The notes beneath the pieces were generated by a model. The model searched no databases and was not told the origin of the DNA. It was given only the letters and a program-made list of their open reading frames with translations. Both the position numbers and the translations under genes were made by a program. 50,618 nt of DNA from Actinomycetota bacterium. Its GTDB lineage: Bacteria > Actinomycetota > UBA4738 > HRBIN12. The stretch covers positions 1 to 50,618 of the forward strand of contig JBQTIP010000149.1 in NCBI GenBank assembly GCA_052388025.1, in the 5' to 3' direction. Of the stretch, positions 1 to 50,618 are shown piece after piece (the stretch's first letter is position 1; each line of letters opens with the position of its first letter).

Positions 1-120
1 CTGTTCCTCGCTTCAGACGAGGCCTCGTTCGTTACCGGCGCCGCGCTGATCGCCGACGGCGGGTCGATGGCGGTCGATGCCGGAGGCCTCGCATTCGACC
101 TGCCGGAGGAGCGCGGATGA
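1..120 (+). CDS. SDR-family oxidoreductase, C-terminal end (runs off window)
   Basis: Frame 1 reads LFLASDEASFVTGAALIADGG...*, the typical SDR C-terminal motif; TGA at 118-120. Confidence 0.85.
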   Translation: MFLASDEASFVTGAALIADGGSMAVDAGGLAFDLPEERG

Positions 121-251
121 GCTTCACGGGGACTTGGCTCCCGCCGCTGTGGCCCAAGAGTGAACCGCCGGAGCCGTTGAGCCGCAAGCCGGTGCCCGGT
201 TTGCCCTGGTGGGAGGGACAGGACGAAGTTCAAACCGCCTCGACCATCTGA
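117..251 (+). CDS. 44-aa small ORF or gene remnant coupled to the SDR gene
   Basis: ATGA overlap with the SDR stop and GGAGGAG just upstream; reads MSFTGTWLPPLWPK...; no recognisable domain. Confidence 0.3.
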   Translation: MSFTGTWLPPLWPKSEPPEPLSRKPVPGLPWWEGQDEVQTASTI

Positions 252-441
252 AACGCTTGCTCGCCAATTCGCCGGTTCGCCTGTGAAAGCTGGATACTGC
301 GGGCCCCTCACGAGCCGGCTCCAGGCCGTCTGACTCGCTCAGCTCACGGCGAGGCCACTCAGCTCACGATAAAGCCTGCTCGCATCCCGTCGCCGTGGTG
401 GGCCGGTAGGTTGCAGATGCTTCGGAGTAGCCTGTCGAGCC

Positions 442-540
442 GTGAACGAGCCCATTCGCTAGGCGATCAACGGAGATGTGCATATCGCCTATCAAGTCGT
501 CGGGGAAGGCCGCATCGACCTGGTCTATACCCCGGGGAAG
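442..540 (+). pseudogene. N-terminal remnant of an alpha/beta-hydrolase (LipJ-like hydrolase-cyclase/regulator type)
   Basis: Reads VNEPIR*AINGDVHIAYQVVGEGRIDLVYTPG, matching the 'RYA..GDVHIAYQV.G.GP.DLV..PG' N-terminus; in-frame TAG at 460-462; ends at an IS21 end sequence. Confidence 0.75.
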
Positions 541-567
541 GTGGTCCCTAGTTTCTGGCGGGCGACA
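536..567 (-). repeat. Orphan IS21-family left-end fragment (32 bp)
   Basis: ggaaggtggtccctagtttctggcgggcgaca is identical to 11035-11066, in the same orientation; begins TGT on the minus strand. Confidence 0.9.
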
Positions 568-569
568 CG

Positions 570-1040
570 GCAGCTGGTCTGGCGCTCCTGACAGTCATTC
601 TGTGGAGGCGGAGTGAGCGGATAATGTCTTCCACGGGTCTCGCTGCTTTCCTGGTTGGGGTGATCGCGTGGGGTTCCGCGACGTCTCAAAGAGCACCTCT
701 TGGCTCGACAGTTCTTGTTCAGATCGCCGCCGTCCTTGGTACCTGGGGTGACTCCCTCGGGGTGCTGAACGGGTTGCTCCCCTTGGCCTCGCTCGTGCTG
801 TTCAGCCTCGCTCTCGTCAGGGCTGGGCTGATGCGGCCCTGGCTTGGCCGGGCCGTAGTTGGCTGGGGAGTAGTCAACATAGGGATCGTCCTGATCCTGC
901 GTGGGACCGGACCGGTCGTGATCTACGTGATGACGCTGCTCATCGGCGTCGTGCTGATGGTCGGACGGATGGCACCCGACCAGGGGCGCTCGAGGCGCAC
1001 GCGCCTTCGGCCGTCCAGGCCGAGTTCGGTTGCAAACTGA
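570..1040 (+). pseudogene. 5'-truncated multi-pass membrane protein
   Basis: The hydrophobic frame of ORF 624-1040 stays open upstream (AAGLALLTVILWRRSERI-MSST...) to the IS21 end at 567, so the true start appears lost. Confidence 0.55.
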
Positions 1041-1220
1041 TCGGCCGGCGCTCTAAAGCCACGAGCTGGAGCTCGCCAGAGACGAGGGGCGATGTACGTA
1101 AGGGTCGAATCGGCCCCCCGAGTTAAACCGCGACAAGCCCGGGCAGAGTCGCAGGGCCCGACTCGTGAGAATCCGTAGCAACTCAGTCCCGAGGTCTGGC
1201 TGGATGTCCAGGCAGAAATG

Positions 1221-1246
1221 TGTCCCGCGTGTGTCCCGCGATGGAC
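1221..1246 (+). repeat. Putative integrase arm-type sites, junction 1
   Basis: tgtcccgcgtg-tgtcccgcg-atggac (11-bp period), 129 bp upstream of the tRNA fragment; homologous block at 7103-7128. Confidence 0.6.
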
Positions 1247-1348
1247 TGCAAAGGTTTGCGAAGCGTCGGGCAGTGCCGGGTAATCGAAACTGCTGGTCAG
1301 GGCCACGCTCAGCCGATTTCCCCTGATCCCCGAGCCGGGCCGGATCAA

Positions 1349-1393
1349 ACTCATAATCCGCCGGTCGGAGGTTCGAGTCCTCCCCGCCCCACC
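1349..1393 (+). tRNA. 3' half of tRNA(CAT), probably Ile2; att-core remnant 1 (not a full gene)
   Basis: CTCATAA loop, GGAGG-TTCGAGT-CCTCC T arm and CCGCCCC-A-CC acceptor strand; no 5' half. 1349-1398 is identical to 7230-7279 (50 bp). Lacks the initiator GGG/CCC anticodon stem. Confidence 0.85.
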
Positions 1394-1437
1394 GCGATCT
1401 GTCGTGTTCCGGGTGATGCTGGTCACTCCGGCGTCAC

Positions 1438-1522
1438 CTGATCCTTGACACCGGCTCCGGCTGATCCTTGACACCGGCTCCGGCTGATCGTTGACGGTGG
1501 CTTCGGCTGATGGTTGACGGTG
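1438..1522 (+). repeat. Four tandem 23-bp subterminal repeats of IS481 element 1
   Basis: ctgatccttgacaccggctccgg-like units start at 1438, 1461, 1484 and 1507 and resemble the IR core. Confidence 0.85.
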
Positions 1523-1576
1523 CCCACCTGCCCGGTCTCCTTGTCTCGGCCCCGGTCGAGCGGGAGGAGGTGGGCC

Positions 1577-2776
1577 GTGCTGGTGGAGCTTTCGGTCATG
1601 GAGCAGCGGTACCAGGCCGTCCTCGCGATGGTACAGGATGAATGGAAGGTCACCGAGGTCGCCCGTCGCCTCGGGGTCTCCCGCCAGAGCGTCCACAACT
1701 GGATCGCCCGCTACGAGGCCGGCGGACTGGCCGCGCTCGCCGATCGCTCCCACCGTCCGAGCAGCTGCCCGCACCAAACCGACCCCGAGACCGAGGCGTC
1801 CATCTGCGAGCTCCGCCGCGAGCACCCGGGTGAGGGCCCCGGCGGATCGAGCACCAGCTCGCGAGGTCAGGCGTGGATCCGGTCCCGTCCCGTTCGGGGA
1901 TCTACCGGTGCCTGCGCCGCCACCGCCTGATCGAGCTGCGACGGCGCCGAAAGCGCCGCGAGGAGTTCCGCCGCTTCGAGCGTGAGCGTCCCATGCAGCT
2001 TTGGCAGATGGACGTCATGGGCGGCGTCGCGCTCGAGGACGGGACCGAGGCCAAGGTGGTGACCGGGTTAGACGACCACAGCCGCTTCTGCGTGGCCGCC
2101 GGCCTGGTCGCCCGAGCCACCTCCAAGGCCGTCTGCGAGGTGTTCGCTGCCTCGCTTTCCCGCTACGGCATCCCCGACGAGATCTTGACCGACAACGGCA
2201 AGTGCTTCACCGGGCGCTTTGGACCCCAGCCCGTGGAGGTCATGTTCGACCGGATCTGCCGGGACAACGGGATCTCCCACCGGCACACCGTGTGCGCTCG
2301 CCGACCACCACCGGCAAGATCGAGCGGTTCCACCAGAGCCTGCGACGCGAGTTCCTGGCTGGCAGGACCTTCGCCTCGCTCGAGGCCGCCCAGGCCGAGC
2401 TGGGCGACTGGGTGGTCGACTACAACACCCAGAGGCCGCACCAGGCCCTGGACATGGCCACACCGGCCGAGCGGTTCGGCCTGACGCCGCTTGCCAAGAA
2501 CCCCGTCTCCGTTCCGGTCGACGCCGCCGAGGACCACCCCGGTCAGTGGGTGCTCCGCCGGGTCGCCTCCAACGGCCTGGTCTCCGTGGACAACCAGATG
2601 TTCTCCGTCGGCAACGCGTACAAGGCCGAGCTCGTCGACGTGTTCGTCGACGACACCACGATCCAGGTCTGGAGCAAGAACCACCTGATTCAAGACGGTG
2701 GCAAGGTCACGGACGGGGCGGGTCCGCAAGGTCCGAGCCGACGGCCTGCACGTCAAGCATCAGCCGGAACTTGACA
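1577..2776 (+). pseudogene. IS481-family transposase with three frameshifts
   Basis: GGAGGAGG then GTG (VLVELSVMEQRY). HTH, WQMD, LTDNG and TTGKIER motifs are split over frames, with breaks near 1830 (HPGWG), 2290 (HTGVRSP) and 2689 (HLIKT). Confidence 0.9.
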
Positions 2777-3073
2777 CGCCCCATTGCCAAGATGCAGCTC
2801 ACGAGGGGTACGGCTCGGCCCCCGTAGGGCCGCGCAAGCAGGAGTCGTCCCGTCGGCCGTCACGAAGAGAGCTCGATTGTTCGTAGTGGCGCTGACAAAT
2901 AGGGTCTACGGTCTGGGTCCCAGTTGTGAGGGGCAAGCCTGTCGTTGTGTCCAGTGGCCTCCACGCATGGTCGGCGCTGCATCGAGTTCGAGACATTACC
3001 CGCGGACCTTCCTGCGCAGGAGAGAGACGGACAGAATGGCCGGGTGAAGGGGGGTACCACGAAAGACAAGGTC

Positions 3074-6000
3074 ATGCGCGAGGAGCGCAAGGTCGTCACG
3101 GCGCTGTTCGCCGACATCGTCGGCTCCACTGCGCTTGGCGAGCGGTTCGATCCCGAGGACGTTGTTGAGATCGTCGGTCGGGCCCTGTCTCGGATGGTCG
3201 AGGTAGTCGAGGAGTTCGGGGGTACGGTCAAAGATTTGGCCGGCGACGGCCTTCTCGCGTTATTCGGAGCCCCCCAGGCGCACGAGGACGACCCCGAGCG
3301 GGCCGTCCGGGCGGGGATGCGGATGGTCGAGGCCATCCAGGCGCACGCCGCCGAGGTCCGGCACGAGTGGGACGTCCGGGAGTTTGGCGTCCGTGTGGGT
3401 ATCGAGACGGGCCTCGCCGTGCTTGGTGCCGTGGGAGGCGGGTCGCGTGTGGAATACGGAGCGACCGGCGATGCGCTCAACACCGCGGCCCGGCTGCAGG
3501 CGCACGCGGAGCCGCTTACGGTCCTCGTGGGTCCGACGACCCACCGTCTGATCGAGCCGATCTTCCAGTGGGGCGATCCGCGCCATCTCGAGATGAAGGG
3601 GAAGGCCGAGCCGGTCCCCGCCTTCGAGGTGACCGGATTCCGGGCCGAACCCGGGAAGCTCCGAAGTCCGGTGGGCGTGACGACGCCGCTTGTCGGCCGC
3701 GACGCCGAGCTCCGGGCCGCGCAGGACGCCGGAAAGGCCGTGCTGGCAGGGCGCGGCGGCATCCTGTTCGTGATCGGCGAGCCAGGGCTCGGGAAGACCC
3801 GCCTTCTCTCCGAGTTCCGGGACCTCGTGTGCGCCGAGTGCCCGGTCACCTGGCTCGAGGGGAGATGCGTCTCGTACGGGCAGGCCGTCCCGTACTGGCC
3901 CTTTCGGGATCTGCTCCGTGGATGGCTTGCCGCCGGAGTCGTCGATCCTCTGGATCGTCTCAGCGACGATCTGTCGGGGCGCATCCGTGCGCTCTTCGAC
4001 GGAAAGTCCGATGAGATCCTTCCCTACCTGGCGTCGATGCTCGGCCTTCCCCTCGACGCCGACGCGGAGCGGGAGCTCGACGCGTTGTCGCCGGAAGCTC
4101 GCCACTTCCGGACGACAGAGGCAGTACGCGCGCTGATCCGCCGCCTCGCTGAGGACGGCCCTGTGATCGTCGCGGTGGAGGACCTGCACTGGGCCGACGC
4201 CACGTCCATACAGCTCCTGGAGCGGCTGTTCCCGCTCGCGGAAGCCGAGCGGGCGCTGCTCGTCGCCTCCCTCCGACCGGAGCCCGACCATCCGTCCTGG
4301 CGTCTCCACCGTCAGGCCGCGCTTCAACATCCCAGGCGGGTCCACGTCCTCATGCTGGAGGGCCTGCCTGCTGGCGCCGATCGACAGCTGCTCGATGCAT
4401 TAATCGGTCATGGCACGCTGCCCGGTGATGTGGAGCGGCGCATCATCGATACCGCCGAGGGCAACCCGTTCTACCTGGAGGAGCTCGTTCGGTCGCTGAT
4501 CGACGACGATGCGTTGGTGGCCGAGGAGGGCGGGTGGCGCTTCGAGCACGGCACCGCCGTGGACATCCCGCCGACGGTGGAGCGGCTCATCATCTCCCGG
4601 ATCGACCGCCTGTCGCCGGCCGCCCGCGACACGATCCAGGCCGCATCGGTGCTAGGGAAGCAGTTCGGGCGGGAGCTTCTGGAGGCTGTGGCAGGCGGCG
4701 ACGGCGCCCTGTCCGAGGCTCTCAGCGAGCTCCGGTTCGTGGACCTCCTTCGTGAGGAGGCGGCGTCCGAGTACCGCTTCAAGCACGCTCTGATCCAGGA
4801 GGCCGCGTACAGCAACATGCTGAAGCGCCGGCGTCGGGAGCTGCACGCACGGGCTGCCGACGCGCTCGAATCGCTGTTCGGCGACCACCTCGAGCCGTAC
4901 TACGCAGTCCTCGCGCAGCACTATCGGAGCGCGGGCCGGCTACAGGAAGCCATTCGGTACTTCGAGCTCGCGGCAACAAGTGCCCGGCGCGTGTACGCAG
5001 TCGAGGCGGCGCTCGACCACTACACGGCCGCGCTCGAGATCGCGGAGTCGCTTGGCTTGGACCGAACCGCGCAGCTTCTACTCCTCCGAGGGCAAGTGCG
5101 GGGCCAGGCCGGGCAGTTGGCAGGCGGGAGGCAAGACTTTGAGCTGGCGCTCGGGGCGGCACGCGCGAACGCGGATCGGACGCTTGAAGTCGAAGCCATG
5201 AGCGAGCTGGGTTTCCTCCTAGCCGGTGCCGTGAACTACAGGGAGTCGCTGCCGCTCCTGGAACAGTCGCTGGCCGCCGCGAAGGCGATCGGGCTGCGCG
5301 AGGCTCAGGTGGCCGCTGCGTCGCGGCTCTCGATCGTCTACACGAATCTGCTTCGCCTGGATCTCGCAGTGGACCGGGCGCACCGAGCATGGGCCTTGGC
5401 CCGGGAGATCGGGGATGACCGGTCCGTGGCCATGGCCATGGATGCTCTGCAGGTCGCGTCGGTGATGGTAGGCGACATGGCGACCGTGGACGAGGTGTCC
5501 GCGCCGCTCATCGAGATCCACAGGCAGCGCGGCGACCTGTGGTACCTGCAGTTCGCACTGTTCCAGTGGGCCTGGGTGGACATGGCGGCGGGACGGTGGG
5601 ACGCGGCCGAGCGGCTCTTCTCCGAAGGACTGGCCGTGAACCAGCAGATCGGTGACCGAGCCAACGAGCCGGTCTTCCGTGCCACCCTCACATGGGTCGC
5701 TCGGGCTCGGGGCCAGTATGGGCGGGCAATCGAGCTCGGCCGGCGCGCAATCGAGCTTGCCTCGGAGGTCGGTCACGCTGAGTTCCTGTCGTGGGCGGCG
5801 GAGCTTCTTGGCTGGACACTGCTTGAGGTGTTCGCCGTCTCCGAGGCGGTGGACCAGCTCGAAAGCTCCCTCCAGGCGGCGGAGGAAGCCGGTGCCCGTA
5901 TCGAGGTGATCCGGGCGGCCTGCCACCTACCGCTCGCCCGCTGGTTGGCCGGCCGGGAACGCGCGCTGGAGGAGGCGGCCACGGCGGAGCGCCTCGTCGG

Positions 6001-6454
6001 CGAGATTACGGCACCACCGGGCCGGGTCTACCTGCAGGGGGCGGACGGACCGATCGCCCTAGCGACGTTCTACGGAGCCGCAGGGGATCCGTCGCGGGCC
6101 CTCGATCTCGCCGGGCCCGTTCTGAACGCCGCCATGGCGGCAGAGTGGCATGAGCTGGTGGCCGGGGCGGCGCTCGCCGTAGGCCGCGCCAAGGCCCGGC
6201 TGGACGACCCGGCCGGAGCGCGGGAGGCGCTCGAGACGGCCGCCGAACGGGCGGAGCGCTTCCAAATCCCCGGGCTGGCCTGGCGGGCCCATGCGCAGCT
6301 GGCCGCCATCGGGCCGCGCGCCGCGCGGCCGAGTCACGACGCCCGGGCGCGAGAACTCGTCGAAGCCTTGTCCCGATCGATCGAGGATGCGAGAATCCGG
6401 CGAACGTTCCTCGAAGGGGCGACGGAGCGGCTGTCGGGAGGTGGCGCGGAATGA
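3074..6454 (+). CDS. Class III nucleotide cyclase + STAND-like AAA NTPase + TPR-like repeat protein
   Basis: FADIVGST, AGD, GIETG and NTAAR cyclase motifs; Walker A GEPGLGKT; Walker B VAVEDLHWAD; GNPFY; FKHALIQEAAY; long Ala/Leu helical C-terminus. Start taken as ATG 3074 (ORF is open from 2945). Confidence 0.9.
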   Translation: MREERKVVTALFADIVGSTALGERFDPEDVVEIVGRALSRMVEVVEEFGGTVKDLAGDGLLALFGAPQAHEDDPERAVRAGMRMVEAIQAHAAEVRHEWDVREFGVRVGIETGLAVLGAVGGGSRVEYGATGDALNTAARLQAHAEPLTVLVGPTTHRLIEPIFQWGDPRHLEMKGKAEPVPAFEVTGFRAEPGKLRSPVGVTTPLVGRDAELRAAQDAGKAVLAGRGGILFVIGEPGLGKTRLLSEFRDLVCAECPVTWLEGRCVSYGQAVPYWPFRDLLRGWLAAGVVDPLDRLSDDLSGRIRALFDGKSDEILPYLASMLGLPLDADAERELDALSPEARHFRTTEAVRALIRRLAEDGPVIVAVEDLHWADATSIQLLERLFPLAEAERALLVASLRPEPDHPSWRLHRQAALQHPRRVHVLMLEGLPAGADRQLLDALIGHGTLPGDVERRIIDTAEGNPFYLEELVRSLIDDDALVAEEGGWRFEHGTAVDIPPTVERLIISRIDRLSPAARDTIQAASVLGKQFGRELLEAVAGGDGALSEALSELRFVDLLREEAASEYRFKHALIQEAAYSNMLKRRRRELHARAADALESLFGDHLEPYYAVLAQHYRSAGRLQEAIRYFELAATSARRVYAVEAALDHYTAALEIAESLGLDRTAQLLLLRGQVRGQAGQLAGGRQDFELALGAARANADRTLEVEAMSELGFLLAGAVNYRESLPLLEQSLAAAKAIGLREAQVAAASRLSIVYTNLLRLDLAVDRAHRAWALAREIGDDRSVAMAMDALQVASVMVGDMATVDEVSAPLIEIHRQRGDLWYLQFALFQWAWVDMAAGRWDAAERLFSEGLAVNQQIGDRANEPVFRATLTWVARARGQYGRAIELGRRAIELASEVGHAEFLSWAAELLGWTLLEVFAVSEAVDQLESSLQAAEEAGARIEVIRAACHLPLARWLAGRERALEEAATAERLVGEITAPPGRVYLQGADGPIALATFYGAAGDPSRALDLAGPVLNAAMAAEWHELVAGAALAVGRAKARLDDPAGAREALETAAERAERFQIPGLAWRAHAQLAAIGPRAARPSHDARARELVEALSRSIEDARIRRTFLEGATERLSGGGAE

Positions 6455-6876
6455 AGGTGGCGGGCGTCCACCATGTCACGTTTCGGAGCCAGGATCCGTT
6501 GGCCGCGCGGCGATTCTATGAGGAGGTGGTCGGCCTGGAGTTCATGGAGATCCCGGTCTCCGGAGAAGTCACGTCGATCTGGAAGGGGGCCCCCGCCGCG
6601 GGCGTGTTCCTTGCGACGCAGGTTGGGACCACCTTCCTCGTGATCGCGCCGCCGCTCGAGGGAACGGCCGAGGACGATCGGTTCAGTGAGTACCGTGTCG
6701 GCTTAGACCACCTCGCGTTCGCGGTCGAGGATCGCGAAGAGCTCGATTCGCTCGTGGAGCGGCTGCGGGGCGCAGGCGTCGAAACCCAGGGGGTGGAGAC
6801 CGACGTCGTGCTGGGCAAGGAATACGTCGCGTTCCGGGACCCCGATAACGTCCAGTTGGAGGCCTACATGGTGTAG
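6451..6876 (+). CDS. VOC/glyoxalase-family protein
   Basis: VHHV...GLDHLAFAV...FRDPDNVQLE motifs; ATGA overlap with the upstream gene. Confidence 0.9.
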   Translation: MKVAGVHHVTFRSQDPLAARRFYEEVVGLEFMEIPVSGEVTSIWKGAPAAGVFLATQVGTTFLVIAPPLEGTAEDDRFSEYRVGLDHLAFAVEDREELDSLVERLRGAGVETQGVETDVVLGKEYVAFRDPDNVQLEAYMV

Positions 6877-7102
6877 GCGGGATCTCCCATTTCACCACAC
6901 GCTGCCGAACAGCCCGCGTCGATTCCTGAACGACGCTCCGCAGGAGGAGCGGCCGCGTCGCCGACGATCGACAGTCCACCCCGAAGAGCCTTCGGCCCCA
7001 CGAGGATAGTGAGCTAGTAGACTCCTCAGACTGGACAACCGACGGGTCGCGAGCTGTTCTCCGAACCTGCCGCGACCGTTGTTACGAACTACGACAATGG
7101 CC

Positions 7103-7128
7103 TGTCCCGCATCTGCCCCGCGATGGAC
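7103..7128 (+). repeat. Putative integrase arm-type sites, junction 2
   Basis: tgtcccgcatc-tgccccgcg-atggac, 128 bp upstream of the second tRNA fragment; gaagcgtcggg is also shared with junction 1. Confidence 0.6.
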
Positions 7129-7226
7129 CGGGAAATGACGGGAACAGACGAGAAGCGTCGGGAAGGGAATCCGCTGCTCAGTGGCGATCTCGGGCCCGAT
7201 GCCGCAGGTCCAGAGAGTGGCTGGAT

Positions 7227-7274
7227 CGGACTCATAATCCGCCGGTCGGAGGTTCGAGTCCTCCCCGCCCCACC
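7227..7274 (+). tRNA. 3' half of tRNA(CAT), probably Ile2; att-core remnant 2
   Basis: CGGA-CTCATAA-TCCG anticodon arm, T arm and acceptor 3' strand; no D arm or 5' acceptor strand upstream. Confidence 0.85.
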
Positions 7275-7293
7275 GCGATGTCAACGACGGTCG

Positions 7294-8955
7294 TGTGAAG
7301 CTCCGGCACCTCTGTCCCACATCGGCTCCGGCACCTGTGTCCCACTTCGCGACCCGGCTCCGGCTCCTGGGCGACAGTGGCTCCGGCACCTGTGTCCCAC
7401 CGATCCCACTTCCGGTCCGATCCTGATCTTCACTTGCGCCCAACAGGGACAAGGGGGATCTCGGCATGCTGCAGGAGCTGTCGGTGGTTGAGCAGCGCTA
7501 CCTTGCGGTCAGAGAGGTGCTGGACGGTGCCAAGGTCACCGACGTCGCCACCCGCTACGGGGTCGATCGGCGGACCGTCCACCGGTGGCTCGTCCGCTAC
7601 GCCACCGAGGGCCTGGGAGCCCTCGCCGACCGAAGCTCCCGGTCCGACCGCTGCCGCCACCAGACCCCGCCGGAGATCGAGGCCAGGATCGTGGCCCTTC
7701 GCCGGGCCCATCCGGGCTGGGGCCCCCGAACGATCCTTTCCAAGCTCCGCCGGGAGCTCGAGCAGCCTCCTTCTCGCTCCTCGATCTACCGGTGCCTTCT
7801 CCGCCACCGCCTGATCGACCCCAAGCCCCGCCGGCGCCGGGCCAAGGACTACCGCCGCTGGGAGCGCTCCCGACCGATGGAGCTGTGGCAGATGGACGTG
7901 ATGGGCGAGGTGATGCTCGCAGGTGGCACCCAGCTCAAGGCGATCACCGGGATCGACGACCACTCCCGGTTCTGCGTGATCGCCAAGGTCGTCCACCGGG
8001 CCACGGCAAGACCGGTGTGCGAGGCGCTCCTTGAGGCGCTGTCCCGCCACGGCGTGCCCGAGCAGATCCTGACCGACAATGCCAAGGTCTTCACCGCACG
8101 GCTCGCCCACACCCCCACCATCGTGGCCTTCGACCGGATCTGCCTCGCCAACGGCATCCGCCACATCCTCACCGCCCCCTACTCGCCCACGACCACCGGC
8201 AAGATCGAGCGGCTGCACAAGACGATCCGAAAGGAGCTGCTCTCAGAGAGCACCTTCACCACGATCGAGCAGGCCCAGGCCGAGCTGGATGCCTGGGTCG
8301 CCCGCCACAACCGTGAGCGGGAACACCAGGCGATCGGGGACGTGCCCCCTGCCAGACGCTTTGAGCTCGTGCAGCGATCACCCGCTGAAGTTGTCGATCC
8401 CGATGAGGCACCCGAGGAGTCGCAATCGAACAGCCCCAAGGTCGGGCGCAAGGTCGACCGCGCCGGGCGCATCAGCATCCTGAAGCACCGCTACCACGTC
8501 GGCCGGCACCTGGCCGGCCGCAGGGTGACCGTGGAGTCCGCAGGTGGGCTGCTGCACGTCAGCCACGAAGGAGTCATCGTCGCCACGCATGCCCGACGGC
8601 ACCTGGCAGAAGATGACGAGCGGATGGACCGACGAGCCAAGGCGTCGCGCCCCTCACCTCCAACGGCCGGAGAGGAGGTTCTTCGCAAGGTCGATCCGTC
8701 GGGCTCGGTCAGCTTCGCCGGGGCTGGCTACCGCGTCGGCAACCGCTTCATCGGACAGGTCGTCGGCGTCCGCGTGGTCGCTGACACCATCCAGATCACC
8801 CAGGACGGAGTGCTGCTCCGAACCCACCGAGCTCGCCACGACAAGAGCAAGGAGTTCGGAGCCCTCGCCAACCCTGGCGGCAGACCCAGGAGGAGCGCTC
8901 AGGATGTCGCATAGGTACCGGAGCCATTCCGGGACACGGGTACTGAGACTTCACA
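7294..8955 (+). mobile_element. IS481-family element 2 (apparently intact)
   Basis: Ends TGTGAAGCTCCGGCACC... and ...GGTACTGAGACTTCACA; four ctccggcacctgtgtccca-like units at 7300-7400 and two inverted ones at the right end; no target duplication seen. Confidence 0.9.
7466..8914 (+). CDS. IS481-family DDE transposase, 482 aa
   Basis: ELSVVEQRY N-terminus, HTH, HPGWG, WQMD, LTDN and TTGKIER; duplicated C-terminal beta domain. Confidence 0.93.
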   Translation: MLQELSVVEQRYLAVREVLDGAKVTDVATRYGVDRRTVHRWLVRYATEGLGALADRSSRSDRCRHQTPPEIEARIVALRRAHPGWGPRTILSKLRRELEQPPSRSSIYRCLLRHRLIDPKPRRRRAKDYRRWERSRPMELWQMDVMGEVMLAGGTQLKAITGIDDHSRFCVIAKVVHRATARPVCEALLEALSRHGVPEQILTDNAKVFTARLAHTPTIVAFDRICLANGIRHILTAPYSPTTTGKIERLHKTIRKELLSESTFTTIEQAQAELDAWVARHNREREHQAIGDVPPARRFELVQRSPAEVVDPDEAPEESQSNSPKVGRKVDRAGRISILKHRYHVGRHLAGRRVTVESAGGLLHVSHEGVIVATHARRHLAEDDERMDRRAKASRPSPPTAGEEVLRKVDPSGSVSFAGAGYRVGNRFIGQVVGVRVVADTIQITQDGVLLRTHRARHDKSKEFGALANPGGRPRRSAQDVA

Positions 8956-8973
8956 TCTACCTGCGGTTTTGCG

Positions 8974-9004
8974 CCTCGGAGCGGGCCTTCGGGCGGCTCC
9001 GGGG
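8974..9004. terminator. GC-rich hairpin with C-UUCG-G loop, possible terminator
   Basis: cggagc..gcc-TTCG-ggc..gctccg between convergent ORFs; no U tract. Confidence 0.35.
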
Positions 9005-9052
9005 CCGCCGTGGGGCCGCGTGGGGGCTGCGAGTGACGACGTAAGTGGACGG

Positions 9053-9719
9053 TCAAGCCCCGTGGGAGGTTGCCAGATGGTCTAGCAGCGGGGCGGCGGC
9101 CTGGCCCGGGGCGACGACCGTCCATGACTTGCCCGCTCGGGTGATCACCACGTAGAAGAGCCGCCGGTGGTCGTCGTCGTCCGGCCAGAAGCGGTCCATC
9201 GCATCCCCGAGGACGATGGCATCGAATTCCTTCCCCTTGGCTTGGTGGGCCGTCATCACGAACAGCCCGCGGTCCATCCGCGGCGCTGTGTAGGCGGCGG
9301 CCAGTACGGCGGCGGAGTAGCGCTCAAGCGCAAGGTCTAGGTCCGCGAGTTCGTTCTCCAGTGCCGCGGCAGTGGCCCGAAGCGCCCGTACAGCCTCTAT
9401 CCGCGGAAGGTGGTGCCCCCCTTCGGCAAGTACCTCAAGAGCTGCCACTACGGACTCGAAGTATGCGCTCGGACCCGTCACGTAGATGGGTTCAAGAGTC
9501 CGCAGGATGACAGCGGCCCCCGCACTGGCCCGGTGCACGTTGATGCCCTCGGGACGGAGCCGGCCCCGGACCTGTGCCAGCAGTGTGGGAGTCAGGGTGG
9601 GGACGAGGGCCTCGAGGCGGTCCACAGCGTGGAGGGCGACGGTCTGCGAGTCCATGAGGAGCGGAAGTTGCTCGATATCCTGCCGGGCCTCCTCGAAGTC
9701 CTCGGTACCGATCTGGCGG
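9053..9719 (-). pseudogene. C-terminal fragment of a UvrD/SF1A helicase, fused in frame to IstA
   Basis: Motif V (MTAHQAKGKEFD) and motif VI (RRLFYVVITRA) are present; no Walker A/B. Confidence 0.8.
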
Positions 9720-10942
9720 GCGGCCTTCTCCGGTGGCAGATCGGCCTCGTCCGTGGAGCGCCCGCCGGGGCGGGTGCGGGGATGGGTCTTGATCAACACG
9801 CCGTGGTGGTAGACCCGGACCAGGTGCCGGTCGGCCCGGACCTTAACGTGGAGGCCGATGTAGGCGGCGGGCACCGAGTACAGGGCCTTGTCCACCTCGA
9901 TGTGGTAGTCCCGGTGGACCTTGGGCTCGGCGTAGTGCGGCAGGTCGTAGGGAGCCTCCGGCGCTGGCGCGAGCGTCGGGGCCTCCTCGGCGCGGAACAC
10001 CTCCAGGGGTCGGCGCTGGGTGGTGCCGTGGATCCTGAGGCCCGCCGTGGAAAGGCACCACCGCTCCGCCCGGCGCCTGGCGTCCTCGAGCGAGGCGAAG
10101 TCCTCCCCGGCGAAGAAGGAAGACCGGACGTAGCCCACGGCCCGCTCCACCCGAGCCTTGTCCTTGGGGTGGCGGACCCGGGCCGCGTCGATGAGGAAGC
10201 CCCGGGCCTGGGCGTACTCGACGAACGCCTCGTTCAGGCGGGGGGCCAGGGGGTCAGGGCGCTCGACCACCGCCTTGAGGTTGTCGGGGATGATGACCTT
10301 GAACACCCCGCCGAAGAACGCCCACGCTGCCTCGAACCCCTCGATCACCGCGGGCAGGGCCTGGCTGAACGTGAGCCAGACGAAGGTGTGTCGGCTGTAG
10401 GCCGCCGTGAACACTAGGGCGTAGCAGACCCGCCGGCGTCCAGCCTCCGGATCGTGAAGCAGCCCCATCTGGCCGAAGTCGACTTGCAGCTCCGAGCCCG
10501 GATCGGGATCGTCGATGCGCACGGTCGTTCGCTTGGCCGCCGTACCGCACTCCGCCGCGCAGAACCGGTACAGGGTCCGGGAGGCGACCTCCACCCCCTT
10601 GTGGCGGGCCAGGTCCGATTGGATGCGGACCACGGTGAGGCCCTTGTCCAGTCGCTCGGTCATGAACGCCTTGTGCGTGAGCAGGACCTGCCACGCCGCT
10701 CCCCGGTCCCCCGGCGGGCGTCCGGGCGGGGTGGCCGCGACGACGGCTGCCAGCAGCTCCTCGGTGAGCTGCTCATCACCTCGTTCTCGGACCAGGCCGG
10801 CCGCGATCGCCGCCTCGACGTAGCGGCGCGCGCTCTTGCGATCGATGAGCGCCAGCCGCGCGATGGACCGGTAGCCGTGGCCCGCAAGCCACAACCGCAG
10901 GATCTCTCGAACCACCACCACAGACACCTCCCGAAACGCCAC
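9053..10942 (-). CDS. istA: Chimeric ORF: truncated IS21 transposase IstA (~aa 1-407) + helicase tail
   Basis: MAFREVSV N-terminus, HTH, QVDFG / PDNLK / KARVER DDE triad and YSVP beta domain; sequence switches after DLPPEKA at ~9720. Confidence 0.85.
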   Translation of the reverse strand: MAFREVSVVVVREILRLWLAGHGYRSIARLALIDRKSARRYVEAAIAAGLVRERGDEQLTEELLAAVVAATPPGRPPGDRGAAWQVLLTHKAFMTERLDKGLTVVRIQSDLARHKGVEVASRTLYRFCAAECGTAAKRTTVRIDDPDPGSELQVDFGQMGLLHDPEAGRRRVCYALVFTAAYSRHTFVWLTFSQALPAVIEGFEAAWAFFGGVFKVIIPDNLKAVVERPDPLAPRLNEAFVEYAQARGFLIDAARVRHPKDKARVERAVGYVRSSFFAGEDFASLEDARRRAERWCLSTAGLRIHGTTQRRPLEVFRAEEAPTLAPAPEAPYDLPHYAEPKVHRDYHIEVDKALYSVPAAYIGLHVKVRADRHLVRVYHHGVLIKTHPRTRPGGRSTDEADLPPEKAARQIGTEDFEEARQDIEQLPLLMDSQTVALHAVDRLEALVPTLTPTLLAQVRGRLRPEGINVHRASAGAAVILRTLEPIYVTGPSAYFESVVAALEVLAEGGHHLPRIEAVRALRATAAALENELADLDLALERYSAAVLAAAYTAPRMDRGLFVMTAHQAKGKEFDAIVLGDAMDRFWPDDDDHRRLFYVVITRAGKSWTVVAPGQAAAPLLDHLATSHGA

Positions 10943-11066
10943 GCCGCACCTCCAGCTCGAGCCGTCGGTGCGCGACTACCACGGGCTACCGGCCGTTCCG
11001 TGGAGATTCGAGGGTGGTCCCTAGTTTCTGGCGAGGAAGGTGGTCCCTAGTTTCTGGCGGGCGACA
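9720..11066 (-). mobile_element. Truncated IS21-family element (left end + istA; istB and right end absent)
   Basis: Left end TGTCGCCCGCCAGAAACTAGGGACCACC, with the 21-bp unit repeated at 11013-11033 and 11039-11059. Confidence 0.88.
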
Positions 11067-11262
11067 TCTCTACCAGCGGCTTTGAGCTCTGCTCGATCTT
11101 GGTGCTGTCGCTTGCCCACCTACTCCTGGGCCGTAGACGAAGATGCTGATCCCCCGGGCCGCGAACACCCCCGCGCGAGGCCGGCCACTTCACGAGGGGT
11201 GGTGTGCACGTGCACAACGGAGATGGTCAGACACGCTCCTCGCACCTTGGGCTAACCCTCGG

Positions 11263-12078
11263 CTACTCAAGGCTGACCGGATCACCGCGACGGATCGTGC
11301 CGCCCCGCAGCACGCCGGCATACATCCCGACGTTTACCTGGTTGTGCTGGGCCGCGGTCCGCAGGATCCCCGAGTCCTTGGGTAGATCCCCCTGGGGCAG
11401 GGTCGTCATGACGCACCGAGGGCAAGGTCCGGTGATGCTCACGCGAACCTCGTCTCCGATGGCGAGGGCGTGTCCCTCCCAAGCATTCTCAACGAAGTCC
11501 TTCTCCGCGGGACCTGTTTGGACCACGATGTTTGGACGAAACCGCCGGACCTCGAAGCGCCCCTCGGGATAGAGCTCCCGGAGTCGGTCGATGGTGGCGG
11601 TCGTCAGCACGTGAATCACGGCAAGGTCGAAGAATGTGCCCGGGGGCATGGCCTCATCGGTGACTGTCTTTCTTCGGGCAAGGCCCTCGATGTCCGGCCA
11701 GTACTCCTCCAGGCTGGGCTCCTTGGGGGCGGTTGACTGAAGGGTTGCCTCCCGGTCGAACACGTGGGAAAGGACCTGGTCGATATCGCTCTGCTGGCTG
11801 GTGACAATGATTCCATCAGGGAAAGTGATCCGGACCGGGGGGATGCTCTCCTCTACGCGCAGAGGCTCGATATAGGCCGCCCGGAAGTCGAACAGCTTCC
11901 CCCACTTCCGAGGATTCTTGGCGCTCGCCACCTTCCCATTGGTCGGGTCCACGAGGGCGTAACCGCGATCCCCGAGCAACCCGCGGTCCGTGACGGGGGA
12001 AGCGTTCACCTCCTCACCCATCATCGACTTGACGGGATAGCGCAATAGAGAGGCTACTGAACCAACAACGGTTGCCAT
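11263..12078 (-). CDS. MOSC domain-containing protein
   Basis: RYPVKSM, GDR, RRFRPNIVV, CPRCVMTT and G.Y..V..GG.I..GD motifs. Confidence 0.93.
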   Translation of the reverse strand: MATVVGSVASLLRYPVKSMMGEEVNASPVTDRGLLGDRGYALVDPTNGKVASAKNPRKWGKLFDFRAAYIEPLRVEESIPPVRITFPDGIIVTSQQSDIDQVLSHVFDREATLQSTAPKEPSLEEYWPDIEGLARRKTVTDEAMPPGTFFDLAVIHVLTTATIDRLRELYPEGRFEVRRFRPNIVVQTGPAEKDFVENAWEGHALAIGDEVRVSITGPCPRCVMTTLPQGDLPKDSGILRTAAQHNQVNVGMYAGVLRGGTIRRGDPVSLE

Positions 12079-12252
12079 CGCTCTCCCTCTTCACTACTTG
12101 CAAGATCAGAAACAACCACGGTGGCCAAGGCCTGTCAAGACGTGGCCACGTCCCTCCCGCGCCGGCCCGCTGCGTTCGAATCCGTTCCCCACTCGGGCTT
12201 GACCAGTGCGCCCGCACCGCCCTTGACCAGACCCAATCGAAGGCGCGAATTC

Positions 12253-12279
12253 GTGGGAGGGGGAGTGTGGGAGGGGGAG
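12253..12279 (-). repeat. Tandem 13-bp duplication of the tRNA-Tyr 3' end
   Basis: gtgggagggggag at 12253-12265 and 12267-12279. Confidence 0.8.
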
Positions 12280-12349
12280 GATTCGAACCTCCGTAGGCTA
12301 CGCCGGCGATTTTACAGACCGCTCCCTTTGGCCGCTCGGGCACCCTCCC
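12268..12349 (-). tRNA. tRNA-Tyr(GTA)
   Basis: GGGAGGG acceptor, GCGGT-CTGTAAA-ATCGC anticodon arm, long variable arm and GGAGG-TTCGAAT-CCTCC T arm; CCA not fully encoded. Confidence 0.96.
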
Positions 12350-12360
12350 GGGAAACGCTC

Positions 12361-12370
12361 GTAAGATTAC
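12361..12370. promoter_or_regulatory. Overlapping divergent -10 elements for yajQ and tRNA-Tyr
   Basis: TAAGAT (+, 12362-12367) and TAATCT (-, 12369-12364) in a 27-bp intergenic gap. Confidence 0.6.
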
Positions 12371-12376
12371 CGAACC

Positions 12377-12874
12377 ATGGCGAAGGACACCTTCTCGTTC
12401 GACATCGTCTCGCAGGTGAACATGCAGGAGGTGTCGAACGCCCTCGACCAGGCGCGGCGCGAGATCGCTCAGCGGTTCGACTTCAAGAACACCGGGACCT
12501 CCCTAGACCGCGACGACAAGCTCATCGAGCTGCGCTCGTCGACCGAGGACCGGATGAGGGCCGCCCTGGACGTGCTTAAGGAGAAGCTCGTCCGCCGGGA
12601 GGTGCCCATCAAGGCGCTCTCCGAGGGCCCGGTCCTCGCCGCCGCCAAGGGCACGGTTCGCCAGAGCCTCCACATCGTTCAGGGCATCTCCGAGGAGAAG
12701 GCGAGGGAGCTGACCAAGTTCGTCAAGGGGACGGGTCTCAAGGTCCAGAGCCAGGTCCAGGGCGACCAGGTTCGCATCGTTGGGAAGAAGAAGGACGACC
12801 TCCAGTCCATCATCAAGGCGGTGAAAGAGCACGACTTCGGCATCGCCCTGCAGTTCGTGAACTTCCGGCCCTAG
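12377..12874 (+). CDS. yajQ: YajQ-family nucleotide/c-di-GMP-binding protein
   Basis: SFDIVS, QRFDFK, QGDQVR, KKDDLQ and LQFVNFR motifs; divergent from tRNA-Tyr. Confidence 0.96.
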   Translation: MAKDTFSFDIVSQVNMQEVSNALDQARREIAQRFDFKNTGTSLDRDDKLIELRSSTEDRMRAALDVLKEKLVRREVPIKALSEGPVLAAAKGTVRQSLHIVQGISEEKARELTKFVKGTGLKVQSQVQGDQVRIVGKKKDDLQSIIKAVKEHDFGIALQFVNFRP

Positions 12875-12911
12875 CCACACACCGCCCGCGTACTCTCGCT
12901 CGCTCTCGGCG

Positions 12912-12941
12912 TTGCTCCGCCTCCGGCCCCCCGGGTAGATT
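12912..12941 (+). promoter_or_regulatory. Putative housekeeping promoter of the aminotransferase
   Basis: TTGCTC-N18-TAGATT upstream of AGGAAGG and the GTG start. Confidence 0.45.
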
Positions 12942-12970
12942 GAAGCCTTCTTCCAGGAAGGTGGTAGCGC

Positions 12971-14365
12971 GTGAACACTGAGAGCCTGAACGCGCGCGCG
13001 GCGGAGATCGCCGAGCGGGAGACGAAGCGGTTGGTCGAGCGAACGCCGGGGTCGGCCAAGCTCCACGAACGAGCGGTCCGAAGCCTGCCTAACGGTGTGG
13101 CCTCGAACTTCCAGGCGATCGATCCCTACCCCGTCTATCTGGCCCGCGGCCTGGGCTCGAACGTGTGGGATGTCGACGGCACCGAGTACGTGGACTTCCA
13201 CGGCGGGTTCGGGGTGAACGTCGTGGGCCATGCTCACCCGAAGATCGTCGAGGCGCTCCGAAAGGCGGCCGGCGAGGGCGTCCATTTCGCGGTAACGACC
13301 GAGGTGACGGTCGCGCTCGCCGAGGAGATCTGCTCCCGCTTCAACCTGGAGCAGATCCGGTTCGTCAACTCCGGCACCGAGGCCACTATGGACGCGATCC
13401 GAGTGGCCCGGGCGGCGACCGGACGGGACCGGCTCGTAAAGATAGAGGGCTCGTACCACGGACACCACGACTGCGTGCTGTTCTCGGTGGTTCCGGAGGC
13501 CGACACCCTGGGCTTGCGGCACAGCGTGGGCGGCGAGGCCGCCGACTCTCAGGGCACCGCGTACACCACACAGCCGACCTCGAAGGGCATACCGAGCTCG
13601 ACGTGGCACGACACGATCATCGTGCCGTTCAACGACGCCCAGGCCTTCGAGGACGTCTGCCGGGAGCACGGCGACGAGATCGCCGCCATCATCATGGAAC
13701 CGGTGATGATGAACGTCGGCATCATCACTCCGCAGCCCGGCTACCTGGAGAAGGTGCGGGAGACCTGTGACCGCTACGGCGTGGTGTTCATCTTCGACGA
13801 GGTGAAGTGCGGCGGCACGATCGCCTACGGAGGGGCGATCGAGCGGTTCGGGGTACAGCCCGATCTCGCATGCCTCGCCAAAGCGGTCGGCGGGGGTGCC
13901 ACCCTCGGCGCGTTCGGCGGCAAGGCCTCCGTCATGGAGCAGGTGAAGAGGGGCGCCGCCCAGCAGGGGACCTTCAACGGGAACCCGTTGTCGGCGGCGG
14001 CCGGGCTCGCGGCACTCACCCAGGTCCTCACCCGTGACGCGTACGAGGATCTCGGGAAGCTCGGAACGCTTCTGGCCGAGGGCTGCCAGCGGTCGATCGA
14101 CGAGAGCGGTATCCCGGCCCACACCGTGGACCTGAGCGCCAAGGGGTGCGTGTCCTACCGGAAAGAGCCGATGAGGAACTACCGGGAGTTCCTCGAGACC
14201 AACCCGAACCTCTACTACGCCTCCTACCCGTGGATGATGAACCGCGGGATCTTCATGACGCCGGGCGACGAGGAGCAGTGGACGCTCTCGGTCCAGCACA
14301 CCGAGGACGACGTCGCTCGTTACGTGGACGCCTTCAGCGAGTTCTGCTCGGCACTGTCCGGCTAG
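12971..14365 (+). CDS. Class III PLP aminotransferase (glutamate-1-semialdehyde aminomutase-like)
   Basis: WDVDG.EYVD, NSGTEATM, GSYHG, FDEVK, AKAVGGG (PLP lysine) and GTFNGNP. Confidence 0.9.
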   Translation: MNTESLNARAAEIAERETKRLVERTPGSAKLHERAVRSLPNGVASNFQAIDPYPVYLARGLGSNVWDVDGTEYVDFHGGFGVNVVGHAHPKIVEALRKAAGEGVHFAVTTEVTVALAEEICSRFNLEQIRFVNSGTEATMDAIRVARAATGRDRLVKIEGSYHGHHDCVLFSVVPEADTLGLRHSVGGEAADSQGTAYTTQPTSKGIPSSTWHDTIIVPFNDAQAFEDVCREHGDEIAAIIMEPVMMNVGIITPQPGYLEKVRETCDRYGVVFIFDEVKCGGTIAYGGAIERFGVQPDLACLAKAVGGGATLGAFGGKASVMEQVKRGAAQQGTFNGNPLSAAAGLAALTQVLTRDAYEDLGKLGTLLAEGCQRSIDESGIPAHTVDLSAKGCVSYRKEPMRNYREFLETNPNLYYASYPWMMNRGIFMTPGDEEQWTLSVQHTEDDVARYVDAFSEFCSALSG

Positions 14366-14383
14366 CTCGGCCCGGGAGATCGG

Positions 14384-15250
14384 CTACAGCCGACGGGCGA
14401 GGTCCTGCAGACGGGCGACGCGAGCCTCCGTCGGGGGGTGCGTGGAGAAGAGCCTCCCGAAGGACCGTGCCGCGCTCCGCCCGCTGAACGGGTTCACGAT
14501 GAACAGGTGCGCCTGCGCCGGGCTGACGGTGGCCGGGACCGGGATCTGCTTCGCCGCCTGCTCGAGCTTCCGAAGCGCGCTCGCCAGCGCCTCCGGATCG
14601 TGGGAGAGCAGCGCACCGGACTCGTCGGCCTGGTACTCGCGCGAGCGAGACACGGCCATCTGGATGACCAGGGCCGCGAGCGGCGCCAGGATCCAGGCGA
14701 ACAGCAGCCCGAAGCCGCCGAGCGGATTGCCTTCCCGGTCGTCCCCGCCGCCGAAGAACAGCGCGAACCGGGTGAGGAACGTGATGCTCATCCCGATCCC
14801 GGCCGCGATCGACGAGATCAGGATGTCGCGGTTGGCCACGTGCGACAGCTCGTGGGCGAGCACTCCGCGCAGCTCGCGCTCGTCCAGGATCTGCAGGATG
14901 CCATTCGTGACCGACACGGCCGCGTGCTGGGGATTCCGTCCGGTCGCGAACGCGTTGGGTTGCATCATGTCCGAGACATACATCTTCGGCATCGGCATGG
15001 CGCTGTTCTGGGTCAGCTCGCGGACCATCCGGTAGAGCCCCGGATACTCCTGCTCGCCGACCGGCTTCGACCTGGTAGTCGCGATGGCGATCCTGTCCGA
15101 GAACCAGTACATCGAGAAGTTGAAGGCGAGCGCGATGAGGAGCGCCACCACCATCCCGCTCGTGCCGCGGATCCAGTAGCCGATGAGCACGAACAGGCCG
15201 CCCAGCCCGGCGATGAGGATCCAGGTCTTGAACCGATTCATACCGATCAC
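14384..15250 (-). CDS. htpX: Zinc metalloprotease HtpX
   Basis: PNAFATGRNP, HELSH, SRSREYQAD and FSTHP motifs. Confidence 0.95.
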   Translation of the reverse strand: MIGMNRFKTWILIAGLGGLFVLIGYWIRGTSGMVVALLIALAFNFSMYWFSDRIAIATTRSKPVGEQEYPGLYRMVRELTQNSAMPMPKMYVSDMMQPNAFATGRNPQHAAVSVTNGILQILDERELRGVLAHELSHVANRDILISSIAAGIGMSITFLTRFALFFGGGDDREGNPLGGFGLLFAWILAPLAALVIQMAVSRSREYQADESGALLSHDPEALASALRKLEQAAKQIPVPATVSPAQAHLFIVNPFSGRSAARSFGRLFSTHPPTEARVARLQDLARRL

Positions 15251-15298
15251 TTCATTTGCCTCCCCTCGCAGCTTGTTCGTCCCGAACCCCGGAGAGGT

Positions 15299-16789
15299 TC
15301 AGGGCCCGACCAGCGTGGAAAGGGGCGGGAACTTGGCGAACAGGTCCGGGTAGAGACCCACCGCCAACACGGCCGCGGTCGCCAGCATCACGACTCCGGT
15401 AACCAGGACCGGCGACGCGAGGCGGCGCTCCTCCTTCACCTCGACGAAGATCATCTCCCGCACGATGGCCAGGTAGTAGTAAAGGCTGATCACCGAGTTC
15501 ACGACCATGGCCACCGCGAGGATCGGCCCGATGCCTCCGCGGTCGATCGCCGCCGTGAAGACGAAGAACTTCGCCCAGAACCCCGCCGTGGGCGGGATCC
15601 CTGCCAGCGAGACCAGGAACGTCGTCATCGCGATGGCCATGACGGGAGCCCGCTTCGCCAGGCCGGCGAAATCCGAAATCAGCATGCCCGGGGTCTCCCG
15701 GGAGAGCGAGATCACGACGGCGAAGGCTCCGAGGTTCATGACGGCGTAGATGAGGATGTAAGTGACCGATGCGGAGAAGGCGGCCTCGTCGACCGCGAGC
15801 GAGCCTCCTGCCAGGGCGAACGGCAGCAGCATGTACCCGGCCTGCGCGATGCTGGAGTACGCCAGCAGTCGCACGACCTGCCGCTGTTGCAGGGCTACGA
15901 GGTTCCCGATCGTCATCGTCGCGATGGAAAGCGCCGCGAAGATCGGCGCCCAGAACTCCGACTGGTTCGGGAACGCCACGAACATGAGCTGCAACAAGCC
16001 CGCGAAGCCGGCCGCCTTCGACGCCACAGCCAGGAACGCGGCCACGGGGATCGGCGCGCCCTCGTAGGTGTCGGGAGCCCAGAACTGGAACGGCACGGCG
16101 GACACCTTGAAGGCAAACCCGACGACGATGAACAGGATGGCGGCGAGCACGAGCGTCTCGCCGTGCACGGTCGCGCCGGAGTTGAGCACAACCTCCTGGA
16201 AGAGGCCCAGACGCCGCCCGATCTCCGCGAGGTTCAGCGTGCCCGTGGCCCCGTAGATGAGGCTCATCCCGTAGAGCATCACCGCCGAAGACAGCACCCC
16301 GATGAGGAAGAACTTCAGCCCCGCCTCGTTCGATCGCGGGTCGGACTTGCGGAAGGCGGCGATGAGGAAGCCCGGCGCCGACACGAGCTCGAGCGAGATG
16401 AACAGCATCAGCAGGTCGCGCGAGGACGGCATCAAGAGGCAGCCGAGGAAGGACGTCAGCAGCAGGAAGTAGTACTCGCCCTGGTAGAACCGGCCATCCT
16501 GGAAGTAGCGGAGCGAGATGAGCAGGACGACGACCGCGACCGCGAGGAAGAACACCTTGAACAGAACGGCGAAGGAGTCGATCTCGAACGAGCCGCCGAA
16601 GGTCCTGCGTTCCTCCCCGATGAGGGTCAGCGTCGCGACGAGCGCCGCCAGGACCCCCACCAGCGAAAGAGGCATCGCGAGCCACTTGCGGCTCGGGCGC
16701 AGGAAGACGTCGACGACGAGCACCAAAAGGATGACGCCGGAGAGGATCAGCTCCGGCAGGATCGCGTGGTAGTCGATCGCCTGGGTCAT
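15299..16789 (-). CDS. nuoN: NADH-quinone oxidoreductase subunit N (second cluster)
   Basis: EAGLKFF, FKVSAVPFQFWAPDTYEGAP, RLLAYSSI and SLAGIPP. Confidence 0.95.
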   Translation of the reverse strand: MTQAIDYHAILPELILSGVILLVLVVDVFLRPSRKWLAMPLSLVGVLAALVATLTLIGEERRTFGGSFEIDSFAVLFKVFFLAVAVVVLLISLRYFQDGRFYQGEYYFLLLTSFLGCLLMPSSRDLLMLFISLELVSAPGFLIAAFRKSDPRSNEAGLKFFLIGVLSSAVMLYGMSLIYGATGTLNLAEIGRRLGLFQEVVLNSGATVHGETLVLAAILFIVVGFAFKVSAVPFQFWAPDTYEGAPIPVAAFLAVASKAAGFAGLLQLMFVAFPNQSEFWAPIFAALSIATMTIGNLVALQQRQVVRLLAYSSIAQAGYMLLPFALAGGSLAVDEAAFSASVTYILIYAVMNLGAFAVVISLSRETPGMLISDFAGLAKRAPVMAIAMTTFLVSLAGIPPTAGFWAKFFVFTAAIDRGGIGPILAVAMVVNSVISLYYYLAIVREMIFVEVKEERRLASPVLVTGVVMLATAAVLAVGLYPDLFAKFPPLSTLVGP

Positions 16790-16799
16790 CGGTCCCCGG

Positions 16800-18344
16800 T
16801 CACCCGCCGAGGCCCGCCAGCCTCGTCACCTGCAAGAGCCCGTTCACGGCCTCGTCGGTGATGCCGAAGATCAGCCGGGGGAACACGCCGAGCAGGGCGA
16901 TGCCGACCAGGAGCGGCACCCACGAGACCCACTCCACCGCGACGATGTCCGGGAACGCCGCGCTCTTCCACCGCTCGGGGAGGACGCCCATGTTCACGCG
17001 CTGCAGCATCCACAAGAAGTAGCCGGCCGTGAGGATCGTGCCGACTCCGCCGGCCACCATGAACGCCCGGAACACGCCCGTGCTGAGACCCTCCGCCGGG
17101 CTGAAGGAGGACAGGAGCGCCATGACCTCCCCCCAGAACCCGGCCAGACCGGGCAACCCCAGCGAGGCGATCGCCACGAACGCGAAGACGCCGCCCAGGT
17201 ACGGCACCTTCTGCATCATGCCCCCGCCGATCTCCGCGATCTGGCGGGTGTGATACCGGTCGTACACCGAGCCCACGCAGAAGAAGAGCATGCCGGTGAT
17301 GATTCCGTGGGCCACCATCCCGAAGATCGCCGCGTTGATGCCGATCGGCGTGAGGGTGGCGATCCCGAGCATGACGAAGCCCATGTGCCCGACCGACGAG
17401 AACGCGATCAGGCGCTTCAGATCCTTCTGCGCCAGGCAGGCCAGGGCCGCGTACACGATGGCGATGGCCGAGAGCAGCCCGATCCACGGAGCCCATGATC
17501 GGGCGGCGTCGGGCAGGATCGGCAGGGCGATCCGGATGAAACCGTAGGTTCCCATCTTCAGCAGGATGCCGGCAAGCAGCACGGACCCGACGGTCGGGGC
17601 CTCCGTGTGCGCGTCCGGCAGCCACGTGTGGAACGGCCACATCGGCACCTTGACGGCGAATCCCAGGAAGACCGCGGCGAATACCACAAGCTGGAAGCCG
17701 GCGGAGAACCCGCCGGTGGCCGCGAACTCCTGCAGCCGGATGATGTCGAAGGTGTGGGGCGCCGATCGGAAGAACATGCCCAGGAACCCCAGCAACATGA
17801 AGACGCTGCCGAACAGCGTGTAAAGGAAGAACTTGATGGCCGCGTACTCGCGGTTCGCACTCCCCCAGATCCCGATGAGGAAGTACATCGGGACCAGGAC
17901 GAGCTCCCAGAACACGAAGAACAGGACCAGGTCGAAGGCGATGAAGGTGCCGGCCATCCCGGTCTCGAGGAGCAGCATCAGGGCCAGGAACGCCTTGGTC
18001 TTCCCGGGTTGAGGGATGAAGCGCCAGGAGTAGATCGCGCACAGGAACGTGAGCACCAGGGTGAGCTCGAACAGCGGGAGGCTGATTCCGTCGATGCCGA
18101 CGTGGTAGCGCGCGCCGATCGCGCTGATCCACTCGGTGTCGAGCTCGAACTGGAGGCCGGTCCCGGCTCCGAAGTCGAAGCCCGGGATCATGGCGATCCC
18201 AAAGGCCAGCGCGACGCCGCTCACGACGATGCCGAGGCCGCGGATCAGCCGGTCCTTCTCCCTCGGCATCACGGCGATGAGCAGCGCGCCCGCCGCCGGG
18301 AGGAACGTGGCGATCGTGATGGCCGACTTCTCCCACCCGCTCAT
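16800..18344 (-). CDS. nuoM: NADH-quinone oxidoreductase subunit M (second cluster)
   Basis: FFVFWE, KVPMWPFHTWLPDAHTEAPT, LLKMG and IAFSSVGHMG. Confidence 0.95.
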   Translation of the reverse strand: MSGWEKSAITIATFLPAAGALLIAVMPREKDRLIRGLGIVVSGVALAFGIAMIPGFDFGAGTGLQFELDTEWISAIGARYHVGIDGISLPLFELTLVLTFLCAIYSWRFIPQPGKTKAFLALMLLLETGMAGTFIAFDLVLFFVFWELVLVPMYFLIGIWGSANREYAAIKFFLYTLFGSVFMLLGFLGMFFRSAPHTFDIIRLQEFAATGGFSAGFQLVVFAAVFLGFAVKVPMWPFHTWLPDAHTEAPTVGSVLLAGILLKMGTYGFIRIALPILPDAARSWAPWIGLLSAIAIVYAALACLAQKDLKRLIAFSSVGHMGFVMLGIATLTPIGINAAIFGMVAHGIITGMLFFCVGSVYDRYHTRQIAEIGGGMMQKVPYLGGVFAFVAIASLGLPGLAGFWGEVMALLSSFSPAEGLSTGVFRAFMVAGGVGTILTAGYFLWMLQRVNMGVLPERWKSAAFPDIVAVEWVSWVPLLVGIALLGVFPRLIFGITDEAVNGLLQVTRLAGLGG

Positions 18345-18372
18345 CCGGTCTCCTTCTCCTTGTGTCTCGTGA

Positions 18373-20307
18373 TCAGGCCCTGGCGAAGATGATGGCCAGC
18401 AGCACTACGCCCGCGAACAGGAACGCCGCGTATCGCTGGACGTTGCCGGACTGGATGTAGCGCAGGATCCCGCCGGAGAACCCGGCGGTTCGGCCGACGC
18501 CGTTCACGGCGCCGTCGATGCCCTTGCGATCGACGACATCGACGACCCGCGAGAGTCCCCGAGCGGCCATCGCAAACGCGTGGACGATGCCGTCCAGGAC
18601 GTTGGTGTTGAACCAGTTGGCGGCGGCCGACAGCCGGTACTGGATCGGCCTGACGATCCCGCGCAGGTAGATGTCGTCGAGGTAGTACTTGTGCTCGAGC
18701 AGCGTGTAAGCGGGCCCGAGCGCACGGAGGGGCTCCCACTCACGCCAGCGCGAGTACAGCCGGTACCCGACGGCCAGTCCGAGCAGCGCGCCGCCGATCG
18801 AGAGCGCGGCGAACCCGTAGGAGAAGGGCTCCGCACGGACCTCGCCGGGGAGGCGAACCCAGTCCGCGAACACCCCGTTCAATTGAGGGGCCCCGAGGAA
18901 CCCGGCCACGCACGACAGGCCTGCAAGCGCGACGAGCGGGCCGGTGATCGAGGCCGAGGACTCGTGCGGGTGGCCCTGCCCGCGATACGCGCCGAAGAAT
19001 GTCAGCAGGACCGCCCGCGTCATGTAGAAGGCGGTGATGACCGCCGTGAGGAGCGCGACCGCCCAGAGCGCGAAGTTCCCATCGCGAAACGCAGCCGTGA
19101 TGATCTCGTCCTTGGACCAGAAGCCGGCGAGCGGCGGGATCCCGGCGAGCGCCGCCGAGCCGATCGCGAACGTGAAGAACGTCACCCGCATCGGCCTCCG
19201 AAGACCTCCCATGTCGCTCATGTAGTTCGAGTGGACCGCGTGGATGACCGAGCCGGCGGCGAGGAACAGAAGCGCTTTGAAGAAGGCGTGTGTGAACAGG
19301 TGGAAGAGGCCGGCCGTGTAGCCCGCGTTCCCCAGGGACAGCCCCGCCACCATGTAGGCGAGCTGGGACACCGTCGAGTACGCGAGCACCCGCTTGATGT
19401 CGTCCTGGATCATGGCCAGGAGCGCCGCGATCAGCATCGTGATGCCGGCAATCACGGAGACGAACGTCAGCACGAACTCATTGGCGTTCACGAACACCTC
19501 GAACATGCGGCCGACGAGGTAAACGCCGGCGGCTACCATCGTCGCCGCGTGGATCAGGGCGGAGACCGGCGTCGGACCGGCCATCGCGTCGGGCAGCCAC
19601 ACGTGCAGAGGGAACTGCGCGGACTTCCCGATCGTGCCTCCGAACAGGAGGAGGGCAGCCCCGGTCAAGAGCACCGTGGAGATCTCCCCGCTCGCCGCCA
19701 TCTCCGAGATCTCGCGGATATTGGACGTACGAAATCCGGTCGCGAACACCAACGTGAAGATGCCGAAGAGGAACGGGATGTCGCCGATCCGCGTCGTGAT
19801 GAAGGCCTTGATGGCGGCGTCGGAGTTCGCCTTCTCCTCCCACCAGTGGCCGATCAGCAGGTACGAGCAGACCCCCATGACCTCCCATCCCACGAGGAGC
19901 AGGAAGAGGTTGTTCGCGATGACGACGTCCAGCATCGAAGCCGTGAAGATCGACAGCGCGACGTAGAACCAGGTGTAACGGGCGTCTCCGTGCATGTATC
20001 CGAGCGAGTAGACGTGCACGCAGAGCGAGACCGTCATGACGACGATCAACATGACCGCCGTGAGGCCGTCGACGTACTGCCCCAGCTCCACCTCGAAGGG
20101 TCCGATCCGGAACCACGACATTGAGCTCTGGTATGGGCTCCCGCCGGTTACGAAGTGCCACAGGACGGCGAGCGACAGGACCAGGCCGGCACCGATTGCC
20201 GCGATGCCGTAGACGGGTCCCTTCCCGGGCGTCCGTTTGCCGAAGAACAGGGTGAGTCCGGCCGACGCGAGCGGAAGAGCCGCGATGATCCACGTGTACC
20301 TGATCAC
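18373..20307 (-). CDS. nuoL: NADH-quinone oxidoreductase subunit L (second cluster)
   Basis: GKSAQFPLHVWLPDAMAGPTPVSALIHAATMV and HAFFKALLFL. Confidence 0.95.
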   Translation of the reverse strand: MIRYTWIIAALPLASAGLTLFFGKRTPGKGPVYGIAAIGAGLVLSLAVLWHFVTGGSPYQSSMSWFRIGPFEVELGQYVDGLTAVMLIVVMTVSLCVHVYSLGYMHGDARYTWFYVALSIFTASMLDVVIANNLFLLLVGWEVMGVCSYLLIGHWWEEKANSDAAIKAFITTRIGDIPFLFGIFTLVFATGFRTSNIREISEMAASGEISTVLLTGAALLLFGGTIGKSAQFPLHVWLPDAMAGPTPVSALIHAATMVAAGVYLVGRMFEVFVNANEFVLTFVSVIAGITMLIAALLAMIQDDIKRVLAYSTVSQLAYMVAGLSLGNAGYTAGLFHLFTHAFFKALLFLAAGSVIHAVHSNYMSDMGGLRRPMRVTFFTFAIGSAALAGIPPLAGFWSKDEIITAAFRDGNFALWAVALLTAVITAFYMTRAVLLTFFGAYRGQGHPHESSASITGPLVALAGLSCVAGFLGAPQLNGVFADWVRLPGEVRAEPFSYGFAALSIGGALLGLAVGYRLYSRWREWEPLRALGPAYTLLEHKYYLDDIYLRGIVRPIQYRLSAAANWFNTNVLDGIVHAFAMAARGLSRVVDVVDRKGIDGAVNGVGRTAGFSGGILRYIQSGNVQRYAAFLFAGVVLLAIIFARA

Positions 20308-20311
20308 GCGA

Positions 20312-20614
20312 TCACCATTTCAGGAGGCTGACCTCGTCGATGTTGATCGTCTCTCGGTTGCGGTAGATCAGGATGACGATGGCGAGGCCGATCCCGACCT
20401 CGGCCGCCGCCACCGCGATCACGAACAGCGCGAAGACCTGCGCCCCAATGTCCGAGAGCGCCTGCGAGAAGGCAACGAGGTTCACGTTGACCGCGTTCAG
20501 CATCAGCTCGATCGACATCAGCACGAGCACCGCGTTGCGGCGCGCGAGCACGCCGTAAACGCCGGCCGAGAACAGGATCGCTGAGAAGAACAGCACGAGA
20601 GGCAGGCGGATCAT
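20312..20614 (-). CDS. nuoK: NADH-quinone oxidoreductase subunit K (second cluster)
   Basis: MSIELMLN and [10 protein letters not shown]. Confidence 0.95.
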
Positions 20615-21111
20615 CGCTGGTCGTCCTTCCGGGCAAGGACCACGGCCCCGATCAGCGCGGCGAGGAGCACGAAGGACACCGCCTCGAACGGGAGCACGAA
20701 GTCGCGGAAGATCGACTCCCCGACGGCGCCGGTCGTCGCCTGGAAGGTCTCGATCTTAGGATCCGACCACAGGAACGCGTCCTGGATCAGGAACACCAGG
20801 CCCGCGAGCACACCGAGCGCGACCAGCGCCGCCAAGCCGCGCTGCTGGTTGTCCAGCGCCTCGCGGCCGATCGGCGCCTTCGTGAGCATCAGCCCGAACA
20901 GGAACAGGATCACGATCGCGCCGACGTAGATCAGGATCTGAACCCAGGCCACGAACTCCGCGGCGAGGACCAGGTAGACGCCGCCGACGGAGGCGAGGGT
21001 CACGACGAGGTAGAGGGCCCCGTGCACGACGTTCTTGGTCGTGACGAGGCGCACGGCCGCGACCGTCCCCACCAGGGCGAGCACGACGAACGCGTATTCC
21101 TGCGCGCTCAC
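20611..21111 (-). CDS. nuoJ: NADH-quinone oxidoreductase subunit J (second cluster)
   Basis: QILIYVGAI and LPFEAVS. Confidence 0.93.
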
Positions 21112-21118
21112 GTCGCGG

Positions 21119-21667
21119 CTAACCCTCCCCGTCCGCGGACACCGACGCCTCGGGGGCGGGCTCGGCCCCCTCCTCGAGCTCGGGCGGCGGAAGGACCTTG
21201 TACGTCCACTCCTCCAGACGCTCCTTCTCGTGAGTCAGCTCCGAGATCCCGTACTCCGCGTACTCGAACTCCGGGCTCCAGAACAGCGCGTCGAACGGGC
21301 AGACCTCCACGCAGATCCCGCAGTACATGCAGAGGGCGTAGTCGATCGCGAAACGGTCGAGCACCTTCACCGAGCGGGCCCGCCCGCCGCCCGCCGGATC
21401 GTGGGTCTCCTTGTGCGCCTCGATGTAGATGCACCAATCGGGGCACTCCCGCGAGCACTTCCAGCAGACGGTGCAGTTGGCCTCCTTGAGGGCGATGACG
21501 CCCCGGGTCCGGGGCGGAAGGTCGGGCTTCTCGTGCGGGTACTGCTGCGTCACCGAGGGCTTGAGCAGGGTCTTCAGCGTTACCCCCAGGCCCTTCAGCA
21601 AGCCAAGGCCGAATCCGCGCTCCGGCGCCTGCTCCATTCCCGATCCCCGCCCCGTGTCGATCGCCAC
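21119..21667 (-). CDS. nuoI: NADH-quinone oxidoreductase subunit I (second cluster)
   Basis: Two CxxCxxCxxxCP motifs ([24 protein letters not shown]); start GTG 21667 or ATG 21637. Confidence 0.92.
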
Positions 21668-21678
21668 TGCGCCGGCCC

Positions 21679-22683
21679 CTACCTCACCGCGACCTTGACA
21701 AACCCGACGACCATGATCTGCAGTAGCGAGACTGGGATCAGCGCCAGCCACGAGAATCGCTGCAGCTGGTCCTCCCGGAGCCTCGGATAGGTCGCCCGGA
21801 GCCAGATGATGAAGAACGAGAGCGCGCCGATCTTCGCCGCCATCCACAAGGGCTCCGGCAGCGGAAGCAGCAGGCCGCGGTAGCCCCCCAGATACAGCAC
21901 GGACGCGATCGCGGAGAGGGCCACGATGCCGCCGTACTCGGCGAGGAGGAAGAACGCGAACTTGAGCCCCGTGTACTCCGTGTAGGCCCCGAATATGATC
22001 TCCGAGTCCGCGACCGGCATGTCGAACGGCGGCCGCGTCAGCTCCGCGAGGGACGCCACGAGGAAGATGACGAACCCGACCGGCTGAGTCAGCACGAACC
22101 AGTACCGGTCCTGCGCCTCGGCGATGCCGATCATGGATAGCGTCCCCGCCTGCATCACTACGGCCGCCGACGCAAGCACGAGCGGCAGCTCGTAGGCGAT
22201 GAGCTGCGCGGCCGCCCGGAGCGCCCCGATCAGCGAGAACTTGTTCGCGGAGGCCCACCCGGCCATGAGAACGCCGATCACCGAGACCGAGGACATGGCC
22301 AGCACGAAGAAGATCCCCACGTCGAGGTTCAGCGCGAACACCCGCGAGCTGAACGGGATCACCACGAAGATGACGACGTAAGGGACCATCGCCACCGCCG
22401 GGGCCAGCGAGAACACCCAGTGATCGGCCGCTCGCGGGACCACATCCTCCTTCTGGATGAACTTGACGCCGTCGGCGATGAGCTGCGCCCATCCGTGGAA
22501 GACACCGGCTTCCATGGGGCCGAGGCGAGCCTGCATGTGGGCGAGCACCTTGTGCTCCGCATACCCCACCACCATCGGGGCCGTGAGGAAGAAGATGAGC
22601 ACGACGCCGGCCTTGATCAGGAGGATGACCCAGAAGTTGTCGAAGAAATCGTTGACGATGCTCACCCCGGCCTGGGCGATCAC
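21679..22683 (-). CDS. nuoH: NADH-quinone oxidoreductase subunit H (second cluster)
   Basis: [24 protein letters not shown] and YPRLREDQL. Confidence 0.95.
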
Positions 22684-23207
22684 TCTTCCTCTTCCTCCTC
22701 CTCACCCGGGGCGGCACCCGGCCAGGGCTTGGCCTCCCGGCTCATGAGCGGGAAATCTTTGCGGAGGGGGTGGCCTTCGAACGGCTCCGGCAGGAGCAGC
22801 TTGACCGGCTGCGGGTGTCCCTCGAACGCGATCCCGAACATCTCCGTGGTCTCGCGTTCGTGCCAGTTCGCCCCGGCGTAGACGTCGGAGAGCGTCGGGC
22901 AGACCGGGTCGTCGTGAGACAGGCGCACCTTCAGGCGGACGTTGTGGTGGTGGGTCGTTGAGAACAGGTGGGTCACGACCTCGAAGCCCCGATCCTCGAA
23001 GTCCACGCCGCCGGTGAAGTCGCAGTAGTCCAGTGCGAGGTCGGGCTCGTCGCGGAGGAACGTGGCGATCTCCCGGTACCGTTGCGCCGGAACCGTCGCC
23101 ACGGCGTGCCCGGACTGGTCCTGGAACTCGAGGATGTCCTCCCCGAACTGGGCCCTCAAGCGTGCCTCGACCTCAGGAGGAGGCAGCGGGCGCGGTGAGC
23201 TTGCCAC
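22680..23207 (-). CDS. nuoC: NADH-quinone oxidoreductase subunit C (second cluster)
   Basis: ANWHERE, FEGHP and HPLRKDFPL; poly-Glu tail. Confidence 0.93.
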
Positions 23208-23682
23208 TGAACTTCTCCCTGATGTCCTCGCCGGCGATCTTCTCCTGGAGCTTGACGATCCCGTGCAAGAGCGCCTCCGGCCGCGGGGGACACCCGGGGA
23301 CGTAGACGTCGATCGGGATGATCTGGTCGACGCCCTTCGTCACCGAGTACGAGTCCCAGTAGGGGCCGCCGCAGTTGGAGCACGATCCGAACGAGATCAC
23401 GTACTTCGGTTCGGGGATCTGGTCGTACACGCGCTTCAAGGCCGGAGCCATCTTGTCGGTCACGGTGCCGGCCACCACGAGCAGATCCGCCTGCCGGGGG
23501 CCATGGGCGAACGGGATCACGCCGAGGCGAATGAAGTCGTGCTTCGAGGTGGAGGTCGCGATCAGCTCTATGGCGCAGCAGGCCAGCCCGAAGTTCATGA
23601 CCCAGAGCGAGTACCGTCGCCCCCAGTTCAGGATGAACTTCACGGGCTGGGGCAGCGGCAGGTTCTCGGTGATCAGACCCAC
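23173..23682 (-). CDS. nuoB: NADH-quinone oxidoreductase subunit B (second cluster)
   Basis: [13 protein letters not shown] and VPGCPPRPE; start taken as GTG 23682. Confidence 0.95.
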
Positions 23683-24038
23683 TTGAGCACGCCCTTGCGC
23701 CACCCGTACAGGAGCCCCGTAGCCAGGATCCCGATGAAGACACCCATCTCGACGACCGCCGTGTAGCCGAGGCCCTCGAAGACCCGGGCCCAGGGGAACA
23801 GGAACACGGCCTCGACGTCGAAGATGACGAACAGGAAGCCGTAGATGTAGTAACGCACCTGGCTCTGCGACCAGCCCTCTCCAACCGGGTCGATGCCGCA
23901 CTCGTAGGTGGTGAGCTTCTCGGGGAGCGGGCGCCGGGGTGCCATCAAGCGGGCGGTCCCGATCGCCACCGCGACGAGGCCGGCGCCGGCGACTACGACC
24001 GCGAGGACGACCCCGTAGGATTGGTAGTAGGTCTCCAC
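23673..24038 (-). CDS. nuoA: NADH-quinone oxidoreductase subunit A (second cluster)
   Basis: YECGIDP and [12 protein letters not shown]; start taken as GTG 24038, downstream of the promoter/operator. Confidence 0.93.
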
Positions 24039-24040
24039 GC

Positions 24041-24073
24041 TTGTGAAAGGTTTCCCAAGCGCGGATTCTAGCA
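24041..24073 (-). promoter_or_regulatory. Rex-type operator and extended -10 of the second nuo operon
   Basis: TTGTGAA-AGGT-TTCCCAA at 24041-24058 (one mismatch to TTGTGAA-N4-TTCACAA); TGCTAGAAT on the minus strand at 24073-24065. Confidence 0.75.
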
Positions 24074-24082
24074 GTGGGTGCA

Positions 24083-25090
24083 TCAGCCCTGCCTCGCGCC
24101 GCAGCGAAAGGCGAGGAACTCGGCCAGGCGCACCAGGGCGGTGTGGGCGGCGCCCTCGGGTAGGCGCCCGGCCAGGCCCGTCGCCCGGTCGACCTCGCGG
24201 GCGACAGCCTCACGAGCGTGGGCTAGGCTCCCATCGCCCCGCACGATCTCGAGAGCCCGATCGAGACGGTCGCCGTCCGGAGGCCCCGGGGCAAGCAGCC
24301 GCGCCAGCTCGTCTCGCCGGTCGCCCTCGGAGAGCGCGTGGAGAACGGGGAGCGTGTACACGCCCTCCCGCATGTCGACCCCCGGCTCCTTGCCCAGCTC
24401 GAGCTGGCTGGCCGTCACATCCATGATGTCGTCGGACAGCTGGAAGGCCATGCCCAGGGACTCGCCGAAGGCCTCGAGCGTGTCCAAGTACTCGGGCGGT
24501 GTGTCCGACAGCACGCCCCCCAGCCGGCAAGAGGTGGCGATCAGCGCGCCGGTCTTGCGACGGATGATCTCCATGTAGGACTCCTCGCGCTGGTCGACCC
24601 TCCCCGAGACATCGACCTCGCGGATCTGCCCGTCGCAGAGCACTGCGATCGTGCGGGCGAGGAGCCGGCAGATCTCGGTGCCGAGGTCGGTGGAGATCTC
24701 CGAAGCGCGGGCGAACAGATAGTCCCCGGTCAGGATCGCGACCGTGTTGCCCCACCGCGCGTTCACCGACGGGATGCCGCGGCGGGAGTCCGCCTCGTCG
24801 ATCACGTCGTCGTGGTAGAGCGTCGCCAGATGGACCAGCTCGATCGCCACCGAGCCCGGGACGAGCCGCGGGTCCCGAGGATCCCCGAAGTAGCCCGAGA
24901 GCAGCACGAGCATCGGCCGGAAGCGCTTGCCTCCGGCGGACAGCAGGTAGGAGGACGTCGCCGCAAGCAGGTCGGAGTCAGCGTTGACGGCCTTCTCCAG
25001 CGCGGCCTCCACCTCGTCCAGACGGCCTCGGATCTCGCCCTCGAGCACCACGTCCGGCGCCTCGAGCCCGGGAATGACCCTCCTGCTCAT
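24083..25090 (-). CDS. Long-chain polyprenyl diphosphate synthase (menaquinone side chain, HepST/GrcC-like)
   Basis: [19 protein letters not shown] (Ala upstream of FARM), GDYL and FQLSDDIMD...GKEPG.D.REG. Confidence 0.92.
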
Positions 25091-25121
25091 GGGACGGACT
25101 CTATACGGGTCTCGGTTTCCA

Positions 25122-26570
25122 TCACCATCGGAGGATCGCCGCCTCCTCGAGGACTCCCAGCACGATCTGGGGGAACACGCCGAGCAGCAGCGTGAGCATC
25201 GCAGGGACCGCGATCGCGACCCTCGGAGCGAGGGACTCGTCGGGCTGCAACTCGTCCCTCGGCTCTTGCATGTACATGAGGACGATCAAGCGGATATAGA
25301 AGAACGCGGCCGCGACGCTCGCCAGCACGCCGATCAGCACGAGCGGCCAGTGGCCGGCCCGGACCGCCGCCCCGAAAACGTTCACCTTCGCGATGAATCC
25401 GGCGGTGGGAGGGATCCCGGCCAGGGAGAGTAGGAAGAGCGTCATGAGACCGGCCAGGAGCGGGCTCCGGCGGGCGAGTCCCGAGTACGAGGAGAGTGCC
25501 GTCCGCTCCTCTCCACGGCTTGAGACCAGCATGACCACTCCGAACGCTCCGAGGATCATCACCGCGTAGGCGAGCAGGTAGAACAGCGCCGACTGGATCC
25601 CGTCCTGGTTCGCCGCGGTCAGCCCCATGAGCACGAAGCCGGCGTGGGCGATGCTCGAGTACGCAAGCATCCGCTTAACATCGGTCTGCGCGATGGCGAG
25701 CAGGCTGCCCAGGAGCACGGTGGCCCCAGCGAGCACCCACATCAAAGGGGTCCAGCTCCAAGAGAGCGGCTGGAACGCCACGTTGAATACGCGGATCAGC
25801 GCCGCGAAGGCCGCGACCTTGGTGCCCGCCGACATGAACGCCGTGACCGGTGTAGGCGCCCCCTGATAGACGTCGGGCGTCCACATGTGGAAGGGCACGG
25901 CGGCTACCTTGAACGCGAACCCGACCGCCAGGAAACTCACCGCCACGAGCGCGAGCGCCTGCGTCCCGGTCCGGCCGGCGAGCGCGTTCGCGATCCCGCC
26001 GAGGTGCGTGGTGCCCGCGGCGCCGTACGCGAGCGCCACGCCGTAGAGGAAGAACGCCGACGAGAACGCGCCGAGCAGGAAGTACTTCATCGCTGCCTCG
26101 CTCGACGACAGCCGAAACGAGAACCCGGTCAGCACGTAGAGCGAGAGCGAGAGGATCTCCAGTGCAAGGAACACGACGATCAGGTCGGATGCCGCCGCGA
26201 TGAGGGTCATCCCGGCCGTCGCGAACAGCAGGAGCGGATAGAACTCGGCTCGCTCCTCTCCGGCGCGCCCGAAGTAATGGAAGCCGAACAGCGATCCCAT
26301 GAACGCGACCCCGAGCAGGATCAGCCGGGCGGCGACGGCGAACCGGTCGGTCGCGACCATTCCGCCGAGGACTGTGGGGCCGCCGTCCCAGTCCCAAAGC
26401 AGCAACGACGCGACGGCGGCCGCCCCTATACCGGCGAGCGAGACGAGCAGCAGTACCGCCGGCGGGGTTCGCCGGGCGATCGCTCCGAGCAGGAGCACGA
26501 CGATCGCCACCCCGGTCAGGATGAGCTCCGGCGCGAGCGGCCCGAACCTGAGCGACGGCGTAGGCGGCAT
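25122..26570 (-). CDS. nuoN: NADH-quinone oxidoreductase subunit N
   Basis: [21 protein letters not shown] and [11 protein letters not shown]. Confidence 0.95.
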
Positions 26571-28085
26571 CTACGGCGCCTCCTCGGCGGCGACCGAGCC
26601 GGCGTCGGGGCTGTCCTCGGGCGCGACCTGCTGCACGATGCTTGCCGTCGTCGGGTTGATCCGGTCCAGCAGCAGCTTGGGGTAGACGCCGATGACGAGG
26701 ATCGCTGCGACCACCGGCGCGAGGACCGCGAACTCGCGAACGGACAGGTCGGGATGCTTCGAGTGCCGCTCGGGCACCGGTCCGTGCGCCATCCGCTGGT
26801 ATGCCCACAGAAGGTAGATGGCGGCGAGCACCACGCCTGCCGCTGCGATCGCACCGAAGGCCCGGTTGGAGGCAAATGTTCCGAGGATGACCAGGAACTC
26901 CCCGACGAAGTTGTTGAGCCCGGGGAGACCGAGCGACGAGAGCGCGACGAACAGGAACGTCCCGGCGAGCCACGGCGTGACCTTCGCGAGCCCGCCCATC
27001 TCGTGGAGGTCCCGCGTGTGCGTGCGTTCGTAGACCATCCCGACGAGCAGGAACAGCGCGCCCGTGGACAGCCCGTGGTTCACCATCTGGAGGACGCCGC
27101 CGGAGACCGAAGCCTGTGTGAACGCGAACGTCCCCAGCACGACGAACCCCAGGTGCGAGACCGACGAGTACGCCACCAGCCGCTTTACATCGGTCTGGAT
27201 CAGCGCGACGATCGCCCCGTAGACGATGCCGATGAGGGCAAGGACCTGGACGAAGGTCGCGAAATACCGGGAGGCCTCCGGGAACAGCGCGAGGTTGAAC
27301 CGCAACAGGCCGTACGCGCCGATCTTCAGGAGCACGGCGGCGAGGATCACCGATCCCGCCGTCGGCGCCTCCGTGTGCGCGTCCGGGAGCCACGTGTGCA
27401 GCGGGAAGAGCGGCACCTTCACGGCGAACGCGATGAAGAACGCGAGGAAGAGCCACCGGCCCGCGGTGGCCGAAAGAGCGAGGCCCGTCAGCTCCCTGAC
27501 GTCGAAAGTGGGCCGCCCAAGCAGCGAGCCGGACTTGAAGTAGAGGAACAGGATCGCCACGAAGAGGAACGCGGACCCGAACATCGTGAACAGGAAGAAC
27601 TTCACCGCGGCGTAGATCCGGCGCTCTCCGCCCCAGCCCCCGATGATCAGGTACATCGGGAAGAGGATGGCCTCGAAGAACAGGAAGAAGAGCAGCAGGT
27701 CGAGCGCCATGAACACGCCCAGCATTCCCGTCTCGAGGAACAGCATCCCGGCCATGTACAGGCGGACCTGCTTGTCGATCTTCCAAGATGCGAGGATCGC
27801 GACCGGCATCAGGAACGTCGTCAGCAGAACCATGAACAGGCTGATCCCGTCCACGCCTAGCGTGTAACGGAAGCCCAGGGAGCGCACCCACGTCGCGCTC
27901 TCAACCAGCTGGAACCCCGACCTCGCGCCGTCGAACGCGCCGAGCGCGCCGAGCGACACGAGGAAGGCAGCGATCGAGCTAACAAGCGCGATGGCCCTCG
28001 CGACCTCGTCTCGCATCCCGCGGCCCGCGAGCAGGATCGGAACACCCGCCAGCGGCAGGAACGTCGTGACCGTGAGCCAGCGCAT
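26571..28085 (-). CDS. nuoM: NADH-quinone oxidoreductase subunit M
   Basis: KVPLFPLHTWLPDAHTEAP and AYSSVSHLG. Confidence 0.95.
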   Translation of the reverse strand: MRWLTVTTFLPLAGVPILLAGRGMRDEVARAIALVSSIAAFLVSLGALGAFDGARSGFQLVESATWVRSLGFRYTLGVDGISLFMVLLTTFLMPVAILASWKIDKQVRLYMAGMLFLETGMLGVFMALDLLLFFLFFEAILFPMYLIIGGWGGERRIYAAVKFFLFTMFGSAFLFVAILFLYFKSGSLLGRPTFDVRELTGLALSATAGRWLFLAFFIAFAVKVPLFPLHTWLPDAHTEAPTAGSVILAAVLLKIGAYGLLRFNLALFPEASRYFATFVQVLALIGIVYGAIVALIQTDVKRLVAYSSVSHLGFVVLGTFAFTQASVSGGVLQMVNHGLSTGALFLLVGMVYERTHTRDLHEMGGLAKVTPWLAGTFLFVALSSLGLPGLNNFVGEFLVILGTFASNRAFGAIAAAGVVLAAIYLLWAYQRMAHGPVPERHSKHPDLSVREFAVLAPVVAAILVIGVYPKLLLDRINPTTASIVQQVAPEDSPDAGSVAAEEAP

Positions 28086-29983
28086 CAGAGCCGGAACCCC
28101 ACGTAGACGAGGATGCCGACCACGCCGATCAGGAACGCCAGCGCGTAGTTGCGGACCAGCCCGGTCTGGATGCGCCGCCCGCTCGACGCGAGCGTCCCGA
28201 CGAGCTGCCCGACGCCGTTCACCGCGCCGTCGACGATCTGCTTGTCGAAGACGTAGGCGAGGAACGCCGAGCCCGCCTGCCCCGGCGTCGCGATGACCGC
28301 CGAGTACGCGTCGTCGAAGTACCAGCCGCTTGCGAGGAACCGCTGGAGAGTCGACAGGCGCACGCGAAGCGCCACCCAGTCGACCCTCCCGGAGCCGTAC
28401 AGGAGCCAGCCGATACCGATGCCCGCAAGGGCAACGGCGACGGAGATCGCGGAGAGCATCGCCTCCGACAGCCCATGTGTCGGCTCGGCCACCTCACCCA
28501 GTACCGGAGCCAGGAACTCCGGAAGGATCCCGGTCACCGCCGAGATCCCGAGGAACCCGCCGGCCACGGCCCCGATGGAAAGGACCGCAAGCGGGAGGGT
28601 CATCACCGGCGGCGACTCGTGCGCGTGCCTTTCCGAACGGGGCGCGCCGAAGAACGCGAGGAATATCAGCCGCGCGATGTAGAGCGCGGAGAAGAAGGAA
28701 GCGGCGAGCGCGACGATCCAGGCGAACGTGTGCTCTGTGTGGTTGGCGGCCGCGAGGATCTGATCCTTGCTGAAGAACCCCGCGAAGGGAGGAACTCCGG
28801 AGATGGCGAGCGCCCCGATCGTGAACGCAGCGGCGGTGGCCGGCATGGCCTTCGCCAGCCCACCCATCCTCCTCAGGTCGGCTTCGTCGTCGAGGCCGTG
28901 CATCACGCTCCCCGCAGAGAGGAACATCAGCGCCTTGTAGAAGGCGTGGGTGACCAGCAGGAAGATCGCCGCGGCGTAGGCTCGAAGGCCCAGGGCGAAG
29001 AACATGTACCCCAACTGGCTGATCGTCGAGTAGGCGAGCACGCGCTTGATGTCGTCCTGCCCCAAGGCCGCGGTCGCAGCGTAAAGCGCGGTGAGGAGCC
29101 CGACCACCAACACCACTGTTAGAGCGACGCCGGAGATCTCGAAGAAGACGTGCGTCCGGGCCACCAGGTACACGCCGGCCGTCACCATCGTGGCGGCGTG
29201 GATCAGAGCGGACACCGGCGACGGCCCCTCCATCGCGTCGGGGAGCCACACGTGCAACGGGAGCTGCGCAGACTTCCCGACGGCACCCGCGAGGAGTAGC
29301 AGGGCGATCACCGAGTAGACCCCGGTAGACGGAAAGGCGAAGACTCGGGCCGCGCCCGGCGTGCGCGGGTCCGTTAGCACCTGTGAGAAGTCGAGCGACC
29401 CCAGGCGCAGGAAGACGAGGACGATCCCGATCATCATCGCCGTGTCGCCGATCCTCGTCACGACGAAGGCCTTCTTTGCGGCGTTGGCGGCCAATGGACG
29501 CTCGAACCAGAACCCGATAAGCAGGTACGAGCAGAGCCCCACCCCCTCCCACCCGACGTAGAGGAGCAGGAAGTTTTCGGCCAGCACCAGCGTCAGCATG
29601 AAGAACACGAACAGGTTCATGTAGGCGAAGAAGCGGCCGTATCTCGGGTCGCCGCGCATGTACCCGATCGAATAGACGTGGATCAGGAACCCGACACCGG
29701 TGACGATCAGGATCATCGTTACCGACAGCGGATCGACACGGAGATTCACGGCCACGTCGAAGCTCCCGGCCGAGATCCAGTCGAACACGTGCCGGACGTA
29801 GACCCGTTCCTCTCCTGGCAGGCCCGGCAGGTCGCTCAGCACGAGCAGCGAGAAAGCGAACGCCGCTCCCACGCTGAGGCAGGCGAGCCAACCGGCGAGC
29901 CGCCCGAGGCGCTTTCCCAGGAACAGGTTGACCGCGGCCCCGGCGAGCGGCAGCGCGGGGACGAGCCAGACCGCCTTCAGCAT
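28085..29983 (-). CDS. nuoL: NADH-quinone oxidoreductase subunit L
   Basis: GKSAQLPLHVWLPDAMEGPSPVSALIHAATMV. Confidence 0.95.
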   Translation of the reverse strand: MLKAVWLVPALPLAGAAVNLFLGKRLGRLAGWLACLSVGAAFAFSLLVLSDLPGLPGEERVYVRHVFDWISAGSFDVAVNLRVDPLSVTMILIVTGVGFLIHVYSIGYMRGDPRYGRFFAYMNLFVFFMLTLVLAENFLLLYVGWEGVGLCSYLLIGFWFERPLAANAAKKAFVVTRIGDTAMMIGIVLVFLRLGSLDFSQVLTDPRTPGAARVFAFPSTGVYSVIALLLLAGAVGKSAQLPLHVWLPDAMEGPSPVSALIHAATMVTAGVYLVARTHVFFEISGVALTVVLVVGLLTALYAATAALGQDDIKRVLAYSTISQLGYMFFALGLRAYAAAIFLLVTHAFYKALMFLSAGSVMHGLDDEADLRRMGGLAKAMPATAAAFTIGALAISGVPPFAGFFSKDQILAAANHTEHTFAWIVALAASFFSALYIARLIFLAFFGAPRSERHAHESPPVMTLPLAVLSIGAVAGGFLGISAVTGILPEFLAPVLGEVAEPTHGLSEAMLSAISVAVALAGIGIGWLLYGSGRVDWVALRVRLSTLQRFLASGWYFDDAYSAVIATPGQAGSAFLAYVFDKQIVDGAVNGVGQLVGTLASSGRRIQTGLVRNYALAFLIGVVGILVYVGFRL

Positions 29984-29990
29984 CCCTCGA

Positions 29991-30296
29991 TCACCACCTC
30001 AGCAGGCTGGCGTCGTCGACGTTCGCGCTCTGACGATGCCGGTAGATGGAGACGATGATCGCGAGGCCCACGACGACCTCCGCGGCGGCGACGACCATGG
30101 AGAAGAACGCGAGGACCTGGCCGTTCAGGTTCCCCTGCTGCCGGGAGAACGCCACGAGGGCGAGGTTCACGGCGTTCAGCTGGAGCTCGACGGACATGAA
30201 GATGACCAGCGCGTTCTTCCGGACGAGCACACCGACCGTTCCGATGGTGAAGAGAACCGCCGAGAGCACCAGGAAGTAGGAGATCGGGGTCCTCAA
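29991..30296 (-). CDS. nuoK: NADH-quinone oxidoreductase subunit K
   Basis: MSVELQLN and [10 protein letters not shown]. Confidence 0.95.
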
Positions 30297-30871
30297 GCGG
30301 CCGGCTCCGAGGCGTCCGCCCTGATGGCCTCGGCCGCCGCCGCGGTCAGGGCAGTGGGCCGGCGCTGAGCGAGCACCATCGCGGCTATGGCCGCGATGAT
30401 CAGCAGGATCGACGTGACCTCGAAGGGCAGGAGGTAGTCCCGGAACAGCACCCCGGCGAGCGCCTGCGCGTTGCCCCCCTCGTTCACGACCGCGTCGAAG
30501 TCGGCGGGTGCCCGGCCGGCGAACCCGACACCCGCCCGCACGGCGAAGAAGATCTCGGCGATCAGCCCGACCCCCAGCAGGACCGCAAGCGGGCGCTGGG
30601 CCCTGAGGCGTTCCACAAGGCTCTCGTCGCGGTCGACGCCCAACAGCATGATCACGAAAAGGAAGAGCACCATGATCGCGCCCGCGTACACGATGATCTG
30701 CACGGCGAACAGGAACGGCGCGCCGAGCACGAGGTAGAACACCGCGAGCGTGAAGAAGTTCACGATCAGGAACAGCGCCGCATGGACGGCGTTGCGCTGG
30801 AACAGCATCAGGACGGCCGACGCGACCGAGATGGGGGCAAAGACCCAGAACACGATCCAGTCGGCCTGCAC
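30293..30871 (-). CDS. nuoJ: NADH-quinone oxidoreductase subunit J
   Basis: [16 protein letters not shown] and LPFEVTS; GTG start after GGAGGG. Confidence 0.93.
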
Positions 30872-30873
30872 GT

Positions 30874-31374
30874 CTACACGCCCTCCTTCACCCCGGGCGT
30901 CGTTCCCAGGAGCGGCGGCGGCTCGAGCAGCTCCTCCTTCGTGAGGATCGCGTCCTCCCGAGAGGCGTAAGACATCTCGTAGTACGAGGTGAGGGTCAGC
31001 GCTCGCGTCGGACACGCCTCGACGCAGAGGCCGCACATGATGCAGCGTAGGTAGTTGATCTGGTAGTCCTTCGCGTACCGCTCCCCCGGCGAGACCGGCG
31101 CCTCGGGATCGTTGTCCGCGCCCTCCACCCAGATCGCGTCTGCGGGGCAGGCGAAGGCGCAGAGCTCGCAGCCGATGCACTTCTCCAGTCCGTTCTCGTA
31201 CCGGTTCAGCAAATGGCGACCGATGTGCGACCTCGGCGGCGGAGGCAGGATGTCCTTCGGGTATTCCTGGGTGACGTCCTTGCGGAACATCTGCTTGAAG
31301 ACCGTGCCCATGCCCTTGGCCATCGCCCCGATGGCGTCGCCGAAGCCCGGGGGCCGGTCCTGGCGCTCGCTCAT
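30874..31374 (-). CDS. nuoI: NADH-quinone oxidoreductase subunit I
   Basis: [12 protein letters not shown] and [12 protein letters not shown]. Confidence 0.95.
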
Positions 31375-32495
31375 GCCCTCGCCTCCTCCGGTGCCTTCCG
31401 TCGTGGCGCGAACAGCGGCCAGAGAAGCGACGCCACGAGCGCGGCGCCGACGAGCGCCGCGGCGCCGACGATGACCGTCCGTCGGCTGTAGACATCGGGC
31501 AGGACCACGACGGCGCCCGTGGCGAGGACCCAGAGCAGCCCGAAGGGGATCAGGAACTTCCATCCGAAGCTCATGAGCCGGTCGTAGCGGAACCGGGGCA
31601 GCGTCGCCCGCACCCAGATGTACACGAAGATCACGAGCATGAGCTTCCCGACGAACCACAGGAGCGGCCAGAGCCAGGTCAGGAAGTCCGGATGCGGTCC
31701 GCGCCATCCGCCCATGAAGAGGGTGACGGCGATCGCGGCGACCGTGACCGTGTTCAGGTACTCGCCGAGGTAGAACATCGCGAACTTGATGCCCGAGTAC
31801 TCCGTGTGGAAGCCCGCCACGAGCTCCGTCTCGGCCTCGGGCAGGTCGAAGGGCGGCCGGTTGGTCTCGGCGAGCCCCGCGATCAGATAGATCACGAAGG
31901 CCGGGAACTGCGGCACGATGTTCCAGATCCTGTCTTGCGCCGCAACGATCTCCGACATCCGGAGCGAGCCCGAGTACATCAGGACCGCCACGAGCGCGAG
32001 GCCCATGCCGACCTCGTAGGAGATCATCTGCGCGGTCGAGCGGATGGCCCCCAGCAGCGGGTAGTTCGAGCCGCTCGACCATCCAGCTAGCACGATCCCG
32101 TAGACCATCATCGACCCCATCGCCAGGACCCAGAGGATTCCCACGTTGAGGTCCGCGATCTGGAACGGCACCCGCCGTCCGAAGAGGGTCACCCCGGTCC
32201 CGAACGGGATCACGGCGAATGCGAGGAAGGCCGGCAGCATGGAGATCACCGGCGCGACGAGGTACACGGGCCGGTCGGCGAGGGTCGGCGTGATGCCTTC
32301 CTTGAAGAACAGCTTGATGCCGTCGGCGAGCGTGATGAGGATGCCCCTGGGGCCGGCACGCGTGGGGCCGATCCGCGTCTGCATGTCGGCGATGACCTTT
32401 CGCTCGATCCAGATCAGGAGCATCACCGAGACGAGCAGGCCGAAGAACACGATCACCACACGAGCTGCGAGCAGCAGCCAGTCGAGCCAGTCCAT
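31371..32495 (-). CDS. nuoH: NADH-quinone oxidoreductase subunit H
   Basis: [13 protein letters not shown] and [10 protein letters not shown]. Confidence 0.96.
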
Positions 32496-34901
32496 CTACG
32501 AGTCACTCCCCACGACCGCGGCCTCGGCCTCAGGAACGGCCTCGAGAGCGGCCTGGGTGCTGAAGCGGCCCGACAGGATCGTGTTGGCGGCGAACCCGGG
32601 CTGGTTGAACGGCACGAAGGCCGCGCCCCTCGCGATGTGCTCGGTCACGCGGGCGGGGAGCGTCGCCTCGCCCGCCTCCGAGCGGATCACCGCCAGCTCG
32701 CCGTCGGCCAGGCCGAGCCGGTCGGCGTCCTCGGGGTGCACCTCGACGAATGCGCCCTCCTCGAGCGCCGCCTTCAGCTCGTCCGCGCCTTCCGATAGCC
32801 GCCCCTCGTCCACGAGCAGCGGATAGGAGAACAGCAACAGCCCCTCGCCGGCCGTCGGCTCCTCGGCCCCACCGTCGGCTACGGAGCGAAGTCGGGGCTC
32901 GTGCGGGGCCAGCAGCCCACCAAGCTCCTCTTGGAGCTCCTCCAGAGTCGTGAAGGCGAGATCGCCGCCCATGGCCAGCGCGAGGCCCGCGAAGATCTCC
33001 CAGTCCGGCCGCGAGAGTCCTGCCGGGCCGCGAACCGGCCGCAGCCGCTGGCCGCGGCCCTCCCATGTGGTGAAATGACCCTCCTTCTCGAGGAAGCCGG
33101 CCGCGGGGAGCGCCGCATCGGCGAACGGCTCGAGGCCCCCCAGCTCCAGGGACTGAACCACCTTGTGTCGAACGTTCTCGAGCGCCCGGCGAGCCAGGGC
33201 CGCATCGGGGAAGTCCCGCAACGGGTCGACGCCGATCAGGAACAGCACGTCGATCTCGCGGTTCGCCGCCGCCTCGAGGATCCCCCGGGTCCAGCGTCCC
33301 TGCTCCGTGTTTGCAAGCGGCCCCCAGACCGACTCGACCTCCGCGCGTTCCTCCGCGGTCCCGATGAGACGACCGCCCGGAAGGAGCCCGGGGTGCACGC
33401 CGGCCCGAAGCGCCCCGCGGTCGTTCGCCCGCCGGGACGCGTATGCGAACCGCGAGCCCGCCCTCGAGGCCAGGGCACTCGCCCTGTTGACCCCCTGGGG
33501 GTGATCGGCGAGCCTCGGGCCCGCGATCACGATGCCCGCCTCGCCGGCCCGGGAAAGCGCATCGAACGCCTCTTTAAGCGGCGAGCCCTCCCCGGAACCT
33601 GTCCCGGTCCGCTCGAGGAGCGCGGCCTCGGCGCCCGGGAGGCACAGGATGTGCTCGGCCACGTCCCACAGGCGCGTGCGTCGGGGATGCAGGACGAAGA
33701 TCCGCGCTCCTCGCCTCGCCGCCTTGCGTATACGCAGATGCAGGATGGGGAGCTCCTGCTCGGCGTCGAGCCCGGCCACCAGGATGACGGCCGCTCGCTC
33801 CACGTCCCGGTAGGTGAGCTGTGTGGGCCGCTCCGCCACCCAGGGCTCCGACAGCCCCGCTCCAAAGTCTCGCCGGTGGTCGACGTCGTTGGTCTCGAAC
33901 ACCGTCCGCGCCAGCTTCGAGAGGGCGTAGTAGTCCTCATCGGTCAATCGTCCCCCCGTGAGGAAGGCCACGCGGGCGCCCTTCGACCATTCGGCGATCC
34001 TCGAGAACACTTCGCCGAACGACGCCGGCTGCAGGCCCCGATCCCGGATGAGCGGTGTGGTCAGGCGCCGCGGCGAGTCTGCGAATCGGAACGCGAACCG
34101 GCCCTTGTCGCAGAGCCACGCGTCGTTCACCTCCAGGTTGTCGCGCGCGAGGTGCCGGACGACCTGCCCCCGGCGCATGTCGAGCTTGATGTTGCAGCCG
34201 CTCGCGCAGTGCGGGCAGACGGTGTCGACGCTCGACAGGTCGAAGGGCCGCGCGACGAACCGGTAGGGAGTCGCCGTGAGGGCGCCGACCGGGCAGATCT
34301 GGATCGTGTTGCCCGAGAACGGAGATCGAAAGTCCTCCCCGGCAGCTATCGCCACCTGCTCTCCGGCGCCTCGCGCGAACAGCTCGATGAACCGATCGCC
34401 GGAGATCTGGTCGCAGAAGCGAGTGCAGCGCGCACACAGCACGCAGCGCTCGCGGTCGAGCCCGACCAGCGGCGAGAGCGGGATCGGCTTCTCGAACACC
34501 CGCTTGGACTCGATGAAGCGGCTCTCGCCCGGACCGAATGCGAGGGCCTGGTCCTGGAGCGGGCACTCGCCACCGCGGTCGCAGATCGGACAGTCGAGGG
34601 GGTGGTTCAGCAGCAGGAACTCGAGGTTGGCCACCTGCGCACGCCGCGCCTCCTCACTCGCATTCTGCGTCCGCACGGCCATCCCCGGCGCGACCACCGT
34701 AGTGCACGACGTGAAGAGCTTGCGCTGGCCCTCGATCTCCACGTAGCACTGGCGGCAGGCGCCGATCGGGTCCAGCAGGGGGTGGTCGCAGAACCTAGGG
34801 ATCTCGATACCGAGCTGCTCCGCGGCACGGATGATGAGCGTTCCGGCGGGGACCGTCACCTCCTTGTCGTCGACCGTGAGCGTGACCATCTCGTCGCTCA
34901 C
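32496..34901 (-). CDS. nuoG: NADH-quinone oxidoreductase subunit G
   Basis: [25 protein letters not shown] and CPHCASGC...C (N7-type); GTG start overlaps the nuoF stop. Confidence 0.95.
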
Positions 34902-36259
34902 GACAGCACCTCCGAGAGGGGAATGAAGGCCGGCTCGCCGCGTGCCGCGCTCGGCTCGCCCGTATCCACTTGTTCCGCGCTCGGTCCCGGGCCCTTCCCG
35001 GTGAATGGGCACCGCCGCTCGCGGACGTGAGCCTCGTACTCGTCCCGGAAGTGATTGAGCGTGGAGCTGATCGGCGAGACGGCGCCGTCGGCGAGCGCGC
35101 AGAAGGCCTTGAACAGGATGTTTCCCGCGACCTCCTCGAGCAACGCGAGGTCCTCCATCCGACCGTAACCGGCCTCGATGCGCCCCAGGATCCTGGTCAC
35201 CCACCAGGTCCCCTCGCGGCACGGCGTGCACTTGCCGCAGGACTCGTGCGCGTAGAACTGGACGAGGCGGCGGGCCGCCTCGACCATGCAGTCACCTTCG
35301 TCCGCGACGATCAGCGCGCCGGTGCCCAGGAGCGACCCGGCTGCGGCGATCGATTCGAAGTCCAGGCCGACGTCCAGCTGCTCGGCCGTAAGGAACGGCG
35401 TGGACGAGCCCCCGGGCGTCCAGGCCTTCACCTTCTTCCCGCCTGTGACGCCGCCCGCGTGCTCCTCGATCAGAACCCCGGCCGGCGTGCCCATGGGGAT
35501 CTCGTAGTTGCCCGGCCTGTTCACCTTCCCGGATACGGAGAAGACCTTGGTCCCGGGCGACTTCTCGGGTCCGATCGCGGCGAACCACGCCGCGCCCCTC
35601 TCGATGATGTGCGGCACGTTGCACAGGGTCTCGACGTTGTTGATCACGGTGGGACCGGCATAGAGGCCCTCGATCGCGGGGAACGGCGGGCGCAGCCGCG
35701 GCTGGCCCCGGTAGCCCTCGAGGGATTCCAGGAGCGCCGTCTCCTCGCCGCAGATGTACGCGCCCGCGCCCCTGTGAAGCACGACGTCCAGGTCATGGTC
35801 GGCGCCAGCGATGCCCTTGCCCAGGAAGCCATTCGCGTAGGCCTCTCCGAGCGCCCGCTCGAGCACCATCCCCGGCCACAGGAACTCGCCGCGGCAGTAG
35901 ATGAATGCGGTGTGGCACTGAACGGCGTACGCGGCGATCGCGGTGCCCTCGATCAGCTGATGGGGGTCGCGCTCGACCAGCTCCCGGTTGTTGAACGTTC
36001 CGGGCTCCGATTCGTCGAAGTTCACGACGACGTAGGTCGGCTTGCCCGTCCCCCGGGGCACGAACGACCACTTGACGCCCGTCGGGAACCCGGCGCCGCC
36101 CCGGCCCCTGAGGCCCGAGGCTTTCACGGTTTCGATCACATCGCCGGGCGCCATCTTCAGGGCCTTCTTCAGAGCCTCGTACCCGCCGGTCTTGCGGTAG
36201 CCGTCGATCGAGACGGCCTCATCGTTACCCCAGCGCGCGGTGATGATCCGGTCGGTCAC
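34898..36259 (-). CDS. nuoF: NADH-quinone oxidoreductase subunit F
   Basis: GRGGAGF, GAGAYICGEET and ESCGKCTPCREG. Confidence 0.96.
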   Translation of the reverse strand: MTDRIITARWGNDEAVSIDGYRKTGGYEALKKALKMAPGDVIETVKASGLRGRGGAGFPTGVKWSFVPRGTGKPTYVVVNFDESEPGTFNNRELVERDPHQLIEGTAIAAYAVQCHTAFIYCRGEFLWPGMVLERALGEAYANGFLGKGIAGADHDLDVVLHRGAGAYICGEETALLESLEGYRGQPRLRPPFPAIEGLYAGPTVINNVETLCNVPHIIERGAAWFAAIGPEKSPGTKVFSVSGKVNRPGNYEIPMGTPAGVLIEEHAGGVTGGKKVKAWTPGGSSTPFLTAEQLDVGLDFESIAAAGSLLGTGALIVADEGDCMVEAARRLVQFYAHESCGKCTPCREGTWWVTRILGRIEAGYGRMEDLALLEEVAGNILFKAFCALADGAVSPISSTLNHFRDEYEAHVRERRCPFTGKGPGPSAEQVDTGEPSAARGEPAFIPLSEVLS

Positions 36260-36822
36260 TGGGCGCCTCGCATCCCGGCGAGGGTCCGAGAGGCGTCCTT
36301 GAACTCACCCGGGAACGGACCGCGGGAAGGCGGCGGCGGCTCGTCGCGCCTCAGCGCCTCGATCAGCTCGCCGATCCTCTCCTGCGTCATCCGGTCGTAG
36401 TTCGCGAAGTTGACCTGCACCACCGGGGCGGCGTCGCAGGCCCCCAGGCATTCCTCCTCGTGCAGCGTGATCTTGCCATCGTCGCTCATCTCCTCCGCAT
36501 GCGGACCGAGGAGGTCGTGGGCCTTCCGGTAGAGCCCGTTCGCGCCCCTGAGCGCGCAGGAGAGGTTCGTGCAGATGGAGACCACGTACTTCCCGGTGGG
36601 GCGCAGGCGGAGCATCGTGTAGAAGCTCGCGACGGCCTCCACCTCGGCGGTCTTCAGGCCGAGCAGCCCGGCCACCTCCCGCAGACCCTCGCGCGTGACC
36701 CGCCCCTCCACCGACTGCACGAGATACAGAAGGGGAAGAACCGCCGAGCGCTCGCGTCCCTCCGGATATCGGCGCTTGATGCGCTCGGCTTCCTCGCGGA
36801 GCTCCGCCGAGAGCACCGCCAT
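36256..36822 (-). CDS. nuoE: NADH-quinone oxidoreductase subunit E
   Basis: VASFYTM, CTNLSC and ECLGACDAAP. Confidence 0.95.
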   Translation of the reverse strand: MAVLSAELREEAERIKRRYPEGRERSAVLPLLYLVQSVEGRVTREGLREVAGLLGLKTAEVEAVASFYTMLRLRPTGKYVVSICTNLSCALRGANGLYRKAHDLLGPHAEEMSDDGKITLHEEECLGACDAAPVVQVNFANYDRMTQERIGELIEALRRDEPPPPSRGPFPGEFKDASRTLAGMRGAQ

Positions 36823-38099
36823 CAGCGGTCCACCCCGCCCATGACCGGGTCCACGCTCGCGATGGCCGCGATCGCGTCGGCGACGAGCCCGCCCTCCACC
36901 ATCCTCGGGACCGACTGGAGGTTGACGAACGACGGATCGCGGATCCTCACGCGGTACGGCCGGTTCCCACCGTCGGAGACCACGTAGATGCCGAGCTCGC
37001 CGCGAGGCGACTCCACCACCTGATAGGCCTCGCCGGCGGGGACCTTCACGCCCTCCGTCACGATCTTGAAGTGGTGGATGAGCGCCTCCATGGACTCTTC
37101 CATGATGTGCTTCACGTAGGCTTCGGAGTTTCCGATGCCGTCGGGGCCGACCTCCAGGCGGCCCTGCCAAGCGACCTTCGGGTCCTGCACCATCACAGGA
37201 CCGTCGGGCAACGTATCCAGGCATTGCTCGACGATCGAGAGCGATTGCTTCATCTCCTCGATGCGGACCTCGTAGCGCGCCAGGCAGTCCCCCTCCGTCC
37301 GAGCGGGGACGTCGAAGGCGTAGCGCTCGTAGCCGCTGTACGGCTCGTCCTTGCGGATGTCCTTGGCCACGCCGGCCGCCCTGAGGACCGGGCCCGTGAC
37401 CCCGAGGGCGAGGCAGTCCTCAGCCGAGAGATAGCCGACGCCCCGGTTCCGCTCCAGCCAGATGGGATTCGATGAGAGCAGGCTCTCGAACTCGCCGATG
37501 CGGCCGGGGATGACCTCCAGGAAGCTGCGGACGCGGTCTTGCGCCTCGTCCTGAAGGTCCATCACCAGACCACCGATCCGGATGAACGCGTGGTTCATCC
37601 GAAGCCCCGAAACCATCTCGAAGATGTCGAGGATCGTCTCGCGCTCGCGGAAGCCGTACAGCATCACCGAGACGGCGCCCAGCTCAAGCCCGCTCGTCGC
37701 GAGCCACACGAGGTGAGACGCGATCCGGTTCAGCTCGTTGAACATGACCCGGATGACCTGCGCTCTCGGGGGCGCCTCTATACCGAGGAGCCGCTCGACC
37801 GCCAGGCAGTAGGCCAGCTCGTTGAAGAAGGACGAGAGGTAGTCCGCCCGCGTCACGTAAGTCACCGACTGTTGCCAGGTGCGGTACTCGCAGTTCTTCT
37901 CGATGCCGGTGTGCAGGTAGCCGATGACCGGCCGGCAGGACACCACCGTCTCGCCGTCGAGCTCGAGGACCAGTCGAAGCACGCCGTGCGTCGAGGGGTG
38001 CTGGGGGCCCATGTTGACAATCATGGTCTCCCGGCGGATCTCGCCGGTCGTCTGGGGCTCCGGCGGCGCCTCAGCCCGCGCCGCGGGCTCGGCGGTCAC
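36822..38099 (-). CDS. nuoD: NADH-quinone oxidoreductase subunit D
   Basis: [22 protein letters not shown] and DPVMGGVDR. Confidence 0.96.
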
Positions 38100-38589
38100 G
38101 TGGTCCTCCGGTCGACCGGGGGAATGAAGGCGCCTTTGTATCGCGTGTTCACGCCGCCCAGCTCCTCGGTCTTGCGGAGGGGATACCCCTCCCAGTCGTC
38201 CGGCAGCAGGATGCGGCGGAGGTCGGGGTGCCCGTCGAACACCACTCCGTAGAAGTCGTAGGTCTCGCGCTCGTGCCAATCGGCGGTCGGGTGAATTGAC
38301 GTGACCGAAGGCACTCGGGGATCGTCGCCGGGCAGCCCGACCTTCACACGCAGCCGGTGATGGTGCTCCAACGAGAGAAGCTCGTAGGTCACCCAGAAGC
38401 GGGGCGTCTGCTCGGGCCAGTCCGTCGCCGTCACGCTCGAAAGGAAGCGGAGCCCGATGTTCGGGTCATTCCGCAGGAACGCCAGCGCCTCGAGGAGCTC
38501 CGAGCGATCGACGAGCACCGTCACCTCGCCGCGGGTCACGACGATTTCGGGAAACCGGATCCTGACGTGGTCGGCGAGCTCGTCCGCCG

Positions 38590-38593
<4 letters not shown>
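38096..38593 (-). CDS. nuoC: NADH-quinone oxidoreductase subunit C
   Basis: [15 protein letters not shown] and YPLRK. Confidence 0.95.
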
Positions 38594-39097
<504 letters not shown>

Positions 39098-39108
<11 letters not shown>

Positions 39109-39532
39109 CGACGGCCTCCCGCTGCGGCGCCTCGTCCGTGGGTCGCGAGGCGGCCTCTGGGCGAGGCGGAGGCTTCTCCCACTCCAGGCCGCCTTCCTTC
39201 CACACGTAGACGTAGGCCACGAAGACCAGCCCGATGAACACTGCCATCTCGACCAGCCCGAAGAGCCCCAGCTCGCGGAACGTCACCGCCCACGGGAACA
39301 GGAAGATGGTCTCGATGTCGAAGATGATGAACAGCATCGCCACGACGTAGAACTTCACGGAGAAGCGCTCGCCCTTGGGCAGCCGCTCCGGCTCGATCCC
39401 GCACTCGTAAGGGCTGAGCTTGGCCGGGGTCGGCCGGTTCGGCCGCAGCAACGACGAGACCCCGAGCGAGGCGACGGCGAACACGAACGCCAGCCCGGCG
39501 AGGATCACTATCGGCAGGTAGTCCGCCAGCAC
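39098..39532 (-). CDS. nuoA: NADH-quinone oxidoreductase subunit A
   Basis: PYECGIEP and [12 protein letters not shown]. Confidence 0.95.
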
Positions 39533-39544
39533 GTCAGCGCCTCC

Positions 39545-40807
39545 TCATGATGCCGGCGCCAACCGCTCCAGCACGTATATCAGCTTGTCCTGCGCACCGC
39601 CGCTCCTTCCGTCCGTGAGGTTGGCCATGAAGCGCATGGCGAACTTCATCAGCCACTCACGGGGCAGGCCGTAGTCGGTGAAGGCCTTCATCGCCGCGGG
39701 GTTCCCGATCAGTCGAACGAAGTTCCGCCCGATGTGAAAGTACCGGCCGTATCGCTGCTGCAGCGCGGTCGGGTACATGTGCGCGAGCCCGGGCCGGCTC
39801 TTGACCAGCGCCTCGTGGACCAGCTCGGCGGCCAGCTCGGCCGACTCCATCGCGTAGGCGATGCCCTCGCCGTTGAACGGGTTCACGAGGCCCGCCGCGT
39901 CGCCGATCACGAGCATCCCGGGGACCGCTTGAGGGACGCGGTTCATGCCCATGGGCAGCGGCCCGGAGAGCACGCGTCCCTCGGCCGACTCCTCGCCGAT
40001 GTTCCACTCCGGAGGGAGCATCCTCGCGAATGCGTCGAACACGCGCTGGGCGGAGACGTCCTTGAAGTTCTTGAAGGTGTTGAGCAATCCGGCGCCCAGG
40101 TTGACCGTCCCACCCGTCAGGGGGAAGAGCCACCCGTAGCCCGGGAGGAGGGAGTCGCCCTCCCATAGATCCATCCATGCCTCCAGCCAGGGCCCCGGAT
40201 GGCGATCGATGCGGTAGTAACGGCGGGCGGCGATGCCGAGCGGCCTCGTGGCGTCCCGCCGGACCCCGGCCTGCCCCGCGAACCGGGACGACGCGCCGTC
40301 GCAGGCCAGGACGAATCTCGCGCGGACCTCGGTCGTGGCCGAGCCGTCCCCCGCGTCCGGCGTCCGGATCATCGCGCCGGTGACCCATCCGTCGGAGAGG
40401 AGCGGCGACACGGCCTCGGTGCGCTCCATGAGCCGGGCGCCGGCCTTCTCGGCGCGACGGGCCAGCAGCTCGTCGAAGTCCATCCGGGTGCGGACCAACC
40501 CGTAGCTCGGGAAGTCGTTGAGGTCGGGCCACAGCAGCTCGAGCTTCGTCCGCCGCGAGTAGACCCGCAGGCCGATCGTTCGCTCGAATCCGGGCTCGTC
40601 GGGGTCGATGCCCATCCGGAGCATCGCGGTGACCCCCCGGGGAGTCAGGCCGTCGCCGCAGACCTTCTCCCGTGGGAAGGCCGCCCTCTCGACCAGCAGG
40701 ACGTCCACGCCGTGGCGGGCGAGGTGGTAGGCCGCGGCGGACCCCCCCGGGCCGGCGCCGACCACGAGCACGTCGGTGTCGATCCGCGCGTTCGCCGTGC
40801 TCGGCAA
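39545..40807 (-). CDS. Geranylgeranyl reductase family flavoprotein (menaquinone reductase MenJ-like)
   Basis: VVGAGPGG, FPREKVCGDG, GYGWLFP and GDAAGLVNPFNGEGI; first gene of the nuo operon. Confidence 0.9.
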   Translation of the reverse strand: MPSTANARIDTDVLVVGAGPGGSAAAYHLARHGVDVLLVERAAFPREKVCGDGLTPRGVTAMLRMGIDPDEPGFERTIGLRVYSRRTKLELLWPDLNDFPSYGLVRTRMDFDELLARRAEKAGARLMERTEAVSPLLSDGWVTGAMIRTPDAGDGSATTEVRARFVLACDGASSRFAGQAGVRRDATRPLGIAARRYYRIDRHPGPWLEAWMDLWEGDSLLPGYGWLFPLTGGTVNLGAGLLNTFKNFKDVSAQRVFDAFARMLPPEWNIGEESAEGRVLSGPLPMGMNRVPQAVPGMLVIGDAAGLVNPFNGEGIAYAMESAELAAELVHEALVKSRPGLAHMYPTALQQRYGRYFHIGRNFVRLIGNPAAMKAFTDYGLPREWLMKFAMRFMANLTDGRSGGAQDKLIYVLERLAPAS

Positions 40808-40828
40808 GGCCTCCCTACCCCCGAACGC

Positions 40829-40879
40829 TTGTGAAAGATTTCACAAAATCATGCTAGCCACTTGTGAAGGCGTTCACAA
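40829..40879 (-). promoter_or_regulatory. Two perfect Rex-type operators straddling the menJ-nuo promoter
   Basis: TTGTGAA-AGAT-TTCACAA (40829-40846) and TTGTGAA-GGCG-TTCACAA (40862-40879); minus-strand TTGTGA-N17-TAGCAT overlaps them. Confidence 0.9.
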
Positions 40880-40911
40880 GGCTAGACCCACGCCCGCCGG
40901 CCCGCAAACGC

Positions 40912-41337
40912 CTATCCGCGGGCGTGGTCCCAGGGCAGGATCCGCTCCGGAACCACCCGCAGGAAGCCAAGGTGGTGCACCTCCTCGGTGAATCGCTGGA
41001 ACCCGTCCCCCGCAAGCAGCGACCGGTACTTCTCGTGCCACGCCGACATCGGCGAGCGCATGGAGGGGTGCTCGGGACCGAGGAGCTCCGCGTTCCCCGG
41101 GACGACCACCCCGACGAGCTCGACCCAGCTGCGGCCGAGGTCTATCGCGAGCGACACGCGCGGGTCGGCGGCGGCATTGCTCCACGTGCGGCTGGGGCGG
41201 CGCGTCGAGACGTAGACGGCGTCGTCGCGCCACACGAACCATAGGGGCACGACGTGGGGCGCGCCGTTCGGCCCAACGGTTGCGACGTTCACGACGGGGA
41301 GATCGGCGAACATCCTGCGTGCCTGGGCGAGATCCAT
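40912..41337 (-). CDS. Pyridoxamine 5'-phosphate oxidase-like (split-barrel flavin/F420-binding) protein
   Basis: ATVGPNGAPHVVPLWF, N..ADPRVSL and P.RI..WDH. Confidence 0.85.
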   Translation of the reverse strand: MDLAQARRMFADLPVVNVATVGPNGAPHVVPLWFVWRDDAVYVSTRRPSRTWSNAAADPRVSLAIDLGRSWVELVGVVVPGNAELLGPEHPSMRSPMSAWHEKYRSLLAGDGFQRFTEEVHHLGFLRVVPERILPWDHARG

Positions 41338-41338
41338 C

Positions 41339-42259
41339 TCAGCCGGGGACAGCGATCAGCCGGGCGAGGGAACGTAGCGCCTCGACCGCTGCCGGCACGA
41401 GTGGGGAGCCCTCGATCGCGGCACACGCCTGTTCGACGAGTGCGTTCACCGACTCACCGTGGGGGTCAGTCGCCGGAGCGTCCTCGCCGTCGTCCCCCGC
41501 ATCCTGCATGTCGTCTCTCAGCTGGAACGCCTCTCCCAGCGGGACCCCGTACCCGGAGAGGTCGGCCATCACCTCGAGCGAGGCCCCCGCGAGCGCCGCT
41601 CCGATTTGCAGCGGCCCCTCGACGGTGTAGCTCCCGGTCTTAAGTGAGGCGACCCTCCTAGCCAGTCGCCGGTCGATCTTGCCGGCACCGCCCACGTCGA
41701 GGTACTGCCCGACCGCCATCTCGACTCGCATCCGGTCGTAGCGGTGGAACGCTGGGAGGAGCACATCCGGGGCGAATCCGGAGTCGAGGAACATACGCTC
41801 CGCAAGGACTGCCCCGAGGTCTCCGGCGAGGATGGCCACCGACAGCCCGTATCGGCGCGGATCGCCCGCCGGCCCGCTCGTCGCGCGCTCCCTCGCGAGA
41901 TGAACGTGGCTGGACGCCACGCCCCTGCGCACCTCGGACCCATCCATGACGTCGTCGTGGATCAGGGCGAACGTGTGCAGAAGCTCGAGCGCGGCGGCCG
42001 CTCGGATGATGGACTCGGTCTCCGCCCCACCTGCGGCGCGAAACCCCCAGTAGCAGAAGGCCGGCCGGATGCGCTTCCCCCCGGCGCTCATCAACCTGAT
42101 CAGCTCGTCGACGAGCCCCGCCGCATTCGCGTCGAGCTCGGAGATCTCGAGACGGCGCCGGGCGAGGAAGTCGCGCAACGCATCGTCGACCCGCTTCCGG
42201 ACGGCGCCGAGGACCGTCGGAGGATCGACCCCCGGTTCGTGGCCGATGCCCTGTCGCAT
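41339..42259 (-). CDS. Short-chain polyprenyl synthetase family protein (IdsA-like) with shortened C-terminus
   Basis: GGKRIRP, HTFALIHDDVMD, GQYLD, KT and FQLRDDMQD. Confidence 0.85.
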   Translation of the reverse strand: MRQGIGHEPGVDPPTVLGAVRKRVDDALRDFLARRRLEISELDANAAGLVDELIRLMSAGGKRIRPAFCYWGFRAAGGAETESIIRAAAALELLHTFALIHDDVMDGSEVRRGVASSHVHLARERATSGPAGDPRRYGLSVAILAGDLGAVLAERMFLDSGFAPDVLLPAFHRYDRMRVEMAVGQYLDVGGAGKIDRRLARRVASLKTGSYTVEGPLQIGAALAGASLEVMADLSGYGVPLGEAFQLRDDMQDAGDDGEDAPATDPHGESVNALVEQACAAIEGSPLVPAAVEALRSLARLIAVPG

Positions 42260-42363
42260 CGCGAGCCAGTATCGCAGCTTGGTGCCAGCGCCCCGCCCGC
42301 CGACGGGTCGATGTCCGGAGGATATAGTTCACGCATCACGTACCGCCGGGCCAAGCCAGACGC

Positions 42364-44181
42364 ATGACTCGCTTCCAGAAGCTCGCGCTCACTACGACCA
42401 CCGCCACCCTCGCGCTCGTCGCGGTGGGCGGGCTGGTCCGGGCAACGGGCTCCGGGCTCGGGTGCTCGAGCTGGCCCAAGTGCTCTCCGGACCGGTGGCT
42501 CCCGCACCTGGAAGCTAAAGGCATCATCGAGTACACGCACCGGGGACTGGCGTTCGTCGTCGTCGTCCTCGTTGGGGTGCTGGCCGCTTCGGCGTGGCGC
42601 TCGTACCGCGGCGTGCCACGGATCCTCTGGCCGTCGCTCGGCGCCGTTGTCCTCGTGCTCTTTCAGGCAGCGCTCGGCGGGATCGTGGTCCACGGGGACC
42701 TTCGAGCCACTCTCGTAACCGCGCACTTCGCAACCGCCATGGCCCTCGTGGGAGTCCTCGTGAACCTCTCCGCAAGCTCGTTCTGCGTCGTGAAGCTCCC
42801 ACAGAAGGCCCCATCGATCGCGGGCTCCGATCCGGGATTCGCCCGGCTCGCCGCGTGGGCCGCCGGGACCACGCTCCCTCTCCTCCTGATCGGCACCTAC
42901 GTGCGGGCGACGAGCGCCGGGCTGGCCTTCCCGGACTGGCCCTTGATGAACGGCCGGCTCGTCCCGGCCCTCGGGGGTGCGGCCACGTGGATGTTCGTCC
43001 ACCGGATCCTTTCCGCGGCCGTCGGGTTGCTCGTCCTATATGTGGCCATCCGGGCCAGGACGATGGCCGGCCGGCACAAGGACCTTGTCGTGCTCTCGAC
43101 GCTCTCCGTCGGGCTCTTCGCGGCGCAGGTGGTCGTCGGGGCGGCGAACGTGTGGTCGCGCCTTTCCCCCGCGTCCGTAACCGCGCATGTGGCCCTCTCC
43201 GCGCTCATCTGGGGATCGCTGGTGGCTCTTGCCACCGTCGGCCGGCGCTTCGCTGCGCATGCTGACCGATCGTCGATCGAGGCGGTGACTGGCGACGGGC
43301 AGCCCAGGTCGCTGCGGAAGACGACGGCCGCGTACTTCCGTCTCACCAAGCCGCGGATCATCGTGCTCCTGCTCATCACGACTGTCCCGGCAATGATCCT
43401 GGCTCAGAGAGGCATGCCGCCGATCGGCCTTATCCTCGCGACGCTCGTCGGGGGCTCGATCGCCGCTGGATCGGCGAACGCGATCAACTGCTACCTGGAC
43501 AGGGACATCGACGAGGTGATGAAGCGGACCCGGAGCCGGCCGCTCCCATCACACGAGCTGGATCCCGAGCAGGCGCTGGCGTTCGGGTTCGTCCTCGGCG
43601 GGGTCTCGTTCTTCTTCCTCGGGATCACGGTCAACGTGCTGGCCGCGGCTCTCGCGCTCTCGGCCATCGCGTTCTACGTGTTCGTCTACACGATGTGGCT
43701 GAAGCGCACCTCGACGCAGAACATCGTGATCGGTGGGGCGGCCGGCGCGGTCCCGGCGCTGGTTGGGTGGGCAGCCGTCACCGGGACGGTGGGGCTCCCC
43801 GCCTGGATCCTGTTCGCGATCGTCTTCGTGTGGACCCCGCCGCATTTCTGGGCGCTCGCCATGCGCTACTCGGGTGACTACGCGGCGGCCGGCGTGCCCA
43901 TGCTCCCGGTCGTTCGCGGCGAGGACGAGACCCGAAGGCAGATCCTGCTTTACGCGCTCGTGCTCTTCGCAACCTCTCTCTTGCTGTATCCGGTAGCCGG
44001 CATGGGCTCGATCTATCTCGCCACCGCGATAGCGCTGGGCGGGCTTTTCGTGTATCGAGCGCTCCGGCTCTGGCACCGTCCGAGCCCCGCGCTCTCGATG
44101 GCCCTGTTCAGGTACTCGATCGTGTACCTCGGGCTCCTGTTCGCCGCGGTCGCGGCCGACGGTCTGATCTTCCCGGGCTGA
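42364..44181 (+). CDS. Fused heme A synthase (CtaA/COX15) and heme O synthase (CtaB/CyoE)
   Basis: N-half has GLGC..WPKC, IEYTHR, TAHF, FVHR and TAHV; C-half has LTKPRI, DRDID.VMKRT..RP, NIVIGG and WTPPHFWALA. Confidence 0.93.
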   Translation: MTRFQKLALTTTTATLALVAVGGLVRATGSGLGCSSWPKCSPDRWLPHLEAKGIIEYTHRGLAFVVVVLVGVLAASAWRSYRGVPRILWPSLGAVVLVLFQAALGGIVVHGDLRATLVTAHFATAMALVGVLVNLSASSFCVVKLPQKAPSIAGSDPGFARLAAWAAGTTLPLLLIGTYVRATSAGLAFPDWPLMNGRLVPALGGAATWMFVHRILSAAVGLLVLYVAIRARTMAGRHKDLVVLSTLSVGLFAAQVVVGAANVWSRLSPASVTAHVALSALIWGSLVALATVGRRFAAHADRSSIEAVTGDGQPRSLRKTTAAYFRLTKPRIIVLLLITTVPAMILAQRGMPPIGLILATLVGGSIAAGSANAINCYLDRDIDEVMKRTRSRPLPSHELDPEQALAFGFVLGGVSFFFLGITVNVLAAALALSAIAFYVFVYTMWLKRTSTQNIVIGGAAGAVPALVGWAAVTGTVGLPAWILFAIVFVWTPPHFWALAMRYSGDYAAAGVPMLPVVRGEDETRRQILLYALVLFATSLLLYPVAGMGSIYLATAIALGGLFVYRALRLWHRPSPALSMALFRYSIVYLGLLFAAVAADGLIFPG

Positions 44182-44685
44182 TCAGCCCTCGGGGGCGAGC
44201 ACGTCCTCGATCGCACGCCTCAGTTCATCGGGGTCGATCTCGCCCAGGACCTGGTAGCGCATCGTCCCCGAGCGGTCGGCCACGTAGGTATCCGGGAGAC
44301 CCACGTACCCGAAATCGTCCGCGTAGGCGCCGGAGGGGTCCTGGATGCTGGGATAGGTCACGGCGAACTCCTCGATCCAGGCCCGAGCCGCCGCCGGATC
44401 GTCCCGCGTGTCCATCCCCAGGAAGTACACGCCGCGGCTCTCGAACCGCTCCCACAGGCGCTGCAGGGCGGGCTGCTCACGACGGCACGGCCCGCACCAC
44501 GTGGCCCAGAAGTTCACGACCACCACCTTGCCCCGATAGTCGGCGGGGGTGACCGCGCCCCCCTGGAGCGTCTCGCCGGACAGGACCGGCATGGGCTCGG
44601 CGATCGCCGAGAGACCGAGGTCGGACGCAGGGCTTCGGGTGCACGCGACGAGGGCAAGGAGGACGAGAGGCAGGAGTCTGCGCAC
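44182..44685 (-). CDS. TlpA/ResA-family thiol-disulfide reductase, probable lipoprotein
   Basis: NFWATWCGPC; LVAC lipobox after GTG 44685; TGCTAGGTT extended -10 sits 7 nt upstream. Confidence 0.9.
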   Translation of the reverse strand: MRRLLPLVLLALVACTRSPASDLGLSAIAEPMPVLSGETLQGGAVTPADYRGKVVVVNFWATWCGPCRREQPALQRLWERFESRGVYFLGMDTRDDPAAARAWIEEFAVTYPSIQDPSGAYADDFGYVGLPDTYVADRSGTMRYQVLGEIDPDELRRAIEDVLAPEG

Positions 44686-44729
44686 GGCACCCAACCTAGC
44701 ATGGGCCCCGGGGACGGCCCGGCGGCAGC

Positions 44730-45659
44730 TCAGCCGACCGTGACCGTCCCGTTCATCGGCGGATGCACGTCGCACTGGAAGTAGTAGGTCCCCGCGGGAA
44801 GCGCCGGCACGTCGTAGTCGACCTTCGCGGGTCCCGTGACGAGGTCGCCGCGGAACAGGACCTCGTCCAGGCCCTCGTCGCGGTAGATGGCCACGTTGTG
44901 CTGGACGCCGGCGTCCCTGTTGTCGAACTCGATCGTCGACGCGGTGTCCGCCGGGAGCGAGAGCGCGGACTCGCTGAACTGAAACGCCTCGGCGAAGATC
45001 GGAACCGAGGAGGGGCCGCCGCCCCCGCCCCCCCCGCCGCCCCCGGGCGCCACCTCGATCGTCCCGGTCATCGTGATCGGGTGAACCTCGCAGCGGAAGA
45101 AATAGGTGCCCTCTTCGAGTGGTTCGATCCCGTACGCGGCCTGCGCCGGCCCGGTGATCGTCCCGTCCGGCACGAACACGGGCTCGGCGAAGCCCTCGTC
45201 GGCATAGACGGCCACGTTGTGGGGAACGCCCGGGTCCTGGTTGTCGAACTCGAGCTCGACCGGCTCGCCCGGCGGGAACGACAGCGTGTCCCGATCGAAG
45301 CCCTCGACCGCGGCGTTCGGCCCCGCGGCGATCGCCACCACAACCGGCTGCTCCTCGGGCTTCTCGGGCTCCTCTGGCCCGATCGCTGCGAGCGCGATTC
45401 CCCCGGCGATCATGGCAACGCCGGCGACGGCGCCGAGCATCGATGCGAGGCTGGAGGCTCGGATCCGCTTGAGCGCGGCCACTCGGGTCGCGATCAGCAT
45501 GATCCCGAATGCGACCACTGTGGCCGTGACGGTGGCCGCGGTGGGCGACACCGAAAGCAGCACTCGCGAGAACCCCACGACCAGCAGGGCGATGAACACC
45601 AACCCGAGGACGGGGATGAGGATCGGCAGCACCAGCCGGTCCCGTGTGGAGCTCTTCAT
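44730..45659 (-). CDS. Membrane-anchored tandem cupredoxin protein
   Basis: Three N-terminal hydrophobic helices, then two domains with HN...CEVHPITM and HN...CDVHPPM joined by a poly-Gly linker; ATGA overlap with ctaG. Confidence 0.88.
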   Translation of the reverse strand: MKSSTRDRLVLPILIPVLGLVFIALLVVGFSRVLLSVSPTAATVTATVVAFGIMLIATRVAALKRIRASSLASMLGAVAGVAMIAGGIALAAIGPEEPEKPEEQPVVVAIAAGPNAAVEGFDRDTLSFPPGEPVELEFDNQDPGVPHNVAVYADEGFAEPVFVPDGTITGPAQAAYGIEPLEEGTYFFRCEVHPITMTGTIEVAPGGGGGGGGGGPSSVPIFAEAFQFSESALSLPADTASTIEFDNRDAGVQHNVAIYRDEGLDEVLFRGDLVTGPAKVDYDVPALPAGTYYFQCDVHPPMNGTVTVG

Positions 45660-46492
45660 GGCTTCATCTCCGCGCGGATCTCGCGCTCGAGGTTGCGCCA
45701 CTGGATCGGATCCCAGCCCTCCCGCTCCTCCTGCGCGTGCCACCGGAAGAAGATCGTCGCGATGACGGTCCACAGGATGAACCCGCCGAGGAGCTTCATC
45801 TCGAGGCCGGCGATGAGCTGGTCGGTGAGCGCCGAGATGCCCCAGATGCGTGGGAAGGTCGCGTACACAGGGTAAAGGGGCGTGTGACCGAAGGTCAGGA
45901 ACGAAGCAGGGATGGTCGGCGCGAGCGACTGAAGGAACAGGTAGAGCATCTGGACGGGCGGAGTGAGCGCGGGCATCTCGGGAAGCGGCGCCATCACCGG
46001 CCACCACATTACGAGGCCCGAGCCGACCAGCAGCACGTGAAGGCTCAGGTGGGCAAGCTGGGAACGCACCGCCAGCTCCACGACCGCCGGCCAGTGCGTG
46101 AACAGCAGGAGTCCGTTGAAGACGATGAGCGCGAACACCGGCCGCGTGAGCACCCGCCAGACCGCGGCCACCGGCCGCGGCGAGAGGATGGCTCGGAGCA
46201 GCCAAGCCGGCGTCCCGGCGATGAGCAGCGGCGGCGCCACCAGCGTATACAACAGGTGCTGGAACATGTGCACGCTGTAGAGGTAGCCCTCCGAGAGGTC
46301 GTGGACCGGCCACTCTGACCCGGTGAGCAGCGCGAGCATTCCGAGCGAGAACAGCGTCGCCTTCCGCCGCGAGATCGGCTCTTCCCCCGGGCGACGCGCG
46401 CGCCGGATCACCGCGACGAGGTACGTGGCCTCGATGACGCCGAGCAAGAGCCAGACGTCGAGGTGAACGTGCCAGGCCGGGAGTCGCATCAC
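45656..46492 (-). CDS. ctaG: caa3-type cytochrome oxidase assembly factor CtaG
   Basis: SVHMFQHLL...PPLL, THWP and DQLIAGLEMK. Confidence 0.88.
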   Translation of the reverse strand: MMRLPAWHVHLDVWLLLGVIEATYLVAVIRRARRPGEEPISRRKATLFSLGMLALLTGSEWPVHDLSEGYLYSVHMFQHLLYTLVAPPLLIAGTPAWLLRAILSPRPVAAVWRVLTRPVFALIVFNGLLLFTHWPAVVELAVRSQLAHLSLHVLLVGSGLVMWWPVMAPLPEMPALTPPVQMLYLFLQSLAPTIPASFLTFGHTPLYPVYATFPRIWGISALTDQLIAGLEMKLLGGFILWTVIATIFFRWHAQEEREGWDPIQWRNLEREIRAEMKP

Positions 46493-46499
46493 AACCGCC

Positions 46500-46844
46500 C
46501 TATCTCGCGAACGTCCGGAACGAGACCAGCACGATCAGGTAGAGCGTGATGGCGAGAGAAAGCCCGATCGTGAAGAAGCGGGCATAGGTCCTGCTGTCGA
46601 ACTTGAGGTGCATGAACCAGAGCACGACCAGCGAGAACTTGATGAACGCGAAGAGGAACAGAAGCGGGATCAGAGACGACCGGACGGCGTCGATGTAGTA
46701 CGCGGCGACCTCGGCCGCCGTGACCACCGCCAGGATGATCGCTATCCGGACGTACTCCTTCGGGGTGGGGTGACGCTCGACGTGCCGCCGTGCCTGCCGC
46801 TCCGTCTCGTGCACCGCGCCCCGTTCCACCTGCTGCTCCGCCAT
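46500..46844 (-). CDS. ctaF: Cytochrome c oxidase subunit IV (caa3-type)
   Basis: Three TM segments with T..EV and KF.LV...FMHLKFD. Confidence 0.88.
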   Translation of the reverse strand: MAEQQVERGAVHETERQARRHVERHPTPKEYVRIAIILAVVTAAEVAAYYIDAVRSSLIPLLFLFAFIKFSLVVLWFMHLKFDSRTYARFFTIGLSLAITLYLIVLVSFRTFAR

Positions 46845-46850
46845 CTCCGC

Positions 46851-47462
46851 CTACTTCCCAGTCGGAATCAGATACACCACCGTGAAGATCACGATCCACA
46901 CGATGTCGACGAAGTGCCAGTAGAGCCCGACCAGCTCGACGGCCATGCTGCGCTCGCGCGGCAGCCGGCCCCCGAGGGACAGCCCCAGGAGGGAGAGCAG
47001 CATGAGGATGCCGAGCGTCACGTGCGCACCGTGGAACCCGGTCAGCACGAAGAACGTGGTCCCGAAGAGGTTCGCATTGAGCGTGAGCCCCTCGCGGACG
47101 AACGACGTGAACTCGTAGACCTGGCCGCCGATGAACGTCATGCCGAGCAGGGCGGTCGCGAGCAGCCAGACCCGCAATCGTCCGTCGTCGCCGCGCTGGA
47201 TGGCGGCGAGCGCGAGAACCATCGTGAGGCTCGAGGCGAGCAGCACGAAGGAGCTGACCGATGTGTACGGGATGTCGAAGACGTCCGACGGGTAGGGTCC
47301 TACGGTGCTCGCGCCGCGGTACAGGACGTACGTGGAGATGAGCGCCCCGAACAACAGGCACTCCGAAGCGAGGAAGACCCACATCGCCAGCTTGACGTGG
47401 GGCAGCCCCGTGCTTGTTTGCTCCTCGGGGCCGTGAGCCGGGGCTATCGCCGCCTGCGCCAT
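46851..47462 (-). CDS. ctaE: Cytochrome c oxidase subunit III
   Basis: WVFLASE, TGFHGAHV and YWHFVDIVW. Confidence 0.95.
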   Translation of the reverse strand: MAQAAIAPAHGPEEQTSTGLPHVKLAMWVFLASECLLFGALISTYVLYRGASTVGPYPSDVFDIPYTSVSSFVLLASSLTMVLALAAIQRGDDGRLRVWLLATALLGMTFIGGQVYEFTSFVREGLTLNANLFGTTFFVLTGFHGAHVTLGILMLLSLLGLSLGGRLPRERSMAVELVGLYWHFVDIVWIVIFTVVYLIPTGK

Positions 47463-47468
47463 CTCCAG

Positions 47469-49352
47469 CTACTCCGCCGAGGGCTCCAGGGCCCAGCCGT
47501 ACAGGCCGCCCAGCAGGATGATCGCCCCGGGCACGACCAGCCACCAGTTGAAGATGATCCCGTAGCCGATCAGGGGGAACCCGAGCGAGGCGATCACGGG
47601 GTAGTAGGAGGGCCCGGGCAGGTGGATCCCGTGCCCGCCGTGGCCGCTCTCGCCGCCGTGGGACCCTCCGTGCGCATCGGAGCCGCCCGCCGGGACCGGC
47701 ACCACCTTGCCCCCCCGGTCCTCCGCGTACTTGCGGTGCCAGAACTCGTCGAGCGAGCGAACCACAGGGATCTCCTCGAAGTTGTACTCGGGGGGCGGCG
47801 AGGAGGTGGCCCACTCCAGCGTCCGCGCGTCCCACGGGTCGGCCGGCGCGTCCTTCGCCTTCCTGGACGTGACGACGACGTTGACGAGAAACACCAGCAC
47901 GGCCGTTGCAATGGTGAAGGCGCCGATCGTGGCCACGAGGTTCCAGAAGCCGAGCGCTTCCTCGGTGTACGTGTAGTAGCGCCGCTCCATCCCCTGGAGG
48001 CCGAGGATGTGCATCGGCCCGAACGTCAGGTTGAGGCCGATCACCATCAGCCAGAAGTGCACCTTTCCCAGGCCCTCGGACAGCGTCTTCCCGAACGCCT
48101 TCGGCCACCAGTAGTACATCCCCGAGAACAGGCCGAGGACGGCCCCGCCGAACAGCACGTAGTGGAAGTGCGCGACGATGAAGTAGGTGTCGGTCTGCTG
48201 GTAATCGGACGGCACGACGGCGTGCAGCGCCCCGGACAGCCCGCCGACGATGAAGTTCGCCACGAACCCTATCGAGAACAGCATGGCCGCGGTGAAGCGG
48301 AGGTCGCCGCGCCACATCGTGGCAAGCCAGTTGAAGATCTTCACGCCGGTGGGGACCCCGATGATCATCGTGGAGATCGCGAACGCGGCGTTCGCCACCG
48401 GGCCGAGGCCCGTCGCGAACATGTGGTGGGCCCACACGCCAAAGCCGATGAACCCGATGGCGATCCCGGAGAACACCACGAACTGGTATCCGAACAGCGG
48501 CTTGCGCGAGAACACCGGCAAAACCTCGGAGACGATGCCCATCGCCGGCAGGATCAGGATGTACACCTCCGGGTGCCCGAACAGCCAGAAGAGGTGCTGC
48601 CATAGCAGAGGATCGGCGCCCGCCCCCGGATCGAAGAAGTGGGTTCCGAACCGCCGGTCGAAGAGCATCTCGAACAGGCCCACCGTGATGATCGGGAGCG
48701 CGAACACCAGCAGGAACTGCACGACGAGCCCCATCCAGACGAACACGGGTATCCGGAACAGGCTCATCCCCGGGGCGCGCATGTTGATCACCGTCACGGC
48801 GAGGTTTACCGCCGAGGCCGCCGACGCGATCCCGGTGATGATCAGCCCGATCGCGTAAAAGGTCATCCCGGGCGACAGGTCCGTCGTGGAGTTCGGCGGG
48901 TACCCGAACCACCCGCCGTTCGGGGCGCCGCCCAGGAGCCAGCTCGAGTAGATGAACAGCCCGCCGGCCAGGAACACCCAGTAGCTGAAGGCGTTGAGCC
49001 TGGGGAACGCAACGTCGCGGGCACCGATCATAAGCGGGATCAGGTAGTTGAAGAACGCCGCCGAGAGCGACATGACGACCAGGAAGATCATCGTGATGCC
49101 GTGCATCGTGAAGAGCTCGTTGTACTGGGCGGCCGATAGCACCTCGCCGTTGGGCTGGGCGAGCTGGAGCCGGATGAGCAGGGCCTCGACCCCGCCCGCG
49201 AGGAAGAACAGCAGCGACGCCCCTCCGTAGAGGAGCCCGATCCTCTTGTGGTCGACGGTGGTGAACCAGCTCCAGAGCCCGGTCGTCGCCGTCGGCCGCC
49301 GGAGGATCCCCCGGGCCGGCGCCCGCTCGGCCTGAACGCTCACCGTCGCCAA
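47469..49352 (-). CDS. ctaD: Cytochrome c oxidase subunit I, A1 type
   Basis: DHKRIG, TMHG, FGHPEVY, WAHHMF and AHFHY; two extra C-terminal helices. Confidence 0.97.
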   Translation of the reverse strand: MATVSVQAERAPARGILRRPTATTGLWSWFTTVDHKRIGLLYGGASLLFFLAGGVEALLIRLQLAQPNGEVLSAAQYNELFTMHGITMIFLVVMSLSAAFFNYLIPLMIGARDVAFPRLNAFSYWVFLAGGLFIYSSWLLGGAPNGGWFGYPPNSTTDLSPGMTFYAIGLIITGIASAASAVNLAVTVINMRAPGMSLFRIPVFVWMGLVVQFLLVFALPIITVGLFEMLFDRRFGTHFFDPGAGADPLLWQHLFWLFGHPEVYILILPAMGIVSEVLPVFSRKPLFGYQFVVFSGIAIGFIGFGVWAHHMFATGLGPVANAAFAISTMIIGVPTGVKIFNWLATMWRGDLRFTAAMLFSIGFVANFIVGGLSGALHAVVPSDYQQTDTYFIVAHFHYVLFGGAVLGLFSGMYYWWPKAFGKTLSEGLGKVHFWLMVIGLNLTFGPMHILGLQGMERRYYTYTEEALGFWNLVATIGAFTIATAVLVFLVNVVVTSRKAKDAPADPWDARTLEWATSSPPPEYNFEEIPVVRSLDEFWHRKYAEDRGGKVVPVPAGGSDAHGGSHGGESGHGGHGIHLPGPSYYPVIASLGFPLIGYGIIFNWWLVVPGAIILLGGLYGWALEPSAE

Positions 49353-49368
49353 CTGGGTCAGGCCTCCA

Positions 49369-50460
49369 TCACTCGAGACTCATCAGGTACGCGACCAGCG
49401 CGTCGATCTGGGTCTGCGACAGGTCGTAGTCCGGCATGAACGAGCCCGGCTTTCGGGCGGGCGGATCCTCGAGCCACCGGGCCAGCTCCTCCGGCGTGTT
49501 CTCGAACATGCAGCCGGCGAAGCACTCCCGACTGGCGAAGTGCGTGAGGTTCGGCCCGCCGTTCGCCGCGGCCGCGGTGCCCTGGATCGCATGGCATTGG
49601 ATGCACGATCCGTTAAGGAACAGGTCCATACCCGCCGCGGCGAGCGATCCTGCCGGCGTCGCCGCGTCCTGCTGCTGCGCCCTGACCCAGGCGTCGAAGT
49701 CCTCCTGTGTCTGGGCGACGACCGTGAACCGCATGTTGGCGTGCGAGAAGCCGCACAGCTCCTTGCAGGACCCCTGGTAGACACCGGGCTCGTCTGCCTG
49801 GAGCGTCAGGTTGGAGACCCGCCCCGGGATCACGTCCTGGGTCCCGGCGGAGATCTCCGGCACCCAGAACGAATGGATGACCGCGGCGCCGACGGTCGCC
49901 GGGCTCTGGCCCTCGGGCGGCCCCGGCTGGCACTCGGAGGGCACGCCGCTGCCCTCGTATCCCGCGCCCGCGCCGCATAGCGTCAGATATATGGGCTTGC
50001 CGACAGGGATGTGGAGCTCGTTCGCCGTGTTGATCCCGAGCCCGGGGTACTCGAACTCCCACCACCACTGATGGCCGAGCACGTTCACCTCTAGGACGTC
50101 GCCGCTCGGCTTCCGAGCGAGGTCGAAGATCGTGGTCACGGTGGGGACGGCGACCACCGCGAAGATGAGCGCCGGCACGATCGTCCAGGCGATCTCAAGG
50201 CGTGTGTTCCCGTGGATCTGCGAGGGGATGCCCTCCCGGCCCTTGCGGTGCCGGTACCTGATCACCAAGAAGACCAGCGCCCCCTCGACGAGGACGAAGA
50301 TCCCGACGGCGATCCAGAAGACCGGCACGAACAGGTCGTAGGACTGCCGCGCCGTCGGGCCCTGGGGGTTCAGCGCGTCCTGGGGCGAGTTCTGGATGCA
50401 GGCCGAAAGCAGCAAGGCCAGAGCGGCGAGCCCAGGGACCAGCCGGACCTTCCTGCGCAC
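49369..50460 (-). CDS. ctaC: Cytochrome c oxidase subunit II with C-terminal cytochrome c (caa3), lipoprotein
   Basis: LSAC lipobox, LEIAWT, QWWWEF, HSFW, CKELCGFSHANM CuA site and CIQCH heme motif. Confidence 0.96.
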   Translation of the reverse strand: MRRKVRLVPGLAALALLLSACIQNSPQDALNPQGPTARQSYDLFVPVFWIAVGIFVLVEGALVFLVIRYRHRKGREGIPSQIHGNTRLEIAWTIVPALIFAVVAVPTVTTIFDLARKPSGDVLEVNVLGHQWWWEFEYPGLGINTANELHIPVGKPIYLTLCGAGAGYEGSGVPSECQPGPPEGQSPATVGAAVIHSFWVPEISAGTQDVIPGRVSNLTLQADEPGVYQGSCKELCGFSHANMRFTVVAQTQEDFDAWVRAQQQDAATPAGSLAAAGMDLFLNGSCIQCHAIQGTAAAANGGPNLTHFASRECFAGCMFENTPEELARWLEDPPARKPGSFMPDYDLSQTQIDALVAYLMSLE

Positions 50461-50518
50461 CTTCGCCTATCCCTCCCCGGCCTCGTTCGCGGCGGGCACC
50501 GAAGCGGGAGCCCGGCGC

Positions 50519-50527
50519 ACTCTAGCA
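50519..50527 (-). promoter_or_regulatory. Extended -10 of the cta operon
   Basis: TGCTAGAGT on the minus strand, the same TGCTAGNNT pattern seen before nuoA2 and tlpA. Confidence 0.5.
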
Positions 50528-50618
50528 CCACCCGCGCGGGCGCCGGCCGCGCCGGTCACACGCCGGCGTACGAATGCAGCCCGACGATCCACAGGTTCAC
50601 CGCGTAGTACGTGACGAG

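What the first reader, a model, noticed from the sequence alone, without database searches (positions are those of the whole stretch)
1221..9031. Tandem array of integrase-less cassettes delimited by tRNA(CAT) 3' halves with conserved arm blocks
Seen: an identical 50-bp core (1349-1398 = 7230-7279; anticodon loop to acceptor end plus GCGAT). Each copy is preceded at near-identical distance (129 vs 128 bp) by a TGTCCCGC-N3-TGYCCCGCGATGGAC block, while the intervening DNA has diverged. Right of core 2, beyond the IS, there is a different repeat block (ggggccgc, 9001-9031). No integrase lies between the cores or anywhere in the window. Known: tyrosine integrases use tRNA 3' halves as att cores, with flanking arm-type direct repeats. 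Inference: the ~5.9-kb unit is a non-autonomous cassette that kept its att arm and is stacked with others at one tRNA, possibly moved in trans in an integron-like or satellite-like way.
Basis: partly seen in the sequence, partly recalled or inferred. Interest (0 to 1): 0.8.

Follow-up and report, generated by a model that had tools for sequence, protein, structure and literature searches.

The report
tRNA-end scars colonised by tRNA-seeking IS
Two leftover halves of a methionine tRNA gene mark the borders of old integrated gene cassettes that lack their own integrase, and each half has been occupied by a jumping gene that lands a fixed 19 bases behind tRNA genes.

Summary
Window 1349-1398 and 7230-7279 are identical 50-bp tRNA-Met(CAT) 3' halves, each preceded at 128/127 bp by a pair of direct repeats (TGTCCCGC type), and no tyrosine integrase lies on the contig.

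Two things are superimposed.

(1) The repeats are att scars of tyrosine-integrase elements. The same layout recurs at tRNA-Met and tRNA-Asn in 28 of 294 genomes of the order and in 80 metagenome contigs: a paired repeat about 128 bp before the core and about 58 bp after it. The units so bounded carry varied cargo, including a CBASS system. I found no intact integrase in them, only short integrase remnants in three relatives. They fit the published definition of CIMEs (cis-mobilizable elements). Movement in trans is neither shown nor excluded.

(2) Each core is followed after 18-19 nt by an IS481-family element: intact at 7294-8955, decayed at 1412-~2740. In 31 of 59 assessable related loci such elements sit co-oriented just behind tRNA genes of 16 anticodons. 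The distance is 18-22 nt, or 94-98 nt in a second class, and the target duplication is 14-16 bp. My four literature searches found tRNA targeting only for Tn7-like transposons, not for a one-gene IS.

The parts
1219..1348 (+). P arm 1: pair of arm-type direct repeats (TGTGTCCCGCG x2, 1219-1241) plus about 105 bp of conserved arm up to the core
   Evidence: Conservation in other contigs starts sharply at about 1218 and ends at about 1392.
1349..1398 (+). att core 1: tRNA-Met(CAT) 3' half (anticodon loop to CCACC at 1393) plus GCGAT
   Evidence: ARAGORN calls no tRNA here.
1412..2740 (+). IS-Y: a decayed IS481-family element. Its left tip GGTGATGC lies 18 nt after CCACC, and it has 23-bp subterminal repeats at 1428-1530. 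Transposase pieces lie in three frames (1577-1840, 1825-2280, 2298-2738) with an in-frame stop. It is cut off at about residue 397 of 482 and has no right end.
   Evidence: (family D3)
3074..6454 (+). Cargo gene: adenylate/guanylate cyclase + AAA_16 (STAND-type ATPase) + TPR protein. The listed ORF is 2945-6454; the likely start is the ATG at 3074.
6451..6876 (+). Cargo gene: glyoxalase/dioxygenase-fold protein, 141 aa
7101..7229 (+). P arm 2: arm-type pair (CTGTCCCGCA TCTGCCCCGCG, 7102-7122) plus arm. It is 68% identical to P arm 1 in a global alignment (background 59%) and 74% by BLAST.
7230..7279 (+). att core 2: tRNA-Met 3' half, identical to core 1
7294..8955 (+). IS-X: an intact 1662-bp IS481-family insertion sequence. 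Its ends are TGTGAAG...CTTCACA, it has three GCTCCGGCACCTSTGTCCCAC repeats at the left end, and the transposase gene is 7466-8914 (482 aa). The left tip lies 19 nt after CCACC. This copy has no target duplication.
   Evidence: (family D9)
9001..9031 (+). Triple 8-mer repeat with 11-bp period (GGGGCCGC, GGGGCCGC, GGGGCTGC). It is read as the P'-type arm of a neighbouring unit with a different specificity.
   Evidence: The geometry is compared.
9053..10942 (-). IS21-family IstA-like ORF fused to the C-terminal piece of a UvrD-like helicase (629 aa). This is debris to the right of the array, not part of the cassette.

Best explanation
The locus is the distal part of a tandem array of integrated elements at a tRNA-Met(CAT) gene.

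Each element once entered by tyrosine-integrase recombination in the anticodon-loop-to-3'-end segment (inferred). That left a tRNA 3' half at each junction. To its left lies the element's P arm, with a pair of arm-type integrase sites about 128 bp away. To its right lies the next element's P' arm, with a pair about 58 bp away.

The 5.9-kb unit between the two cores (1399-7279) now holds only cargo and its P arm. It has no integrase and no P' arm, so it is a decayed, CIME-like remnant.

Independently, a clade of IS481-family insertion sequences recognises the 3' part of tRNA genes. The only feature shared by all targets is the T arm, GGTTCRANTCC, 42-43 nt from the insertion point. These IS insert in one orientation 18-22 nt behind the tRNA end (a second class lands at 94-98 nt) and duplicate 14-16 bp of target. 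tRNA halves left as att scars still carry this landmark, so both cores in the window were hit, once by IS-Y (old, decayed) and once by IS-X (intact).

The insertion point lies between the core and the P' arm sites. It therefore separates the parts of the att site. I infer that this blocks excision and favours decay. A deletion running from inside IS-Y would account for the missing IS-Y right end, P' arm and integrase of this unit (inferred).
For: The IS family seeks tRNA 3' ends:
- In this genome, 4 of 4 IS copies with a readable left junction lie 18-19 nt after ...CCCCACC: C149:1412, C149:7294, C215:846 (behind the intact tRNA-Met) and C242:1666 (behind a pseudo-tRNA). The spacers are unrelated.
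- Of 80 related loci, 59 have at least 330 nt upstream of the transposase start. 31 of those 59 have a co-oriented ARAGORN tRNA ending less than 330 nt upstream, covering 16 anticodons. 8 more have only a T-arm motif; the control rate is 94 of 863 windows. 20 have neither.
- 28 sites aligned on the IS tip put GGTTC.A.TCC at -43..-33. Nothing in the spacer is conserved.
- A scan for flanking repeats listed 27 loci; in 21 the repeat is 14-16 nt, beside termini that mostly read TGT...ACA.
- At least 5 targets are tRNA 3' halves rather than whole tRNAs: L015, L028, L040, L042 and window core 2.

The cores and arms are att sites:
- The same core start (ACTCATAA) is seen at C314:2645 and C304:1644.
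- Paired 8-mers with 11-bp period lie at about -128 and about +58, in at least five word types.
- C314 carries a frameshifted tyrosine integrase between two TGCCAACG pairs, reading toward the core.
- Integrase C-terminal remnants sit beside the P' block of the TGTCCCGY type in G016 and G042. A third remnant sits beside a tRNA-Met core in G024, whose arm type I did not check.
- Passages of PMC3203893 describe pairs of 11-bp arm-type sites flanking attP cores of actinobacteriophages, with differing words among integrases that share an attB.

The IS splits att sites:
- 5 of the 80 IS loci have a tyrosine-integrase segment on the opposite strand within 0.1-0.5 kb of the IS right end.
Against: - IS-X in the window has no target duplication (left GTCAACGACGGTCG, right TCTACCTGCGGTTT). 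Its right flank, including the GGGGCCGC block, may therefore have been joined by later recombination, and the local order is not fully original.
- 20 of the 59 assessable related IS loci show no tRNA or T-arm motif within 330 nt. 4 of these 20, all from Thermoleophilia, have a tRNA-Arg on the opposite strand.
- Recognition of the T arm is inferred from alignment only. No binding or transposition assay exists.
- Pure decay fits some units poorly. No intact integrase was found with the TGTGTCCCGY arm type in any of 18 genomes checked, nor in 12 complete metagenome cassettes. Some units are compact, such as the G020 CBASS operon that fills the space between its arms. See the first rival.
- The genome is a 337-contig assembly. 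The array cannot be joined to the intact tRNA-Met on C215.
Confidence: 0.7

Rival explanations
1. The armed units form a family of non-autonomous, integrase-less cassettes that are still captured, stacked and excised at tRNA-Met or tRNA-Asn by a tyrosine integrase encoded elsewhere (in trans), in an integron-like or satellite-like way. The IS elements are later intruders.
For: - The P arm of the TGTGTCCCGY type is conserved from the repeat pair to the core. Identity to the window is 70-88% across many contigs, and the boundary at the pair is sharp, while the DNA to its left is unrelated cargo.
- The arm occurs in 28 of 294 genomes, 19 of 78 genera, and in 80 metagenome loci. 68 of 81 blocks there have a T arm 140-175 nt downstream.
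- The same arm type serves two cores, tRNA-Met and tRNA-Asn.
- In 16 of 18 block-bearing genomes checked, including G000, no Pfam Phage_integrase hit lies on the contig that carries the block. The exceptions are G142, with an integrase 10 kb beyond the unit, and G016, with a 75-aa remnant.
- 12 complete units (8 distinct, 2.6-8.3 kb) lie between an intact tRNA and the armed half. Their 30 ORFs gave 36 Pfam families, and Phage_integrase is not among the 25 shown.
- The G020 unit is a complete CBASS operon (HTH-M78, SMODS, SEC-C, TIR-SAVED) that fits between its P' and P arms. A unit with matching ORF sizes occurs in metagenome locus L206.
Against: - No trans-acting integrase was identified for this arm type.
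- Remnants of an integrase C-terminus next to the P' arm (G016 and G042; also G024, arm type unchecked) show that at least some units descend from autonomous elements by deletion.
- The window's own unit lacks a P' arm, and its left att site is split by IS-Y, so it should be immobile.
- 11 of the 36 Pfam families were not displayed.
- The integrase searches cover only the contigs assembled.
Confidence: 0.25
2. The regularity comes from one old segmental duplication of a block [P arm - tRNA half - IS]. The 50-bp core was later homogenised by gene conversion. No site-specific events are needed.
For: P arms, cores and IS lie in the same order and orientation in both copies. Flanks are 65-74% identical. 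The arrangement P arm - core - IS-Y-like is also contiguous in metagenome loci L205 and L232, at 76% identity over window 1218-2595, so that junction is old and inherited as a block.
Against: The modules occur independently elsewhere. There are armed cores without any IS (G020, G142 and many metagenome loci) and IS behind 16 other kinds of tRNA without arms. The spacers between core and IS differ after the shared GCGAT. Target duplications flank the IS alone in relatives.
Confidence: 0.05
3. The tRNA half belongs to the IS. It is carried along as part of the element, or is used by it as a guide or primer.
For: Every readable left junction in this genome has a tRNA-like 3' end next to the IS.
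Against: 14-16-bp target duplications in relatives bound a 1.65-1.75-kb unit that begins at TGT, 18-22 nt after the tRNA. The adjacent tRNAs are the host's own, are of 16 anticodons, and are complete genes in 31 loci. The spacers are unrelated.
Confidence: 0.02

Closest known systems
CIMEs (cis-mobilizable elements) and tandem accretion of integrative elements at tRNA genes (passages of PMC5704250 read; ICEberg 2.0, PMC6323972, seen in a search listing only)
   Same: The unit is bounded by att repeats derived from the 3' end of a tRNA gene. It has no integration or transfer genes and lies in tandem with other units. A decay origin is suggested by integrase remnants in relatives.
   Different: The units here come from uncultured Actinomycetota. 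They are small (2.6-9.5 kb) and some carry compact cargo such as CBASS. One arm type recurs across 19 genera and at two tRNA targets, and no intact integrase was found. Cis-mobilisation with a neighbouring element is untested. The window's unit has lost one arm.
attP sites of actinobacteriophages with tyrosine integrases (L5, Giles, Cluster K phages): a common core in a tRNA or tmRNA gene flanked by pairs of about 11-bp arm-type sites (passages of PMC3203893 read)
   Same: Pairs of direct repeats with 11-bp period lie on both sides of a 43-50-bp core that overlaps the tRNA 3' part. The repeat words differ between elements that use the same core.
   Different: No phage genes and no integrase are linked here. 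Binding of the repeats by an integrase is inferred by analogy only.
IS481 family of insertion sequences (NCBIfam NF033577)
   Same: The transposase scores 278 bits against a cut-off of 224. It has HTH, rve and LZ_Tnp_IS481 domains. Termini are TGT...ACA, as the review PMC11406308 notes for IS481 (passage read). It is a one-gene element of about 1.66 kb.
   Different: It has extra Mu-transposase C-terminal domains (482 aa), several subterminal repeats at the left end and a 14-16-bp target duplication. Insertion is oriented and at a fixed distance behind tRNA genes. I found that behaviour described for no IS481 member in four full-text searches.
Tn7-like transposons and CRISPR-associated transposons that use tRNA genes as attachment sites through TnsD/TniQ or guide RNAs (passages of PMC11406308 and PMC11837452 read)
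   Same: Both use a safe-harbour strategy: oriented insertion at a fixed position just downstream of a tRNA gene, leaving the gene intact. Both have several transposase-binding repeats at the ends and TGT termini.
   Different: There is no TnsA, TnsC, TniQ or CRISPR component. A single transposase of a different family must do both recognition and catalysis. The target duplication is 14-16 bp, not the 5 bp of Tn7 (recalled). Many tRNA species are used by close relatives, which points to a generic tRNA feature rather than one gene.
Integrons
   Same: Arrays of promoter-poor cargo cassettes without their own recombinase are stacked at one site.
   Different: There is no intI, attI, Pc or attC. 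The boundaries are tRNA halves with arm-type sites. A shared recombinase has not been found.

Membership tests
IS481 family insertion sequence (IS-X, 7294-8955) | Transposase matches the family model above the curated cut-off, with an rve (DDE) core | tested here: met
   NF033577 scores 278.1 bits (cut-off 224), covering residues 11-299. Pfam rve, rve_3, HTH_32 and LZ_Tnp_IS481 also match.
IS481 family insertion sequence (IS-X, 7294-8955) | Terminal inverted repeats starting TGT | tested here: met
   The left end is TGTGAAGCTCCGGCACCTCTGTCCCAC. The reverse complement of the right end is TGTGAAGTCTCAGTACCCGTGTCCCGG. I counted 18 of 27 matching positions by eye.
IS481 family insertion sequence (IS-X, 7294-8955) | Short direct target duplication flanking the element | tested here: not met
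   The window copy has none. Relatives have 14-16 bp (21 of the 27 loci listed), so this copy was probably rearranged after insertion.
att site of a tyrosine-integrase element at a tRNA gene | Direct repeat of the tRNA 3' segment at the element borders | tested here: met
   The 50-bp cores are identical. The same start point in the anticodon loop is seen at C314, C304 and in relatives.
att site of a tyrosine-integrase element at a tRNA gene | Arm-type repeats at fixed distances on both sides of the core | tested here: met
   Pairs lie at -127..-132 and +55..+62 in several genomes and word types. The window unit itself keeps only the P-side pair.
att site of a tyrosine-integrase element at a tRNA gene | A cognate tyrosine integrase that binds the arms and recombines the core | tested here: inconclusive
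   None is on the contig. For the TGCCAACG word, a frameshifted integrase lies between two pairs on C314. For the TGTCCCGY word, only remnants were found. Binding cannot be tested with these tools.
CIME (cis-mobilizable element) | [quoted passage not shown] | tested here: met
   Between the cores lie only the IS remnant, a cyclase-ATPase-TPR gene and a glyoxalase-fold gene.
CIME (cis-mobilizable element) | Has kept functional attL and attR | tested here: inconclusive
   Both cores are intact. However, the left site has no P' pair and is split by IS-Y, and the right site is split by IS-X.
CIME (cis-mobilizable element) | Can be mobilised together with a neighbouring functional element | not testable with these tools
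   Only assembled contigs of the runs could be laid. They break at the cores and show no excision joint.
Integron | intI gene, attI, and attC sites bounding the cassettes | tested here: not met
   No tyrosine recombinase lies on the contig. The cassette borders are tRNA halves, not attC.
Tn7-like tRNA-targeting transposon | TnsB with TnsC and a TniQ/TnsD target selector (or a CRISPR effector) | tested here: not met
   The 1662-bp element has room for, and encodes, one 482-aa protein.

The most novel reading that the evidence does not exclude
Two linked novelties may be present.

(a) A one-protein IS481-clade transposase may read the T arm of any tRNA gene as a landmark. It would then insert at a measured distance (about 19 or about 97 bp) downstream in one orientation. 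That is a Tn7-style safe-harbour strategy without TnsC, TniQ or guide RNA.

(b) The TGTGTCCCGY-armed units may be a living system of integrase-less cargo cassettes, defence systems included. A tyrosine integrase supplied in trans would capture and shuffle them at tRNA-Met and tRNA-Asn, giving a tRNA-anchored analogue of an integron. The tRNA-seeking IS would compete for the same sites and freeze them.

The probability given is for both parts being true together. Part (a) alone I put at about 0.7.
Probability: 0.2. Interest if true: 0.85.

Novelty: new variant of a known kind. Interest (0 to 1): 0.62.

Why it matters
Target-site selection is the least understood step for simple insertion sequences. 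Suppose a single 482-aa transposase can find tRNA genes of many kinds and insert at a fixed distance without harming them. It would then be the smallest known bacterial safe-harbour targeting system. It would be a tractable model for how a DDE transposase measures distance from a landmark, since two discrete registers (about 19 and about 97 bp) are seen. It would also be a bacterial counterpart of the tRNA-directed retrotransposons of yeast and Dictyostelium (recalled).

The observation also ties two kinds of mobile DNA together. The IS lands between the core and the arm of integrase att sites, so it should disable excision of islands. That offers a concrete route by which islands at tRNA genes become fixed cargo.

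Finally, armed integrase-less units carrying CBASS and other cargo recur across 19 genera. Whether they still move is directly testable with long reads or PCR.

Tried and rejected
- The tRNA half as part of the IS: rejected, because target duplications bound the IS alone.
- The paired repeats as ends of a DDE transposon: rejected. The word TGTGTCCC resembles the IS-X subterminal repeat TGTGTCCCAC, but the pairs on the two sides of a unit are direct, not inverted. Other units use unrelated words: GTGCTACC, TGCCAACG, CAGGCCGC, GGGGCCGC.
- The P arm plus tRNA half as an RNA gene: only a sub-threshold Rfam tRNA match at 7201-7272, and nothing else in 1-12500 at E <= 0.1. Not pursued further.
- Search for an excision or circle joint: runs X1-X4 are held as contigs only. 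The contigs of X1, the probable source sample, stop at both cores (pieces 900-1378, 1369-3835, 3846-7258, 7317-7903). No joint links 1399 with 7279. This is uninformative either way.
- Partner flank of IS-X: the 14-mer left of IS-X recurs once, at C317:2858, but not beside an IS. The 14-mer to its right is unique. The original neighbours could not be reconstructed.
- Phage or plasmid carrier of the arm: there are 0 exact matches of the block pattern in the viral contig collection.
- Integrase next to the arm in relatives: see the counts under the first rival. tblastn with five integrase queries against the 80 metagenome loci gave mainly short spurious hits on the reverse-translated tRNA core, plus two real fragments in L188 and L226.
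- Naming the IS: the 120 closest proteins listed carry only generic names, such as 'IS481 family transposase' or 'transposase InsO family protein'.
- Earlier notes of this scan: a word search gave nothing, and the three notes on this genome concern other contigs.
- Supplementary files of the papers could not be opened. A list of IS target sites there could bear on the claim that this behaviour is not in print.

Full report
**What is in the window**

The window is the whole 50,618-bp contig C149 of a 3.06-Mb, 337-contig genome of an uncultured actinobacterium, 96% complete. Relatives found by protein are labelled Actinomycetota or Acidimicrobiia.

Positions 1349-1398 and 7230-7279 are identical over exactly 50 bp. 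Each copy runs from the anticodon loop of a tRNA-Met(CAT) (ACTCATAA) through the variable region, T arm and 3' acceptor strand to CCACC, followed by GCGAT. ARAGORN calls neither copy a tRNA. Rfam gives only a sub-threshold match for the second copy.

The genome's intact tRNA-Met of this type lies on a 2.8-kb contig (C215:751-827). It differs from the cores at two positions. Two more halves that start at the same base lie at C314:2645 and C304:1644.

BLAST aligns the two arm-plus-core segments at 74% identity, E 3e-23.

No Pfam Phage_integrase match lies on the contig.

**What lies to the right of each core**

Core 2 is followed after 19 nt by an intact 1662-bp insertion sequence, here called IS-X (7294-8955). 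Its features are:
- termini TGTGAAG...CTTCACA;
- three subterminal repeats at the left end;
- a single gene for a 482-aa transposase. This protein passes the NCBIfam IS481 model (278 bits, cut-off 224) and also carries Mu-transposase C-terminal domains.

Core 1 is followed after 18 nt by a relative, IS-Y, that is 59% identical in protein over the first 233 residues and falls to 34% beyond. Its transposase is in three frames with an in-frame stop and ends at about residue 397. The right end of the element is missing.

The stop, the truncation and the divergence make decay the safe reading here regardless.

**The IS family seeks tRNA 3' ends**

In this genome, all four IS copies with a readable left junction lie 18-19 nt behind ...CCCCACC. 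The spacers are unrelated. One copy sits behind the intact tRNA-Met and one behind a pseudo-tRNA.

I fetched 80 loci that encode relatives of the transposase (51-83% identity) from one-genome-per-species contigs. The tallies are:
- 59 of the 80 have at least 330 nt upstream of the gene.
- 31 of those 59 have a co-oriented tRNA gene ending less than 330 nt upstream. They cover 16 anticodons: Lys, Arg, Ala, Leu, Gly, Val, Met, Asn and Cys species.
- 8 more have only a T-arm motif there. The motif occurs in 94 of 863 control windows.
- 20 have neither. One of these, L027, has a T-arm motif 118 nt before the IS tip, just outside the 330-nt window.

A genome of this size holds about 50 tRNA genes. 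Chance cannot give such an association.

I aligned 28 sites on the IS tip, 25 from relatives and 3 from this genome. The only conserved target feature is GGTTC.A.TCC at -43 to -33. The spacer shows no consensus.

Flanking direct repeats define the elements as units of mostly 1.65-1.75 kb whose termini mostly read TGT...ACA. Of the 27 loci that the repeat scan listed, 21 have a repeat of 14-16 nt, 3 have 12-13 nt, and 3 have 11 nt and look spurious.

With ends so defined, the distance from tRNA end to IS tip falls in two classes:
- 18-22 nt in L013, L029, L033, L035, L043, L045 and L077;
- 94-98 nt in L018, L041, L048, L061 and L068.

Both classes occur among close relatives and behind the same tRNA-Lys (L023 against L018).

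At least five targets are tRNA 3' halves rather than genes: L015, L028, L040, L042 and window core 2. The landmark must therefore lie in the 3' part.

I infer that the transposase, or one of its HTH domains, recognises the T-arm DNA and that the complex sets the cut sites about four helical turns away. This step is not shown. Many left tips read TGTGA.AGTTCGG, which resembles the T-loop word GTTCGA. The target may thus mimic an IS end, but that is speculation.

**Is tRNA targeting by such an IS in print?**

Four full-text searches found tRNA-gene targeting described for Tn7-like and CRISPR-associated transposons that use TnsD/TniQ or guide RNAs. I read passages of PMC11406308 and PMC11837452. 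I found nothing on an IS481-family or other single-gene bacterial IS.

The library lacks most subscription journals and ISfinder, and supplements were closed. The claim is therefore 'not found', not 'absent'.

**The cores and arms are integrase att sites**

Downstream of tRNA-Met or its halves, at +55 to +62, and upstream of the halves, at -127 to -132, lie pairs (once a triplet) of 8-10-nt direct repeats with 11-bp period. The word is the same on both sides of a unit but differs between units:
- TGTGTCCCGY: window, C304, G020, G006, G142, G016;
- GTGCTACC: C314, C304, C217;
- TGCCAACG: C314;
- CAGGCCGC: G058;
- GGGGCCGC: window 9001-9031.

A Dehalococcoidia locus shows the same design with yet another word (L040 and L042).

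On C314, a tyrosine integrase gene broken by a frameshift lies between two TGCCAACG pairs, next to the core and reading toward it.

This is the layout of actinobacteriophage attP sites. Passages of PMC3203893 describe pairs of 11-bp arm-type sites flanking the common core, direct in L5 and Giles, with different words among integrases that use the same attB.

The 17-sequence alignment of P arms shows three conserved features:
- an invariant pair;
- a conserved CTGCTGGTCA motif about 55 nt before the core;
- G(G/A)ATCA directly before the core. In the Met type, GGAT together with ATCC inside the core forms a small inverted repeat around the anticodon loop, as expected for core-type sites (inference).

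**Are the units autonomous, decayed or trans-mobilised?**

I found the opposite.

How widespread the arm is:
- The TGTGTCCCGY block occurs in 28 of 294 genomes of the order, in 19 of 78 genera, with 0 hits for the reversed control. Seven of the 28 are genomes flagged unpublished: G049, G059, G062, G082, G127, G210 and G257. No claim here rests on them alone.
- It occurs in 80 metagenome loci. There, 68 of 81 blocks have a T arm 140-175 nt downstream, 5 lie at contig ends and 8 are unclear.
- The cores are 3' halves of tRNA-Met or of tRNA-Asn.

How rarely an integrase is linked:
- I checked 18 block-bearing genomes. In 16 of them, no Pfam Phage_integrase match lies on any block-bearing contig: G000, G020, G006, G153, G069, G077, G076, G162, G098, G119, G145, G173, G122, G126, G042 and G065.
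- G142 has an integrase 10 kb beyond its unit.
- G016 has a 75-residue C-terminal remnant beside the P' pair inside a 2.7-kb unit.
- tblastn also found shorter remnants: a 38-residue piece in G042, beside a P' block of this arm type, and a 75-residue piece in G024, beside a tRNA-Met core whose arm type I did not check.

What complete units carry:
- G020 has two units of 5.0 and 7.8 kb. The first is a full CBASS operon with an HTH-M78 regulator, a SMODS cyclase, a SEC-C protein and a TIR-SAVED effector.
- G142 has a 9.5-kb unit with a sulfatase, a lysyl-PG-synthase-like gene, an aquaporin and a DUF2252 gene.
- Twelve units in metagenome loci (eight distinct, 2.6-8.3 kb) carry acyl-CoA synthetases, hydrolases, an Abi_C protein, a STAND ATPase and others.
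- Among the 36 Pfam families hit by 30 of their ORFs, Phage_integrase is not among the 25 displayed. The other 11 were not shown.

Conservation relative to the window begins sharply at the repeat pair and ends at the core. Identity reaches 88%, while the DNA to the left is unrelated.

[quoted passage not shown] The integrase remnants show that at least some units arose by deletion.

The facts do not settle whether the units still move with help. The compact CBASS unit and the wide spread of one arm type argue for it. The absence of any identified helper integrase, and of any circle, argues against it. I give active trans- or cis-mobilisation 0.25.

**The window's own unit**

The unit at 1399-7279 contains the IS-Y remnant, a 1126-1169-aa cyclase-AAA_16-TPR protein, a glyoxalase-fold protein and the P arm. 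It has no P' pair.

A deletion running from inside IS-Y rightwards would remove the IS-Y right end, its target duplication, the P' arm and an integrase in one step. This is inferred.

A contig of an unrelated run (X2) carries the two cargo genes (2969-6881) at about 93% identity with different sequence on both sides. The cargo module therefore exists outside this frame.

IS-X lacks a target duplication. The DNA to its right was therefore probably joined by recombination between IS copies. That DNA comprises the GGGGCCGC triplet, an IS21-like gene fused to a helicase fragment, and a MOSC gene, ending at a tRNA-Tyr.

**How the two layers interact**

The IS inserts 19 nt behind the tRNA end, between the core and the P' pair at +58. 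That moves the arm sites 1.66 kb away from the core. For arm-dependent tyrosine integrases this should abolish excision (established for lambda-type systems; inferred here).

In 5 of the 80 IS loci, a tyrosine-integrase segment on the opposite strand lies 0.1-0.5 kb beyond the IS right end (L012, L021, L031, L049, L060). The IS there sits between a tRNA and the integrase of an integrated element. A tRNA-seeking IS could therefore be one cause of the fossilisation of islands at tRNA genes.

**Verdict**

The cassette side is a variant of known things: tandem islands, CIMEs and actinophage-type attP.

The unexpected element is the IS481 clade with measured, oriented insertion behind tRNA genes. 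I could not find this in print, and it is readily testable.

Interest 0.62; new variant of a known kind.

Noticed in passing
G000 contig C242:1685-1760 (minus strand), outside the window: A pseudo-tRNA. Its D arm and anticodon arm look like tRNA-Arg(TCT), its T arm and acceptor 3' strand are those of the tRNA-Met-type core, and it has no matching 5' acceptor strand. ARAGORN does not call it. An IS-X copy sits 19 nt behind it.
   Followed up: partly
window 533-567 and 11006-11066: A 35-bp sequence (GGTGGTCCCTAGTTTCTGGCGGGCGACA core) occurs twice in tandem upstream of the IS21-like gene at 9053-10942. It occurs once more, 97% identical and in the same orientation, at 533-567, so the two sites bracket the whole tRNA-half region. 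It looks like an IS21-type end with a solo copy. Its meaning is unexplained.
   Followed up: no
window 9053-10942 (minus strand): A 629-aa ORF joins an IS21-family IstA-like transposase (HTH, rve, Mu-transposase C domain) to the last ~70 residues of a UvrD-like helicase. No IstB gene follows. It is probably an IS inserted into, or recombined with, a helicase gene.
   Followed up: partly
loci L018, L041, L048, L061, L068, L012, L027 (relatives): These loci show a second, discrete insertion register of the IS family. The IS tip lies 94-98 nt behind the tRNA end instead of 18-22 nt, so the T-loop motif is about 118 nt away. This occurs even behind the same tRNA-Lys in close relatives. The difference of about 78 bp is unexplained.
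   Followed up: partly
downstream of many tRNA genes in related genomes (e.g. L018, L041, L043, L059, L061, L065; C304:1695) and inside the P arms (window ~1295-1310): A shared word, GC(A/T)GGTCAG(R)GGCC, lies about 10 nt behind many tRNA genes of this lineage. In L065 it is one half of a terminator-like hairpin. A similar word lies about 55 nt before the att cores. It could be a terminator half, a processing signal or a protein site.
   Followed up: no
L109 (G020:C61) 1039-6091 and metagenome locus L206: A complete CBASS-type defence operon fills one armed unit at tRNA-Met. It has a fused HTH-peptidase M78 regulator, a SMODS cyclase, a SEC-C-motif protein and a TIR-SAVED effector. A unit with the same ORF sizes recurs in a metagenome contig.
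   Followed up: partly
window 7280-7293; G000 C317:2857-2871; C259 ~1100-1180: The 15 nt between core 2 and IS-X (TGTCAACGACGGTCG) recur on C317. A similar string on C259 is followed by repeated CCGGTCGAA..TTGAC words. This is possibly the end of yet another small mobile element lodged behind the tRNA half before IS-X arrived.
   Followed up: partly
loci L052, L067, L082, L084 (Thermoleophilia relatives): In these four loci the IS left end lies about 90 nt from the 5' end of a tRNA-Arg gene on the opposite strand. That geometry differs from the rest of the family. It may reflect one inherited insertion.
   Followed up: no
run X2 laid on window 2969-6881: A 5.2-kb contig from an unrelated metagenome carries the cyclase-ATPase-TPR and glyoxalase genes at about 93% identity. 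Its sequence differs from the window beyond both ends, so the cargo pair is a module of its own.
   Followed up: no
G000 contig C314:2689-4100: A tyrosine integrase gene split by a frameshift lies next to a tRNA-Met half, between two TGCCAACG repeat pairs (2749 and 4052). Its reading frame stays open across the tRNA core on the opposite strand.
   Followed up: partly
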